In this document: positions 1 to 12,619 of the stretch, piece after piece
How positions within the stretch are numbered: the first letter of the stretch is position 1
Layout of the letters: each line of letters starts with the position of its first letter
Translations under genes and position numbers: made by a program
Virus record (IMG/VR): IMGVR_UViG_2695420600_000009
Length of the DNA stretch: 12,619 nucleotides
DNA from: a virus
Lineage: Duplodnaviria > Heunggongvirae > Uroviricota > Caudoviricetes
Direction: 5' to 3' (one strand)
The notes under the pieces: generated by a model
What the model saw: the letters and a program-made list of their open reading frames with translations, nothing else
Database searches by the model: none
Told to the model about the DNA's origin: nothing

Positions 1-86
1 ATGCCAAACTGCGATCGATTCAGATGCCATTTTGCAATCAGCGCCAGAACAGCAGCTGACAGGCCGTATTTGATTTTTGCGCTCAT
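1..86 (-). CDS. probable endolysin (lysozyme R), N-terminal 28 codons only; gene continues past the left edge of the window
   Basis: Minus-strand ATG at 86..84 followed by MSAKIKYGLSAAVLALIAKWHLNRSQFG, a Gly/Ala/Leu-rich signal-anchor-like N-terminus. It lies directly after holin and DUF826 genes, as in the Qin-type lysis cassette essQ-ydfR-rrrQ. Absent from the ORF track because fewer than 60 codons are visible. Confidence 0.4.
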   Translation of the reverse strand, partial: MSAKIKYGLSAAVLALIAKWHLNRSQFG

Positions 87-141
87 GGATATTTATCAGG
101 ATGCTACCAATGAAAGATACTGGAAAGCCAACTGCAAAAAG

Positions 142-456
142 CTAACAACCCGTAATCGAGTTATCAGAACTGTTAATTTTTATGGTATACCGCGCCTCTG
201 AACAGGGGCGCGTTTCTGGCAACAGCTCGTCCCCTTCACATAACCCGGCAGCAACATCCAAGAAGACCTGTCTGATGCTCCTTCTGGCTGCTGCCTCATA
301 AAACTCCAGCGCGGCACCTTCAACACGGTCCAGCGAGATGTCCAGGTCAAAAATTTCACCGTCAAAGCGTTTTTTGTCCCGTAACGCTAAAGTTACCGTA
401 ACTTTATTCTCAAAATTGCGGATCCCTTTCACAATCAGTTCATAGTTTTGAGTCAT
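142..456 (-). CDS. DUF826 / YdfR-like small prophage protein
   Basis: 104-aa ORF. The N-terminal two thirds (MTQNYELIVKGIRNFENKVTVTLALRDKKRFDGEIFDLDISLDRVEGAALEFYEAAARRS) match my recollection of the YdfR/DUF826 family that sits between holin and lysozyme in Qin-like prophages. The SD (GGGGAGAG) lies in the last codons of the holin gene. The C-terminal third is not recognisable and contains a strong hairpin. Confidence 0.6.
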   Translation of the reverse strand: MTQNYELIVKGIRNFENKVTVTLALRDKKRFDGEIFDLDISLDRVEGAALEFYEAAARRSIRQVFLDVAAGLCEGDELLPETRPCSEARYTIKINSSDNSITGC

Positions 457-460
457 TGAA

Positions 461-676
461 TTACTCTCCCCGTGCAGCCTTACGACGGTCCTCTCTGATT
501 TTGAAATACAGGTTAGTCAGATATGTCAGCAGCCCAAACAGCAGACTCCCCAGCACGCCTATTGCCGCCCACTGAGACGGGGAAACCCTGTCCAGCAACT
601 GCAGGAACCAGTAGCCCGTTCCCACCGCTGACGTGGTGTATGACACACCTGTTGTGATTTTTTCCATCTGGTACAT
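461..676 (-). CDS. S: phage 21-type class II holin (S21-like), 71 aa with dual-start motif MYQM
   Basis: ORF track 461..754 trimmed to the internal ATG at 676. [71 protein letters not shown] closely resembles the phage 21 S holin as I recall it, including the two closely spaced Met starts, two TM segments and a charged C-terminus. SD GGGAGACGGGG directly upstream. Confidence 0.85.
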
Positions 677-711
677 ACCCCGTCTCCCGTTATCCGGAAG
701 CTGACAACAAT

Positions 712-741
712 AAAAAAAGCCACCAGTTAAGTACTGATGGC
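712..741 (-). terminator. intrinsic terminator-like hairpin between nanS-p and the holin gene
   Basis: On the minus strand GCCATCAG-TACTTAA-CTGGTGGC (8-bp stem, one mismatch) is followed by TTTTTTTATTG. Confidence 0.5.
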
Positions 742-826
742 TCTGATAACTCATGCAGGCATCTCAGACGACCCACTGACACTACCGGTGAGTTTAACGA
801 TACCTTCCATTTGGCTGGCTCACTTT

Positions 827-2680
827 TTATGATGATGCCGGTGCATTTATCTCCAGCACCAGACTTTCTATCTCAACGCCATACGCTGCATTTTTGGTAA
901 TATCCGTCAGCGTCAGCGCATTCAGCCCCAGTGTCAGACTGTCTTTTATGACCTGGAATGCCGGGCCAGCCACTCCATTCAGTTTCGGAGTAACCGTGGC
1001 ACTGCCGGCGGTGAACACCAGCTCCAGCGTCAGCCAGTCGTTACTGTAATTCCCGAACTCGCCCAACTTTGTGTTTCCTGCTTTCTTGTGATGCATCAGA
1101 TTCAGTTTGCCGTCTGTGGTCTGGGTGAAGAACGACATCAGGAACGGGTTACCAGTCCCGGTCATCGCCACGACGTCAGGTAACGCTACATCGGTATACA
1201 GATAAATTCCCAGACCGAACTGGTTGTTGGTCAGTGCGCCTGACAGTCGAAACTTACAGCTCAGTCTGCCACCCCGTGTCAGCAGGGAGACTGCGTCATC
1301 CACCGGGCGCGTCAGGGACCAGGCTTTATTGCTCTGCTTGGTGATCTTAAATACACCATCTGACAACTGAACTCCGCCATTCTTAATGCTCCAGCCCTGC
1401 GCAGCAGCGTCTCCGGCTGTCGGCAACAGGGAGATTGTGCGTATGGATGCATCTTCAGACGGCCCCGATGGCGTGTCGCCGCCGGGCGAGGGTTTGATTT
1501 CCGGTGCCTTACCACTAATGAAGGCTAAGGTGCGACCGGCTACGTTCAGAATAGCAGTTGCCATACGATCGGGAATAATGCCACGACGCGCCCATGAGCT
1601 GAAATGCGTCGGGCGATTTGATGATACCCAGTTTTTGTTCGTTCGGGATGCCGAACCGTAATAACCAGACCCGGCAATATCAGGATCTTCTGACGGGTTG
1701 TTTGTCGGTGTATTAACTCCGCTACCATCGGTCATAAAGGGAACAAAATAAATCTGCTGGGATTCTTTACCTTTATATGCACCATATACCACTTCATATT
1801 GCGTACCGTGTTCTTGTTTCCACGCGTATGTCGTGTCGCCACAAATCCAGGGGACTGATGCCGGACTTCCACCGTGACACTGCGCCGCCAGCCCGGCAAG
1901 GTCAGCACGGAACTGCTGTACCATTGCAAGAAATGCTGCTGGCTGCTGGGCGTAACTGGCATTCGTCATATCGAATTCCCCCTGCATCCAGCATATCGCC
2001 AGCAAAACGTTTTTCGGGTTTTTCTGCAATGCTGCCTTCGTGCGGAAAAGCAGATCCTGATATAACGGCTTACCCACTCCCCAGCGAGCCGAATCCTGAC
2101 TGGCCCCCGTGGACTCGCTGAATGTCCCCTCCGTGCCCTGGGTGAATGCCGAACCACCACAACAGCATGGTACCAGCAGGATCCCCGCATTATTAGGGAT
2201 ATACGGAAGCAGTTTTTTGGCAATATGTAAGCCCTGTCCGACACAGCCGTACTGCCCTTTGCTCAGGTCAGCCCGGGGATGGTTAATCGTACTCATATCC
2301 TGAACATCATGCAGACAATGGTCAGCAGGAATGATGTCGTTAAATACGCATACTTCACCACCGGGAGTCACTGTGTTACGACGGGCCAGTTGCTTAATGC
2401 GCGGATGGGGCGCATCGTATGAATCCGGAAGCGGAAGACCTTCACCGTAAGCCATGGCATTGGATTGCCCGGCCAGTACGATGACGTAGTACCACTCCGG
2501 CTCAGTTGCACCACTGACGACCACATCACCTTCTGCTGCAATCGCCTGCATCAGGGTATAAGGGGTTATGGCCACCGGACTACCAAACGGCTGCCAGCCC
2601 TCCTTCAGTTTTTGTGTCAGTCGTTTCGCAAGGTCTGACGGCGATGCCGCCCTGACCACGTCATAGTGTTTAAATGCCAT
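827..2680 (-). CDS. nanS: prophage sialate (9-O-acetyl-N-acetylneuraminate) O-acetylesterase, NanS-p / YjhS-like, with N-terminal DUF1737-like region
   Basis: 617-aa ORF with SD GGGAGGA upstream of the ATG at 2680. The N-terminus MAFKHYDVVRAASPSDLAKRL and the GQSN motif (VLAGQSNAMAYGEG) fit the SGNH/DUF303 esterase family that EHEC lambdoid prophages carry downstream of the stx position. Recognised from memory of the family, not searched. Confidence 0.8.
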   Translation of the reverse strand: MAFKHYDVVRAASPSDLAKRLTQKLKEGWQPFGSPVAITPYTLMQAIAAEGDVVVSGATEPEWYYVIVLAGQSNAMAYGEGLPLPDSYDAPHPRIKQLARRNTVTPGGEVCVFNDIIPADHCLHDVQDMSTINHPRADLSKGQYGCVGQGLHIAKKLLPYIPNNAGILLVPCCCGGSAFTQGTEGTFSESTGASQDSARWGVGKPLYQDLLFRTKAALQKNPKNVLLAICWMQGEFDMTNASYAQQPAAFLAMVQQFRADLAGLAAQCHGGSPASVPWICGDTTYAWKQEHGTQYEVVYGAYKGKESQQIYFVPFMTDGSGVNTPTNNPSEDPDIAGSGYYGSASRTNKNWVSSNRPTHFSSWARRGIIPDRMATAILNVAGRTLAFISGKAPEIKPSPGGDTPSGPSEDASIRTISLLPTAGDAAAQGWSIKNGGVQLSDGVFKITKQSNKAWSLTRPVDDAVSLLTRGGRLSCKFRLSGALTNNQFGLGIYLYTDVALPDVVAMTGTGNPFLMSFFTQTTDGKLNLMHHKKAGNTKLGEFGNYSNDWLTLELVFTAGSATVTPKLNGVAGPAFQVIKDSLTLGLNALTLTDITKNAAYGVEIESLVLEINAPASS

Positions 2681-2873
2681 GAATCCTCCCGGCCGGGATA
2701 ATATTGTGAGTAAAATAAGGAGCGGGCTGAAGTCCGGAAGTTACAGGACAATGGCAGAAGAGAGACGACAGCCCGCAATTCGAAAAAGACCGCGCAGTTG
2801 CGCAGAGTGATTACTATGGGGTATTATTCGCCAGCTGAAATATTACTTCACGTTTTATTGTTTATTCCTTGCC

Positions 2874-2902
2874 GCCCGCGTCTCCCAGCGCGGGCTTTTT
2901 TT
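2874..2902 (+). terminator. plus-strand intrinsic terminator-like hairpin inside repeat A (second copy at 4700..4728)
   Basis: GCCCGCG-TCTCCCAG-CGCGGGC followed by TTTTTTT on the plus strand. Confidence 0.5.
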
Positions 2903-2910
2903 GCCCACAA

Positions 2911-2931
2911 GAAAACCCCTCCGGAGAGGGG
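2911..2931 (-). terminator. minus-strand terminator-like hairpin T1 in repeat A (copy at 4737..4757; diverged sub-repeat version at 3397..3418)
   Basis: Minus strand CCCCTC-TCCG-GAGGGG followed by TTTTCTTG. Confidence 0.45.
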
Positions 2932-3179
2932 CTAAAGCCGCGTATCTGTATCATCATGCACATGGTGCCGGGTGCCTCCCGGTGAGTTCAGCCCGGTGCC
3001 ACTAAACCCGCGTCATTCTCGTTTTGATAATCAGAGATTATACCGTCACCAGTCGCCCCTCCGCTCAGGGGGATTCACCATGCGAAATTTTTTTAACAAA
3101 TGCCCAGTCTGACAGGCAACTGTCAACTTACTGAATTGTGAGCAACATAGCATTTAACGGGGAACCTGTTTTCTGCAGT

Positions 3180-3206
3180 AAAAAGGCCCACCGGAGCGGA
3201 TGGGCC
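3180..3206 (-). terminator. minus-strand terminator-like hairpin T2 in repeat A (copy at 5006..5032)
   Basis: Minus strand GGCCCA-TCCGCTCCGG-TGGGCC followed by TTTTTACTG. Confidence 0.45.
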
Positions 3207-3811
3207 TGGAAGGATAGCGGTCATGTGATGCCGGTTTCCCGGTAACTCAGCACCGGTATCTGAGTCAACGTTTTCTCTACTGGGTCATTTCCGATACGCC
3301 CTGCCTGCTGACAGGCTTTCATCACATCTGAAAATATAGCACCCTGACTGATACTGTAGTACCTAAGGTTCCAGAAACTGTGATGTATCCGGCACAGAAA
3401 AGCCCCTCCGGAGAGGGCTGGAGAGTGGCGCTATGTGCCATTGCATGATGCCGGGTGCCTCCCGGTGAATTCAGTACCAGCACCTGAATCCGCGATTATC
3501 CCATATACCTACTCGCTGATTGCCCCTCCGCACAGGGGGATTCACCATGCCAGTTTCTTTTAACAAACTCCCCGCAAACCAGACAACAGTCAACCGCCTG
3601 AATTGTGAAGTATTTAAAAATTTCTCCCGCTAACTGATACCCGGCTAACAGTCTGGCGTTTTCTTTTTCAGCAACGGGAAAGCAACAACCACCACACCCG
3701 CCACCAGCACACCGTCAGCCAGCACTGACATTATCCGGCTGCTGCAATGCCATTCACAAAAACAGTAAGCAATCACTTTTTACCGTAACAGGTGATAATC
3801 CAGATATGTAT

Positions 3812-4138
3812 CTACCCCAGATGAGTAATCCGAAGTTCATCCATACCACAGGTCCTGGCTATTCTGTTGTACTCCTGAACAAGAGCAAATAATTCTGAAT
3901 TAGCAACCATGAACTCATCGCAAACCCTCTGTATAGCATCACTATTCAGAATAATAACGTCTCTTCCCGAAAGACGATCAGGAGTACAGAACAAAACTGT
4001 CAAACGGCTGAAGGCCTTTGCTCGTGCTGCATTGACTATATCAATACGCTGCCTAAGGATGAAACACCCCGACGCCTCATCAATATTCACTCTACCCACA
4101 CCATATGAATGATAAATATTTAATGCTGAAAAAACCAT
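3812..4138 (-). CDS. hypothetical protein in AT-rich cargo segment (108 aa from first ATG; ORF track extends to a TTG at 4165)
   Basis: A 354-nt open frame in clearly AT-rich DNA, where stop codons are frequent, argues for real coding. It is on the late-transcribed strand. No convincing SD and no family I can recognise. An antisense 67-aa ORF (3909..4112) overlaps it. Confidence 0.35.
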   Translation of the reverse strand: MVFSALNIYHSYGVGRVNIDEASGCFILRQRIDIVNAARAKAFSRLTVLFCTPDRLSGRDVIILNSDAIQRVCDEFMVANSELFALVQEYNRIARTCGMDELRITHLG

Positions 4139-4275
4139 TAGACCGTATAACAAACACTCAATCAATACTTAACAGAACTTTTATTTTTGACAAACATAAA
4201 ATATTTTCAACAATATCCTGAGCCAGGTATATTTCAGTATAAGGCTCTGCCGGAAGGAATCTGGAAGAATGAATA

Positions 4276-4352
4276 TGGCGCGCTGTACTGGATTCGAACC
4301 AGTGACCGATTGCTTAGAAGGCAATTGCTCTGTCCGGCTGAGCTAACAACGC
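4276..4352 (-). tRNA. tRNA-Arg (anticodon TCT), cluster 1
   Basis: Reverse complement GCGTTGTTAGCTCAGCCGGACAGAGCAATTGCCTTCTAAGCAATCGGTCACTGGTTCGAATCCAGTACAGCGCGCCA folds as a 77-nt cloverleaf with anticodon loop CTTCTAA, T-loop TTCGAAT and encoded CCA. One G-U pair in the acceptor stem, where cluster 2 has A-U. Confidence 0.85.
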
Positions 4353-4365
4353 TGAATACCGATAA

Positions 4366-4445
4366 TGGACCGCCATCGGGGACCCGCCCCCGCACCAACA
4401 ACCCTGTTATCATGTCGTCTGCTCTTCCTGATAAGCTAATGGCGG
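4366..4445 (-). pseudogene. degenerate tRNA-like sequence (disrupted counterpart of tRNA-Arg TCG at 5572..5648)
   Basis: Acceptor stem, D-arm, 3' T-stem half and CCA match the cluster-2 tRNA. The anticodon arm, variable loop and 5' T-stem are replaced by AGACGACATGATAACAGGGTTGTTGGTGCGGGGGCGGGT, which does not form a cloverleaf. Confidence 0.6.
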
Positions 4446-4452
4446 TTTGTGA

Positions 4453-4528
4453 TGGTGGCCCTTGCTGGATTTGAACCAGCGACCTGGCGATTATGAGTCG
4501 CTCGCTCTCACCACTGAGCTAAAGGGCC
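4453..4528 (-). tRNA. tRNA with anticodon CAT (Ile2/lysidine-type or Met; ileZ-like), cluster 1
   Basis: Reverse complement GGCCCTTTAGCTCAGTGGTGAGAGCGAGCGACTCATAATCGCCAGGTCGCTGGTTCAAATCCAGCAAGGGCCACCA; 76-nt cloverleaf with anticodon loop CTCATAA. Stx-type phages carry ileZ-argN-argO at this position. Confidence 0.85.
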
Positions 4529-4567
4529 GGGAGCAGAATAATAACGGTCCGTAATTAATTCCGCAAT

Positions 4568-4681
4568 AAAAAACCCGCTCGGCGGCGGGTTGTAGAAACT
4601 CTTCTAACGTCAGGCATAAAACGCCCATAGTTATGACGAATTTACCACAGATTCCGGAAAAATCAACCTAGTTACCTTTTT
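4568..4681 (-). repeat. repeat B copy 1: duplicated Q 3' tail plus terminator module (remnant; second copy 7299..7413 is attached to the intact Q gene)
   Basis: About 114 bp identical, bar one or two bases, to 7299..7413. It encodes the last ~17 codons of Q (KVTRLIFPESVVNSS stop) followed by the terminator hairpin at 4568..4591, with no upstream Q coding sequence. An N at 4682 marks the junction with repeat A copy 2. Confidence 0.8.
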
Positions 4682-4682
4682 N

Positions 4683-5450
4683 ATTGTTTATTCCTTGCCG
4701 CCCGCGTCTCCCAGCGCGGGCTTTTTTTGCCCACAAGAAAACCCCTCCGGAGAGGGGCTAAAGCCGCGTATCTGTATCATCATGCACATGGTGCCGGGTG
4801 CCTCCCGGTGAGTTCAGCCCGGTGCCACTAAACCCGCGTCATTCTCGTTTTGATAATCAGAGATTATACCGTCACCAGTCGCCCCTCCGCTCAGGGGGAT
4901 TCACCATGCGAAATTTTTTTAACAAATGCCCAGTCTGACAGGCAACTGTCAACTTACTGAATTGTGAGCAACATAGCATTTAACGGGGAACCTGTTTTCT
5001 GCAGTAAAAAGGCCCACCGGAGCGGATGGGCCTGGAAGGATAGCGGTCATGTGATGCCGGTTTCCCGGTAACTCAGCACCGGTATCTGAGTCAACGTTTT
5101 CTCTACTGGGTCATTTCCGATACGCCCTGCCTGCTGACAGGCTTTCATCACATCTGAAAATATAGCACCCTGACTGATACTGTAGTACCTAAGGTTCCAG
5201 AAACTGTGATGTATCCGGCACAGAAAAGCCCCTCCGGAGAGGGCTGGAGAGTGGCGCTATGTGCCATTGCATGATGCCGGGTGCCTCCCGGTGAATTCAG
5301 TACCAGCACCTGAATCCGCGATTATCCCATATACCTACTCGCTGATTGCCCCTCCGCACAGGGGGATTCACCATGCCAGTTTCTTTTAACAAACTCCCCG
5401 CAAAACAGACAACTGTCAACCGTCTGAATTGTGAGACATTTAAAAAAAAG
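4683..5450. repeat. repeat A copy 2 (see 2853..3620)
   Basis: Near-identical to copy 1 over ~770 bp. ORF-track entries 5297..5530 and 5346..5552 in this region run into the tRNA genes and are rejected. Confidence 0.9.
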
Positions 5451-5481
5451 GCCCGCAAAAGCGAGCCAGGGAAAATAAGTG

Positions 5482-5558
5482 TGGCGCGTTGTACTGGATT
5501 CGAACCAGTGACCGATTGCTTAGAAGGCAATTGCTCTGTCCGGCTGAGCTAACAACGC
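5482..5558 (-). tRNA. tRNA-Arg (anticodon TCT), cluster 2
   Basis: Same 77-nt sequence as 4276..4352 except an A-U instead of G-U pair in the acceptor stem. Confidence 0.9.
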
Positions 5559-5571
5559 ATGATGCAGATAA

Positions 5572-5648
5572 TGGACCGCCATCGGGGACTTGAACCCCGC
5601 GCAGCCAGCTTCGAAGGCTGGCGCTCTTTCCTGATGAGCTAATGGCGG
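5572..5648 (-). tRNA. tRNA-Arg (anticodon TCG by my reading of the loop CTTCGAA), cluster 2
   Basis: Reverse complement CCGCCATTAGCTCATCAGGAAAGAGCGCCAGCCTTCGAAGCTGGCTGCGCGGGGTTCAAGTCCCCGATGGCGGTCCA; 7-bp acceptor stem, D-stem GCTC/GAGC, anticodon stem CCAGC/GCTGG, T-loop TTCAAGT, CCA end. Confidence 0.75.
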
Positions 5649-5655
5649 TATGTGA

Positions 5656-5731
5656 TGGTGGCCCTTGCTGGATTTGAACCAGCGACCTGGCGATTATGAG
5701 TCGCTCGCTCTCACCACTGAGCTAAAGGGCC
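5656..5731 (-). tRNA. tRNA with anticodon CAT (Ile2/Met; ileZ-like), cluster 2
   Basis: Identical to 4453..4528. The ~35 bp upstream of it are also conserved between the two clusters. Confidence 0.9.
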
Positions 5732-5771
5732 GGGAGCCGCATAATAACGACGCGTAATTAATTCTTCAATA

Positions 5772-6830
5772 TCATCCGTTCTGGCTGACTAAATCCTGTA
5801 CTTCCCGAACCGTCTGCTCAAAACGTTCAGTCTCCAGCTCAACGCCAATTGCACGACGCCCGAGCGCCAGTGCCGCTTTCACTGTCGAACCCAACCCCAT
5901 GAAAAAATCTGCAATCAGGTCACCCGGACGACTGCTAGCGCTGATTATCTGCTGCAGCATTTCTGCCGGTTTTTCGCACGGATGTTTCCCGGGATAGAAC
6001 TGCACCGGTTTATGCGTCCACACATCGGTATACGGCACCTGCACCGTCACGCCAAAATACCGCCGCAGATGTTTATATTCACTCAGCAGCTCCGCATACT
6101 GCCGGTTCAGTGAGGTATACGTATCCACCAGCTGGTGGTGGAGCTTTTCCAGTTCACCACGCCGATGCTTCTCTTCTGCCACCCGGGCAAACAGCGCCTG
6201 TAATTTCAGATAATCGCTTTCATTCGGCAACTGCCACTGACCGGCACTGAACCAGTGCGACACCATGTTTTTCTTTCCTGTGGCATCTGCAATCTGTTTT
6301 GCCGTTATCCCCAGGGCAGCTCGCGCATCACGAAAGTAAGAAATCAGCGGGGCCATCACATGCTGTTTCAGTGCACTGCCCTTCGCCGCATACCCGGCAT
6401 CTTTCGGACGATACGGCCCCTGATAATGTTCCGCGAACAGAATGCGCTCTGTGGCGGGGAAATACGCCCGCAGGCTTTCCTTGTTGCATCCGTTCCAGCG
6501 TCCGGACGGCTTCGCCCAGATAATATGGTTCAGCACACTGAAGCGTTCACGCATCATGATTTCGATATCAGATGCCAGGCGATGACCACAGAACAGGTAA
6601 AGACTTCCGGCAGGTTTCAGCACCCGCCAGAACTGCGCCAGACACTGGTCCAGCCACTTCAGGTAATCATCGTCGCCCTTCCACTGGTTATCCCAGCCCT
6701 CAGGCTTCACTTTAAAGTACGGCGGGTCCGTGACTATCAGGTCAACAGAATTTTCGGGTAACGACCGGATAAATTCCAGGCAGTCGGCGTTGATTAACTC
6801 ACAACTGGATATTTTTACAGTATTAAGCAT
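5772..6830 (-). CDS. DNA methyltransferase, beta-class amino-MTase (N6-adenine or N4-cytosine), orphan (no adjacent endonuclease gene)
   Basis: 352-aa ORF with catalytic motif DPPY near the N-terminus (LIVTDPPYF) and a SAM-binding FxGxG-like motif near the C-terminus (DFFMGLGST). This motif order is typical of beta-class MTases. Sits between Q and the tRNA cluster. Confidence 0.85.
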   Translation of the reverse strand: MLNTVKISSCELINADCLEFIRSLPENSVDLIVTDPPYFKVKPEGWDNQWKGDDDYLKWLDQCLAQFWRVLKPAGSLYLFCGHRLASDIEIMMRERFSVLNHIIWAKPSGRWNGCNKESLRAYFPATERILFAEHYQGPYRPKDAGYAAKGSALKQHVMAPLISYFRDARAALGITAKQIADATGKKNMVSHWFSAGQWQLPNESDYLKLQALFARVAEEKHRRGELEKLHHQLVDTYTSLNRQYAELLSEYKHLRRYFGVTVQVPYTDVWTHKPVQFYPGKHPCEKPAEMLQQIISASSRPGDLIADFFMGLGSTVKAALALGRRAIGVELETERFEQTVREVQDLVSQNG

Positions 6831-6965
6831 GGATCATTAAGCCTGTCTCTGATAGGCTCATTCTGCTTTTGCGCAAAGCAGTGGGCCTGAGGTTTGCTTG
6901 TGAACCCAACGCATGAGCAGATGGCTGGTGGGTGCCCCTAACACCCACCAGCCGCCCATTTACCA

Positions 6966-6994
6966 CAAATAAAAAAGCCTTCACTGCGGAAGGC
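6966..6994 (-). terminator. intrinsic terminator-like hairpin at the 3' end of the small winged-helix gene
   Basis: Minus strand GCCTTC-CGCAGT-GAAGGC followed by TTTTTTATTTG; the stem overlaps the stop codon at 6981..6983. Confidence 0.55.
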
Positions 6995-7178
6995 GTCTGT
7001 AACAACCGAACTGATAGTCTGCCAGACCCGCCATAACCAGCTGGGTCAGTATTAACTGGCAGCGTTCGCGTGAAAGGTAAGTATTCTGCGCTATCTCCCC
7101 GACTGTCGCCGGTTCGGTAACGCTTAATTCATTAAACACCACTCTGGCGGTTTCTGTCATATCCTGCTGTTTTAGCAT
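6981..7178 (-). CDS. small winged-helix-like DNA-binding protein (65 aa), hypothetical
   Basis: Good SD (AAGGA) 7 nt upstream of the ATG at 7178. The segment TVGEIAQNTYLSRERCQLILTQLVMAGL has the helix-turn-helix plus recognition-helix pattern of wHTH regulators. Family assignment is inference. Confidence 0.55.
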   Translation of the reverse strand: MLKQQDMTETARVVFNELSVTEPATVGEIAQNTYLSRERCQLILTQLVMAGLADYQFGCYRRLPQ

Positions 7179-7298
7179 GTCTTTTCCTTTTCCGGTTAAC
7201 GTGACACACCAATAACTCTTGTCGAAAAAGCCAGCAAGCTGAAAGACAGGTATTCACCGCCACCAGCGCGTTTACTGTACTGACGCGATTTCAGTCAT

Positions 7299-7322
7299 AA
7301 AAAACCCGCTCGGCGGCGGGTT
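7299..7322 (-). terminator. intrinsic terminator immediately downstream of Q (candidate tR')
   Basis: Minus strand CCCGC-CGCCGA-GCGGG followed by TTTTTTAT, ~40 nt after the Q stop codon. Duplicated at 4568..4591. Confidence 0.6.
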
Positions 7323-7361
7323 GTAGAAACTCTTCTAACGTCAGGCATAAAACGCCCATCG

Positions 7362-8216
7362 TTATGACGAATTTACCACAGATTCCGGAAAAATCAACCT
7401 AGTTACCTTTTTTAACTGCCGCTCAGCCCATGCTTCTTCAATATCAAACCGGGTCACCAGCGCATCATAGAATTTCTTAACTGTTTTTTCCCATGACGCG
7501 CGTGTTATCTGGTTTGTCACCTCGCATATAGCATTAAATGCCTCCGTTGATGGTAGTCTTTCATAGCCACGACCACCACAACGCTGGCAGTCTCTGATAA
7601 CAGGCATACCACGTTTTACCGACTCTTCACGATGAATGGCGACACCACGCCCACGGCAATCCTTACAGGCGGTGGAAACCTCACCCTTTCCGCCACACTC
7701 CGGACAGGCAACTTTTACCACCTCCCTGACTTTTTTCCATTCTTCCCAGTAAGACGGATACACACCTTTCGTACACTTTGCCCATACCGGCGGCTTACCA
7801 TCCGGATACTGGATCTTGTTTGTAAAAACCTCGCTTTCAATAAATTTTTTTCCGTGACAGCAGGGGCACTGTTTTTTGCTCGCCGCGCTACGGGCATAAT
7901 CTTCAAACGCATACGAAGCCATAATACGCATCACTGCCGGTTTTATTTCTGCCGGGAGTTTTCTTAACGCCGCCACGCGATCACACCGACTGAGTGCATA
8001 TTCTGTCAGCAATTCTGTTGCCCGCTCTCTGTCATTCATACTAATGCCCATTTTCCCAAGGAACGCAGAAACCCCCATCTCAGCCCGATTCTGTGTCATG
8101 CCCTGCGCGGCCATCACATCAGTGATACTCAGCGCATCTTTCGACGTTGAGGCCGATGCATCAGTCAGGCCGGGGGATTTTGGGGAGTAGTATTTCGGTA
8201 AATCTTCCAGTTTCAT
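7362..8216 (-). CDS. Q: Q-family late-gene antiterminator with four CxxCxG(xG) zinc-finger-like motifs
   Basis: 284-aa ORF in the canonical position: downstream of rusA with ATGA start/stop overlap, upstream of terminator, tRNAs and lysis genes. The N-terminal region resembles Qin-type Q (quuQ-like) proteins as I recall them. Cys motifs CPCCHGKK, CPECGGKG, CKDCRGRG, CQRCGGRG. Confidence 0.7.
   Translation of the reverse strand: MKLEDLPKYYSPKSPGLTDASASTSKDALSITDVMAAQGMTQNRAEMGVSAFLGKMGISMNDRERATELLTEYALSRCDRVAALRKLPAEIKPAVMRIMASYAFEDYARSAASKKQCPCCHGKKFIESEVFTNKIQYPDGKPPVWAKCTKGVYPSYWEEWKKVREVVKVACPECGGKGEVSTACKDCRGRGVAIHREESVKRGMPVIRDCQRCGGRGYERLPSTEAFNAICEVTNQITRASWEKTVKKFYDALVTRFDIEEAWAERQLKKVTRLIFPESVVNSS
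7370..7397 (-). promoter_or_regulatory. candidate late promoter pR' overlapping the last codons of Q
   Basis: Minus strand TTGATT (-35), 16-bp spacer, TAAATT (-10), located just upstream of the terminator at 7299..7322. Hexamer match only; no experimental support. Same motifs in repeat B copy 1 at 4639..4666. Confidence 0.3.
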
Positions 8217-8593
8217 TTTTTGACCTGCTCTTCATGCATTATGGGGTAAATCTTCACCCCCAGACGTCCACCAGATACTGGCTGACCACGAACGATATTG
8301 ATTTCATCAAACTGCTCATCGTCCATTAGCAACCCCGCATGCGTCAGCGCATCCAGCGGCGCTTTCAGAATATTGTCCAGGTCACGGCGGCGCTTATCCG
8401 GTGGTTCTGCAATAATTTTTATTGCCAACCTTCCGGACAGGCTTAATTTCAGCCGCTGCTGGCGAACAATAAGCGCCACTGCCCGGCGATAACGCTCCCC
8501 GGCTTTTGATACAAAATATGTGCTGCCACGACGACGCCAGTAAGTGTTCACCGTCGGCGGGTAAGGTAAAACAAATTCTATGCGCTCGGTCAT
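8213..8593 (-). CDS. rusA: RusA-family Holliday junction resolvase
   Basis: 126-aa ORF with the family signature region PDKRRRDLDNILKAPLDALTHAGLLMDDEQ and N-terminal LPYPPTVNTYWR. Stop overlaps the Q start (ATGA); start abuts the stop of the upstream gene. Confidence 0.85.
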   Translation of the reverse strand: MTERIEFVLPYPPTVNTYWRRRGSTYFVSKAGERYRRAVALIVRQQRLKLSLSGRLAIKIIAEPPDKRRRDLDNILKAPLDALTHAGLLMDDEQFDEINIVRGQPVSGGRLGVKIYPIMHEEQVKK

Positions 8594-9652
8594 TTATGCT
8601 TTCCACTTCAGAACACCCGAATTTCTCGCGTGCATTAAAAAACGAATCAGCAACAACAGCTGACTGCCGTGTTTCTCTTCAAAATCTTTTACTCCGGCAT
8701 GTAGTTCGTTACGGCATTTACGGCATAACGGAATAACAAACAAATCATCAGCCTTTGTTCCCATCCCTCCCAGTCCATGACCAATGATGTGATGCGGATC
8801 ATCTGCCTGATTGCCACACGTCATGCATTTCTGCGTTTTTACCCAGCGCGTGTATACAGGCATCTCTTCCCGTTGTGATTTCTGGCGCTGGAGATACTGA
8901 GCCGGTGACTCCGGATCAACGGCAATGCTGACCACCGTCTTTTCCTGTGGTGGGTTCTGTTGCTGGTGGACGTGAGGCAGTAACGCAATATTTTTTGTGC
9001 GCTGCTTCAGTATGCTGGTGGCTGTCTGCTCTCCCGGTATGATGTCGCTTTCACTGTACACAGAGCGAATTTTTTCCGCACGCAACCCCAGCGAACGACG
9101 TAATACCGCTTCCGGTAGCGCGTCCGCCACCTGATTGCGGACCGCCCACCAGGATAATTCAGCCAGAGATAATTCACGCTCCTGCGTACCGCTTATTGCG
9201 TGACCGATGACGTCAATCATCCATGCTGACAGGTTTTGATGAGCAAGTTGCTCGAGTGATTCGGATGTCTGGTCACGCAGCTGGTTGTCGCAGTGCCAGC
9301 ACAACACCATTGCGCCGGTACCATAACGGTGAATGACGGTTTCGCTGTGATGATAATCGCCGTGTGGCCACTGGCAGGATTTAATATGGCGCAACAGCCA
9401 GTCAGACAATGCACCAGCACCACCAGCAGCACGAATCACCCGTGCGTTACTGAAAAACGGCAGCAATGTTTTGTCTTCCACCAGCGGCTGGCGAGCGGCA
9501 GGAACGACCCCGGACGGCAGATTACGCATGCTTTTTGGTTCCGGCTCCACCAGTATTCTGCCGTTATGGAATGCTGACATTGATTCACGGCCTGGCTTAA
9601 CGATAACCAGACCGAGTTCCGGTACCAGAACAGGTCGAAGTAATACCCGCAC
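8594..9652 (-). CDS. DUF968 / YdfU-like prophage protein with C-terminal HNH-like Cys/His cluster
   Basis: 352-aa ORF. GTG start at 9652 is preceded by GGAGG with 4-nt spacing; an alternative ATG lies at 9580. C-terminal CMTCGNQADDPHHIIGH...CRKCRNELH resembles an HNH/zinc-finger nuclease motif. DUF968 assignment is from gene position and size by analogy with Qin ydfU. Confidence 0.55.
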   Translation of the reverse strand: MRVLLRPVLVPELGLVIVKPGRESMSAFHNGRILVEPEPKSMRNLPSGVVPAARQPLVEDKTLLPFFSNARVIRAAGGAGALSDWLLRHIKSCQWPHGDYHHSETVIHRYGTGAMVLCWHCDNQLRDQTSESLEQLAHQNLSAWMIDVIGHAISGTQERELSLAELSWWAVRNQVADALPEAVLRRSLGLRAEKIRSVYSESDIIPGEQTATSILKQRTKNIALLPHVHQQQNPPQEKTVVSIAVDPESPAQYLQRQKSQREEMPVYTRWVKTQKCMTCGNQADDPHHIIGHGLGGMGTKADDLFVIPLCRKCRNELHAGVKDFEEKHGSQLLLLIRFLMHARNSGVLKWKA

Positions 9653-9653
9653 A

Positions 9654-9932
9654 TTACCTCCAGATCCGTTGCTGGAATGTGCGGGACGGACGCGTTGGCC
9701 GTTCGGAGTAAGGGAGCCTGACGGAGATTATCCAGTGACGGTAGTCGAGGCTAAGGGCTTTTTTAACCTCGCATCCGCGCCTGCGGTAACACTGAATGAG
9801 CCATTCGGCCTGTTCTTCAGTGCATGGGGGATGCTGGTACCAATCAGATTTAAATGCGTGAGAGCGCCGCCCGTGCCTGCTGGCAAAGACGGCTGAATTA
9901 TCAGAATTGTGTAGTCTGGAATTTTGCGCCAT
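9654..9932 (-). CDS. hypothetical prophage protein (92 aa)
   Basis: ATG at 9932 with SD GGAGAAAG. The same RBS-plus-start context is duplicated at 10628. No family recognised. Confidence 0.45.
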   Translation of the reverse strand: MAQNSRLHNSDNSAVFASRHGRRSHAFKSDWYQHPPCTEEQAEWLIQCYRRRGCEVKKALSLDYRHWIISVRLPYSERPTRPSRTFQQRIWR

Positions 9933-9998
9933 CGGCTTTCTCCGGTGGCACAGTGTTACTCAACAGGGGTTCAGCCCTGCGCTGAATTGTAGATGAAT

Positions 9999-10259
9999 TC
10001 ACTCATCTTCAAAAGCAGAAAAACCAGCCTTAATCCCAGCTTCTTTCAGAGACGGCAACGATGTGACAAATTCATTTGCACGCGAAATAAAACCATCCGT
10101 CACAAGCCCATCCACAAAATGAATTAACGCAGCTCCACTCTTCCTTTGTTGAGACTGTAAACATTTAATACGGCAGTGGCTGACAATAGCGCCATTCTCA
10201 ACGCGCACAGTATAGAGGCCATCTTCACTAAAAATTTCACGTAATTCTTCGATTTTCAT
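9999..10259 (-). CDS. hypothetical protein, paralog 1 of a tandemly duplicated gene (86 aa from ATG; track shows a TTG one codon upstream)
   Basis: MKIEELREIFSEDGLYTVRVENGAIVSHCRIKCLQSQQRKSGA is ~85% identical over the first ~75 residues to the ORF at 10667..10954. SD GGAAGGA. Family not recognised. Confidence 0.6.
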   Translation of the reverse strand: MKIEELREIFSEDGLYTVRVENGAIVSHCRIKCLQSQQRKSGAALIHFVDGLVTDGFISRANEFVTSLPSLKEAGIKAGFSAFEDE

Positions 10260-10343
10260 CAACAGAATCCTTCCAGATAAATAGCACTCCCCTGTTCGGG
10301 GTCCATCCCTCTTCTCCCTGCGCGCTACTTAAGTGAGTCGATT

Positions 10344-10374
10344 NNNNNNNNNNNNNNNNNNNNNNNNNNNNNNN
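10344..10374. other. assembly gap (31 N)
   Basis: Run of N in the sequence. It interrupts the gene starting at 10628 and the upstream region of paralog 1. Confidence 1.
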
Positions 10375-10628
10375 CACAGGTAATCAACGAAACCGGACAC
10401 CAGTTTTCGTTCGCGAGGCGTGATCGCCCCACCGACCGGAGTCCAGTAATCGAAACCCAGTTGCAGGAGTTTGAAAAAACGCTTGTGGAATGCGTAGTTA
10501 CACACACGCTTAAAGTCTGCGTGTATCCACTCACCTATTTTGATTTGATGCAGAAAATCGCAACTCTCCGGCGTCGCCGGGAGAAGTAATCCGGAAGAGG
10601 TTTGTTTGACCAGTTGTATATGTGCCAT
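10375..10628 (-). CDS. hypothetical prophage protein, 3' end lost in the gap
   Basis: ATG at 10628 in the same duplicated RBS context as 9932; MAHIQLVKQTSSGLLLPATPESCDFLHQIKIGEWIHADFKRVCNYAFHKRFFKLLQLGFDYWTPVGGAITPRERKLVSGFVDYL, then N. The track ORF 10329..10670 reads through the Ns. Confidence 0.45.
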
Positions 10629-10666
10629 CGGCTTTCTCCGGTGGCACGGTGTTACACAGCAGGAGT

Positions 10667-10954
10667 TCAATCCTGCTCAAGATTGTAGATGAGTTTATTC
10701 TTCAGCAAAAGCAGAAAACCAGCCTTAAAACCAATCTCTTTCAAAACCCGTAATGATGTGACAAATTCGTCCTCACGCAAAATAAAACCGTCCGTCAGAA
10801 GTCCATTACAAAAATAAAATAACACAGCACCGCTCTTCCTTTGTTGAGATTGCAAACATCTAATGCGGCAATGGCTGACAATCGCTCCATTCTCAACGCG
10901 CACAGCATAGAGGCCATTTTCACTAAAAATTTCACGCAATTCTTCGATTTTCAT
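10667..10954 (-). CDS. hypothetical protein, paralog 2 of the tandemly duplicated gene (95 aa)
   Basis: ATG at 10954 with SD GGAAGGA. Upstream on the minus strand is TTGATT-16 bp-TAGAAT, a plausible sigma-70 promoter. The C-terminus diverges from paralog 1 after KAGF. Confidence 0.6.
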   Translation of the reverse strand: MKIEELREIFSENGLYAVRVENGAIVSHCRIRCLQSQQRKSGAVLFYFCNGLLTDGFILREDEFVTSLRVLKEIGFKAGFLLLLKNKLIYNLEQD

Positions 10955-11077
10955 CTTCAGAATCCTTCCAGATAAATAGCTCTCCCCTGTTCGGGGTCCA
11001 TCCCTCTTCTCCCTGCGCGCTACTTAAGTGAGTCGATTCTATCTGCGAAGGTGCGCGAATCAAATTCACCGGAAATA

Positions 11078-11126
11078 AACAACAAAAAACCCGCCGAAAC
11101 GCTGAGAGATCACAGCGATGGGCGGG
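11078..11126 (-). terminator. terminator-like stem-loop after the truncated hok copy
   Basis: Minus strand CCCGCC ... GGCGGG stem enclosing an inner CGCTG/CAGCG stem, followed by TTTTTTGTTGTTTATTT. Confidence 0.45.
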
Positions 11127-11203
11127 TTAAGTGCGGGTGCGTTGAGGATGCCTGACACATCAGAGGTGGGCGGGGATGGGATCAGCTCCCCGCCCGGTCA
11201 CTC

Positions 11204-11303
11204 TTACTTCCTGGATTCGTAGTCTACGAAGACAGCGACCTCCGTCTGGCCGGTTCGGATTCGTACCTCACAGAGGTCTTTCCTCGTTACCAGTGCCGTC
11301 ACT
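11204..11303 (-). pseudogene. truncated hok copy (3' ~33 codons plus 3' UTR), tandem to the intact gene
   Basis: Minus strand reads ...TRKDLCEVRIRTGQTEVAVFVDYESRK stop, homologous to the C-terminal half of the hok ORF at 11421..11576. The copy begins at an N (11304) directly after the intact gene's terminator. The 3' UTR (11127..11203) is homologous to 11353..11420. Confidence 0.7.
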
Positions 11304-11319
11304 NAACTTCAAACGCGTT

Positions 11320-11351
11320 GAAAATAAAAACAAAAACCCGCCGAAGCGGGT
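11320..11351 (-). terminator. intrinsic terminator of the hok transcript
   Basis: Minus strand CCCGC-TTCGG-GCGGG followed by TTTTTGTTTTTATTTTC, ~70-100 nt downstream of the hok stop. Confidence 0.6.
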
Positions 11352-11420
11352 TAAGTGTGGGTGCATTGAGGATGCCTGACCCATCAGAGGTGGCGAGGGA
11401 TTTCTCCCCCGCCTGGTCTC

Positions 11421-11576
11421 TTACTCCTCAGGTTCGTAAGCTGTGAAGACAGCGACCTCCGTCTGGCCGGTTCGAATTCGTACCTCGCAGAGGTCTTTCC
11501 TCGTTACCAGTGCCGTCACTATGACGGTTAAACAGATGACGATCAGGGCGATTAACATCGCCTTTTGCTGCTTCAT
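11421..11576 (-). CDS. hokD: Hok/Gef-family type I toxin (51 aa), HokD/RelF-like
   Basis: MKQQKAMLIALIVICLTVIVTALVTRKDLCEVRIRTGQTEVAVFTAYEPEE matches the HokD (RelF) sequence as I recall it. SD GGAGAAGCAGG upstream. The track ORF (11421..11633) also contains an in-frame upstream ATG with its own SD (mok-like leader). No relBE genes precede it here. Confidence 0.9.
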   Translation of the reverse strand: MKQQKAMLIALIVICLTVIVTALVTRKDLCEVRIRTGQTEVAVFTAYEPEE

Positions 11577-11867
11577 AGCCTGCTTCTCCTTGCCTTTCGG
11601 CACGTAAGAGGCTAACCTAGATTTGCCGTTCATAGATTGAGCCTCAGATTAATGTTAAGCGTCTTGCCGGACGCGTAATGTTAACTGGGGCTTTTCTCTA
11701 TCTGCCTTTTGGTGTTCATGCCTGAGACAGATAGCCTCAAGCACCCGCTGCAATTCTACTTAACTCTCCTTTTCCCGCAAACCGTTTTTATCCCCAGCGG
11801 CAAATCGAATACACCACCAGCGCCACCGCCATCGCAATTCCTACCGTTGTTAATGCTTCAGGCCAGG

Positions 11868-12212
11868 TCATCGTAAAATATCCTCCACGCTTATCAGTCC
11901 GTTCCGCTCCAGATAACTCATCGCCTTATCCGGTAATTTGCAGTCTGGCTTCGCTTTTCTCAGTTGCCAGGTTAACTGCTTTACCAGCATGGTTAACTCA
12001 TCGACCAGACGCTGATATCCCACTGGTTTGTATTCATGCAATTTACCGGCTGGCTCTGCTGCCAGCGATACCAGTGCGATTTCCAGAACAGCAATATCCA
12101 TCTTATATGTGCGGATGATGTCATGGTCGATTGTGCCCGGTATGCACAGTCTCTGTGCTTCAATAGTCTCCTCTGCGTGAGCTATTAACTGCTCTCTGGT
12201 AAAAGTCGTCAT
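11868..12212 (-). CDS. hypothetical protein (114 aa)
   Basis: Start overlaps the stop of the upstream 55-aa gene (ATGA). Shares the motif IAL-x-SL-x-AEP with that gene. Family not recognised. Confidence 0.5.
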
Positions 12213-12376
12213 GCCGTAGCCCCTTCTTGATATTTTTCAAACCAGAACACAACCGGCTCTGCTTCCAGCGATGCCAGCGCAATCCGTGCCAGTTCCATTT
12301 GTTCACCACGGGTAAGCCCGTTTTCAAGCGGGTTTTTAATGAACAATTCAATACGTTCTTTGGTAATAGTGGTCAT
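12209..12376 (-). CDS. hypothetical small protein (55 aa), not in the ORF track (<60 aa)
   Basis: Strong SD AAGGAG 7 nt upstream of the ATG at 12376. Translation [55 protein letters not shown]. Stop overlaps the next start. Confidence 0.5.
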
Positions 12377-12386
12377 GTGTTACTCC

Positions 12387-12617
12387 TTAACCCGCAGTGC
12401 TTTCAACTGATGAGGGGAACAAAATCTTTTCATCAAACCCTGCATTCATATCATGAACAGCAACACACCAATCCATCGACGAACGATTATCAAGAGCCTC
12501 CATGATTTCATCCATGCGGCGTAGGTCATACAGGTAAATGCTTTTATCGCCAATGGTGTAAAAGCCAATTTTTTTCGGTGATGGATGAGGTGTACTGGCA
12601 ATAGCGGACACTACCAT
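12387..12617 (-). CDS. hypothetical protein (76 aa if the ATG at 12617 is the true start; may be partial)
   Basis: ORF begins 2 nt from the right edge of the window, so the real N-terminus cannot be judged. Its stop TAA is embedded in the SD of the next gene (TAAGGAG). Confidence 0.4.
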   Translation of the reverse strand: MVVSAIASTPHPSPKKIGFYTIGDKSIYLYDLRRMDEIMEALDNRSSMDWCVAVHDMNAGFDEKILFPSSVESTAG

Positions 12618-12619
12618 TT

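Follow-up and report, generated by a model that had tools for sequence, protein, structure and literature searches.

The Hfq-crosslinked small RNA EcOnc27 of strain Sakai, described in EDL933 as sRNA103, is encoded just downstream of stx2B, where it forms a convergent dyad with the anti-sRNA AsxR. At least eight Sakai prophages have such dyads at the moron site, between PR' and the lysis genes (PMC4104026, PMC7873438). EcOnc27 overlaps the STnc100 annotation (PMC12711010). EDL933 carries 11 copies, most of which are transcribed and one of which has been verified by Northern blot (PMC5331693), and STnc100 has been found in outer membrane vesicles of Shiga toxin-producing E. coli (PMC12370729). 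Effects of sRNA103 on fimZ and espA are cited in PMC7873438; the targets of the family are still poorly defined. Arrays of STnc100/EcOnc27 genes and their convergent partners at the moron site between Q and the lysis genes have thus already been described.

PasD1 and PasD2 of enteropathogenic E. coli (EPEC) are abundant, Hfq-stabilised RNAs with many RIL-seq partners (bioRxiv 10.64898/2026.05.13.724894; PMC8550237), and the stability of PasD depends on Hfq (PMC8550237). They are reported to be related to STnc100 by structural homology, with a sequence similarity too low for BLAST (bioRxiv 10.64898/2026.05.13.724894). By published description, the PasD genes of EPEC E2348/69 are, like the locus studied here, prophage-borne, intergenic and near Q, with PasD2 upstream of a sialate esterase gene. 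In contrast to the tandem genes that we describe below, the PasD copies are distal to each other (>1.5 Mb apart on average) and come from separate phages.

Here, we analysed a 12,619-nt stretch of virus DNA (IMG/VR record IMGVR_UViG_2695420600_000009), referred to as the window. The window is the late region of a lambdoid prophage with all genes on the minus strand. The order of the main prophage is Q, a 65-aa ORF, a DNA methylase gene, three tRNA genes, a non-coding block, nanS-p, and a P21-type holin gene with DUF1327. In the sequence as given, the block occurs twice, with a foreign cassette between its copies. The main features are as follows.

827-2680, minus strand: nanS-p, encoding a SASA/DUF1737 esterase
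2853-3620: block copy 1, an sRNA array between nanS-p and the next cassette
3621-4565, minus strand: foreign cassette between the block copies, from a second prophage locus
3645-3776, minus strand: DUF3927 gene in the cassette
3812-4165, minus strand: orf117 in the cassette, without annotation
4276-4352, minus strand: tRNA-Arg(TCT) in the cassette
4453-4528, minus strand: tRNA with anticodon CAT in the cassette, annotated as tRNA-Ile in RefSeq
4566-4681, minus strand: 3' fragment of Q (last 16 codons and stop), followed by a tR'-like terminator at 4591-4572
4679-5446: block copy 2, with the same STnc100 units on the minus strand and a 5'-truncated plus-strand element
5482-5731, minus strand: tRNA cluster of the main prophage (CAT anticodon/Ile2, Arg-TCG, Arg-TCT)
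5772-6830, minus strand: DNA methylase gene of the main prophage
7362-8216, minus strand: antiterminator gene Q of the main prophage

As with STnc100, EcOnc27 and sRNA103 elsewhere, the block follows the Q/tRNA/moron site and precedes nanS-p and the lysis genes. Orientation along the late operon, Rho-independent terminators and multiple copies in prophage-rich genomes are likewise shared. The Stx2a phage Stx2_95 shares this order (methylase, tRNA(CAT)/Arg/Arg, [stx2AB], STnc100, nanS-p, holin); it differs in that inserted stx2AB genes separate the tRNA genes from STnc100, and in that it carries one unit where the window has three. In the prophage locus of the window, stx genes are absent and the block directly follows the tRNA genes. 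The array thus departs from STnc100 elsewhere in having three tandem units, one of them degenerate, and no stx upstream. The proposal that the block is a conserved stx- or nanS-p-flanking element is borne out by Stx2_95, where STnc100 lies between stx2B and nanS-p.

Repeat search, MAFFT alignment and ungapped comparison placed the two 768-nt copies at a constant offset of 1826. The first-pass annotation had set the second interval at 4683..5450; that copy exists, and its right end had been drawn 4 nt too far. Positions 2857-3578 and 4683-5404 are 100% identical over 722 nt, and the copies differ at six positions in all (3579, 3588, 3597 and 3609-3611). The sequences flanking the two copies are unrelated to each other. 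A simple 1826-bp tandem duplication was ruled out by the differing sequence after each copy (the DUF3927 cassette versus the three tRNA genes and the methylase gene).

The block had been taken as non-coding, and we agree: it contains no ORF longer than 53 aa, and RefSeq annotates only a pseudo-fragment within it, which rules out a protein-coding block. A terminator scan returned 10 terminator-like sites, compared to 1.1 expected from shuffled sequences, and recovered all four hairpins that had been claimed. These are one on the plus strand (2874-2895, T-run to 2902) and three on the minus strand (2933-2914, 3207-3184 and 3419-3401).

Searches against Rfam identified the block as a known STnc100-type sRNA gene cluster, located between the tRNA genes and nanS-p of Stx-like prophages. 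Each block contains three tandem units of the STnc100 family (RF02076; gathering score 47 bits, covariance model of 206 positions) on the minus strand, in the order b, degenerate c, a. The units run in the direction of the late operon, and each ends in its own intrinsic terminator.

2903-3112 and 4729-4938, minus strand: unit a, RF02076 at 161 bits, E = 6.5e-37 (copy 1), terminator hairpin 2933-2914
3178-3351 and 5004-5177, minus strand: unit c, RF02076 at 30.1 bits, E = 8e-4, terminator hairpin 3207-3184
3390-3579 and 5216-5405, minus strand: unit b, RF02076 at 122.5 and 123.6 bits, terminator hairpin 3419-3401
2834-2902, plus strand: candidate short convergent sRNA; its 5' part is unstructured and A/U-rich, followed by a GC hairpin (2874-2895) and a U7 tail

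Units a and b of both copies cover model positions 1-206 of 206 and score above the gathering score. Unit c falls below it, yet it can be aligned with units a and b and retains its own terminator; we therefore regard it as a degenerate relative and not as a family member by the Rfam rule. As the three minus-strand hairpins end STnc100-family units, they represent the terminators of three tandem sRNA units. The RNA-encoding role that had been suggested for the block is thereby supported. The STnc100 gene of Sp5, an Stx2 phage of Sakai, scores 207.7 bits, and the window units score lower because their internal segment differs.

Structural conservation was examined with RNAalifold on 10 copies from the window, E. 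coli 042, the Stx2a phage and two other phages. The consensus comprises 43 predicted pairs, four of which show compensatory changes on both sides, a covariation support that is modest since the copies are closely related. Almost every pair is kept in the closing stem, in hairpins 1-3 and in the terminator; conservation reaches 96-97% in the closing stem and in hairpin 1, and hairpin 2 contains compensatory changes. Single-sequence folding of units a and b was no better than that of shuffled sequences (z = -1.3 and -1.2). As this measure is uninformative for GC-rich sequence such as theirs, we rely on the covariance model and the alignment. Units a and b are 76-96% identical to each other in the scaffold, 32% in the internal segment and 15% in the pre-terminator linker. 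This suggests that the two may be paralogues that carry different recognition sequences, and hence targets, on a common scaffold.

An invariant TTTGTTAAAA motif lies 8-9 nt upstream of the closing stem, from which each unit may have its own promoter. A promoter scan of the minus strand found no canonical sigma-70 promoters for the units. By eye, a TTGCCT/TTGTCT-18-TGtTAAAAA arrangement can be seen, which we mention as a suggestion only.

On the opposite strand, the 3' end of the plus-strand element (2902) meets the end of unit a (2903) back-to-back. The 40 nt upstream of its hairpin are A/U-rich and unstructured, and the fold of the element has a z of -2.9. A start at 2834 is inferred from a TATTAT -10-like hexamer at 2822-2827. 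Given the convergent geometry and the A/U-rich unstructured 5' part, the plus-strand hairpin and U7 tail most likely terminate, judged from sequence, a short convergent RNA that takes the position of AsxR. The AsxR/EcOnc27 and AgvB/EcOnc06 dyads show the same back-to-back convergence with an STnc100-type gene at the moron site; in Sakai Sp5 (L009), cmscan places STnc100 at 4423-4628 (+) and AsxR at 4682-4630 (-), convergent and 2 nt apart. AsxR also shares the layout of an unstructured A/U-rich 5' part, a terminator hairpin and a U-tail. In sequence, however, the partner in the window resembles neither AsxR nor AgvB. Despite the shared position, cmscan gave no match to AsxR (RF02703) or AgvB (RF02702) at E <= 10 in 2760-2960 (201 nt), which rules out both identities, while equal search settings recovered AsxR at 88 bits in Sakai Sp5 as a positive control. 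The only Rfam match of the element was a weak one to OmrA-B (25 bits). Conservation of the element extends to its left flank in all 16 natural loci in which the element is present: both are identical in 15, among them the Stx2a phage Stx2_95, and carry a few substitutions in phage PhiR5_2.

The block is widespread. At least 80% of it is present in 353 of 5,426 complete E. coli genomes and some part of it in 2,728 of them, with up to 12 places per genome matching the block. The tandem a-c-b array occurs in hundreds of finished genomes, and the full block is present at 99.3% identity as a single copy in UTI89, S88, 042, ATCC 11775 and others. At least one unit was found in 267 phage records, mostly of Stx-converting phages. 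Tandem pairs of units about 480 nt apart occur in 042, UTI89, strain 2D and the phages PhiR5_2 and vB_EcoS-733R4.

While these results identify the block, they leave the question of why it appears twice. Ns are present at 4682 (single), 10344-10374 (31 Ns) and 11304 (single), so that the window is a scaffolded draft. The pieces relevant here are listed below.

1-4681: contig 1
4682: N join of contig 1 to contig 2, three bases inside the left edge of block copy 2
4683-10343: contig 2
10375-11303: contig 3, 929 nt, paralogous

The segment directly preceding each N site has a paralogue in the contig that follows: 4566-4681 corresponds to 7297-7412 (99.1%), 9925-10343 to 10621-11038 (86%) and 11122-11303 to 11346-11520 (86%). 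Three exact coincidences of this kind in 12.6 kb are not due to chance, and we conclude that contigs which overlap homologously were laid end to end.

Relatives were searched with the exact nanS-p protein, which returned four complete genomes and several drafts. The complete genomes CP032523.1, HE616528.1 (which we take to be Shigella sonnei 53G), CP061367.1 and CP029794.1 (L010-L013) contain the same prophage at 99.7-100% identity with one block. Compared to HE616528.1 (L011), window positions 1-3620 are 99.8% identical, 4678-10334 are 99.7% and 11305-12619 are 100% identical, and 1-3578 and 4683-7400 each match without any difference. Both copies of the block fall on one 768-nt block at L011 7061-7828 and therefore represent the same reference DNA; the only differences between 1-3620 and HE616528.1 are the six positions at which copies 1 and 2 disagree. 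Complete E. coli genomes seemed to cover 98% of 2700-5800, which turned out to be a single block used twice by the aligner.

In the four finished genomes, the single block sits between nanS-p and the three-tRNA cluster and adjoins both. The two contexts that had been assigned to separate copies, one next to nanS-p and one next to a tRNA cluster, are thus the two sides of one block. The cassette at 3621-4565 is absent from the main prophage locus of all four. It matches a prophage remnant in CP049175.1 (L029), with 99.7% identity over about 3579-4681 and one mismatch over 3449-4681. There, the order is RusA, Q, terminator, two tRNA genes, orf117, DUF3927 and unit b; next come a PmrD-like gene, a truncated DUF1737 and an IS. 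As the window matches the main prophage up to 3578 and L029 from 3449, contig 1 switches loci within the shared 130-nt stretch 3449-3578, as is seen in chimeras of scaffolded drafts.

In natural loci (strain 2D, L004, and CP049175.1), 4566-4681 runs on into Q and not into the block. The left flank of copy 2 is unique among the 17 copies examined, while 16 of 16 natural loci have the flank of copy 1. The junction of the Q 3' end, N and block is not contiguous in any of the 5,426 complete E. coli genomes, and the junction pattern had no match in 185,579 species-representative genomes, IMG/VR and JGI metagenomes. The last SNP that separates the paralogues lies 52 nt before the end of contig 1, which is consistent with a de Bruijn graph of k = 53 and not a test of it. 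Farther along the window, 10344-11304 is demonstrably a second scaffolding error: contig 3 is an 81% paralogue of HE616528.1 1920-2571, and the segment replaces about 20-29 nt of the reference, with 10334 matching L011 2165 and 11305 matching L011 2135.

Together, these comparisons suggest that the duplication of the block is most probably an assembly artefact and not biology, and a known sRNA locus with a second copy from draft misassembly is the explanation that we consider likely. Contig 1 would follow the main prophage up to unit b, switch within 3449-3578 to the cassette of the second prophage remnant and stop in the 3' end of its Q. Contig 2 would be the true continuation of the main prophage, starting with the block again, and the scaffolder would have chained the two with one N. 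Bubble linearisation, gap-closing or reference-guided ordering may have been the route of the error. Ns at paralogue boundaries, homologous contig overlap and a 100% identical duplicated core are all features of scaffolded short-read drafts. A true tandem structure would equally break contigs at the repeat edges, which counts against this explanation. The two near-identical copies first reported are thus present in the sequence as given, while copy 2 is not confirmed as separate DNA 1.8 kb away, considering the N at 4682 and the single reference block. The proposal that the copies flank the first tRNA cluster and cargo as substrates for RecA-mediated deletion or amplification rests on an adjacency created by the N-bridged join, and we do not uphold it. 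An assembly duplication had been anticipated as the finding that would undo the repeat, and, as far as finished genomes can tell, there is a single copy.

Two other accounts of the repeat were considered. Both copies could be real and reside in two lambdoid prophages, one 53G-like (methylase, three tRNAs, block, nanS-p) and one strain-2D-like (Q, two tRNAs, orf117, DUF3927, block, nanS-p), whose contigs were wrongly chained, so that there would be no 1.8-kb-spaced repeat. The N-bridged join and the paralogue chaining fit this equally well, and genomes have up to 12 places matching the block. Moreover, the arrangement of contig 1 is natural in E. coli strains 2D and Eco_23-3511, with 2D collinear with 205-4677 at 99.1%; since such prophages exist, two real arrays that were merely chained are conceivable. 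We nevertheless regard this as unlikely, because contig 1 agrees at 100% with the single-block reference as far as 3578 and from there at 99.9% with L029, which has only unit b before its PmrD-like gene. This is the mark that a switch within a repeat common to both loci leaves, whereas an independent 2D-like prophage reaches only 99.1%, and over their 722-nt cores the two copies do not differ. Less probable still is a genuine tandem, in which a recombinant prophage would have gained a second moron cassette (tR' fragment, two tRNAs, orf117, DUF3927) between two arrays. The given sequence does display this arrangement, T-runs at both ends of the join (TTTTT / TTTT) could have served as microhomology, and the draft FTVJ01000050.1 (L014) has a duplication of unit b, tRNA and methylase in the region. 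Against it stand the N exactly at the junction, the paralogue chaining at both other N sites, one of them demonstrably wrong, and the absence of the junction from every collection searched. Furthermore, only one block is present in each of the four finished genomes that carry the identical prophage, and a 768-bp direct repeat of 99% identity 1.8 kb apart would be unstable.

With regard to function, the hairpins could mainly be a terminator stack that insulates nanS-p and the lysis genes in the lysogen against read-through from the promoters of tRNA or moron genes or from the basal PR' transcript, with the sRNAs as by-products. The stretch of about 700 nt that immediately precedes nanS-p and the holin gene contains four minus-strand terminators, and their location between PR'/Q and the lysis genes is kept in all loci examined. 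Q-dependent antitermination is known from lambda biology to override such terminators. Conservation, however, extends well past the terminator hairpins, with a closing stem and hairpin 1 that hardly vary and compensatory changes in hairpin 2. Discrete RNAs of the family also accumulate in Hfq-bound form and have many RIL-seq partners (PMC4104026, PMC8550237, PMC5331693). We therefore find it rather doubtful that insulation is the main role, although the two functions are not exclusive, and the terminator stack may in addition protect nanS-p and the lysis genes from read-through until Q-modified polymerase overcomes it.

By analogy with EcOnc27/sRNA103 and PasD1/2, the STnc100 units of the window would act as sRNA genes, transcribed from their own promoters in the lysogen. 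Their products would be Hfq-binding sRNAs of about 170-210 nt that base pair in trans; expression, Hfq dependence and targets of the window copies are all predicted from these relatives. The paralogues would keep the stem scaffold, while the internal segment and the pre-terminator linker vary and may direct them to different targets. After induction, Q-modified RNA polymerase would pass the terminators and transcribe on into nanS-p and the lysis genes, and the short convergent plus-strand RNA would end back-to-back with unit a.

As a known sRNA locus plus a misassembly, the repeat adds little to the biology of these prophages. It does serve as a warning that the direct repeats in the window, and probably elsewhere in this assembly, coincide with N-bridged joins and should not be taken for rearrangements. 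Were the tandem true after all, sRNA dosage would be doubled, four to six sRNA genes and five tRNA genes would lie upstream of nanS-p, and the highly recombinogenic 768-bp repeat could switch the cassette in and out. The anatomy of the array, with a shared scaffold and divergent internal and linker segments, provides a testable hint that the units may differ in target specificity. In addition, the plus-strand dyad partner, which has no Rfam family match and is identical in an Stx2a phage, is a candidate for anti-sRNA activity.

The segment at window positions 10344-11304 is a second scaffolding error, and it is composed as follows:

10344-11304: 31 Ns, a 929-nt contig and a single N

The inserted contig shares only 81% identity with the reference locus, and finished genomes have about 20-29 nt in place of the entire segment. 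Because of this error, the window displays apparent direct repeats at 9925-10343/10621-11038 and 11122-11303/11346-11520.

At window position 7401, within the last codons of the antiterminator gene Q, 8 nt (TGTTACCT) are missing relative to HE616528.1, a finished genome carrying the main prophage. The missing bases make up a single unit of a short sequence repeated in direct orientation. CP049175.1, which carries the second locus, has the shorter form, as does contig 1 where it ends. The difference is due either to slippage or to the two loci having been mixed, of which it would be a further sign. Separately, in a draft assembly (FTVJ01000050.1, 1883-7828) the series of sRNA unit b, tRNAs and methylase is present twice, with a PmrD-like gene adjoining each copy; this duplication is either a real recombinant of two unit-b-bearing loci or an assembly confusion of the same kind.

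Further features were located in the window:

2790-2805, minus strand: additional terminator-like hairpin, CTGCGCAACTGCGCGG followed by TCTTTTT
2834-2902, plus strand: short convergent RNA candidate, in the AsxR/AgvB (anti-sRNA) position of the sRNA dyad
3178-3351 and 5004-5177, minus strand: third STnc100-like unit (c), degenerate, between units a and b
3812-4165, minus strand: 117-aa ORF whose start codon is TTG, located in AT-rich sequence with DUF3927 on one side and tRNAs on the other
4453-4528 and 5656-5731, minus strand: tRNAs with anticodon CAT, tRNA-Met according to ARAGORN
11421-11746, minus strand: hok/sok type I toxin-antitoxin module, comprising a sok match and a Hok-family ORF

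The 117-aa ORF had no match in Pfam and carries no RefSeq annotation in E. coli strains 2D and Eco_23-3511, and may not be a gene. RefSeq annotates the two CAT tRNAs as tRNA-Ile (ileZ-type, lysidine-modified), in agreement with the ileZ-argN-argO cluster of Stx phages. In the hok/sok module, which lies upstream of the DUF968, RusA and Q genes, sok (11571-11746) scored 112 bits and the Hok-family ORF (11421-11633) encodes 70 aa.

Unit c retains an intact terminator but scores only 30 bits against the STnc100 model; it could be either a paralogue in decay or an sRNA that has diverged. The additional hairpin lies outside the repeated block, between the sRNA array and the nanS-p start codon. For the convergent RNA candidate, no Rfam family reached its gathering score (top match OmrA-B, 25 bits); its sequence is the same in the Stx2a phage Stx2_95, E. 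coli 042 and UTI89, and the 53G-like genomes that carry this prophage. The candidate could be an uncurated gene of the anti-sRNA type.

Follow-up and report, generated by a model that had tools for sequence, protein, structure and literature searches.

STnc100 (Rfam RF02076) is among the most frequently annotated bacterial sRNAs (PMC9029176); the family is called by Infernal-based annotators and is already known from thousands of E. coli genomes and hundreds of Stx phages. In EDL933, 11 out of 11 STnc100 copies are transcribed and one of them, STnc100_4, is positive on Northern blots (PMC5331693), while in Salmonella RpoD binding has been reported at STnc100 promoters (PMC10794520). Stx2 phages carry one STnc100 copy ~75 nt after stx2B (PMC12370729), as the immediate downstream neighbour of that gene. 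This copy overlaps the Hfq-bound RNA EcOnc27/sRNA103, although the overlap is reported as partial (PMC12711010). EcOnc27/sRNA103 has been detected by Hfq-CRAC and Northern blot, and forms with the anti-sRNA AsxR a convergent "dyad" that occupies the pR'-lysis interval of at least eight Sakai prophages (PMC4104026, PMC7873438). In a 2025 study of O157:H7, the strongest machine-learning predictors of HUS were variants in the STnc100 stretch (PMC12711010).

PasD1 and PasD2 of EPEC, detected by Northern blot and RIL-seq (PMC8550237), are 172-173 nt long, with a seed mapped just upstream of the terminator, and are structural relatives of STnc100 according to a 2026 preprint. That preprint mentions no pseudoknot, promoter or tandem arrays; it describes the copies of the Pas genes as widely separated on the chromosome and not arranged in tandem, while the arrangement of STnc100 falls outside its scope. 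PasD1 and PasD2 are among the most abundant EPEC sRNAs, and show log2 fold changes of -0.18 and +0.55 (mean counts ~8,650 and 11,000) in an hfq deletion experiment in which PasA, PasB, PasC, MgrR and McaS all fall. Lambda 6S RNA and StxS are short terminated transcripts of the lambdoid late region, as the RNAs discussed here would be, but they start at pR' directly after Q and need Q-binding and pause elements.

Here we characterize a group of sub-repeats in a window of 12,619 nucleotides, the whole stretch of DNA analysed, which contains six members of the STnc100 family: units a, b and c in each of two copies of a larger repeat. Judged from their sequence, the sub-repeats are independent minus-strand sRNA genes of this already catalogued family. 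The explanation that in our view best accounts for the whole, with a probability of about 0.8, is that each gene has its own promoter and encodes an RNA with a pseudoknotted 5' domain that acts by base pairing in trans. What may be new is secondary to that identification, namely the covarying pseudoknot, the sub-threshold unit c, the tandem arrays and an architecture of chassis plus module; in the STnc100, EcOnc27 and PasD literature consulted we found no mention of a pseudoknot, of tandem arrays or of unit c. A pseudoknotted chassis with a swappable seed would offer a concrete hypothesis, in structural terms, for an RNA that prophages produce in great abundance.

Six family members in a lambdoid late region

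The minus strand of the window reads as the late-regulatory region of a lambdoid E. coli prophage (Table 1). The STnc100 units lie on the late-operon strand in the "moron" slot, with pR' and the tRNA genes on one side and the nanS-p esterase and lysis genes on the other, a layout that matches those of Stx2_95, PhiR5_2 and 933W. Parts of the region are found in 3,219 of 5,426 complete E. coli genomes. This slot is the very one in which Stx2 phages carry stx2AB and one STnc100 gene. The Stx2a phage Stx2_95 shares the backbone, with stx2AB inserted between the tRNA genes and the esterase, ahead of a single STnc100 that follows right after stx2B, and phage 933W is laid out in the same way, its STnc100 scoring 207.7 bits and being followed immediately by a convergent AsxR. 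The prophage in the window carries no stx and has three family members in tandem, named b, c and a in the order of transcription, the set being duplicated.

Table 1. Features of the window, in minus-strand order, with window coordinates
Feature	Position	Strand	Details
hok/sok	11746..11571	-	Rfam sok; first in gene order
DUF968 protein, then RusA	between hok/sok and Q		minus-strand order
Antiterminator Q	8216..7362	-	Pfam Antiterm Q match
pR' (TTGATT-16-TAAATT) and tR' (7322..7303)	7296..7393	-	directly after Q; terminator scan and sequence
N6/N4 DNA methylase	6830..5772	-	after Q
tRNA genes (tRNA-Ile2/Arg; also listed tRNA-Met(CAT)/Arg/Arg)	between methylase and repeat region
Unit b, second copy	5219..5376	-	Rfam 123.6 bits over 5405..5216; R1 5376..5269
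Unit c, second copy	5004..5153	-	Rfam 30.1 bits over 5177..5004; R1 5153..5049
Unit a, second copy	4732..4909	-	Rfam 161 bits over 4938..4729
pR'/tR' duplicate	4662..4565	-	repeat D5
Unit b promoter, TG-T-TAAAAG	3565..3557	-	-10 3562..3557; predicted +1 ~3550
Unit b	3393..3550	-	Rfam 122.5 bits over 3579..3390; R1 109 bits
Unit b, parts		-	5' domain 3550..3443, pseudoknot AUCAGC:GCUGGU; linker 3442..3420; terminator hairpin 3419..3401
Unit c, putative extended -10 TGCTATATT	3341..3333	-	predicted +1 ~3327
Unit c, diverged third member	3178..3327	-	Rfam 30.1 bits (3351..3178), below gathering score
Unit c, parts		-	5' domain 3327..3223, pseudoknot UAUCGG:CCGGUG; terminator 3207..3184
Unit a promoter region	3084..3145	-	TG 3098..3097; -10 TAAAAA 3095..3090; predicted +1 ~3083
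Unit a, counterpart of EcOnc27/sRNA103	2906..3083	-	Rfam 161 bits over 3112..2903; R1 102 bits over 3083..2960
Unit a, parts		-	5' domain 3083..2960; linker 2959..2934; terminator hairpin 2933..2914 and U-tail
Unit a, 5' domain		-	P1 GCAUGGUG/CACCAUG(U), P2, pseudoknot CUGGUG:CACCGG, P3, P4
Short sRNA-like element, 54 nt	2849..2902	+	terminator 2874..2895 and seven-T run; convergent, faces unit a
SASA/DUF1737 sialate esterase, nanS-p, 617 aa	2680..827	-	after repeat region
P21-type holin	after esterase		last in minus-strand gene order

A sequence-only reading of this DNA had proposed that the sub-repeats are a selected RNA element, possibly a small RNA, and had suggested an Rfam scan. That scan bears the proposal out, returning four full-length minus-strand RF02076 matches of 122.5-161 bits against a gathering score of 47 bits, and no match of the units to a riboswitch, ribozyme or protein-binding family. 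The sub-repeats had been described as about 70% identical; the repeat is real, and the measured identity of units a and b (2906..3130 and 3395..3610) is 66%, whereas shuffled sequences average 50% and reach at most 55%. Likewise, the count of four copies holds for the units scoring above threshold, but it missed a diverged unit c in each repeat, bringing the number to six. Terminator-like sites are dense in this part of the window, with 10 in 2700..3800 where 1.2 are expected. A tRNA-like element, suspected from the cloverleaf-like topology, was rejected, as neither ARAGORN nor the Rfam tRNA model calls anything beyond the five real tRNA genes.

Unit c surfaced only when the Rfam thresholds were relaxed, and its assignment draws on several further observations. 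Its helices are compensated relative to the other units (P1 AUGUGAUG/CAUCACAU, P2 GCCUG/CAGGC, P4 CCGG/CCGG), and its minimum-energy fold recovers all of them with z = -2.7. It scores 53 bits with R1, our covariance model of the 5' domain (see below), although unit c was part of the R1 training set; the same model gives 36.8 bits for an independent c-like unit of phage PhiR5_2. Together with its flanks, unit c is present in 671 of the 5426 complete E. coli genomes (12%), where it is unannotated and occurs as two variants, one at least 99% and the other ~86% identical; the unit c of E. coli ATCC 11775, in a b-c-a locus, is a 100% match.

The two copies of the larger repeat (repeat A) are 97% identical overall, the second set of units lying 1826 nt away; unit a is identical in both, and unit b agrees at 211 of 216 positions. 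A further segment, copied at 4681..4559, consists of pR'/tR' and the last 51 nt of Q. The sequence has an "n" at 4683, at the duplication junction, and this junction is contiguous in none of the 5,426 complete E. coli genomes, so that the copy number of four (in reality six) may in part reflect a chimeric assembly.

Compared with described systems, units a and b match the full STnc100 model and agree with it in helices, late-operon strand and prophage location, with no difference found, whereas unit c reaches only 30 bits. Unit a can be aligned with the sequence that follows stx2B in the Stx2a phage: the Stx2_95 locus has the same promoter, belongs to the same pseudoknot class (ACUGGUG) and carries a similar 3' module. 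EcOnc27/sRNA103, which comes immediately after stx2B in Sakai Sp5 and EDL933 933W, has a convergent partner, as does unit a, but the window differs in lacking an upstream stx, in carrying three tandem members instead of one, and in having a convergent partner that is not the AsxR sequence. PasD1 and PasD2, the EcOnc13 homologues of EPEC E2348/69, share P1, P2, P3 and the pseudoknot with the window units, have their 5' end at GCAUGGUG and show the same synteny (DUF3927 gene, sRNA, esterase). Unlike the window units, they are devoid of P4, score 41.4 bits with Rfam, which is below the gathering score, and are longer in their 3' module, which contains the seed UGUGAG. The Northern-probe sequence of this PasD 3' module, CCTTGTGAGTTCTGGCTGCGCAT, has no match in the window at up to three mismatches.

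Secondary structure and pseudoknot of the 5' domain

A gapped-pattern scan of IMG/VR viral contigs yielded 120 loci with 58 distinct 5' domains, while a scan of genome contigs with the 14-base pattern CATGGTGAATCCNCC gave chance matches only, in unrelated phyla. In the common fold, helix P1, in which GCAUGGUG pairs with CACCAUGC, closes a domain of 105-135 nt. Inside it are P2 (CCCC(U)/(A)GGGG), a variable insert of 14-46 nt, P3 with 8-9 bp and P4 (CCGGG-AGGCA-CCCGG); the domain is followed by a linker of ~25 nt and then by the terminator.

Covariation shows that the minus-strand RNA folds as a compact closed domain. When 35 domains are aligned with MAFFT, 95% of cells are paired, as opposed to 42-49% when the partners are slid, and both sides change in seven of the eight P3 pairs. 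The R1 alignment, with 74 hits of which 52 are distinct, shows changes on both sides in 20 of 26 helix pairs and a covariation score of 0.362 compared with 0.146 after shuffling, a value reached by 0 of 500 shuffles. Since the R1 alignment is fitted to the helices of the model, the MAFFT alignment gives the fairer estimate for P3 and outer P1, and because the search pattern fixed part of P1 and P2, variation in these two helices comes only from the additional hits of R1. The model recovers members outside the search pattern, including PasD2 (38.7 bits), the c-like unit of PhiR5_2 and extra units at several loci. The consensus comprises a closing helix, three internal hairpins and a terminator, with compensatory changes and 95-96% of cells paired. 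Folding of single sequences is unexceptional (z = -1.3 for unit a, -0.4 for unit b and -1.4 for the plus strand) and fails to discriminate, so that only the comparative data are informative on folding.

Beyond the nested helices, a stretch of 6-9 nt after P2 is complementary to the P3 loop, and the two sides change together from class to class. The classes include AUCAGC:GCUGAU, CUGGUG:CACCGG, ACUGGC:GCCAGU, AAUGAC:GUCAUU, ACCAGUC:GACUGGU, ACUGGAUA:UAUCCAGU and UAUCAGUAC:GUACUGAUA, as well as AAUGAUC:GAUCAUU in PasD2. Because MAFFT placed the class ACUGGUG one column out of register, the pseudoknot was assessed by permutation and by a model-based count. The complementary run averages 6.4 nt between cognate strand and loop and 4.3 nt between non-cognate ones, and the observed mean was reached in 1 of 20,000 permutations. 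On the R1 alignment, which was not fitted to the pseudoknot since R1 contained no pseudoknot pairs, both sides change in all seven of seven pairs and 79% of cells are paired, despite one class lying a column off; the covariation score is 0.564, with 0.266 for shuffled alignments (reached by 0 of 500) and at most 0.105 when the strands are slid. Taken as a comparative prediction, a conserved, covarying pseudoknot of 7 bp in the core of the 5' domain thus receives strongly positive evidence; no pseudoknot appears in the cmscan structure line for RF02076. With the nested helices and the pseudoknot both covarying, the covariation check proposed along with the Rfam scan came out in favour of a selected RNA.

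P4, the junction J1/2 (AAUC) and the junction to P1 are near-invariant across classes that otherwise differ, including members with unrelated promoters. For P4 and J1/2 this conservation goes beyond what pairing needs, which hints at a specific partner and is unaccounted for by the idea of a stability module.

Promoters, 3' modules and tandem arrays

The conserved unit extends upstream of the predicted RNA to about 3145 and 3612, and we interpret this upstream stretch, from its sequence pattern, as probable promoter rather than RNA. In 41 distinct upstream sequences, a TTTGTTAAAA(A/G) block recurs 7-12 nt before GCAUGG, its end falling 6-7 nt short of the first G, and the pattern across relatives is TTGYCT, 18 nt and TGnTAAAAA, an extended -10 element. 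A second promoter class, which includes PasD, reads TTGAYT-18-TAAAAA. In unit a, a -35-like TTGCCT lies 18 nt upstream; beyond it comes a block that is also conserved, TCACAATTCAG-N4-TTGACA. The -35 elements are poor, with 4/6 matches. The TTGACA is perfectly conserved 25 nt from the -10, an observation for which we offer no explanation.

Estimates based on RNA-seq coverage and on the size seen in Northern blots put the 5' end of PasD2 (NC_011601:741157) at the G of GCAUGGUG. By analogy, the likely promoter of the units is TGnTAAAAA, 7 nt upstream of GCAUGGUG, with transcription probably starting at that G; if the PasD2 5' end applies to STnc100 units, the first ~29 positions of the Rfam model would be promoter. 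A start at GCAUGG, if true, would also place the HUS-predictor variants in the promoter (extended -10 and discriminator) and not in the RNA; that study's variants include a +90 SNP and a +103 T deletion.

Downstream of the 5' domain, every unit has a terminator hairpin preceded by a linker of ~25 nt. Units a and b end in short, interrupted U-tails (UUUUCUU and UUUUCUG), poor by the standard of a classical Hfq 3' site. A single 5' domain can be found with differing 3' modules and vice versa, canonical STnc100 domains with a PasD-like 3' module being among these mosaics. Phage PhiR5_2 and several IMG/VR contigs also carry the b-c-a triplet, and other loci hold three or four units in tandem. As a tentative proposal, which we consider possible but would not presume, the 5' domain common to STnc100, EcOnc27 and PasD may be an autonomous pseudoknotted chassis with a function of its own, for example Hfq-independent stabilization or the binding of a specific partner, from which prophages would build tandem arrays of two to four genes while swapping 3' modules at an invariant segment. 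A dual-function sRNA, with an RNA-strand reading frame opening at the AUG in the 3' side of P1 after the GGAGG of P4, was considered and discarded: the frames span 2-49 codons of unrelated sequence, run through the terminator, and the ATG is missing in 14 of 136 units.

Proposed mode of action and competing explanations

The mechanism we favour would begin at a sigma-70 promoter with the extended -10 TGnTAAAAA and a start at the G of GCAUGGUG, as suggested by promoter conservation and the PasD2 5' end. As covariation shows, the first 105-135 nt fold into the P1-closed domain, with the 5' end paired and with P2, P3, P4 and the pseudoknot in which the strand following P2 pairs with the P3 loop. 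A single-stranded linker of ~25 nt would come next, followed by the intrinsic terminator, visible in the sequence, and its U-tail; by comparison with PasD and EcOnc27, the linker would serve as the seed, and Hfq would bind at the tail. An RNA of 150-180 nt made in this way may then act in trans by Hfq-assisted pairing with host and prophage mRNAs, as CRAC and RIL-seq data for the relatives suggest. The 5' domain may serve as a stability or scaffold module, given that the abundant PasD is unreduced in the hfq deletion; PasD abundance without Hfq fits a stabilizing 5' domain but is no proof of one. The mosaics themselves are observed, and the exchange of 3' modules would presumably occur by recombination at the invariant segment CACCGGGAGGCACCCGGCACCAUG. 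A base-pairing sRNA acting in trans is most likely because the relatives (EcOnc27/sRNA103, PasD1/2) are expressed and Hfq-associated; for the copies in the window, expression, RNA ends, Hfq binding and targets are presumed by transfer from these relatives.

Among the competing explanations, it is unlikely, though it deserves serious weight, that the 5' domain is itself the functional part, a module that binds protein, RNA or a ligand as decoy, sponge or sensor, with linker pairing secondary or absent. The near-invariance of P4, J1/2 and the P1 junction across otherwise differing classes would be expected of such a module, as would the free swapping of 3' modules and the Hfq-independent abundance of PasD. 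Yet PasD, which does without P4, is Hfq-associated and has many RIL-seq targets and a mapped 3' seed, and the failure of the units to match a riboswitch, ribozyme or protein-binding family in Rfam also speaks against it. A role in cis on the late operon, in which a stack of terminators would shield the esterase and lysis genes from read-through in lysogens and the domains would be processing or stability elements of the Q-antiterminated transcript, we judge decidedly unlikely. The units do always have the orientation of the late transcript and always lie between moron and esterase/lysis genes, with three to four consecutive terminators per locus. However, each unit has a conserved promoter block of its own, insulation would call for no covarying pseudoknotted domain, and the relatives are discrete RNAs in uninduced lysogens, found in Hfq-bound chimeras with distant mRNAs.

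The remaining alternatives stem from the sequence-only reading and have far less in their favour. It had noted a TATAAT on the minus strand at 3042..3037 (GATAAT at the equivalent place in unit b), both of which are present, and had proposed a short structured transcript from there to the terminator hairpin T1. The structured RNA ending at T1 stands, but its start at the TATAAT does not: the motif sits inside the variable insert of the RNA, in unit a as part of a hairpin AUAAUC-UCU-GAUUAU. An RNA of ~110 nt beginning at this point is very improbable, despite a perfect TATAAT ~105 nt upstream of the unit a terminator and the partial overlap between EcOnc27 and STnc100 (PMC12711010). Of the 58 distinct domains, only 3 have TATAAT and 16 have GATAAT, the length of the insert ranges from 14 to 46 nt, and the transcript would lose the 5' side of P1, P2 and the pseudoknot strand, elements that each covary with a partner further downstream. 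The lack of a convincing -35, remarked on at the time, is explained by the TATAAT being internal; the conserved promoter block, TTGYCT-18-TGnTAAAAA, lies ~50 nt further upstream. Little credence can be given to the units being pR'/tR'-type promoter-terminator signals for Q-dependent antitermination, even if short terminated units would suit a lambdoid late region. The window has its own pR'/tR', adjoining Q at 7393..7296 as the canonical element does and as the lambda 6S RNA and StxS starts do, whereas the units lie 1.8-4.4 kb from Q, and in Stx phages STnc100 is found downstream of stx, not at pR'. A plus-strand translational unit, with a hairpin that sequesters a Shine-Dalgarno sequence and thereby controls a small reading frame, has practically nothing left to recommend it. 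The hairpin GCCCCTCCGCTCAGGGGGATTCACCATG is indeed conserved, AGGGGGA precedes the ATG by 8 nt in all four of the four copies, and the ATGs at 3080 and 3547 open frames of 10 and 28 codons; these features are, however, the complement of P2 and P1 of the minus-strand RNA, which accounts for both. Across relatives the frame ranges from 2 to >81 codons, often running into antisense tRNA genes, 14 units are without the ATG, and the promoter block TTTGTTAAAA, read from the opposite strand, accounts for the conserved "FNK" residues, so that comparative data already refute this possibility.

Trans-acting STnc100-family sRNAs remain the preferred reading for the six units, and the plus-strand element at 2849..2902 concerns the partner of unit a and not the units themselves. 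Like AsxR in 933W, it is a terminator-bearing element on the opposite strand that faces STnc100, a likeness in position with no similarity in sequence or model to AsxR or AgvB, the convergent anti-sRNAs of prophage sRNA dyads. AsxR, suspected from its position, was rejected as an identity for the element, since the 933W AsxR sequence differs and no model matches: the AsxR and AgvB models (RF02703, RF02702) find nothing in the window even at E<=10, while the 933W control gives AsxR at 88 bits. A copy of the element at 4679..4728 is without the first 4 nt and the upstream promoter, and the same sequence also follows STnc100 in the Stx2a phage Stx2_95. The element further resembles an sRNA candidate from EPEC RIL-seq.

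A third, diverged family member and related arrays

The duplicated set of STnc100-family sRNA genes (units b, c and a in order of transcription) includes a strongly diverged member, unit c, which at 30 bits falls under the Rfam gathering score. Despite this divergence, all helices and the pseudoknot, formed between the strand just after helix P2 and the loop of P3, are kept through compensated changes. Among 5,426 complete genomes of E. coli, 671 carry unit c, which is unannotated there. Tandem arrays with three or four members of the family also occur on other viral contigs (L127, L212 and L139), and pseudoknot classes differ among the members of a single array. In E2348/69, a DUF3927-type ORF lies upstream of PasD2, a structural relative of STnc100, as one does for unit b.

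Positions of the features described in this section
Feature	Coordinates	Strand	Remark
Unit c, diverged STnc100-family gene	3178..3327; 5004..5153	-	between the two units of the sequence-only reading
TCACAATTCAG-N4-TTGACA block	3122..3140; 3589..3607	-	upstream of units a, b
54-nt terminator-bearing element	2849..2902	+	opposite strand, facing unit a
54-nt element, second copy	4679..4728	+	without 5' end
DUF3927-type small membrane ORF, 43 aa	3645..3776	-	directly upstream of unit b
117-aa ORF	3812..4165	-	no Pfam match; precedes the 43-aa ORF
Lambda-like pR' (TTGATT-16-TAAATT) and tR'	7296..7393	-	directly after Q
Duplicate of pR'/tR'	4565..4662	-	downstream of first sRNA cluster
hok/sok type I toxin-antitoxin locus	11421..11746	-	Rfam sok, 112 bits
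HOK_GEF (Pfam) ORF of hok/sok	11633..11421	-	
Direct repeat pair	10020-10319 with 10715-11014		86%
Direct repeat pair	11122-11177 with 11346-11401		89%
Direct repeat pair	11201-11303 with 11418-11520		89%
Tandem family array	L127 2326..3350	-	
Tandem family array	L212 5850..6817	-	
Tandem family array	L139 7458..8032	-	

Sequences upstream of and facing the sRNA genes

The TCACAATTCAG-N4-TTGACA block is also conserved upstream of many relatives. It contains a perfect -35 hexamer located 25 nt from the -10, a spacing too long for the hexamer to serve that -10; the block may instead be an additional promoter or the binding site of a regulator. Variants predictive of HUS have been reported 90 and 103 nt past stx2B (PMC12711010). 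By their coordinates, and to within a base or two, these appear to map to TTTGTTAAAAAAATTTCG in the Stx2a phage Stx2_95 (L244, ~2544..2558), which would be the stretch predicted to hold the extended -10 and the discriminator of the STnc100 gene; the variants would then lie outside the RNA itself.

The 54-nt convergent element occupies the position that the anti-sRNA AsxR has opposite STnc100 in phage 933W, but its sequence is unrelated to both AsxR and AgvB; it is similar to the EPEC RIL-seq sRNA candidate E2348C_1409.E2348C_1408.IGR. Its second copy lacks the first 4 nt and the promoter, because repeat A, the duplicated segment, starts inside the element.

The duplicated late promoter and its junction

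The duplication extends to the whole pR'/tR' stretch together with the last 51 nt of Q, and the predicted pR'-tR' product would be an StxS-like short transcript of ~70 nt. An ambiguous base ('n') stands at 4683, exactly where the first sRNA cluster meets the duplicated Q-end/pR' fragment, and none of the 5,426 complete genomes of E. coli was found to have this junction in one piece. The flanking halves resemble two different prophage layouts, one with and one without the DUF3927 gene, and the duplication may therefore be an assembly chimera or the product of a rare recombination. Further diverged direct repeats occur upstream of the Q region, within 9925..11520.

Follow-up and report, generated by a model that had tools for sequence, protein, structure and literature searches.

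Which gene does a lambdoid prophage carry at the point of its late operon where Shiga toxin (Stx) phages place stxAB, and is that gene a toxin, some other cargo or a working part of the phage? The question arises from a 12,619-nt stretch of DNA from a tailed phage (Caudoviricetes; IMG/VR record IMGVR_UViG_2695420600_000009), which we refer to as the window. The window, when read on its minus strand, shows the late-regulatory region of a lambdoid prophage (Table 1). It contains a 655-bp insert (3621-4275) placed between tRNA-Arg(UCU) and the first copy of a repeat, repeat A, that comprises two STnc100 sRNA genes; tRNA cluster 2 has no counterpart of this insert. The GC content of the insert is 41.5%, against 50.3% across the whole window, 50-52% in the flanks and 51.6% in repeat A. 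Most of the low GC is found in the 185 nt upstream of the longer of two open reading frames (4091-4275, 31%) and in that frame itself (44%), which we call gene X; the second frame, a DUF3927 ORF, has 51%.

Table 1. Features of the window in minus-strand reading order, followed by the corresponding unannotated gaps in related loci
Feature	Position	Strand	Basis or remark
Antiterminator Q (PF03589)	7362-8216	minus	preceded by hok/sok, DUF968 and RusA, which start the order
N6/N4 DNA methylase	5772-6830	minus	after Q
tRNA cluster 2: Ile2-type CAU, Arg-UCG, Arg-UCU	5731-5482	minus	followed by two STnc100 genes
STnc100-family sRNAs, repeat A copy 2	4729-4938 and 5216-5405	minus	Rfam
Second copy of Q 3' end and its downstream region, 123 nt	4559..4681	minus	repeat family D5; 97% identical to 7290-7412
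pR'-like TTGATT-16-TAAATT	4666..4639	minus	by eye; within Q 3'-end copy
tR'-like terminator	4591..4572	minus	terminator scan; within Q 3'-end copy
tRNA cluster 1	4528-4276	minus	followed by the insert, then two further STnc100 genes
tRNA-Arg(UCU), argO-like	4276-4352	minus	ARAGORN and Rfam; upstream boundary of the insert
AT-rich spacer, tRNA-Arg to gene X	4166..4275	minus	base composition
Sigma-70-like site TTGAAA-16-AAAAAT	4210..4183	minus	consensus scan, 9/12 match only; weak, not evidence of function
In-frame 5' extension (TTG 4165, ATG 4138)	4091..4165	minus	homologue starts; predicted untranslated leader
Gene X, 92 aa	3812..4090	minus	GTG start 4090, TAG stop 3812-3814; core of ORF 3812..4165
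tciA 3'-end remnant (TerB family)	3786..3804	minus	local alignment to phage JLK-2012 tciA/tciB
DUF3927 ORF, 43 aa, GTG start	3645..3776	minus	Pfam PF13064, PHROG 1470; tciB with damaged 5' third
STnc100-family sRNA, proximal unit of repeat A copy 1	3390..3579	minus	Rfam RF02076; downstream boundary of the insert
STnc100-family sRNA, second unit of repeat A copy 1	2903-3112	minus	Rfam RF02076
DUF1737-SASA-DUF6645 esterase, NanS-p type	827-2680	minus	P21-type holin closes the region
Unannotated X gap, L001	9083-9584		
Unannotated X gap, L097	6086-6584		
Unannotated X gap, L009	5001-5499		

The boundaries of the insert follow from the structure of repeat A. This unit is a pair of distinct STnc100-family sRNA genes that each have a terminator (Rfam RF02076 scores of 161 and about 123 (122.5) bits; gathering score 47), and it is present twice at an offset of 1826 bp, with copy 1 running from ~2857 to 3620 and copy 2 from 4683 to ~5446. 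The copies are 100% identical over 2857-3578, with a few mismatches at the tRNA-proximal end and fraying near 3620 and 5446. From these boundaries, copy 2 starts ~34 nt from the tRNA-Arg at 5482 and copy 1 lies 655 bp from the tRNA-Arg at 4276. A relationship between the STnc100 family and the PasD sRNAs found in pathogenic E. coli has been reported, and TerB genes and STnc100 were described as typical neighbours of prophage sRNAs (Zhu, Shabalina and Storz, bioRxiv 10.64898/2026.05.13.724894).

Several further features of the window were recorded alongside. The duplication junction (4679-4682) of the 1826-bp tandem unit (2856-4681) is absent from all 5426 complete E. coli genomes searched, none of which covers more than 85% of the window; therefore, this tandem pair of tRNA modules could reflect either a rare rearrangement or an error of assembly. 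A single N stands at 4682, where repeat A copy 2 meets the duplicated Q 3' end across a short microhomology, a run of A. A run of 31 Ns (10344-10374) and a further single N (11304) are masked or unresolved bases; they fall within imperfect direct repeats (families D2, D7, D8 and D10; 9925-11520). The middle gene of tRNA cluster 1 (argN position, 4353-4452, minus strand) is degenerate, retaining its acceptor and T-arm ends with the anticodon region replaced; neither ARAGORN nor Rfam calls it, and the same degenerate tRNA is found in phage mEp460 and in strain 64. Lastly, a hok/sok-type type I toxin-antitoxin locus lies at 11421-11746 on the minus strand (Rfam sok, 112 bits; 70-aa ORF at 11421..11633).

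In the Stx2a phage WGPS2, the gene order is Q, methyltransferase, ileZ-argN-argO, stxA, stxB, SASA esterase, holin. In the window, it is Q, methyltransferase and tRNAs, then, after the last tRNA-Arg, the insert, two STnc100 genes, a SASA esterase of the NanS-p type and a P21-type holin. Because WGPS2 carries stxAB at the same place, the insert sits in the stx slot, downstream of ileZ-argN-argO-type tRNAs and upstream of the esterase and holin; the window differs from the stxAB locus in having its STnc100 genes between the insert and the esterase. Apart from stxAB, occupants of this slot in other phages and prophages include tciAB, an AraC-type regulator, a TolA-like gene and IraM. The closest match to the window, a prophage of E. 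coli 042 (85% coverage, 96% identity), has a collinear late region without the insert. Presence or absence between collinear phages and a base composition unlike that of the flanks are among the marks of a moron, and the insert displays these two; it shares presence/absence, deviant GC, small size and location with classical lambdoid morons (bor and lom of lambda; the AraC-like regulators and IraM of this slot). We consider that the segment is probably a partly decayed accessory ("moron") cassette in a cargo hotspot of the late operon. The first-pass annotation, made from the letters alone, had described an AT-rich segment of ~650 bp lacking a counterpart at tRNA cluster 2, assigned it to the stx slot and taken it for accessory cargo, and the measurements and gene orders given above bear out all three points. 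It also supposed that the segment holds a single cargo gene, which is incorrect: it overlooked the second ORF (3645..3776), as well as the STnc100 identity of repeat A, and the segment contains X and the remains of a tciA-tciB module.

The DUF3927 ORF scores 95.6 bits against Pfam PF13064 (cut-off 25, E 1.7e-27), matches PHROG 1470 ("TciB-like") and carries the PGAP name "DUF3927 family protein". Positions 3804-3631 of the window align with the last ~19 nt of tciA and with tciB of phage JLK-2012, where the slot after Q and the tRNAs is filled by tciA (143 aa, with a Pfam TerB match) overlapping the 54-aa DUF3927 gene tciB, with the esterase and lysis genes next in order. The motif CTGTGA, which in JLK-2012 contains both the tciA stop and the tciB start, reads CTGTTA in the window, so that the stop TGA has become TTA and the start GTG has become GTT. 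An 11-nt deletion and five deletions of 1-2 nt break up the first hydrophobic helix; over the 3' two-thirds, the sequence is almost identical to that of JLK-2012. The remaining ORF, with 43 aa against 50-54 aa in TciB, has IAYCFCEWHCS in place of the N-terminal helix and keeps the second helix, and hence is not a full-length two-helix TciB. Of 74 copies, 12 have either lost the annotated start or acquired a premature stop. A dN/dS comparison with JLK-2012 is uninformative because the shared part is nearly identical DNA. The alignment and the disrupted copies together indicate that the DUF3927 ORF is a decaying tciB and that tciA has been lost, deletion and recombinational replacement being indistinguishable as the route of that loss.

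The known systems closest to this arrangement are the tciA-tciB(-tciC) modules of P1 and JLK-2012, which, like that of the window, adjoin phage tRNA genes, and the distal part of the segment is homologous to JLK-2012 at the DNA level. They differ from the window in having no counterpart of X; conversely, the window lacks tciA, and its tciB lacks the start and the first helix. Genes for tRNAs lie beside tciA-tciB both in P1 (L120, 69029-70689; Asn, Thr ... Ile2) and in JLK-2012 (L010, 3106-4100; Asn, Thr, Gly), and the tRNA-tci linkage appears to be old. The Tci function in phage P1 has been assigned only "by homology"; we found nothing in the literature on the function of DUF3927 or of TciB in the tci sense, and no functional data there for tciA or mEp460. 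X is not P1 TciC: that protein has 35 aa, and among 50,697 phage records a tblastn search with X matches mEp460 only.

Related prophages combine X with intact tci genes. Complete X-tciA-tciB-holin arrays are found in contig L012 (X 63% identical), in a Citrobacter braakii prophage (L013) and two IMG/VR contigs (L117 and L118; X 38%), and in eight more IMG/VR loci. Among loci of the window type, 77 contain X with the tciB remnant and two contain X alone, and a TerB match downstream of X was seen in none of the 85 tallied. The L012 type comprises eight intact loci and nine with X alone, and in the L007 type X comes after an AraC-type regulator, with a degenerate tciB sequence. X is found without tciAB in three of four sub-lineages, and the fourth, that of the window, is always without tciA. 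Since X occurs without tciAB in several types, it has repeatedly been kept while its neighbours were lost. These gene orders show a link between X and tciAB, newly drawn here, and an ancestral cassette X-tciA-tciB. Contig L012 (JAEWMQ010000075.1, 2.7 kb: methylase fragment, X, tciA, tciB, holin) is labelled "MAG: Bacillota bacterium"; its tciA and tciB are close to the Citrobacter prophage versions and the contig matches IMG/VR prophage contigs, and it is probably mis-binned.

The insert is common. Of 5426 complete E. coli genomes, 1183 (~22%) cover at least 80% of an 801-bp query that spans the segment, and the 655-bp segment is 99.2% identical in phage mEp460_ev081. X might not be cargo but could serve the phage as a late-operon gene acting only in lytic growth, in lysis timing or holin tuning or in superinfection exclusion. 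X points the same way as the late operon in every case, lies immediately ahead of the lysis cassette or the cargo, stands directly upstream of tciAB-holin in L012 and L013, is retained when neighbouring cargo is lost and is present in the mEp460 record, all of which would suit such a role. Yet X is absent from most lambdoid late regions, including that of the window's closest relative, its low GC and AT-rich leader are those expected of foreign cargo, and distant homologues are found outside prophage late regions (next to a fimbrial operon; next to a GerE-type regulator), so that we regard a purely phage-serving X as possible but rather unlikely. Our preferred reading, an accessory cassette of which X is the retained part, accounts for the insert as ordinary cargo of a known class, which it is, and not as a new toxin.

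What kind of protein X encodes can be narrowed down from its family and predicted fold. The 108-aa version of X matches PHROG 2873 end to end (positions 1-108 of 108, E 2.8e-70); no function is attached to this family or to PHROG 4827, a more distant counterpart of X, and the PHROG 2873 model is built on the 108-aa start, in contrast to the 92 aa indicated by the homologues. The family is very small, with 23 clusters in a word-indexed search of 5.8 billion proteins and lineages ~60%, ~40% and ~32% identical to X; no deeper family emerged, since an HMM search of 1.84 billion representatives gave only 20 members. Genomes from 185,579 species yielded three loci. Scanning X and its homologues against Pfam, NCBIfam and PADLOC gave nothing meaningful. 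An AlphaFold2 model from a shallow alignment (pLDDT 85, pTM 0.71) predicts an antiparallel hairpin whose two long helices (residues 3-35 and 50-81) flank a conserved loop with a T-P-D-R motif, and fold searches with this model returned only generic helical hairpins or coiled coils, with no significant match. The pI is 4.8-5.7 in six of nine aligned members, X among them, and 6.9-9.9 in the three distant ones, and inspection of the X sequence reveals no evident signal peptide or transmembrane segment.

Some diverged homologues adjoin transcription regulators, which may be a coincidence or a hint of a regulatory role. In the prophage late region of L007 (3969-5062), the homologue directly follows an AraC-type HTH_18 gene; of those in L096 (2507-4276) and L095 (1244-2375), one lies 1.2 kb from the divergent PapB regulator of a fimbrial operon and one near a GerE-type HTH.

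We also considered whether X is a distant GapR-like (UPF0335/DUF2312) DNA-binding protein, because the family profile matches the first helix of four GapR chains in the PDB sequence set (E 0.05-0.25). These values, the best of them (0.054) included, are sub-threshold; none of the nine members matches Pfam DUF2312 at E up to 10, GapR is absent among the structural matches listed, and the acidity of six of the nine members, including X, speaks against the assignment. Homology to GapR is therefore very unlikely. Neither an enzymatic nor a toxic nor a DNA-binding activity is likely for X.

Whether X is a gene was examined by comparison with its homologues. The minus-strand ORF 3812..4165 comprises 117 aa from a TTG, with its first ATG at 4138, and the chance of 117 stop-free codons at this composition is ~4e-4 per frame position. 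The alignment with the L007 copy (61% identical) is ungapped over 279 nt and ends in the same stop, with a dN/dS of 0.26 and differences at the three codon positions of 24/22/44, so that third positions differ twice as often as the first and second. Four unsaturated pairs (homologues 59-63% identical), the L007 pair included, give a dN/dS of 0.23-0.26, the other three lying at 0.23-0.25. The sense frame is open in all seven diverged homologues, down to 32% identity, and is the only frame that is; the antisense frame with the same wobble positions, whose apparent dN/dS is also low, contains stops in six of the seven and was rejected as a real gene. Among 74 ungapped near-identical copies from IMG/VR and complete genomes, X is intact in every one, the 11 alleles differing at five synonymous and four or five non-synonymous sites (pN/pS ~0.3 by our own count). 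Judged by these substitution patterns, X is a real protein-coding gene under purifying selection.

X is not called by RefSeq PGAP (strains 64 and 6817), by RAST or in the deposited annotation of mEp460, and a gap of 500 nt is left in these records. The exact 108-aa protein is listed in UniRef and GenBank as a "hypothetical protein" from at least 1000 contigs, and the mEp460 record instead has a 117-nt ORF on the reverse strand of the leader that precedes X. One might accordingly take the interval for decaying non-coding DNA and X for a chance open frame, with its GTG start, weak Shine-Dalgarno sequence and an adjoining DUF3927 ORF that looks decayed. The selection estimates and the sense-only open frame contradict this, as do the conserved length and start, the confident fold prediction and the absence of disruption in all 74 copies, and we consider it highly improbable.

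The homologues also revise the start of X. All distant homologues (91-95 aa) begin at the position equivalent to GTG 4090, and the ORF in L007 and L008 opens at the equivalent GTG, so that the upstream frame is closed there. On both counts X most likely has 92 aa (4090..3812), and not 108 or 117, and 4091..4165 is probably an untranslated leader; the DNA similarity between the window and L007 extends to ~4167, beyond the start of X. Several homologues have a clear Shine-Dalgarno sequence (AGGAG in L012), and a weak GGGTAGA precedes GTG 4090 in the window. The first-pass annotation had correctly identified the ORF at 3812..4165 with its first ATG at 4138 and proposed a coding frame of 3812..4138; the frame is coding, and the start was probably misplaced, the likelier GTG at 4090 having been missed. 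Conservation of the frame, suggested there as a check, counts against a chance ORF. Its statement that the ORF could not be assigned to any family still applies to curated functional families but not to PHROG 2873 (E 3e-70) or UniRef, which has an entry for it, nor to a segment present in mEp460 and 22% of E. coli genomes; the profile and structure searches that it recommended gave the PHROG match and no significant fold match.

The toxin-like character implied by the slot does not extend to its occupant: that X is a virulence factor of lysogenic conversion comparable to Stx and released at induction is barely credible despite its location and its presence in many human isolates, including large STEC-sized genomes, because X is a 92-aa acidic helical hairpin without sequence, fold or size relation to stxAB, has no match to Shiga or AB5 toxins in Pfam, NCBIfam or PDB sequences and no signal peptide, transmembrane segment or other secretion signal by inspection, and belongs to a segment that is widespread in environmental and animal isolates and also found in a Citrobacter prophage.

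Expression of X can be considered from its place in the operon. In lambda, 82 and 933W, transcripts from pR' pass on only when Q has modified RNA polymerase. In the window, the copy of the Q 3' end contains TTGATT-16-TAAATT, which we take to be pR'-like from its resemblance to lambda pR', and a tR'-like terminator; this element lies ~550 nt upstream of X, and X is on the same strand, downstream of Q, the element and the tRNAs. The usual context, seen in mEp460 and strains 64 and 6817, is Q, ~140 nt, tRNA-Ile, the degenerate tRNA, tRNA-Arg and then X, so that X is the first protein-coding gene after pR'-tR'. Morons can also bring their own promoter and terminator for expression from the repressed prophage; here the scans gave only the 9/12 consensus site at 4210..4183 and no terminator separating X from the tciB remnant, the next terminators being those of the STnc100 units. 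As the leading protein gene, X would be transcribed chiefly by Q-modified RNA polymerase once the prophage is induced, as its position suggests, and any gene in the slot is expected to be strongly expressed at that stage because Stx phages carry their toxin there. A weak promoter-like site in the AT-rich leader may give some expression of X in the lysogen.

Taken together, these observations point to the following history. The ancestral cassette X-tciA-tciB stood between the Q/methylase/tRNA block and the lysis genes. Its X gene encoded what is predicted to be a 92-aa cytoplasmic helical hairpin, its tciA a TerB-family protein and its tciB a small DUF3927 membrane peptide, ~50 aa long and containing two hydrophobic helices. 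The E. coli lineage of the window retains no more than ~19 nt of tciA, and small deletions have cost tciB its start codon and first helix. That X remains intact under purifying selection indicates that it is the functional part and needs neither TciA nor TciB. The X protein might pair as a dimer into a four-helix bundle that binds another protein, a low-confidence mechanism drawn from shape and charge alone, because the fold searches give only generic hairpins. Speculatively, it could modulate an envelope or stress function of the host or phage, as ascribed by homology to Tci/Ter proteins.

The insert thus points to no new toxin and no new kind of system; it is common, being found in ~22% of complete E. 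coli genomes, is tied by its history to the TerB-type tciAB module, and holds a conserved, selected gene that RefSeq and the deposited mEp460 annotation have missed. We suggest that these annotations be corrected to include X. As mEp460 carries the gene, X is a concrete and cheap target for phage genetics. More tentatively, and with a good deal of doubt, X may found an unrecognised helical-hairpin family, so far almost confined to enterobacterial prophages, whose members would be cytoplasmic partners or regulators of TciA/TciB that kept an independent function, perhaps in anti-defence, superinfection exclusion or lysis timing, after the module decayed; X would then come first among the late-transcript proteins in about one fifth of E. 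coli genomes, passed over by reference annotation.

Follow-up and report, generated by a model that had tools for sequence, protein, structure and literature searches.

Tandem ileZ-argN-argO-type tRNA clusters in a prophage scaffold of Escherichia coli: a probable assembly artefact joining two known alleles, one with an argN remnant

Two tRNA clusters and their known relatives

Two nearly identical clusters of tRNA genes stand about one kilobase apart in a single stretch of phage DNA, and one of them has lost its middle gene. Is this a true duplication with a decaying copy, or were the two clusters brought together in some other way? The window that we analysed is the whole 12,619-nt stretch of the Caudoviricetes record IMGVR_UViG_2695420600_000009 (IMG/VR), which the initial annotation, made from the letters of the sequence, had described as carrying a duplicated ileZ-argN-argO-like cluster with a decayed middle tRNA in one copy, a state ascribed either to ongoing decay of a redundant copy or to recombination between two different prophage alleles. 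Our results make it very probable that the apparent duplication is an assembly artefact, in which allelic prophage contigs were strung together across an N character. Both cluster alleles, including the one with the argN remnant, are already known, and the locus is most probably ordinary biology combined with an assembly artefact.

ARAGORN called exactly five tRNA genes in the window, all on the minus strand, and the same five were matched by the Rfam tRNA model (Table 1); the segment at 4366-4445 in the middle of cluster 1 was missed, as had been anticipated. Cluster 1 (4276-4528) and cluster 2 (5482-5731) can be aligned with 87.7% identity over about 308 nt (E=1.8e-98), and the divergent centre of this alignment falls in the middle element. 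The outer tRNA genes are indeed nearly the same in both clusters: the CAT tRNAs give identical Rfam alignments, and the TCT tRNAs show a single difference at acceptor-stem position 69, which makes a G-U pair in cluster 1 and an A-U pair in cluster 2, just as had been read from the sequence. The anticodon order CAT, TCG, TCT on one strand is found in cluster 2 by ARAGORN and Rfam, while cluster 1 lacks this trio since its middle gene is not callable. The initial reading that the middle tRNA, an Arg tRNA with the anticodon TCG, is intact only in cluster 2 is thus borne out. It should be mentioned that the Ile identity of the CAT tRNA is taken from RefSeq annotation only, and that the names argN and ileZ for the genes of cluster 2 follow their annotation by name in Stx2a phages.

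Table 1. Features of the window relevant to the two tRNA clusters (positions are those of the whole 12,619-nt stretch)
Feature	Position	Strand	Basis or remark
nanS-p-type SASA carbohydrate esterase	827..2680	-	Pfam SASA/DUF1737/DUF6645; RefSeq annotation
STnc100 sRNA pair, then esterase gene	2853..3620	-	Rfam; repeat comparison
argO, tRNA-Arg (TCT), allele A	4276..4352	-	ARAGORN, Rfam; G-U at acceptor pair 4-69, a haplotype marker
Apparent argN pseudogene	4366..4445	-	Uncalled by ARAGORN/Rfam; allele alignment
ileZ-type tRNA (CAT), allele A	4453..4528	-	ARAGORN, Rfam; sequence identical to 5656-5731
Copy of Q 3' end and downstream leader, with tR'-like terminator (4591-4572)	4566..4681	-	99.1% to 7297-7412; ends at the N
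Single N, probable scaffold join of allele A piece (1-4681) and allele B piece (4683-10343)	4682..4682		Junction found nowhere else
STnc100 sRNA pair of allele B	4678..5446	-	Starts at the N; 99.1% copy of 2853-3620
argO, tRNA-Arg (TCT), allele B	5482..5558	-	ARAGORN, Rfam; A-U at acceptor pair 4-69
argN, intact tRNA-Arg (TCG), allele B	5572..5648	-	ARAGORN; Rfam 58 bits; cloverleaf MFE z = -2.85
ileZ-type tRNA (CAT; tRNA-Ile in RefSeq), allele B	5656..5731	-	ARAGORN; Rfam 72.5 bits
N6/N4 DNA methylase, path B only, between Q and cluster 2	5772..6830	-	Pfam PF01555, E=8e-42; RefSeq
Q 3' end and leader, with tR'-like terminator (7322-7303)	7297..7412	-	Natural place after Q
Q antitermination protein	7362..8216	-	Pfam PF03589, E=2e-53
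31 Ns, 929-nt piece of a third prophage, N; probable second inserted contig	10344..11304		FDAARGOS_944 match; L088

Cluster 2 corresponds to the classical ileZ-argN-argO cluster known from Stx2 phages. Its identity to 279 phage records, most of which are Stx2-converting phages and several of which annotate ileZ, argN and argO, is 93-97% over 302 nt. It has the same anticodons in the same order as the ileZ-argN-argO clusters of Stx2/lambdoid phages (AP012536, AP012537, AP012533; 933W-type late region), and, like the Stx2-type cluster, it comes after Q and before nanS-p and the lysis genes. This location between Q, with its pR'/tR' region, and the lysis module is seen from the Pfam assignment of Q, from the tR'-like terminators, which lie 3' of both copies of the Q leader, and from the gene order in closed genomes. 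On the other hand, the window differs from Stx2 phages in the lack of stx genes and in what comes after the cluster, namely two STnc100 sRNA genes and the esterase gene. The DNA methylase gene between Q and the tRNA genes is found likewise in UTI89-type prophages and in phiP27, and in closed genomes such as UTI89 the ileZ-argN-argO cluster comes after the DNA methylase gene exactly as in the window. A promoter-like sequence (TTGAAG-17-TATTAT) is located just upstream of ileZ of cluster 2, and a terminator follows argO. In addition, four STnc100 matches and two hok/sok-like segments were detected in the window.

Cluster 1 corresponds to the allele with two tRNA genes known from phages mEp460 and phiP27 and is 99.7% and 91.9% identical to them, respectively, over 306 nt. 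Only ileZ and argO are annotated in phiP27 (Stx2e), with about 100 nt between them, and this spacer has the same replaced anticodon arm as cluster 1. The G at position 69 of argO, a linked feature of the two-tRNA haplotype, is also present in cluster 1. Moreover, positions 205-4677 of the window are colinear, at 99.1% identity, with a prophage of the closed strain 2D, in which the order is Q, tRNA-Ile, a gap, tRNA-Arg, DUF3927, esterase and holin. Among the papers searched for ileZ/argN/argO, we found nothing specific apart from the statement that the number of tRNA genes is two (Met, Arg) in Stx2e phages and three in Stx2a/c/d phages (PMC7366253).

Order of the contigs around the single N

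N characters occur at three sites of the window, namely 4682 (one), 10344-10374 (31) and 11304 (one), and every one of them coincides exactly with the end of an internal repeat. On the left of 4682 we find the 3' end of a Q antiterminator gene with its leader, and on the right the distal end of the STnc100 pair. Near the other two sites, the repeat 9925-10343 is about 86% identical to 10621-11038, and the repeat 11122-11303 is about 86% identical to 11346-11520.

Relatives of the window include contigs that contain no N. One of them (L088; IMG/VR, 30.6 kb) equals positions 1-3620 and 4678-10334 of the window, about 29 nt, and positions 11305-12619, at 99.75-99.92% identity. It represents one prophage with one tRNA cluster, cluster 2, and does not contain window positions 3621-4681 and 10375-11303. 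Two further N-free contigs (L023 and L118) match window positions 12619-11305, 10334-10172 and 9921-7297, including the same Q gene at 99.77%, and here the Q region runs directly into positions 4681-3398, that is, into cluster 1 and DUF3927. The comparison of L088 with L023 and L118 demonstrates that path A (cluster 1) and path B (methylase and cluster 2) are alternative fillings between the same flanks. A draft contig (L063), the pieces of which are 99.7-99.96% identical to the window, has both clusters in the opposite order, with cluster 1 upstream, and single Ns at its joins (2232 and 6087); in this contig, cluster 2 and the STnc100 pair run unbroken into the esterase gene. It is evident from the opposite order and the Ns of L063 that the two assemblies contradict each other. 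Among the 219 loci that we fetched, L063 was the only one with two clusters on one contig.

The junction at 4682 was searched for in two ways. The query 4530-4840 gave no contiguous match by megablast in 5,426 complete E. coli genomes. Four records that covered this query were rejected as instances, because they have the natural order esterase-STnc100-tRNAs-Q and no junction. A junction pattern that allowed 0-6 arbitrary nucleotides at the N occurred in none of the three collections of contigs (genome, viral and metagenome); without the gap, and with N at that one position, the pattern matched the literal N in the window. In all 12 other loci (12/12), whichever argN allele they carry, the STnc100 block is followed at its distal end by the upstream sequence of the esterase gene. 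Path A was found in 1,180 complete genomes and path B in 1,830 (each with at least 80% query coverage), and both occur singly. In IMG genome 2728369393 the two alleles are co-resident, each on a long contig of its own (L015 and L020).

The second inserted piece tells a similar story. Positions 10375-11303 are 99.9% identical to the closed genome FDAARGOS_944, where they lie within a different prophage of a third kind, which has DUF1367, DUF1364 and DUF1133 genes and a four-tRNA cluster, and the sequences that flank this piece in the window do not continue in FDAARGOS_944. We also considered that the Ns might be masks of the dataset over real sequence. This was rejected, because at three of three N sites the N separates sequences that continue differently in N-free contigs or closed genomes.

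We propose that the window comes from a draft assembly, as a scaffold in which N characters join contigs of at least three co-resident lambdoid prophages. Two of these contigs carry alternative alleles of one module, which separates the gene for the late antiterminator Q from the STnc100 pair, the nanS-p esterase gene and the lysis genes. Path B consists of Q, the tR' leader, a small ORF, the DNA methylase gene and ileZ(CAT)-argN(TCG)-argO(TCT), and path A of Q, the tR' leader, ileZ, the argN pseudogene and argO, followed by DUF3927. Because the flanks are near-identical on both paths, the forked graph may have been linearised by the assembler or scaffolder as flank, path B, N, path A and flank, and a fork linearised in this way would mimic a tandem duplication of 1.8 kb. 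The same signs, that is, Ns at repeat ends, overlapping allelic contigs and a different order in a sister assembly, are seen in repeat-induced scaffolding errors of multi-prophage E. coli drafts, and the window has nothing distinctive in comparison with these known errors.

For the initial annotation, this means that the duplicated cluster itself is not supported: the placement depends solely on the join at the N, it is contradicted by all four relatives described above (L088, L023, L118 and L063), and its junction is absent from the complete E. coli genomes and the contig collections searched. The idea of two different prophage alleles survives in so far as paths A and B are alternatives, and their placement side by side most likely arose by scaffolding across the N. 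The annotation had further asked whether the divergent segment at 4385-4425 might be mis-assembled. This does not apply to the segment itself; the artefact would lie in the order of the contigs.

A real tandem arrangement would require illegitimate, microhomology-mediated recombination of the distal end of one prophage's STnc100 block with the Q 3' end of another prophage, the N being an ambiguous base call. Some features are in line with such an event, namely a TTTTA microhomology at the 4682 junction, the position of the N inside a T run, where a homopolymer might blur the call, and the presence of two clusters on one contig also in L063. Nevertheless, we regard it as improbable. The junction, instead of being a sequenced contiguous stretch, is an N, and the sister assembly L063 has the reverse order with Ns at its own joins; the junction is missing from the 5,426 complete genomes and the three contig collections; the N-free relatives have one cluster; and the other two N sites follow the same pattern, with one piece provably derived from a third prophage.

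The argN remnant and its alleles

What, then, is the element in the middle of cluster 1? The remnant is 80 nt long, lies between the outer tRNA genes and has the acceptor stem, D arm, T stem and CCA in common with argN of cluster 2. Apart from one C>T change, the 21 nt at the 5' end (acceptor and D arm) are the same in both, as are the 18 nt at the 3' end, and the centres show no relation. In place of the anticodon arm and variable region, the remnant has a new arm with a 6-bp stem and an 11-nt loop, which is located in the spacer of about 100 nt between ileZ and argO of cluster 1 (AGACGAC...GTTGTTGG). One base in this loop is private to the window, which reads ACATG where other alleles read ACACG. 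A search with this private base yielded a single fragment of 884 nt (L131), which matches window positions 3545-4428 at 100% and makes IMG genome 2690316276 the likely source. The T loop is GCGGGT (6 nt) in the remnant versus TTCAAGT in argN of cluster 2. Retention of the acceptor and D arms and replacement of the anticodon arm had been recognized correctly in the initial annotation; the 5' strand of the T stem had also been taken as replaced, but this strand (CGGGG) is kept and it is the T loop that is changed.

The Rfam tRNA model had no match at 4366-4445 even at E<=10, and ARAGORN called no tRNA there. With regard to the tRNA family RF00005, the segment does not reach the gathering threshold and has neither a 7-nt anticodon loop nor a canonical T loop. 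As ARAGORN and Rfam (E<=10) were both negative, we rejected the possibility that it is a valid tRNA of unusual form or some other known RNA. The minimum free energy fold of the remnant is cloverleaf-like (7-bp acceptor stem, 4-bp D stem, 6-bp stem and 5-bp T stem), and it is no better than the folds of shuffled sequences (z = -0.97 versus -2.85 for argN).

To survey the alleles, a flank-anchored scan that is unbiased for the middle sequence was combined with the loci collected earlier, which gave 66 distinct middle alleles. Sixteen of them, from 104 loci, have the replaced arm, and phiP27 (L129) has the same arm. ARAGORN called a tRNA in none of these 16 alleles and in 47 of the 50 canonical ones, nearly all as tRNA-Arg(tcg). 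Mixed states also exist: in phiP27 the replaced arm is combined with a canonical T loop (TTCGAGT), and in another locus (L174) the canonical arm is combined with the T loop GGCGGGT. These mixed states indicate that the allele of the window has two separable lesions, which were mixed by recombination. Within the replaced-arm family, three loop positions vary, a poly-G tract at the T loop shows slippage from G2 to G14, one allele has an acceptor mismatch (L134) and two have T-stem deletions (L218 and L002). No compensatory changes were found within this family. The stems of the remnant vary only by breaking, and thus covariation neither supports nor opposes a structure beyond drift.

The G at position 69 of argO was found in 60 of the 62 replaced-arm loci and in 2 of the 97 canonical loci. 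The G-U pair tracks the replaced arm, and therefore it is a haplotype marker and no sign of fresh decay. The spacer with the remnant is present in 1,837 of the 5,426 complete E. coli genomes (at least 80% query coverage), or about one third; it is at least 99% identical in 910 records, and RefSeq annotates no gene there. Over a 121-nt query, a single base separates the remnant of the window from its counterparts in more than 900 complete genomes.

Judging from these comparisons of sequences, the segment 4366-4445 looks like a fixed, drifting pseudogene, an old and common state of the allele, and of the three phage tRNA genes argN seems to be the dispensable one. Loss of argN is presumably tolerated, in line with what is established for lambdoid and Stx phages. 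It is probable that argN of path A was inactivated long ago by the replacement of the anticodon arm and the loss of T54/T55 in the T loop, and that the pseudogene now drifts and has spread with its haplotype by phage recombination. The ongoing decay of a redundant copy, one of the two origins suggested at first, is not compatible with a remnant that is old and fixed, is shared with more than 900 genomes as well as with mEp460 and phiP27, and is accompanied by a haplotype-linked G-U pair.

It is also conceivable that the remnant is a conserved tRNA-like RNA that does not decode, and that serves as a processing spacer or scaffold for ileZ and argO, as a decoy for anticodon or tRNA nucleases or as a small regulatory RNA. 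RNase P and 3' processing might then excise it from the late transcript by means of the intact acceptor/T-stem helix and the CCA, and selection would maintain it. We consider this improbable. The cloverleaf-like fold is kept and the allele is very widespread, and the new stem GACGAC/GTTGTT is invariant in 13 of 13 distinct element sequences, with substitutions mostly in the loop. However, such invariance is expected without selection in a recently spread haplotype, the fold is no better than shuffled sequences, and, apart from the lack of compensatory changes, several alleles have a broken acceptor or T stem or a poly-G of up to 14. As an observation in itself, an invariant stem with a variable loop also fits a weak structural constraint.

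Finally, a recent duplication of the cluster within this genome followed by ongoing decay of the redundant copy, to which the near-identity of the outer tRNAs could point, has hardly any probability left and is already refuted by the population data, as the supposedly decayed copy is only one base in 121 nt from the alleles of more than 900 genomes and 99.7% identical to mEp460, a methylase block of 1.5 kb and a DUF3927 block of 640 nt distinguish the regions between and around the tRNAs, and the G-U change is linked to the haplotype.

Predicted expression of the tRNA genes and reading of draft scaffolds

From what is established for lambdoid and Stx phages, the tRNA genes of both paths would belong to the late operon that depends on antitermination by Q, and the promoter-like site just upstream of ileZ may give rise to further transcripts. 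The CAT tRNA presumably reads AUA after lysidine modification, and we assume that the TCT tRNA reads AGA/AGG and the TCG tRNA CGA/CGG. The phage tRNAs may accordingly supply decoders for the rare codons AUA, AGA/AGG and CGA/CGG. With regard to the last of these tRNAs, argN (tRNA-Arg-UCG) appears to be inactivated by separable lesions in a haplotype that is carried by about one third of the complete E. coli genomes, and further damaged argN alleles occur elsewhere.

Draft scaffolds of E. coli with multiple prophages can set allelic contigs in tandem, and this generates false duplications and surplus copies of tRNA and sRNA genes. Gene dosage of tRNAs or sRNAs, or decay after duplication, would be wrong if read from such scaffolds. 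The four STnc100 matches and the two hok/sok-like segments of the present window are probably a product of allelic contigs placed in tandem.

Damaged and variant argN alleles

Loss of argN, the middle tRNA of the cluster, seems to have been repeated. A second family of damaged alleles occupies this position in the related loci L200, L207, L219, L132, L189, L173, L214 and L215, where the 5' acceptor strand CCGCCAT faces the 3' strand ATGGCAA with two resulting C-A mismatches, the T loop reads CCCGGGT or CTCGGGT, and ARAGORN made no tRNA call for some of the alleles. In the argN remnant, the poly-G at the former T loop is a homopolymer prone to slippage, having grown to 9, 12 and 14 G in the loci L188, L216 and L217.

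The argN allele of another locus, L146, has the anticodon TCT, not TCG, and is canonical in all else; two tRNA-Arg(UCU) genes would thus be present in its cluster.

Candidate tRNA promoter

About 35 nt 5' of the CAT tRNA are kept in both clusters, 5741-5769 (-) of the intact cluster 2 corresponding to 4538-4566 (-) of cluster 1, which bears the remnant. In cluster 2 this stretch includes the promoter-like TTGAAG-17-TATTAT, so the phage tRNAs may have a promoter of their own in addition to late read-through. The first hexamer is TTGCGG in cluster 1 versus TTGAAG in cluster 2.

Other features of the window

Small RNAs and an open reading frame in the window
Feature	Position	Strand	Remark
STnc100 sRNA	2903-3112	-	Rfam, 161 bits
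STnc100 sRNA	3390-3579	-	Rfam, 122.5 bits
117-aa ORF, TTG start	3812-4165	-	between DUF3927 and cluster 1
STnc100 sRNA	4729-4938	-	Rfam, 161 bits
STnc100 sRNA	5216-5405	-	Rfam, 123.6 bits
sok antitoxin RNA	11571-11746	-	112 bits; hokD-like sequence adjoins

The STnc100 paralogues, about 80% identical to one another, form a tandem pair that is present twice in the window only because of the scaffold join at N 4682, and the true dosage is two per prophage. Similarly, the apparent local duplication of 11122-11303 and 11346-11520 (86-89% identity), whose copies are split by the N at 11304, reflects alleles of different prophages. The ORF is probably not a gene; a Pfam search gave no match to it, and RefSeq genomes with the same DNA carry no annotation there.

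tRNA clusters in other prophages and taxa

In a third lambdoid prophage type, from the closed genome FDAARGOS_944, a DUF1133 Q-like gene is followed by four clustered tRNAs, for Ile, Arg, Thr and Gly (L220, 10314-10624). Window 4453-4545 is 94.7% identical to its Ile tRNA region.

The E. coli-type phage tRNA cluster was also found in a 'Proteobacteria bacterium' metagenome-assembled genome of non-Escherichia assignment (L124) and in one labelled 'uncultured Collinsella sp.' (L128, UQIB01000015.1), the latter probably through mis-binning or contamination.

What the first reader, a model, noticed from the sequence alone, without database searches (positions are those of the whole stretch)
4682..11304. 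Ambiguous bases sit at or next to all three tandem-repeat junctions, so duplications may be assembly artefacts
Single N bases occur at 4682 (the junction of repeat B copy 1 with repeat A copy 2) and at 11304 (the junction of the intact hok unit with the truncated copy). A 31-N gap at 10344..10374 lies between the two paralog modules. Genomes with several similar lambdoid prophages are notorious for chimeric short-read assemblies. The biological interpretations above for duplicated tRNA clusters, Q-tail remnant, hok remnant and paralog modules depend on these joins being real.
Basis: seen in the sequence. Interest (0 to 1): 0.4.

Follow-up and report, generated by a model that had tools for sequence, protein, structure and literature searches.

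The report
Scaffolding artefact, not real prophage duplications
The apparent tandem duplications in this Shigella sonnei prophage region almost certainly come from assembly software stringing pieces of three separate, similar prophages into one scaffold, with an N marking every invented join, so they should not be read as biology.

Summary
In detail: the only ambiguous bases are single Ns at 4682 and 11304 and a 31-N run at 10344-10374. Each sits exactly at a break in homology.

The window is the whole 12,619-nt scaffold CXCN01000135.1 of draft assembly GCA_001251255.1 (S. sonnei lineage). In finished S. sonnei 53G, window 1-3578, 4683-10334 and 11305-12619 form one uninterrupted prophage, Pa. 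"Repeat A" occurs once there, and 10334 and 11305 lie 29 nt apart.

- Window 3579-4681 (DUF3927, two tRNAs, 51 nt of a Q gene) matches a different prophage remnant.
- Window 10375-11303 is 100% identical to a third prophage 1.3 Mb away in 53G, and is cut mid-DUF1367 and mid-hok.
- Every left-hand block end stops inside an exact inter-prophage repeat.
- Both "parents" agree on the base under each single N, so the Ns are placeholders.
- No join occurs in 5,426 finished E. coli genomes, ten finished S. sonnei loci, viral contigs or GTDB representatives.
- Sibling draft scaffolds chain the same pieces in conflicting orders, with Ns at every switch.

This fits the greedy SSPACE plus GapFiller behaviour documented for the Sanger pipeline. 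Interest is low, except as a quality-control warning.

The parts
1..3448 (-). Block 1, backbone prophage Pa part. It holds DUF1327 (142-456), class II holin (461-676), the DUF1737/SASA/DUF6645 esterase (827-2680), and the left part of 'repeat A' with STnc100 sRNA copy 1 (2903-3112).
   Evidence: 100% identical to finished S. sonnei 53G Pa (L010) through 3578. Gene calls and Pfam come from L040.
3449..3578 (.). 130-nt stretch identical in Pa and Pb. Block 1 switches here from Pa-type to Pb-type sequence with no N. It lies inside STnc100 copy 2 (3390-3579).
   Evidence: The last Pa-specific marker is at 3448 and the first Pb-specific marker at 3579. The same architecture occurs naturally in E. 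coli 2D, so the switch may be a false closed join or a natural mosaic.
3579..4681 (-). Arm b, Pb-type: DUF3927 ORF (3645-3776), tRNA-Arg UCU (4276-4352), tRNA CAU annotated tRNA-Ile (4453-4528), and the last 51 nt of a Q antiterminator gene (4631-4681).
   Evidence: One mismatch to the Q-tRNA-DUF3927-IraM remnant of CP049175.1 at 0.28 Mb (L035). 99.1% to the second prophage of E. coli 042. The terminal 52 nt equal 7361-7412.
4682..4682 (.). Single N: placeholder at an unsupported join (Q 3' fragment | A copy 2).
   Evidence: Both parent sequences read T here. The join is absent from 5,426 finished E. coli genomes, viral contigs, GTDB genomes and the first 35 fetched loci.
4683..5404 (.). A copy 2: a 722-nt exact re-use of 2857-3578, carrying the same two STnc100 copies (4729-4938 and 5216-5405).
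   Evidence: Exact 722-nt repeat. Both copies map to the single locus L010 12152-11385 in 53G.
5405..7360 (-). Arm a, Pa-type: tRNA-Arg UCU (5482-5558), tRNA-Arg UCG (5572-5648), tRNA CAU/Ile (5656-5731), N6/N4 DNA methyltransferase (5772-6830) and a 65-aa ORF (6981-7178).
   Evidence: Zero differences to 53G Pa over 5126-5460, and 99.7% over the whole of block 2. tRNAs are.
7361..10334 (-). Rest of Pa: Q antiterminator (7362-8216, 284 aa), RusA (8213-8593), DUF968 (8594-9652), a 92-aa ORF (9654-9932) and Rem (9999-10259). It ends in a 48-nt exact Pa/P3 repeat (10287-10334).
   Evidence: Q carries Pb-type alleles at 7396-7401, 7470 and 8229-8286.
10335..10343 (.). Last 9 nt of block 2 (GAGTCGATT). 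These are P3-type; finished Pa reads ATTTTTGATT here.
10344..10374 (.). 31-N scaffold gap.
   Evidence: In 53G only 29 nt separate window 10334 from 11305.
10375..11303 (-). Block 3, a fragment of a third prophage (P3): 5' 254 nt of DUF1367 (10375-10628), a Rem paralog (10667-10954) and the 3' 100 nt of hok (11204-11303), with no sok.
   Evidence: 929/929 identical to 53G at 0.78 Mb (L021 6580-5652) and to four other genomes. 99.8% to E. coli FDAARGOS_943. It ends 33 nt into a 115-nt exact hok/hok repeat. Rfam finds sok only at 11571-11746.
11304..11304 (.). Single N: placeholder at an unsupported join (truncated P3 hok | Pa).
   Evidence: Both parents read A here. The join is absent from viral contigs and from the first 35 fetched loci. 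The best finished E. coli hits hold a single hok unit, seen as two overlapping pieces.
11305..12619 (-). Block 4, Pa continued: intact hok (11421-11576), sok RNA (11571-11746) and three small ORFs (11868-12212, 12209-12376, 12387-12617).
   Evidence: 100% identical to 53G L010 6459-5145.

Best explanation
The window is one scaffold of a short-read draft assembly of a Shigella sonnei-lineage isolate. That isolate carries several lambdoid prophages sharing near-identical stretches. The real backbone prophage (Pa) runs hok/sok, Rem, DUF968, RusA, Q, 65-aa ORF, methyltransferase, three tRNAs, A (two STnc100 sRNA genes), esterase and the lysis genes, each present once. Two short contigs from other prophages are bounded by exact repeats shared with Pa, and the scaffolder threaded them into Pa. 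One is the roughly 1.1-kb arm 3579-4681 from a Q-tRNA-DUF3927 prophage. The other is the 929-nt piece 10375-11303 from a hok-Rem-DUF1367 prophage. In graph terms, two alternative arms lie between shared repeats (the Q 3' end and A; the 48-nt repeat and the hok repeat). They were laid out in series instead of in parallel, so the shared flanks appear twice and mimic tandem duplication. A gap filler then extended each contig edge with genuine sequence from its own locus. That produced the exact 722-nt second copy of A and the 9 P3-type bases at 10335-10343. Because the extensions could never overlap, residual Ns were left (1, 31 and 1). Shown: the block map, the source scaffold, the repeat-bounded ends, the absence of the joins elsewhere, and the conflicting sibling scaffolds. 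Inferred: which programs made the joins (most likely Velvet, SSPACE and GapFiller in the Sanger pipeline), and whether the seamless switch at 3449-3578 is also false.
For: Source: the window equals the reverse complement of CXCN01000135.1, 12,619 nt. Backbone: window 1-3620, 4678-10334 and 11305-12619 map to L010 15004-11385, 12152-6489 and 6459-5145 of finished 53G at 99.8%, 99.7% and 100%, so A1 and A2 overlap on one locus and the block-3 site is a 29-nt stretch. All ten finished Pa loci hold the uninterrupted arrangement, and none of the 35 loci then held has any of the joins. Foreign pieces: 10375-11303 is 929/929 identical to 53G at 0.78 Mb, against Pa at 2.09-2.11 Mb; 3449-4681 has one mismatch to L035. 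Ends in repeats: 52, 57 and 33 nt exact at 4681, 10343 and 11303; the last two are the longest runs of their paralog alignments, and the Q and hok runs extend to 91 and 115 nt when compared with the finished Pb and P3 loci. Block 3 cuts DUF1367 and hok in mid-gene and has no sok. The Ns are placeholders, since both parents agree on the base. A2 is an exact 722-nt copy, whereas the truly paralogous segments are 86-88% identical. Junction 1 is absent from 5,426 finished E. coli genomes, and the joins are absent from viral and GTDB collections. Sibling draft scaffolds L038, L039, L041, L044, L045 and L047 have single Ns or short N runs at Pa/Pb/IS switches (L045 a single 71-N run between the arms). 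Arm order differs: a then b in the window, b then a in L039, L041 and L045. The N-free contig L046 is colinear with Pa. Pipeline: Page et al. 2016 (PMC5320598) state that SSPACE and GapFiller are greedy and 'can lead to false joins', that joins are written as Ns, and that 299 S. sonnei samples were processed (mean 405 contigs); S. sonnei sets CWZ.. and CXA.. are in their accession list. GapFiller extends edges by 30-mers and closes only with at least 10 nt of overlap and a matching size (PMC3446322).
Against: No reads were available, so coverage and read-pair support at the joins were not examined. The junction at 4682 has a 5-nt microhomology (TTTTA) between the two parents, which is also what a genuine illegitimate recombination junction can look like. 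The architecture esterase-A-DUF3927-two tRNAs-Q exists naturally in E. coli 2D and Eco_23-3511, and the A-to-X switch recurs in sibling scaffold L047, so block 1 may be a real prophage of this isolate rather than a chimera. That leaves open which of the two arms truly follows this Q gene. The assembly's membership in the Sanger pipeline batch is circumstantial: CXCN and CXAM were not in the truncated accession list. The left ends of blocks 2, 3 and 4 (4683, 10375, 11305) are not explained by repeats visible in the window. The 20-29 backbone bases missing at the block-3 site are unexplained in detail.
Confidence: 0.93

Rival explanations
1. The arrangement is real. Illegitimate recombination between co-resident lambdoid prophages created a recombinant with two late-region tRNA/sRNA modules in tandem and an inserted hok-Rem-DUF1367 fragment. 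The Ns are merely bases the short-read assembler could not call next to repeats.
For: TTTTA microhomology at junction 1. Lambdoid prophages are highly mosaic, and both arm types occur naturally in different genomes. A real tandem arrangement would also make short-read assemblers break at these repeats.
Against: Every novel adjacency is unsequenced (3 of 3), even though both parents agree on the base under each single N. Block 3 would need two independent illegitimate joins, a 9-nt P3-type patch and the loss of about 20 backbone bases. A2 is an exact 722-nt copy. The joins are absent from ten finished S. sonnei loci, 5,426 finished E. coli genomes and two large collections. Sibling scaffolds of this clonal species give contradictory orders. 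If reads crossed the join, GapFiller would have closed it once it found a 10-nt overlap.
Confidence: 0.04
2. A sub-variant of the artefact explanation, not exclusive of it. The join at 4682 is false, but block 1 is a genuine second prophage of this isolate (2D-type: Q-two tRNAs-DUF3927-A-esterase) whose esterase and A region are identical to Pa's. In that reading the truly 'inserted' piece is arm a (4683-7360), or both arms are real in different prophages and only their serial order is wrong.
For: The 2D-type architecture exists at 99.1% in E. coli 2D. The window's Q has a Pb-type C-terminus that would run seamlessly into arm b. In six of ten contigs carrying this exact Q, it is followed directly by arm b. 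L039 holds three distinct Q genes, so some strains have three such late regions.
Against: Finished S. sonnei genomes show arm b next to IraM, not next to A-esterase (L035). The N-free contig L046 has this same Q followed by arm a and then A-esterase. The exact 284-aa Q is found in no contig longer than 200 kb.
Confidence: 0.25
3. The single Ns are ordinary low-quality or homopolymer consensus calls inside correctly assembled sequence, unrelated to contig joins.
For: The N at 4682 lies in a run of T (CCTTTTTNATTG), a context prone to length uncertainty.
Against: The N at 11304 is not in a homopolymer (CACTNAACTTC). Both Ns coincide to the base with homology breakpoints against finished genomes. 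Sibling scaffolds show the same single-N convention at module switches.
Confidence: 0.02

Closest known systems
False scaffold joins and serialised repeat arms from greedy scaffolding and gap filling (SSPACE plus GapFiller after Velvet; Page et al. 2016, PMC5320598; Boetzer & Pirovano 2012, PMC3446322)
   Same: Joins are written as Ns. Edges are extended base by base with real reads. Closure happens only when the two extensions overlap. The authors themselves warn of false joins. S. sonnei is the most fragmented species in their table (mean 405 contigs). Sibling accession prefixes are in their list.
   Different: Membership of this particular assembly in that pipeline is not proven. The papers do not describe the single-N residue explicitly; that a gap shrinks to one N when filled without merging is my own recollection of these tools.
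Backbone prophage of S. sonnei 53G (HE616528.1, 2.09-2.11 Mb) and its relative in E. coli 042 (NC_017626.1, 1.41 Mb)
   Same: Same gene order and 99.7-100% (53G) or 96-99% (042) identity for blocks 1 (to 3578), 2 and 4.
   Different: Each module is present once. There is no Q-tail remnant, no second tRNA cluster, and no DUF1367/hok fragment. 53G has an 8-nt tandem duplication in Q, giving 273 aa instead of 284.
Natural mosaic prophage of E. coli strain 2D (NZ_CP059003.1, 2.62-2.63 Mb)
   Same: Esterase-A-DUF3927-tRNA-Arg-tRNA-Ile-Q, colinear with window 205-4677 at 99.1%.
   Different: In 2D the Q gene is complete and continues into RusA-DUF968-hok. There is no second A copy and no methyltransferase arm.
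Late regulatory region of Stx-converting lambdoid phages (Q, ileZ-argN-argO tRNAs, stx, nanS-p esterase, lysis genes); comparison from my own knowledge
   Same: Same module order: Q antiterminator, tRNA cluster, esterase of the DUF1737/SASA type, holin and lysis genes.
   Different: No stx genes. The corresponding interval (A) holds two STnc100 sRNA genes.

Membership tests
Scaffolding / gap-filling artefact (false join of paralogous prophage contigs) | The sequence is a scaffold of a draft short-read assembly, not finished sequence | tested here: met
   The window is the reverse complement of the whole contig CXCN01000135.1 (12,619 nt) of GCA_001251255.1.
Scaffolding / gap-filling artefact (false join of paralogous prophage contigs) | Every novel adjacency coincides with N placeholders and has no sequenced bridge | tested here: met
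   The Ns at 4682, 10344-10374 and 11304 coincide with homology breaks, and the parents agree on the base under each single N.
Scaffolding / gap-filling artefact (false join of paralogous prophage contigs) | The pieces map to different loci in finished genomes of the same lineage, and the backbone is continuous without them | tested here: met
   In 53G, Pa lies at 2.09-2.11 Mb and P3 at 0.78 Mb; Pb lies at 0.28 Mb in CP049175.1. Ten of ten finished Pa loci are uninterrupted.
Scaffolding / gap-filling artefact (false join of paralogous prophage contigs) | Contig ends lie in exact repeats shared between the loci | tested here: met
   52, 57 and 33 nt exact at the three left-hand ends. The shared repeats measure 91, 48 and 115 nt against the finished Pb, Pa and P3 loci. 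The right-hand starts at 10375 and 11305 are not explained.
Scaffolding / gap-filling artefact (false join of paralogous prophage contigs) | Independent assemblies do not reproduce the joins, and assemblies from similar pipelines give conflicting orders | tested here: met
   Searches find no join. Searches show differing arm orders, and L046 (N-free) is colinear with Pa.
Scaffolding / gap-filling artefact (false join of paralogous prophage contigs) | Read-level signature: no spanning reads or pairs, and abnormal depth on the duplicated segment | not testable with these tools
   No read data are accessible.
Genuine tandem duplication by unequal or illegitimate recombination | The novel junction is sequenced through | tested here: not met
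   All three junctions are Ns.
Genuine tandem duplication by unequal or illegitimate recombination | The junction is reproducible in related genomes | tested here: not met
   0 of 5,426 finished E. coli genomes, 0 of 10 finished S. sonnei loci, and 0 in viral and GTDB collections.
Genuine tandem duplication by unequal or illegitimate recombination | A single event explains the structure | tested here: inconclusive
   Junction 1 could be one microhomology-mediated event. Block 3 needs at least two joins plus a 9-nt patch and loss of backbone bases.
Lambdoid prophage late / nin region (what the underlying DNA is) | Q-type antiterminator, RusA, DUF968, hok/sok, a tRNA cluster, esterase and a holin-lysis cassette in the canonical order | tested here: met
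   Pfam families on the called genes, tRNAs, sok and STnc100, and RefSeq annotation of relatives.

The most novel reading that the evidence does not exclude
The join at 4682 is a real microhomology (TTTTA)-mediated recombination between two resident lambdoid prophages. That would give this isolate a prophage with two different tRNA and STnc100 late-region modules in tandem downstream of one Q antiterminator, and the N is just an uncalled base.
Probability: 0.03. Interest if true: 0.3.

Novelty: not a real feature. Interest (0 to 1): 0.08.

Why it matters
The value here is quality control. The other first-stage readings of this window depend on joins that have no sequence support and contradict finished genomes: duplicated tRNA clusters, a Q-tail remnant, a truncated hok copy, and paralog modules side by side. 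They should be withdrawn, or re-phrased as "three separate prophages of the same genome".

The case also shows a wider hazard. Public drafts from scaffold-and-gap-fill pipelines can lay paralogous prophage arms in series. At least one possible false join, the Pa-to-Pb switch in the 130-nt repeat at 3449-3578, carries no N at all, so N-based filtering alone would miss it.

Tried and rejected
1. Exact-pattern scans for joins 1 and 3 in viral contigs, and for join 1 (0-2 bases allowed at the N) in GTDB genomes, found nothing. This helped as absence evidence but did not find the source.

2. I tried to infer a fixed de Bruijn k from the terminal exact runs. The values 52, 57 and 33 are not constant, so there is no single k signature. 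Base-by-base gap filling fits better.

3. I considered the Ns as allele ambiguity between paralogs. This is rejected because both parents carry the same base.

4. I considered homopolymer uncertainty. It is possible at 4682 but not at 11304.

5. I first concluded that block 1 must be a chimeric contig. I softened this after finding the same architecture as a natural prophage in E. coli 2D and Eco_23-3511, and the same switch in sibling scaffold L047.

6. I first read the Pb-type alleles in the window's Q as assembly cross-talk. This is not settled. The same 284-aa Q occurs in an N-free contig from another project (L046) and in E. coli contigs followed by arm b, yet in no contig longer than 200 kb.

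7. A literature search for CP049175, CP049185, ERP001362 and CXCN01 found nothing. CXCN was not in the truncated accession list of the pipeline paper. The tools did not show an organism name for CP049175.1.

8. The piece-joining in the E. coli search tables makes 'covered' percentages misleading for repeats. I re-checked colinearity by local BLAST on the fetched loci.

Full report
**Observation.** The window contains exactly three ambiguous features: N at 4682, 31 Ns at 10344-10374 and N at 11304.
- A1 2853-3620 and A2 4678-5446, 99.1% identical
- tRNA clusters 4263-4568 and 5470-5771, 87.7%
- Q tail 4566-4681 and 7297-7412, 99.1%
- modules 9925-10343 and 10621-11038, 86.2%
- hok units 11122-11303 and 11346-11520, 86.4%

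All genes run on the minus strand. The DNA is the nin/late region of lambdoid prophages: hok/sok, Rem, DUF968, RusA, Q antiterminator, N6/N4 methyltransferase, a tRNA cluster, two STnc100 sRNA genes, a DUF1737/SASA esterase, holin and DUF1327.

**Source.** A look-up of the window's exact 284-aa Q protein returned contig CXCN01000135.1 of GCA_001251255.1. Its length is 12,619 nt and it is the exact reverse complement of the window. So the window is one complete scaffold of a draft assembly. The exact methyltransferase occurs in thousands of assemblies, including finished Shigella sonnei chromosomes such as 53G (HE616528.1, cited as an S. sonnei reference in the papers found).

**Backbone.** Against finished 53G (L010), window 1-3620 matches 15004-11385 with six mismatches, all between 3579 and 3611. 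Window 4678-10334 matches 12152-6489 at 99.7%. Window 11305-12619 matches 6459-5145 at 100%. So A1 and A2 both map to one locus. The two sides of block 3 are separated in 53G by 29 nt, ATTTTTGATTCTATTCCGGCACCATCTAA. All ten finished Pa loci carry the uninterrupted arrangement. E. coli 042 and C7 show the same continuity.

**Foreign pieces.** Window 10375-11303 is 929/929 identical to a different 53G locus at 0.78 Mb (QueH-hok-Rem-DUF1367-YbcO-DUF1133) and to four other genomes. It starts 254 nt into DUF1367, ends 100 nt from the 3' end of hok, and has no sok. Window 3449-4681 has one mismatch to a Q-tRNA-DUF3927-IraM remnant at 0.28 Mb of CP049175.1. It is 99.1% identical to the second prophage of E. 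coli 042. Block 1 switches from Pa-type to this Pb-type inside a 130-nt stretch (3449-3578) where the two are identical. That stretch lies within an STnc100 gene.

**Anatomy of the breaks.**
- Each left-hand block end stops inside an exact repeat of another place: 4630-4681 equals 7361-7412 (52 nt), 10287-10343 equals 10982-11038 (57 nt), and 11271-11303 equals 11488-11520 (33 nt).
- The last two are the longest exact runs in paralog alignments that are otherwise about 86% identical.
- Compared with the finished loci, the shared repeats measure 91 nt (window Q against finished Pb Q'), 48 nt (finished Pa against P3) and 115 nt (window hok against finished P3 hok). The last 9 nt of block 2 follow the P3 sequence, not Pa.
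- A2 is an exact 722-nt copy of 2857-3578, unlike the truly paralogous segments.
- Under each single N, both parent sequences agree: T at 4682 and A at 11304. So the Ns are placeholders rather than ambiguity codes.

**Absence elsewhere.**
- Junction 1 is spanned in 0 of 5,426 finished E. coli genomes.
- Joins 1 and 3 are absent from 2.9 million viral contigs. Join 1 is absent from the GTDB representative genomes.
- None of the three joins occurs in the first 35 loci fetched.
- For join 3, the best finished-genome hits map both halves of the query onto one overlapping hok unit.

**Sibling scaffolds.** Other draft scaffolds carrying the same Q (FTSI, FTTI, FTZO, FTVT, FTZP and CXAM sets) have single Ns or short N runs at switches between Pa, Pb and IS pieces (L045 has a single 71-N run between the arms). 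L039 even carries RusA-Q twice. The order of the two arms differs between scaffolds, where arm a is 65aa-methyltransferase-three tRNAs and arm b is two tRNAs-DUF3927:
- a then b in the window
- b then a in L039, L041 and L045
- only a in the N-free contig L046, which is fully colinear with finished Pa

Contradictory orders in a clonal species point to software, not biology.

**Mechanism.** The scaffold walks twice through a 'bubble' bounded by shared repeats and lays the two alternative arms in series, so the shared flanks (Q tail and A) appear twice. The same thing happens at the hok/Rem site. The Sanger pipeline paper says SSPACE and GapFiller are greedy and can make false joins. It also says joins are written as Ns and then targeted by 120 GapFiller iterations, and that 299 S. 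sonnei samples were processed. S. sonnei sets with neighbouring accession prefixes (CWZ.., CXA..) are in its list. GapFiller extends each edge base by base through 30-mer overlap. It closes a gap only if the extensions overlap by at least 10 nt and the size fits. At a false join it would add genuine sequence from each locus and never merge. That accounts for the exact second copy of A, the 9 P3-type bases and the residual Ns. That this particular assembly came from that pipeline, and that a filled but unmerged gap is reduced to one N, are inferences.

**Caveats.**
- No reads could be examined.
- The TTTTA microhomology at 4682 is compatible with a real illegitimate junction.
- The architecture of block 1 exists naturally in E. 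coli 2D and Eco_23-3511, and its A-to-X switch recurs in L047. So block 1 may be a genuine second prophage, and it remains open which arm truly follows this Q.
- The window's Q differs from all ten finished Pa loci only by Pb-type alleles: an 8-nt indel at 7396-7401, 7470, and 8229-8286. This 284-aa form is found only in contigs under 200 kb, yet also in an N-free contig (L046). Whether it is a sublineage allele, a gene conversion or assembly cross-talk is unresolved.
- None of this rescues the tandem arrangement itself.

**Verdict.** The duplicated tRNA clusters, Q-tail remnant, hok remnant and adjacent paralog modules are sequences from three separate prophages placed side by side by scaffolding. 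Confidence in the artefact is about 0.93. There is no novelty, and interest is low apart from the quality-control lesson.

Noticed in passing
window 2903-3112 and 3390-3579 (repeated at 4729-4938 and 5216-5405): 'Repeat A', which has no annotated function, holds two full-length matches to the Rfam sRNA family STnc100 (161 and 122 bits). They sit between the tRNA cluster and the esterase gene, the interval where stx genes sit in Stx phages (the stx placement is my own knowledge). The 130-nt Pa/Pb identity zone lies inside the second copy, and the 88-nt internal repeat family D3 falls within these copies.
   Followed up: partly
window 7362-8216 (Q gene), especially 7396-7401, 7470 and 8229-8286: The window's Q antiterminator is 284 aa. 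All ten finished S. sonnei Pa loci instead carry an 8-nt tandem duplication (GTTACCTT x2) that shortens Q to 273 aa. Every difference from finished Pa is the allele of the paralogous Q' of prophage Pb. The exact 284-aa protein occurs in 385 index blocks but in no contig over 200 kb.
   Followed up: partly
window 3211-3215: Three of the five finished S. sonnei Pa loci printed (L006, L013 and others) carry an IS3-family element (385-aa transposase) inserted here, with a 5-bp overlap of the flanks. The window and 53G lack it. That suggests the isolate belongs to a sublineage without this insertion.
   Followed up: no
window 4453-4528 and 5656-5731: ARAGORN calls these tRNA-Met (CAT), but RefSeq annotates the orthologues as tRNA-Ile. 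That is the lysidine-modified CAU type typical of the phage ileZ-argN-argO cluster (own knowledge).
   Followed up: no
window 10375 and 11305: The right-hand starts of blocks 3 and 4 are not at any repeat visible in the window. Several S. sonnei genomes (L019, L020, L023) have an IS inserted in DUF1367 96 nt beyond the block-3 start, so that IS does not explain the break either.
   Followed up: partly
L039 (FTTI01000148.1), L044 (FTVT01000195.1), L041 and L047: Other public S. sonnei draft scaffolds contain the same kind of serialised prophage pieces. These include two RusA-Q copies in a row and DUF3927 or IraM modules used twice, each switch marked by 1-18 Ns. The problem appears systematic for this region in these accession batches.
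   Followed up: partly
window 9999-10259 and 10667-10954: The two 'paralog modules' encode members of the Pfam Rem family (PF27490), 86 aa and 95 aa. They belong to different prophages: Pa, and the DUF1367-type prophage at 0.78 Mb in 53G.
   Followed up: partly

What the first reader, a model, noticed from the sequence alone, without database searches (positions are those of the whole stretch)
5772..7178. Orphan DPPY DNA methyltransferase paired with a small winged-helix gene directly behind Q
A 352-aa beta-class amino-methyltransferase (DPPY ... FxGxG) has no restriction endonuclease partner anywhere in the window. About 150 bp upstream is a 65-aa winged-helix-like ORF with a good SD that ends in its own terminator hairpin. 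Both are the first genes after the Q-associated terminator, so they would be expressed at the onset of late transcription. This is consistent with a phage anti-restriction or epigenetic function, possibly with the small HTH protein acting as a controller. Specificity and any regulatory link are unknown from sequence.
Basis: partly seen in the sequence, partly recalled or inferred. Interest (0 to 1): 0.45.

Follow-up and report, generated by a model that had tools for sequence, protein, structure and literature searches.

The report
Phage EcoGII-type methylase with RNA leader
This is a common prophage gene for a well-known DNA methylase (an M.EcoGII relative that marks any adenine), placed where it is switched on only late in infection; what seems undescribed is a conserved folded RNA stretch just ahead of the gene, which probably helps keep this toxic enzyme silent.

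Summary
The minus strand reads: Q antiterminator, a lambda-like PR' promoter and terminator, a 65-aa winged-helix ORF (7178-6981) with its own terminator, a 150-nt gap, a 352-aa beta-class methyltransferase (6830-5772), then tRNAs. No restriction enzyme is present.

The "unknown specificity" is largely resolved. The enzyme is about 93% identical to M.EcoGII, the characterised non-specific adenine methyltransferase, which is silent in lysogens and toxic. More distant homologues are also non-specific experimentally. The module occurs in 2007 of 5426 complete E. coli genomes and in many Stx phages.

This copy has a private Ser313Leu change in the SAM loop. The position is Ser in 123 of 123 homologues, although CcrM has Val there, so activity is uncertain.

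The small ORF is a real gene (dN/dS 0.09-0.48; pLDDT 91, winged helix). It accompanies the methylase in only 38 of 62 species-level loci and is not a C-protein, so the controller idea is unproven.

The gap is a 143-nt leader with covarying helices. It is absent from Rfam and was followed by this methylase in 115 of 115 testable viral matches. It lacks a normal Shine-Dalgarno sequence and pairs an AGG next to the start codon. I read the region as a late anti-restriction cassette with layered silencing.

The parts
7362..8216 (-). Q antiterminator gene (284 aa, QuuQ-like)
   Evidence: Pfam PF03589 at 179 bits. PHROG 127/25523, anti-termination protein Q-like.
7355..7397 (-). PR'-like late promoter overlapping the end of Q. 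The -35 TTGATT is at 7397-7392 and the -10 TAAATT at 7375-7370. A -10-like pause element AACGAT plus GGG lies at 7363-7355. The start site is inferred to be near 7363.
   Evidence: Read from the sequence. Lambda PR' reads TTGACT-N17-TAAATT-tgactc-AACGATGGG. A regex search found the same element only in the window, in lambda and in Stx2a phage EH1910. Function is inferred.
7296..7322 (-). tR'-like intrinsic terminator (stem 7322-7303, T tract to 7296). It would give a short RNA of about 65 nt from PR'.
   Evidence: Terminator scan. The same AAACCCGCC...GGCGGGTTT plus T-run lies between Q and the small ORF in all lambdoid relatives examined.
7200..7247 (-). Conserved non-coding block TTGCTG-N12-AGAGTTA upstream of the small ORF. 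Its role is unknown; a weak promoter or a leader are possibilities.
   Evidence: The columns are invariant from E. coli phages to Hafnia and Morganella phages. The promoter scan did not call it.
6981..7178 (-). Small winged-helix protein gene (65 aa, PHROG 331, pI 5.1)
   Evidence: ORF. PHROG 331 at E 1e-37. Pfam TrmB scores only 18 bits, below the 25.6 cut-off. pLDDT 91, H-H-H-beta-beta. dN/dS 0.09-0.48. 334 homologues, all enterobacterial.
6971..6994 (-). Second intrinsic terminator, overlapping the small ORF stop codon (stem 6994-6977, T6 at 6976-6971)
   Evidence: It is strong in the window, Stx2a EH1910 and 1720a-02, weak in cdtI and Stx2c phages, and absent in Hafnia and Morganella phages.
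6831..6970 (-). Conserved structured 5' leader of the methyltransferase. Hairpin P1 pairs 6953-6942 with 6934-6923. P3 pairs 6881-6875 with 6869-6863. P4 pairs 6860-6854 with 6844-6838, next to the AUG at 6830. The 5' half has two alternative folds: UGGGC 6958-6954 with GCCCA 6886-6882, or AUGGGC with GCUCAU 6918-6913.
   Evidence: Covariance model R1 scores 128.8 bits, E 3e-32, on the minus strand and only 12.7 bits on the plus strand. The MFE z-score is -3.9. There is no Rfam family.
5772..6830 (-). M.EcoGII-family beta-class N6-adenine DNA methyltransferase (352 aa). This allele carries Ser313Leu (codon at 5892-5894).
   Evidence: Pfam. 324/349 identical to the M.EcoGII sequence in PMC11551740 Table S1. 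94.6% identical to the phage 1720a-02 enzyme.
5482..5731 (-). tRNA-Met(cat), tRNA-Arg(tcg), tRNA-Arg(tct) directly downstream on the same strand (the ileZ-argN-argO position of Stx phages)
   Evidence: ARAGORN, Rfam. The order is the same in Stx phages.

Best explanation
This is the late-operon DNA-modification cassette of a lambdoid, Stx-phage-like prophage. The 352-aa gene encodes an M.EcoGII-family enzyme that methylates adenine in nearly any context. Made late in lytic growth, it would mark progeny DNA and blunt many host restriction systems at once.

Because such an enzyme is toxic, it is kept off in the lysogen by several layers.
1. It lies behind the constitutive PR' promoter and its terminator, so only Q-modified polymerase reaches it.
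2. In this lineage a second terminator follows the small ORF.
3. The mRNA carries a conserved 140-nt structured leader with no proper Shine-Dalgarno sequence. Its last hairpin pairs a conserved GAGCCU with the only AGG near the start codon, which I infer limits or gates translation.

The 65-aa winged-helix protein is a conserved but optional upstream partner. Most likely it binds nucleic acid and modulates this cassette.

Shown here: the gene identities, the order of elements, the promoter and terminator sequences, the conservation, and the covariation of the leader. Inferred: Q dependence, the translational role of the leader, any action of the small protein, and whether the Ser313Leu allele is active.
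For: **Enzyme identity**
- 93% identical to M.EcoGII.
- Murray et al. name the phage 1720a-02 enzyme as a close relative of M.EcoGII and describe silence in the lysogen and toxicity. The window's enzyme is 94.6% identical to the 1720a-02 enzyme.
- The OS31 homologue (64% identical) and ARM81ld_p56 are non-specific by experiment. Those authors list the phiP27 and Morganella homologues as likely the same.

**Late position**
- A PR' look-alike with an AACGAT pause element, and terminators.
- The same string runs into stx2AB in phage EH1910.
- In Hafnia, Morganella, Serratia, N15, phiKO2 and VHML phages the methylase sits just before the lysis genes.

**Prevalence**
- 2007 of 5426 complete E. coli genomes and 292 phage records.

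**Leader**
- One covariance-model hit per locus, always abutting the ATG, in 64 of 88 sources at 62-155 bits.
- On a structure-blind MAFFT alignment, 82.9% of cells pair, against 30-46% for slid controls. There are 70 compensatory cells against 14-35, and 0 of 500 shuffles reach the observed values.
- On the model-fitted alignment, hairpin P1 has compensatory changes in 9 of 11 pairs.
- 115 of 115 testable pattern matches in IMG/VR are followed by this methylase.
- The leader is kept in phages that lack the small ORF.

**Small ORF**
-.
Against: - No expression data were available. Q dependence and silencing are read from sequence and from published behaviour of M.EcoGII.
- Leu313 replaces a Ser that is invariant in 123 of 123 homologues. 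It is absent from 5426 E. coli genomes, so this copy may be weakened or inactive. CcrM, which is active, has Val at that position.
- The leader's helix P0 is invariant and so uninformative. P2 has tandem C.A and A.C mismatches in most E. coli-type sequences.
- Two folds of the 5' half fit the data about equally well.
- Xenorhabdus and Photorhabdus relatives keep only a shortened leader.
- The small ORF is absent in 24 of 62 species-level loci, and the protein in the window is acidic (pI 5.1).
- The window is a draft with N runs, so a sequencing error at the Ser313 codon cannot be excluded. An IMG/VR contig does carry the identical gene.
Confidence: 0.65

Rival explanations
1. The small winged-helix protein is a dedicated controller of the methylase. 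It would work like Mu Com (binding leader hairpin P1 to open the start region) or like a repressor that locks the leader or its DNA in the lysogen.
For: - In all 57 phage records with a small-ORF match, the methylase lies 150-350 bp downstream. This holds down to 48% identity for the small ORF and 61% for the methylase.
- In 116 of 145 loci the small ORF stop lies 86-180 nt before the methylase ATG.
- N15-type phages carry a probable distant homologue (gp51) at the same place (hhalign probability 88.8%, E 2.5e-6).
- The GGCTGG..CCAGCC version of P1 occurs in 31 of 37 loci with the small ORF and 12 of 26 without.
- Xenorhabdus and Photorhabdus loci keep the small ORF together with the P1 part of the leader.
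- A precedent exists in Mu com-mom: a small protein, a leader hairpin and a toxic modification gene. This comparison rests on my own knowledge; Mom and M.EcoGII are paired as silent and toxic in PMC12707154.
Against: - 24 of 62 species-level loci, and the OS31 and VHML phages, have the leader and methylase without the small ORF.
- A terminator separates the two genes in this lineage.
- In N15 the gp51 gene lies upstream of the late promoter.
- The P1 association is confounded by phylogeny.
- The protein is acidic here, and no fusion proteins link it to a methylase.
- M.EcoGII is active when cloned alone (PMC5778455).
Confidence: 0.25
2. The small ORF is an independent moron-like gene that shares a favoured insertion point after tR' and has no functional link to the methylase.
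For: - It is flanked by terminators on both sides and has its own conserved upstream block.
- Other, unrelated genes occupy the same slot in many relatives.
- The family is narrow, with 89 representatives at the 50% identity level.
Against: - In every one of the 57 phage records with a small-ORF match, the methylase lay just downstream. Whether small-ORF homologues occur without the methylase was not searched for systematically.
- The spacing to the methylase is tightly kept at 86-180 nt.
- The pairing survives from E. coli to Morganella and Xenorhabdus.
Confidence: 0.25
3. This copy is a decaying, inactive allele in a degenerate prophage: the Ser313Leu change has disabled a toxic gene.
For: - Leu313 is unique among 123 homologues and absent from 5426 genomes.
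- Gly197 is also nearly unique.
- The surrounding late region is rearranged, with a tandem duplication spaced 1826 bp apart and no stx.
- Toxicity would favour loss of function.
Against: - The reading frame is full length, DPPY is intact and FxGxG is formally kept.
- CcrM has Val and TTHA0409 has Thr at the same position.
- The leader, promoter and terminators are intact.
Confidence: 0.2
4. The conserved gap is a DNA-level element, such as an internal promoter (TGnGAAAT plus a GGGCGG discriminator) with a palindromic operator, rather than an RNA structure.
For: - The first block resembles an extended -10 element followed by a G-rich discriminator.
- P1 is a perfect 12-bp inverted repeat in the window.
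- P0 and the junction sequences never vary, so they carry no pairing information.
Against: - The stems change sequence but keep pairing, including G.U pairs that would be A.C on the other strand.
- The covariance model scores 128.8 bits on the sense strand and 12.7 on the antisense strand.
- The promoter scan found nothing there.
- One relative carries a 29-nt insertion in the P1 loop and keeps the stem.
Confidence: 0.1

Closest known systems
M.EcoGII / M.EcoGI of E. coli O104:H4 C227-11 (GenBank EGT69837.1), the non-specific adenine methyltransferase
   Same: About 93% identical over the full length. It shares the beta-class motif order and a prophage location, and has no restriction partner. 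[quoted passage not shown]
   Different: The window's protein is 352 aa against 349 aa. It carries Ser313Leu in motif I and Gly197, both unseen or nearly unseen in relatives. The reference sequence I used was machine-read from a PDF and holds a few reading errors, so the true identity may be slightly higher. The papers I checked for the M.EcoGII family (PMC5778455, PMC7544214, PMC11551740, PMC7556043) were read or searched only in part, and the parts seen do not describe its genomic regulation (promoter, terminators, leader, small ORF).
PhiOS31_p25 (Serratia phage OS31) and ARM81ld_p56 (Aeromonas plasmid-prophage), relaxed-specificity adenine methyltransferases
   Same: Same family; OS31 is 64% identical. 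OS31 has the same slot just before the lysis genes and the same leader (93.5 bits). Non-specific protection was shown by restriction digests (PMC7556043).
   Different: OS31 has no small winged-helix ORF; a putative toxin-antitoxin pair lies upstream instead.
Phage Mu com-mom
   Same: It works alike in outline: a toxic DNA-modification gene expressed late, silent in the lysogen, preceded by a small protein gene and by an mRNA hairpin that hides the start site. This comparison rests on my own knowledge; Mom and M.EcoGII are paired in PMC12707154.
   Different: Com is a zinc-finger protein and Mom is not a methyltransferase. In Mu, com overlaps mom, whereas here a terminator and 150 nt separate the two genes. 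No binding has been shown here. It is an analogy, not membership.
Controller (C) proteins of restriction-modification systems (e.g. C.PvuII, C.AhdI)
   Same: A small DNA-binding-type protein encoded just upstream of an R-M component.
   Different: C-proteins have an Xre-type helix-turn-helix, bind C-boxes before their own gene and time the restriction enzyme. Here the fold is a winged helix, no restriction gene exists, and the partner is often absent.
Lambda PR'-tR' unit (6S RNA) and its Stx-phage counterpart StxS
   Same: The -10 TAAATT, the 6-nt spacing and the AACGATGGG pause element are the same as in lambda. A terminator follows immediately. In Stx phages this unit gates stx (PMC7547250).
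   Different: Q belongs to another family (PF03589, not lambda Q). The predicted terminated RNA is about 65 nt, against 194 nt in lambda (my own knowledge) or 258 nt in Sakai Stx phages.

Membership tests
Beta-class N6/N4 amino-methyltransferases (Pfam PF01555) | Catalytic (D/N/S)PP(Y/F/W) motif lies N-terminal to the FxGxG SAM motif, with the target-recognition region between them | tested here: met
   DPPY at aa 35-38 and FMGLG at aa 310-314.
Beta-class N6/N4 amino-methyltransferases (Pfam PF01555) | Score above the Pfam gathering cut-off | tested here: met
   144.1 bits against 26.7. Solved relatives include M.RsrI, CcrM and M.MboIIA.
M.EcoGII subfamily (non-specific adenine methyltransferases of enterobacterial prophages) | Close full-length sequence relationship to a characterised member | tested here: met
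   324/349 identical to M.EcoGII. 94.6% to the phage 1720a-02 enzyme named in PMC5778455. 64% to OS31 p25.
M.EcoGII subfamily (non-specific adenine methyltransferases of enterobacterial prophages) | Methylates adenine in any sequence context | not testable with these tools
   Inferred from three characterised relatives (PMC5778455, PMC7556043). It needs an m6A assay.
M.EcoGII subfamily (non-specific adenine methyltransferases of enterobacterial prophages) | Residues that are invariant in the subfamily are intact | tested here: inconclusive
   Leu313 replaces a Ser found in 123 of 123 homologues. The formal FxGxG motif is kept, and CcrM has Val there.
Restriction-modification controller (C) proteins | Xre-type helix-turn-helix fold | tested here: not met
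   The model is a winged helix. The best structural matches are IclR/MarR-type winged helices.
Restriction-modification controller (C) proteins | Linked restriction endonuclease gene | tested here: not met
   None was found among the window ORFs scanned or in the annotated relatives.
TrmB family transcriptional regulators (PF01978), the name NCBI gives the small ORF | Score above the Pfam gathering cut-off | tested here: not met
   18.0 bits against 25.6. No NCBIfam match. The name reflects only a generic winged-helix resemblance.
Mu Com-type translational activators | Small Cys4 zinc-finger protein whose gene overlaps the target gene | tested here: not met
   The sequence has only two Cys (C40, C59). 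The fold is a winged helix. A 150-nt gap with a terminator separates the genes.
Mu Com-type translational activators | Binds a hairpin in the target mRNA leader and relieves occlusion of the start site | not testable with these tools
   A covarying hairpin (P1) and a start-proximal hairpin (P4) exist. Binding is untested.
Any described RNA family (Rfam 15) | Match at the family's gathering score over 6831-6970 | tested here: not met
   No hit at gathering threshold. The best sub-threshold hit is P26 on the opposite strand, 24.2 bits against 36.
Lambdoid late transcription unit (PR'-qut-tR') | Promoter directly after Q with a -10-like pause element, followed by an intrinsic terminator | tested here: met
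   Sequence match to lambda PR'. Terminator at 7322-7303.
Lambdoid late transcription unit (PR'-qut-tR') | Read-through depends on Q | not testable with these tools
   It needs transcription assays.

The most novel reading that the evidence does not exclude
The 140-nt leader is a previously undescribed class of cis-regulatory RNA. It would be a conformational switch, operated by a protein or a small ligand, that gates translation of a toxic, non-specific DNA methyltransferase in temperate phages from E. coli to Vibrio. The 65-aa winged-helix protein would be its trans-acting partner in the lineages that carry it, making the pair a methyltransferase counterpart of Mu com-mom. The two mutually exclusive folds of the 5' half would be the two states of the switch.
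Probability: 0.25. Interest if true: 0.65.

Novelty: new member of a known kind. Interest (0 to 1): 0.42.

Why it matters
M.EcoGII is a widely used laboratory enzyme, for chromatin and RNA footprinting by m6A. Its family sits in more than a third of complete E. coli genomes, often on the same late transcript as Shiga toxin. How such a toxic gene is kept silent in lysogens has only been guessed at.

The anatomy found here gives a concrete, testable model for that silence: a Q-gated promoter and terminator, a second terminator, and a conserved structured leader with no Shine-Dalgarno sequence. It also yields a candidate new phage RNA element with strong comparative support.

For the finding as first stated, the outcome is more modest. 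The gene is a known kind in a known place, and the suggested controller role of the small protein remains open.

Tried and rejected
- **Restriction partner.** None was found in the window or in annotated relatives.
- **Small ORF as C-protein or TrmB member.** Rejected on fold and score.
- **Small ORF as an m6A reader like the DpnI winged helix.** No such structure appears among the top 50 Foldseek matches, which are generic IclR, MarR, O-methyltransferase N-terminal and Z-alpha domains, all at E of 1e-3 or weaker. No support.
- **Fusion proteins linking the small domain to a methylase or nuclease.** None. The 89 representatives are all short stand-alone proteins, apart from three long repetitive proteins with spurious short matches.
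- **Leader as a known RNA.** No Rfam hit. The sub-threshold P26 match is on the wrong strand.
- **Leader as a promoter.** The scan found nothing in 6830-7000. The extended -10 reading is weak and inconsistent between lineages.
- **The Leu313 allele elsewhere.** Absent from complete E. coli genomes (control). Present only in one IMG/VR contig with an identical gene.
- **The M.EcoGII locus in O104:H4.** I could not fetch it. The supplement of PMC5778455 is not held, so I used the sequence printed in PMC11551740 and the context of phage 1720a-02.
- **First viral-contig protein scan.** It returned only close relatives. The genome-contig scan gave the diversity needed.
- **RNAalifold on the MAFFT alignment.** It recovered only P0 and P1, because the other helices were misaligned. 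I therefore defined the structure by hand and tested it with controls.
Full report
**What is in the window.** All genes of interest run on the minus strand. In order they are:
- a DUF968/HNH protein (9652-8594) and RusA (8593-8213);
- a 284-aa Q antiterminator (8216-7362; PF03589, 179 bits);
- a terminator (7322-7303);
- a 65-aa ORF (7178-6981) and a second terminator (6994-6977);
- a 150-nt gap;
- a 352-aa methyltransferase (6830-5772; PF01555, 144 bits);
- three tRNAs (5731-5482);
- a rearranged non-coding stretch, a NanS-p-type esterase (2680-827) and a holin.

This is the late regulatory region of a lambdoid prophage of the Stx-phage type, but without stx. In Stx2a phage Stx2_EH1910 the same Q, small ORF, methylase and tRNA string (93.8% identical DNA) runs straight into stx2AB.

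**Identity of the methyltransferase.** DPPY lies at aa 35-38 and motif I (DFFMGLGST) at aa 308-316, which is the beta-class order.
- The protein is 324/349 identical to the M.EcoGII sequence printed in Table S1 of PMC11551740. That copy is machine-read and has a few errors, so 93% is a floor.
- Murray et al. describe M.EcoGII as a non-specific adenine methyltransferase on a prophage, silent in the lysogen and harmful when expressed. They name the phage 1720a-02 enzyme as a close relative. The window's protein is 94.6% identical to that enzyme.
- The 64%-identical Serratia phage OS31 enzyme, and Aeromonas ARM81ld_p56, were independently shown to methylate adenine in many contexts. Those authors list the phiP27 and Morganella IME1369_02 homologues as probably the same.

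Three characterised members therefore span the family, and the window's enzyme sits close to one of them. Non-specific adenine methylation is a strong inference here, not an unknown. The module (5772-7330) is present at 80% coverage or more in 2007 of 5426 complete E. coli genomes and matches 292 phage records, mostly Stx-converting phages.

**A private change in motif I.** Residue 313 is Leu.
- In an alignment of 123 homologues (120 cluster representatives plus phage genes as distant as N15 and VHML), this position is Ser in all 123. Gly197 is Ser in 122 of 123.
- A 55-mer centred on the variant base (5893) has no match in 5426 complete E. coli genomes. The same 55-mer with the Ser codon matches 294 genomes, 81 of them perfectly.
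- One IMG/VR contig carries an identical gene.
- The position is the x of FxGxG in the SAM loop. In solved beta-class enzymes it is usually Ser, but it is Val in CcrM and Thr in TTHA0409.

The allele is therefore not dead by motif analysis, but its activity is uncertain. A sequencing error cannot be excluded in a draft with N runs.

**Late-gene position.** The last bases of Q and the sequence just after it read TTGATT-N16-TAAATT-cgtcat-AACGATGGG (7397-7355). Lambda PR' reads TTGACT-N17-TAAATT-tgactc-AACGATGGG. The -10, the spacing and the sigma-dependent pause element are the same.
- A regex search of the fetched loci finds this element only in the window, in lambda and in the EH1910 phage with the same Q.
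- A strong terminator follows at 7322-7303. A terminator of the same AAACCCGCC...GGCGGGTTT-plus-T type lies between Q and the small ORF in every lambdoid relative examined.
- In Hafnia, Morganella, Serratia, N15, phiKO2, PhiR46_1, cdtI and VHML phages, the methylase is the last gene before the lysis cassette.

Dependence on Q is inferred.

**The small ORF.** It belongs to PHROG 331, of unknown function.
- It has 334 homologues, all in Enterobacterales, often named "TrmB family" or "DprA-like winged helix" by NCBI. It scores below the Pfam TrmB cut-off (18 against 25.6 bits).
- Pairwise dN/dS against six phage homologues is 0.09-0.48.
- AlphaFold2 gives a confident three-helix, two-strand winged helix (pLDDT 91). 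Foldseek finds only generic winged-helix domains at E of 1e-3 or weaker.
- A profile search of 1.84 billion representatives finds 89 clusters, all short stand-alone proteins, with no informative fusions. The protein in the window is acidic (pI 5.1).

Its linkage to the methylase is real but not obligate.
- In all 57 phage records with a match, the methylase follows within 150-350 bp.
- In 116 of 145 loci the small ORF stop lies 86-180 nt before the methylase ATG.
- Among species-representative genomes, only 38 of 62 have it. The other 24 carry unrelated genes in that slot.
- N15, phiKO2 and PhiR46_1 have a 75-aa winged-helix gene (gp51) that is a probable distant homologue (hhalign probability 88.8%, E 2.5e-6). 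It lies upstream of the annotated late promoter and terminator.
- It is not an R-M C-protein: the fold is wrong and there is no restriction gene. It is not a Com-type zinc finger either.

**The gap is a conserved structured leader.** Aligning the 150 nt between the two genes shows it is better conserved than the coding DNA on either side. The same element lies before the methylase in phages that have no small ORF there: N15, phiKO2, PhiR46_1, Serratia OS31 and Vibrio VHML.
- I collected 80 species-level loci and aligned 38 non-redundant leaders with MAFFT. I then defined five helices by hand.
- On that structure-blind alignment, 82.9% of cells form standard pairs, against 30-46% when partners are slid by 1-3 columns. 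There are 70 cells with changes on both sides, against 14-35. The covariation score is 0.171, against 0.05-0.11. No shuffle out of 500 reaches any observed measure.
- A covariance model built from it finds exactly one hit per locus, always ending at the methylase ATG, in 64 of 88 sources at 62-155 bits.
- The window scores 128.8 bits on the minus strand and 12.7 bits on the plus strand.
- On the model-fitted alignment, hairpin P1 has compensatory changes in 9 of 11 pairs and is 95.9% paired. That alignment leans towards the model.
- The pattern AATGGGCG-N60-76-GGCCCA-N18-30-GAGCCTA gave 121 matches in IMG/VR. All 115 with enough downstream sequence are followed by this methylase family.
- Rfam has no family for it.

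In the window the elements are as follows.
- P1 pairs 6953-6942 with 6934-6923.
- P3 pairs 6881-6875 with 6869-6863.
- P4 pairs 6860-6854 (UGAGCCU) with 6844-6838 (AGGCUUA), ending 7 nt before the AUG at 6830.

There is no Shine-Dalgarno sequence at normal spacing. The only AGG nearby is inside P4, opposite the near-invariant GAGCCU. I infer that P4 restrains initiation.

The 5' half can fold in two mutually exclusive ways, and the data support them about equally. Either UGGGC pairs with GCCCA and GCUCAUG with CACAAGC, or the 5' flank pairs with UCACA and AUGGGC with GCUCAU (84.1% paired, score 0.201; duplex energies). That is what a switch would look like, but it is not proof of one. Xenorhabdus and Photorhabdus relatives keep only the P1 part, together with the small ORF.

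**How it most likely works.** The cassette supplies a broad anti-restriction methylation of progeny DNA late in infection. The enzyme is kept off in the lysogen by stacked barriers: PR' transcripts stop at tR', a second terminator follows the small ORF in this lineage, and the leader limits translation.
- The small protein may act on the leader or its DNA. In favour are its tight spacing and the preference for the GGCTGG..CCAGCC version of P1 where it is present (31 of 37 loci against 12 of 26; confounded by phylogeny).
- Against this, the cassette exists without the small protein, and M.EcoGII works when cloned alone.
- The closest functional analogy is Mu com-mom. It is an analogy only.

**Novelty and verdict.** The gene is a new allele of a well-known enzyme in a well-known genomic place, so the finding as stated is largely ordinary. 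The controller idea is neither shown nor excluded. As far as I could check (Rfam, and the parts I read or searched of four papers on the enzyme family), the methylase-linked structured leader and the layered silencing architecture it implies have not been described. Those deserve follow-up.

Noticed in passing
window 2903-3112, 3390-3579, 4729-4938, 5216-5405 (minus strand): Four full-length matches to the Rfam sRNA family STnc100 (122-161 bits against a cut-off of 47). They lie in the non-coding stretch where Stx phages carry stx. I did not work out what STnc100 does in this late-region context.
   Followed up: no
window 2853-3152 vs 4679-4978; 4263-4568 vs 5469-5771: A tandem duplication with copies spaced 1826 bp apart (300 nt at 100% identity). 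A second, older copy of the tRNA-Met/tRNA-Arg block (91-94% identity) is also present, giving five tRNA genes. A single N at 4682 lies inside one copy, so part of this could be an assembly artefact.
   Followed up: partly
window 3812-4165 (minus strand): A 117-aa ORF of PHROG 2873 (unknown function) sits between the duplicated tRNA blocks, roughly where stx2AB lies in related Stx phages. No stx genes are present in the window.
   Followed up: no
window 11421-11746 (minus strand): An Rfam sok antitoxin RNA match (112 bits) overlaps a 70-aa ORF whose C-terminal part looks like a Hok-type toxin. This would be a hok/sok-like type I toxin-antitoxin locus in the prophage.
   Followed up: no
window 9999-10262 and 10667-10954; 10237-10377 and 10932-11069 (minus strand): Two paralogous pairs of small ORFs (PHROG 340 and a neighbour) repeat in tandem. 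A 31-base N run at 10344-10374 lies in one copy.
   Followed up: no
window 7200-7247 (minus strand): A second conserved non-coding block, TTGCTG-N12-AGAGTTA, lies between tR' and the small ORF. It is invariant from E. coli phages to Hafnia and Morganella phages. It could be a weak promoter for the small ORF or another RNA element.
   Followed up: partly
L006 (phage N15, NC_001901) 2501-2735: N15 gene 52 (methylase) is annotated as starting 234 nt downstream of the ATG that aligns with the start of all relatives and that directly follows the conserved leader. The deposited start is probably too late.
   Followed up: partly
L079 (IMGVR_UViG_2541047441_000013), leader upstream of the methylase: One relative carries a 29-nt insertion exactly in the loop of hairpin P1 while keeping both arms of the stem. 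This fits P1 being a hairpin whose loop is tolerant of change.
   Followed up: no
L144-L172 (Xenorhabdus / Photorhabdus prophages): These relatives keep the small winged-helix ORF and the methylase, but the leader is cut down to about 95 nt. It retains the GUGAAAUGG block, hairpin P1 and CAUUCGCC, and lacks P3 and the GCCCA arm.
   Followed up: partly

Follow-up and report, generated by a model that had tools for sequence, protein, structure and literature searches.

Read from right to left, the window, a stretch of 12,619 nucleotides from the IMG/VR virus record IMGVR_UViG_2695420600_000009, has the gene order of the early-to-late regulatory part of a lambdoid prophage. All genes of interest lie on the minus strand, as do the promoters, leaders, hexamers, and hairpins described below. 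The order starts with small ORFs, a hok/mok/sok locus (11421-11746; matches to PF01848 for hok and to RF01794 for sok), the partial 3′ end of a second hok, an ORF of 95 amino acids, and a DUF1367 gene (10375-10628; PF07105 with E=1e-38, phrog_319; IrsA, NinB/Orf-like by PHROG) that is cut off after 84 codons by a contig end and has a full length of 199 amino acids in finished genomes. Beyond a run of 31 Ns, an 84-nt leader is followed by an ORF of 86 amino acids and an ORF of 92 amino acids (9654-9932; phrog_1212), the latter a hypothetical protein according to RefSeq genomes. The left end comprises genes for a DUF968 protein, RusA, Q, and a DNA methylase, tRNAs with STnc100 elements, and a 617-amino-acid esterase-like protein.

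The 86- and 95-amino-acid ORFs (9999-10259 and 10667-10954, respectively) each lie in a module of about 420 nt, and these two modules (9925-10343 and 10621-11040) align with a mean column identity of 89%; in their leaders, only three of about 84 aligned positions differ. Apart from the ribosome-binding site and a few opening codons, the genes 3′ of the modules are unrelated, being the 92-amino-acid ORF on the left and the DUF1367/IrsA-type gene on the right. An earlier, sequence-only reading had interpreted this arrangement as a tandem duplication of a gene module encoding paralogs of a family that it left unnamed. Its description of the modules, the ORFs, and the genes following them is borne out by the pairwise alignment, as are the two intergenic hairpin sequences to which it drew attention, CAGGG-GTTCAG-CCCTG (9964-9979) and CAGGA-GTTCAA-TCCTG (10660-10675).

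The family is Rem (Pfam PF27490). The 86-amino-acid protein shares 73% sequence identity with Rem of Escherichia coli K-12 (b1561; 61 of 83 residues), matches phrog_340, and has 83 homologues, all of which carry a precomputed match to PF27490, the model labelled Rem; our local copy of Pfam and NCBIfam contained no model for Rem or for the 92-amino-acid ORF. Phage records annotate the ORF as rem, the order hok-rem-(92 aa)-DUF968 is conserved, and the position of the genes in a lambdoid prophage, 3′ of hok and 5′ of DUF968 or DUF1367 genes, is that of the Rem family. In a scan of genome contigs, the family was confined to Escherichia and Shigella (8 loci). K-12 Rem was discovered through its similarity to GfoA and FsoA, and it relieves repression of the dicBF promoter (dicBp) by DicA 165-fold; the signal inducing Rem was stated to be an open question in the same study (Ragunathan et al. 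2023, PMC10448788). By homology, the Rem alleles in the window would likewise act on a cognate DicA/RacR-type repressor.

The difference in length between the two ORFs, which the sequence-only reading gave correctly, does not reflect a divergence of paralogs. The 95-amino-acid allele differs by a one-nucleotide deletion in a T5 run (GGTTTTTCT to GGTTTTCT), which shifts the frame and moves the stop codon, a UGA, into the loop of the hairpin following the gene, so that the C-terminus changes from ...KAGFSAFAEE to ...KAGFLLLLKNKLIYNLEQD. Protein P0036 is the same allele in its unshifted form, with the normal ...KAGFSAFAEE end. The frameshifted allele is common, with 4,517 blocks listing it in the index of the protein collection.

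The window contains exactly three runs of Ns (4682, 10344-10374, and 11304), and every one of them coincides with the edge of a family of direct repeats. The 31-N scaffold gap at 10344-10374 separates a left contig (contig C) from the next (contig B) at the point where repeat family D2 ends, and the single N at 11304, which joins contig B to contig A, is abutted by repeat family D8 (11201-11303 = 11418-20). Some scaffolders mark a predicted overlap of contigs with a single "n". Contig B, 929 bp in length (10375-11303), fills exactly the space between these two N runs; it carries the 3′ part of hok, a terminator, the promoter and leader of rem, the 95-amino-acid form of rem itself, and 84 codons from the start of DUF1367. 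A blastn search found it to be identical over 929 of 929 positions (100.000%) to a Rac-like prophage at about 0.78 Mb (775132-787419; positions 5652-6580 of that locus) in HE616528.1, which we take to be the genome of Shigella sonnei 53G, and the match breaks off exactly at both N runs. It is also 99.9% identical, in one block, to a Rac-like prophage of E. coli FDAARGOS_944, where the gene order is hokD, rem (95 aa), DUF1367 (199 aa), DUF1364, and Q, without a second copy thereafter, and to which the sequences neighboring contig B in the window are only 86-90% identical.

These neighboring sequences match a different prophage of HE616528.1, located at about 2.09 Mb. Contig A (11305-12619), with its small ORFs, the hok/mok/sok locus, the terminator of hok, and the left rem promoter's -35 box (TTGAAG, 11312-11307), is identical to it over 1315 of 1315 positions (locus positions 4135-2821) and is the true upstream neighbor of the left module. 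In blastn searches, window positions 4678-10334, in contig C, and 1-3620 were 99.7% and 99.8% identical to the same prophage. Near the third N (4682), the sequence at 3621-4677 is foreign, a second artefact of like kind, and positions 2853-3620 are repeated at 4678-5445. Window position 10334 corresponds to position 4165 of the 2.09-Mb locus, and the last 9 nt of contig C do not align; positions 10334-10343 carry the variant typical of contig B, so the left contig has a chimeric end, located in the leader repeat that the prophages share. The flanks of contig B are only 29-30 nt apart in the finished genome (TTAGATGGTGCCGGAATAGAATCAAAAATA) and carry a single rem; these roughly 30 nt are what the window lacks of the left rem promoter. 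Exact-protein look-ups placed the 617-amino-acid protein and the 86-amino-acid Rem at 2,088,272-2,110,125 in HE616528.1 and the 95-amino-acid protein at 775,132-787,419, and the same two separate loci were found in CP032523.1. Finished genomes from this lineage thus carry the two modules, read as a tandem by the sequence-only reading, in separate prophages some 1.3 Mb from each other.

When contigs A and C were spliced without B, the resulting query aligned as a single block, with 1140 nt matched to 1159 nt of the record, and at least 80% of it was found in one place in 2,745 complete E. coli records; the unspliced query of 2101 nt collapsed onto about 1160 nt in the best complete genomes. Apart from the window itself, the two-copy arrangement is absent from more than 240 related loci: the window alone had two rem matches among 113 loci searched with tblastn, none of 120 IMG/VR stretches had a second leader core, and no two-copy locus was among the 16 places returned by exact-protein look-ups, with complete genomes being single-copy.

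A genuine event, in which recombination between prophages would have placed a hok′-rem′-DUF1367′ fragment 5′ of the resident rem, is conceivable given that the prophages share stretches of a length suited to recombination, including 57 identical nucleotides in the leader, and that S. sonnei genomes are heavily rearranged by insertion sequences, which interrupt DUF1367 in several cases. We nevertheless consider it very improbable, since both junctions are N runs, the inserted piece is 100% identical to a distant prophage and ends exactly at these Ns, the flanks lie next to each other in finished genomes from this lineage, no tandem copy occurs in the more than 240 loci or the best complete-genome matches, and an independent overlap artefact, the second in the window, is seen at the third N. 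What was found at the gap is essentially a repeat-linked assembly fault, with the N runs at the repeat boundaries, an outcome that the sequence-only reading had named as counting against its duplication. The window would then be part of a short-read scaffold of a genome of the Shigella sonnei/E. coli type. Two stretches, the hok 3′ end and the rem leader, recur almost identically in two of its prophages; owing to this, the 929-bp contig (10375-11303), which belongs to the Rac-like one, would have been placed between two contigs of the other, likewise lambdoid, giving rise to the apparent duplication. The placement of Ns at repeat boundaries, the overlap of paralogous contigs, and the one chimeric contig end are features also of short-read scaffolding artefacts at prophage repeats in general, although the contig break at 10375 falls inside DUF1367 and is a counterpoint to such a reading. 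The tandem duplication is not real, and its components are already-known Rem cassettes. Overall, we are highly confident that the apparent tandem results from a misplaced Rac-like contig and that each module is one known Rem cassette with hairpins kept by compensatory change. Users of the scaffold would miscount copies of rem, hok, tRNA genes, and STnc100 elements, and would infer a truncated DUF1367 gene.

Each cassette has elements 5′ of rem that recur elsewhere. The promoter-like sequence TTGATT-N16-TAGAAT that the sequence-only reading had reported before the right copy is present at 11063-11036 and is of the sigma-70 type; its -10 box is invariant. TAGAAT and the leader are kept in at least five unrelated upstream contexts, each with a -35 box at a spacing of 16-18 nt. 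A LexA box (CTG-N10-CAG) was found in none of 235 instances between -200 and +120, and no dinI ORF is present in the leader. The leader (10260-10343 in the left copy, with B-type sequence in its outermost part, 10334-10343; 10955-11035 in the right copy) consists of a purine-rich core, a CCCC-loop-GGGG hairpin, and the rem ribosome-binding site. The core, CTTAAGTAGCGCGCAGGGAGAAGAGGGATGG (also given as AGGGAGAAGAGGGAUGG), is nearly invariant, and a 25-nt piece of it occurs without a mismatch in at least 120 viral contigs. It stands 5′ of three types of small ORF: Rem; T2, a 57-amino-acid type that shares only its first 23 residues with Rem and matches phrog_340; and T3, a 55-amino-acid type (phrog_34610).

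The leader is under selection, and no consistent fold was found for it. Its minimum-free-energy fold, with an outer stem UAAGUAGCGC/GUGCUAUUUA and a start-codon hairpin, has a z-score of -1.47, lacks covariation, and contains many broken pairs, and was rejected. RNAalifold predicted a structure of about -10 kcal/mol with 98.5% of cells paired and two covarying pairs, figures that are partly circular as the structure was derived from the same sequences, and this structure is lost in T3 leaders. The loop of the CCCC-loop-GGGG hairpin is free in both sequence and length (GAACA, AAACA, UUAA, UGAA, UUCA, and others), which rules out a boxB- or nut-like reading of its GAACA form. Neither the leader nor the spacer that follows rem matched Rfam at the gathering threshold, and a permissive scan of 10560-11110 returned chance-level matches only (E ~1-3).

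Within the core, an AUG with a good Shine-Dalgarno sequence, AGGGAG, is invariant, and in most loci it opens an ORF of 15 codons whose stop overlaps the rem AUG. The conserved leader could on this basis encode a functional peptide (MDPEQGSAIYLEGFC), with its translation coupled to that of rem through the UGAUG overlap. The behavior of this upstream ORF makes such a function unlikely. Indels in the hairpin loop change its frame, its length ranges from 3 to 25 codons (3 in K-12-type loci and 8 in Rac-type loci), and it is either joined to rem in the same frame, as in at least 13 loci, or runs into rem out of frame. Given this variability in length and frame, the leader peptide is not conserved; at most, the act of translation initiation at the upstream AUG could matter. 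The invariant core itself most likely controls rem expression after transcription has started.

On the other side of rem, the start of translation of the next gene lies in a spacer of 66 nt, whose layout is common to all three cassette types: a TAYAAT hexamer, 6-12 nt, a first hairpin (hairpin 1), 7-11 nt, and a second hairpin (hairpin 2). The hexamer, TACAAT in the window, lies just 3′ of the rem stop in the left copy (9986-9991), is found at 10682-10687 in the right copy, and resembles a -10 box; kept as TAYAAT or TATACT at 6-12 nt 5′ of hairpin 1 in all three cassette types, it is a candidate element by conservation. Where a -35 box would be expected, only three of six positions match, and an internal promoter at the hexamer remains an idea.

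Hairpin 1 (9963-9980 on the left, RNA G-CAGGG [CUGAAC] CCCUG-U; 10658-10677 on the right, RNA AGCAGGA [UUGAAC] UCCUGCU) combines a conserved loop, YUGAAC, with a stem that covaries. The stems in Rem loci are CAGGG/CCCTG and CAGGA/TCCTG, the pair noted in the sequence-only reading, as well as CGGGG/TCCCG and TAGGG/CCCTG, flanked by a G.U, G-C, or A-U pair. The suggestion that the stem is selected, made from these two copies, holds across Rem loci, with 95.6% of cells paired and two-sided changes at three of six pairs; the loop-closing pair is broken in three variants. In the Rem loci alone, 13-17 of 500 shuffles do as well, a result that is suggestive only. In T2 and T3 cassettes, the stem is replaced by GCCAG/CTGGC or GTCAG/CTGAC around CCUGAACAA, and the UGAAC loop is kept. 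At both sites (9964-9979 and 10660-10675) the scan for intrinsic terminators was negative; UUGAGUAAC, AACCUACA, or GUCUGUC comes after the stem, and in the absence of a U tract hairpin 1 is not an intrinsic terminator. It probably helps control the cassette, via a loop-specific partner or as a structure at a 5′ or 3′ end.

The covariation of hairpin 2 is clearer and better supported than that of hairpin 1. This hairpin (9925-9952 on the left, RNA UGUGCCA-C-CGG[AGAAAG]CCG-A-UGGCGCA; 10622-10647 on the right, RNA GUGCCA-C-CGG[AGAAAG]CCG-A-UGGCAC) is the predicted minimum-free-energy fold in every cassette type and contains both the Shine-Dalgarno sequence (GGAG in the left copy) and the AUG (9932-9930 and 10628-10626, respectively) of the next gene. 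Its T2 form is GCGCCAUUG[GAGACAG]CAAUGGCGC, and its T3 form, with a GUG start codon, is GCACCAUUAC[GAGGAUG]GUAGUGGUGC. The outer six base pairs are paired in 15 of 15 variants, one position alternating among U.G, U-A, and C-G and another between G-C and A-U, and the inner stem changes from CGG:CCG to UUG:CAA to UUAC:GUAG with pairing retained. One of these inner-stem swaps replaces Ala with Val at codon 2 and an AUG start with GUG, and leaves the pairing intact. None of 500 shuffles equalled the real alignment in pairing, in covariation score, or in the count of cells changed on both sides, statistics that are inflated because the sequences of the RNA elements are all closely related ones from Escherichia and Shigella; in slid-register controls, only 15-56% of cells were paired. 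The G.U wobbles occur on the sense strand only, which argues for an RNA structure over a DNA palindrome. That two unrelated genes share a ribosome-binding site and first codons is explained by these bases forming the 3′ arm of hairpin 2.

Could these compensatory changes reflect chance, or the hitch-hiking of two haplotypes, with the spacer being a recombination linker of mosaic modules that has no RNA function? The close relatedness of all loci and the modest statistics of hairpin 1 are in keeping with this, as is the mosaic joint directly after the conserved block; moreover, some correlated differences, such as T/C at the base of hairpin 2 together with G/A in codon 2, which do not pair with each other, are plain linkage. 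Such an origin is, however, difficult to reconcile with the T2 and T3 stems of hairpin 1, which share no sequence with the Rem stem and yet pair around the same loop and which themselves swap between GCCAG/CTGGC and GTCAG/CTGAC, or with the three forms of the hairpin 2 inner stem, in which pairing is kept throughout, and the drop to 15-56% paired cells in slid registers. We therefore regard it as quite unlikely, and favor hairpins that are maintained as RNA structures. At the sequence level, hairpin 2 has the make-up of a start-site-sequestering hairpin, the Shine-Dalgarno sequence and the start codon being enclosed in a compensatorily kept stem-loop; as it pairs both of these, it most likely restrains translation initiation of the next gene.

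In sum, each module is one copy of a cassette of a known kind, in which rem is preceded by a sigma-70 promoter of its own and an approximately 80-nt leader and followed by the 66-nt spacer bearing the translation start of the next gene. Its product would be a small antirepressor that inactivates a prophage repressor of the DicA/RacR type, an activity for which there is experimental evidence in the case of K-12 Rem and which is assigned here by homology. The leader core would control rem after transcription initiation, the sense RNA of the spacer would fold into the two hairpins kept by compensatory change, and hairpin 2 would limit translation of the next gene. More tentatively, the leader core, the GC hairpin, and the two-hairpin spacer might form a previously undescribed cis-regulatory RNA unit that replaces LexA/dinI control in Escherichia and Shigella prophages and times the expression of Rem-family antirepressors and a downstream irsA-type gene, a proposal to which we give rather less than even credence. 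If it were true, this unit would be the missing input for the induction of prophages of the DicA/RacR type. As candidates for the control of Rem, the cassettes offer a promoter free of a LexA box, an invariant leader core common to three types of antirepressor-like ORF, and two covarying hairpins. For the regulation of rem, this is a modest lead and not a discovery.

Among the closest known systems is the rem locus of the cryptic prophage Qin of K-12 (b1561), which encodes a homologous protein of family PF27490, is placed after hokD and before ydfU (DUF968), and also has the promoter, leader core, spacer, and hairpins. The alleles in the window are distinct from that of K-12, and one is frameshifted at its C-terminus; the cognate repressor would be encoded outside the window.

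Post-transcriptional control of phage antirepressors has precedents in ant of phage P22, which is controlled by the sar antisense RNA, and in phage P1, with its c4 RNA and the translational coupling of icd and ant. By analogy with these systems, the antirepressor gene here stands behind a leader or a small upstream ORF, its unregulated expression would be expected to induce the prophage, and the overlap between the stop codon of the upstream ORF and the start codon of rem may resemble the icd-ant coupling of P1. The resemblance is one of analogy only: a search of rem and the leader revealed no antisense promoter, the peptide encoded by the upstream ORF is not conserved, and there is no sequence similarity to the P22 and P1 systems.

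In the Gifsy prophages of Salmonella, an operon under LexA control has its antirepressor gene flanked by dinI and irsA (Lemire et al. 2011, PMC3121763). The right module resembles these dinI-gfoA/gftA-irsA operons in having a small antirepressor gene directly 5′ of irsA (DUF1367), and the cassettes share with them a preceding terminator, a promoter of their own, and a position between the replication genes and Q. In contrast to the Gifsy operons, the rem cassettes have neither a LexA box (235 instances) nor dinI as their first gene; the place that dinI would take is occupied by the 80-nt leader with its invariant core.

The leader core of rem, the Rem antirepressor gene, is not confined to that gene. 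Among the IMG/VR stretches that carry the core (L130–L249), two further types of small ORF are preceded by an exact copy of it, for example in L132, L151 and L159. One type, of 57 aa, has its first 23 residues in common with Rem and diverges thereafter; the other, of 55 aa, begins MNDKELIAALSVPG... These two types probably represent alternative antirepressor specificities under one shared control region. The phrog_340 family matches the 57-aa type once, over its whole length, and matches the 86-aa Rem (window 9999–10259) in two stretches; a domain of about 55 aa may be partly repeated within Rem.

Every cassette type retains a −10-like hexamer, TAYAAT, directly behind the small ORF's stop codon (window 9986–9991 and 10682–10687), and hairpin 1 of the spacer starts 6–12 nt downstream of it. 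The hexamer could be part of a candidate internal promoter giving a transcript that starts with hairpin 1; the −35 matches for this promoter are poor, at 3/6. Upstream of the leader, rem promoters in the hok context display an inverted repeat, TTCCGG-N6-CCGGAA, within the −35/−10 spacer (for example in L056, L021 and K-12 MG1655, L113), with the variants TTCTGG...CCGGAA and TTTTGG...CCAGAA. It could serve as an operator. Promoters of the other upstream contexts carry no inverted repeat of this type, and the window lacks the corresponding hok-context promoter region, which falls in the gap.

The left contig ends in AATCGACTCA (window 10334–10343), where the finished genome (HE616528.1) has AATCAAAAATA; AATCGACTCA is the variant of the other prophage, the Rac-like one at ~0.78 Mb. 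This stretch is a chimeric contig end, located at the leader repeat that the two prophages share. In several genomes of the S. sonnei type, finished or draft (L123, L124, L127 and L129), IS elements interrupt the DUF1367/irsA gene that follows the 95-aa rem, at insertion sites that differ; none of the sites in these four loci matches the contig break at window 10375.

A second scaffolding artefact occupies window 2853–5445, with an N at 4682. Positions 3621–4677, which comprise the 3′ end of Q, two tRNAs and a 117-aa ORF, are foreign to the prophage matching the remainder of the window, and 4678–5445 repeat 2853–3620. Because of this artefact, the doubled STnc100 matches and part of the tRNA matches are inflated.

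K-12 MG1655 has an intact 92-aa ORF (MARNAKYYNSDNSPVLACTHGRYSHAFK...) between rem and ydfU (L113 2806–3151), homologous to the 92-aa gene of the window. It is without annotation in NC_000913.3 and is a hypothetical protein in other RefSeq genomes.

Follow-up and report, generated by a model that had tools for sequence, protein, structure and literature searches.

The apparent tandem copy of the hok 3' half in this window, by which we mean the whole 12,619-nucleotide stretch of DNA that was analysed, is most probably the cut-off end of a separate contig that comes from a second, paralogous prophage and was joined by a scaffolder to the intact hok unit at a single N, a reading to which the sequence comparisons lead us to give a probability of about 0.93. 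The intact hok/sok locus beside it is real, of the ordinary prophage type and already known. As entered in the record, the second unit (11078..11303) comprises the last 32 hok codons, the 3' UTR and a terminator, and it breaks off exactly at an N at position 11304 that went unmentioned when the unit was first described. The truncated unit that the earlier note reported is thus present in the record, but with an N at the boundary between the two units their “tandem” adjacency belongs to the scaffolded record and is not a demonstrated feature of the genome.

The window contains three N sites, at 4682 (one N), 10344-10374 (31 N) and 11304 (one N), and in a self-BLAST every long direct repeat has a start or end that coincides exactly with one of them. 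Since the repeat edges coincide with the N sites, we read the window as four contigs (C1 to C4) that were chained by a scaffolder, with the following parts and repeat arms.

1-4681: contig C1
4682: single N
4683-10343: contig C2
10344-10374: scaffold gap of 31 N between C2 and C3, from the N positions
10375-11303: contig C3, 929 nt, assigned to a paralogous prophage, with a phrog_340 ORF, the start of a DUF1367 gene and the 3' part of a hok
11304: single N, scaffold join of C3 and C4, with a repeat edge at the N and each side separately continuous in references
11305-12619: contig C4
4566-4681, then N: repeat arm, partner 7297-7412, 99% identity
N, then 4683-5446: repeat arm, partner 2853-3620, 99% identity
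9925-10343, then N: repeat arm, partner 10621-11038, 86% identity
11122-11303, then N: repeat arm, partner 11346-11520, 86% identity

The adjoining contig ends are homologous, not identical, and some scaffolders insert one N where the distance assigned to two contigs is non-positive and they share no exact overlap. C2 ends in 44 nt that recur unchanged at C3 10995-11038, and in its final 9 nt it takes the C3-type path, unlike its own closest relatives. The two hok paralogues, that of C4 and the type found in the closed E. coli genome FDAARGOS_944 (locus L001), share a run of 115 nt of exact identity at window 11488-11602, which spans the 5' half of hok, the Shine-Dalgarno region and the candidate sok promoter discussed below. 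The end of C3 falls 33 nt into this common run, and it would stop there because a short-read assembler cannot resolve such an identical core. The ends of both C2 and C3 are typical of short-read contigs at collapsed repeats. We also considered that N might mask contiguous sequence, and rejected this explanation on finding that the two flanks of the 31-N run do not adjoin in L001, where the C2 end maps to 6247-6664 and not beside 6001.

The second unit itself consists of two parts.

11204..11303, minus strand: 3' end of a paralogous hok, last 32 codons plus stop, ending ...VFVDYESRK, cut by the contig end
11084..11203, minus strand: 3' UTR of this paralogous hok, read from the sequence, with an fbi (fold-back inhibition) element at 11135-11152 and a long-loop terminator at 11084-11128

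The ORF fragment at 11204..11302 encodes VTALVTRKDLCEVRIRTGQTEVAVFVDYESRK and matches positions 16-42 of the 42 in the Pfam HOK_GEF profile. The similarity of the two hok units is far above chance (11122..11303 against 11346..11520: 86% with gaps, E = 4e-50 in the self-BLAST; 89% ungapped), and the divergence of their C-termini, which had been noticed earlier, is confirmed, the full-length Hok ending in ...VFTAYEPEE. The unit has no leader of its own, as expected of a contig end, and a search of the window for a second match to the Rfam leader model RF01794 found none beyond the single one at 11571..11746.

In the record the two units adjoin in the same orientation, and a single N is by itself no proof of a gap, as it could be an ambiguous base call. 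On these grounds one might take the unit for a true tandem repeat of part of the locus, namely the hok 3' half with its 3' UTR and terminator, N 11304 standing for one ambiguous base, in which case the extra fbi-bearing 3' element might be an RNA decoy or a mere scar, the two roles that the earlier note had suggested. However, the units are only 86-89% identical and come from two prophage lineages, the break lies inside the exact repeat shared by the two paralogues, and all three of the three N sites fall at repeat ends. The truncated unit would in addition be without promoter or leader, and could give a discrete RNA only through read-through of the upstream terminator.

The gap-free references weigh further against a duplication in the DNA. 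C3 matches FDAARGOS_944 at 99.9% over all of its 929 nt in one piece, the last 354 nt being identical at 354/354 positions and the 3' UTR at 11084..11203 at 100%, so that the left unit together with its 700-nt flank is 99.9% identical to a genome that carries a complete, single hok. Indeed, where C3 breaks off, the FDAARGOS_944 sequence goes on without interruption to a hokD that is complete and single (MKQQ...VFVDYESRK), keeps a leader of its own and has queH upstream. The same ...VFVDYESRK end is joined to a complete 51-aa hok in 21/21 IMG/VR contigs, with one unit per locus.

The other side of the join continues differently. L015 and L051, two IMG/VR contigs free of N, have 99.8-100% identity with C2 and 99.6-99.8% with C4, and in both of them C2 position 10334 is 29 nt away from C4 position 11305, with no C3-like sequence between; the closed genomes Ecol_545 (L004) and C7 (L002) have the same C2-C4 adjacency. 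When the loci L001-L004, L147 and L148 are aligned with the window, both window units fall on one single hok unit. We propose, therefore, not a duplication but the following course of events: the second prophage of the same strain would carry its hok complete, its contig would have ended inside the shared core, and the scaffolder, in chaining the contigs, would have placed C3 between C2 and C4 with one N, at 11304. In the genome the full hok unit would then have C2 (end 10343) as its neighbour, some 29 nt away.

The junction itself was sought in several collections. A junction-spanning query of 196 nt was run against 5,426 complete E. coli genomes and gave no single alignment across the junction in any of them. 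At least 80% of the query is covered in 44 of the 5,426, in all 44 as two pieces with one hokD annotated, and their record spans (215-218 nt in 41, 187-191 nt in three, H130-H132) compare with an expectation of about 216 nt if there is one unit. Direct alignment of four of the 44 (L002, L004, L147, L148), including two of the three with a short span, shows all four to be single-copy; the idea that the short-span matches might be collinear was thereby rejected for H130 and H131, the two that were aligned. The exact junction pattern had 0 matches in 185,579 genomes (one per species) and in IMG/VR, and a loose pattern, a terminator followed by mid-hok within 5-35 nt, likewise had 0 matches in the species genomes and IMG/VR. 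The control pattern, in which these elements stand in normal order, was found in at least 120 viral contigs and a single time in the window, at the full unit. Among 124 fetched loci (1.18 Mb) there was no second hok unit within 1.8 kb.

With the determined sequence interrupted by an N at the junction, the aligned references single-copy and the junction absent from every collection searched, we reject a real tandem duplication, which seems to us extremely improbable, and with it the decoy and the scar are not borne out. An assembly duplication, which the earlier note had named as the outcome that would speak against its own reading, is what the references, the N edges and the junction searches indicate: the repeat edge sits at the N at each of the three N sites, the references continue the two sides differently, and the contig end lies within an exact paralogue repeat. 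From this comparative evidence we infer that the join in the record is artificial.

A further possibility is that the two prophage segments are true neighbours, as tandem prophages or in a recombinant, with the N standing for a gap of unstated size and two complete hok loci lying close together. The read-pair links used by a scaffolder can reflect real proximity, and several hok-bearing prophages per genome are common, 4,933 of the 5,426 complete E. coli genomes matching this region at a median of 2 places per genome and a maximum of 10. Yet C3 is N-joined on both sides and shares homology in its left part with the C2 end, as expected of a small paralogue contig placed over one and the same position; in L015, L051, L002 and L004, C2 adjoins C4 directly; and read-pair links through a 115-nt identical core are of the kind that misleads scaffolders. 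We regard true neighbourhood as very improbable. Equally little credence, of the order of that given to the duplication, goes to a promoter-less second hok 3' half with its own fbi and terminator that was captured from another prophage and lies directly downstream of the intact locus. If this were nevertheless the case and the half were transcribed by read-through, the extra fbi could compete for tac or for the 3' processing enzymes and so shift the timing of Hok activation.

The reading as a scaffolded contig end carries a warning that goes beyond this locus. Single-N scaffold joins in drafts of E. coli strains with several lambdoid prophages create false “tandem partial duplications” that affect phage genes, small RNAs and toxin loci, three of them in the window alone, and scans for odd repeats should check for an N at the repeat edges before any interpretation. 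The IMG/VR contig L146, whose numeric identifier is near that of L015, likewise contains single-N pseudo-duplications (for example 6576-6950, N, 6952-7326, at 90%).

The intact locus lies entirely within C4, and its elements, with the basis on which each was placed, are as follows.

11421..11576, minus strand: hok toxin CDS, 51 aa (MKQQKAMLIALIVICLTVIVTALVTRKDLCEVRIRTGQTEVAVFTAYEPEE); ORF list, Pfam, PHROG and K-12 identity
11421..11633, minus strand: mok-like ORF, 70 aa, hok plus an in-frame N-terminal extension of 19 codons; ORF list
11571..11746, minus strand: hok mRNA 5' leader, from the tac end to the hok start codon; RF01794
11735..11746, minus strand: tac element, 5' end of the hok mRNA, GGGUGCUUGAGG; MFE fold
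11359..11371, minus strand: fbi element in the hok 3' UTR, CCUCAAUGCACCC; MFE and centroid folds
11325..11352, minus strand: intrinsic terminator of the hok mRNA (stem 11352..11335), AACCCGC-TTCG-GCGGGTT followed by a T-run; terminator scan
11753..11780, minus strand: candidate hok promoter, TTGCGG, 16 nt, TAGAAT; putative, read from the sequence
11590..11618, plus strand: candidate sok promoter, -35 TTGCCT (11590-11595), 17-nt spacer, -10 TAACCT (11613-11618); putative, by conservation
11625..11698, plus strand: candidate Sok antisense RNA, about 74 nt; by fold, with putative ends

The complete Hok-family type I toxin ORF that the earlier note had recognised is borne out by formal search, the 51-aa Hok matching Pfam HOK_GEF (PF01848) over the full profile, 1-42, at 81.6 bits (E = 3e-23; cut-off 22 bits). 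Its PHROG match is phrog_251, “MokW-like host killing” (E = 2.8e-33), and it is identical to K-12 HokD at 51/51 residues. The in-frame mok-like start claimed upstream of hok is found as an ATG at 11633 that lies 57 nt 5' of the hok ATG and opens the 70-aa ORF, in frame and overlapping hok; it falls within the Rfam leader match and under the predicted 5' tail of Sok.

RF01794, which bears the name “sok”, matches the leader over the full model, 1-157, at 112.4 bits (E = 1.8e-25; gathering score 59 bits). As this model opens with GGGUGCUUGAGG and closes at the hok AUG, what it represents is the sense-strand leader of the hok mRNA, to which Sok is antisense, and it includes the tac, ucb and sokT region that precedes hok. 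The predicted fold of the 419-nt hok mRNA (11746..11328) has -169.2 kcal/mol and z = -6.97, and the MFE and centroid structures alike join mRNA nt 1-12 to nt 376-388. This is the predicted tac-fbi pairing, and the fold-back element that had been expected in the hok 3' UTR accordingly has a place in it; the 3' UTR and terminator claimed with that element are likewise present, the terminator being the one found by scan at 11325..11352. Across 84 unique homologous loci the 12 tac-fbi pairs are all standard and their columns almost invariant, and a covariation signal is absent because the homologues barely vary there.

The candidate hok promoter ends 6 nt ahead of the first base of the leader. A strict sigma-70 consensus scan reported neither the hok nor the sok candidate, both of which are weak matches to the consensus, and we keep both as putative promoters because neither passes it; they were chosen by position, conservation and analogy. 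The -35 of the sok candidate never varies among the unique homologous loci (84/84) and its -10 hardly does, and the position of this promoter agrees with that of the sok promoter of plasmid R1. A search for an antisense promoter on the plus strand around 11550..11650 had been suggested, and the candidate at 11590-11618, put forward for its conservation and unreported by the strict scan, lies in that interval.

Downstream of it, the plus-strand unit at about 11625-11698, conserved in the 84 loci, is a candidate Sok. It would begin with an unpaired 5' tail that is complementary to the mok start region, to be followed by a long hairpin and by GGGGCUUUUCUC, the U-run at 11687-11698 on the plus strand, and the predicted fold of 11610-11712 (+), a hairpin followed by the U-run, has -37.7 kcal/mol and z = -4.25. 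The antisense RNA that the earlier note could not place may therefore now be given a location, but only as a candidate, the strict promoter scan being silent.

In plasmid R1 hok/sok the full-length mRNA is closed by tac-fbi pairing, trimming at the 3' end opens it, and Sok blocks mok and thereby hok. We propose that the intact locus of the window works in a corresponding manner. Specifically, a stable hok mRNA would start at about 11746 and be kept closed by pairing of its 5' tac with its 3' fbi, until trimming at the 3' end removes fbi, the leader refolds and mok can be translated, its translation being coupled to that of the 51-aa membrane toxin Hok. The short, unstable antisense Sok (about 11625-11698, plus strand) would cover the mok start region and block the translation of mok and hence that of hok, a block that would hold for as long as the element is present and transcribed. 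Decay of Sok would then allow Hok to be produced and the inner membrane to be damaged. We infer these steps from the R1 hok/sok paradigm and from hokW-sokW of prophage Sp5, the window contributing the sequence elements to which they are fitted.

The likeness to R1 hok/sok (parB) extends to the Hok/Gef toxin, the upstream mok, the intrinsic terminator and the 5' tac/3' fbi pairing, which for the window is a prediction. R1 has its antisense Sok, with a promoter inside the mok-hok region, and the counterpart in the window is the candidate described above. The two differ in that the mok of the window is in frame with hok whereas that of R1 is in a different frame, and in that the window locus lies in a prophage and that of R1 on a plasmid. 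The toxins, too, are distant, with 44% identity between HokW of Sp5 and the Hok of R1 (PMC8621323).

The closer comparison is with hokW-sokW of Sp5 (prophage 5 of E. coli O157:H7 Sakai), which is also a hok/sok of a lambdoid prophage with a 51-aa toxin (PMC8621323). The window toxin is likened to it by type, through phrog_251; in O157:H7 genomes, loci annotated as hokD match window 10950-11750 at about 89%. In hokW-sokW an antisense RNA transcribed from a promoter of its own serves as antitoxin, and a role in phage release has been shown for the pair (PMC8621323). It is for this prophage homologue that the toxicity of Hok and its neutralisation by Sok have been shown experimentally (PMC8621323). 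The genes that flank the locus differ between Sp5 and the window because prophages are mosaic.

The claim that relBE is missing upstream of hok holds: no relB or relE was found there, Pfam giving no matches on the upstream ORFs and PHROGs assigning them to phage families of unknown function only. The comparison drawn from it with K-12 Qin stands in part, since Qin does have relBE at this place and the window has none, but the arrangement in the window is not unusual, the relBE-less, leader-bearing form being common in prophages. Apart from the identical protein, the DNA of Qin hokD matches the window at 97.9% over 286 nt (11305..11590), which comprise the CDS, 3' UTR, fbi and terminator, and the homology extends no further than 14 nt upstream of the hok ATG, beyond which Qin has relB-relE and the window keeps the whole leader. 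Because the homology ends where relE-relB begin, Qin hokD is without the tac/mok/sok leader, whereas the window locus keeps its own. On sequence comparison Qin hokD is thus the rearranged exception and the complete leader without relBE the common form. Enrichment of hok in prophages has been reported in a recent survey (bioRxiv 10.1101/2025.08.07.668861). The biological consequence of the locus is small, as it is a standard prophage hok/sok module with a toxin identical to HokD of K-12.

The window as a whole corresponds to the early-right to late region of Stx-phage-like lambdoid prophages. It contains the ORFs of unknown function upstream of hok, hok/sok, the phrog_340 ORF, DUF968, RusA, antiterminator Q, a DNA methylase, tRNAs, STnc100 sRNAs, a NanS-p-type esterase and a holin. 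Owing to the join between C1 and C2, a part of it is represented twice.

The window self-BLAST returned two repeat pairs bounded by the single N at position 4682, the first between 2853-3620 and 4683-5446 and the second between 4566-4681 and 7297-7412. Together with the alignment to L051, an N-free IMG/VR relative, these pairs bear on how contigs C1 (1-4681) and C2 (4683-10343) are to be read. Along L051, the terminal stretch of C1 (ending at 4681) falls on the same sequence as C2 7297-7412, which makes C1 and the leftmost 2.6 kb of C2 alternative prophage versions of a single region and not neighbours. The apparent 1.8-kb "duplication", with 99% identity, is false, a product of the second scaffold join, at 4682. 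Two STnc100 sRNA copies fall inside it, and Rfam (RF02076) places the following copies in the two contigs:

2903-3112, minus strand, STnc100, 161 bits, C1
3390-3579, minus strand, STnc100, 122.5 bits, C1
4729-4938, minus strand, STnc100, 161 bits, C2
5216-5405, minus strand, STnc100, 123.6 bits, C2

Once the scaffold artefact is discounted, the sequence gives one STnc100 pair per prophage. Each contig carries two diverged copies at a spacing of about 490 nt, and the copies are placed between the esterase gene described below and these prophage tRNA genes:

4276-4528, minus strand, tRNA cluster Arg(tct), Met(cat), C1
5482-5731, minus strand, tRNA cluster Arg(tct), Arg(tcg), Met(cat), C2

The positions of the "Met(cat)" tRNAs correspond to genes that RefSeq calls tRNA-Ile in related prophages and, given that annotation, they are consistent with ileX/ileZ-type tRNAs carrying lysidine.

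On the other side of the STnc100 copies lies one long ORF:

827-2680, minus strand, 617-aa ORF with DUF1737, SASA (sialate O-acetylesterase) and DUF6645 domains

From its domains this ORF is assigned as a NanS-p-type prophage esterase. In Stx phages, genes for esterases of this kind are found downstream of stx; the 12,619-nt window itself contains no stx gene.

Across the 31-N site at 10344-10374, which separates C2 from C3 (10375-11303), segments 9925-10343 and 10621-11038 share 86% DNA identity (window self-BLAST), and PHROGs assigns an ORF on each side to the same family:

9999-10262, phrog_340 ORF, 87 aa, C2
10667-10954, phrog_340 ORF, 95 aa, C3

These two apparent paralogs arise from the third scaffold join, with one phrog_340 ORF per prophage. 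A 250-nt segment of C2 (9922-10171) is missing from L015 and L051, the N-free contigs most closely related to it, and is retained in E. coli Ecol_545. Through this indel, L015 and L051 lack the 3' end of the 87-aa ORF, which encodes its C-terminal part.

Single-N joins at 3650, 6951 and 7995, with pseudo-duplications on their flanks, also occur in another IMG/VR contig, IMGVR_UViG_2681813273_000007, where for example 6576-6950 and 6952-7326 share 90% identity on either side of the N. The single-N pseudo-duplication artefact looks systematic in such drafts. The numeric id of this contig is close to that of L015, the best match to C4 (11305-12619).

Beside hok on C4 lies a small ORF that is conserved among the homologous loci:

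11788-11871, minus strand, 27-aa hydrophobic ORF

Its start codon shares bases with the stop codon of the 114-aa ORF (ATGA), and 8 nt separate its end from the candidate hok -35. Of 48 tblastn matches in the fetched loci, 47 preserve it intact, even in variants whose identity is no more than about 55-60% and whose substitutions are conservative; the one RefSeq locus inspected (L003) does not annotate it. The ORF may encode a genuine small membrane protein.

A strict sigma-70 consensus scan of 11000-11900 passed a sole site, just downstream of the C3 hok terminator and upstream of the 95-aa ORF:

11036-11063, minus strand, predicted sigma-70 site (TTGATT, 16 nt, TAGAAT)
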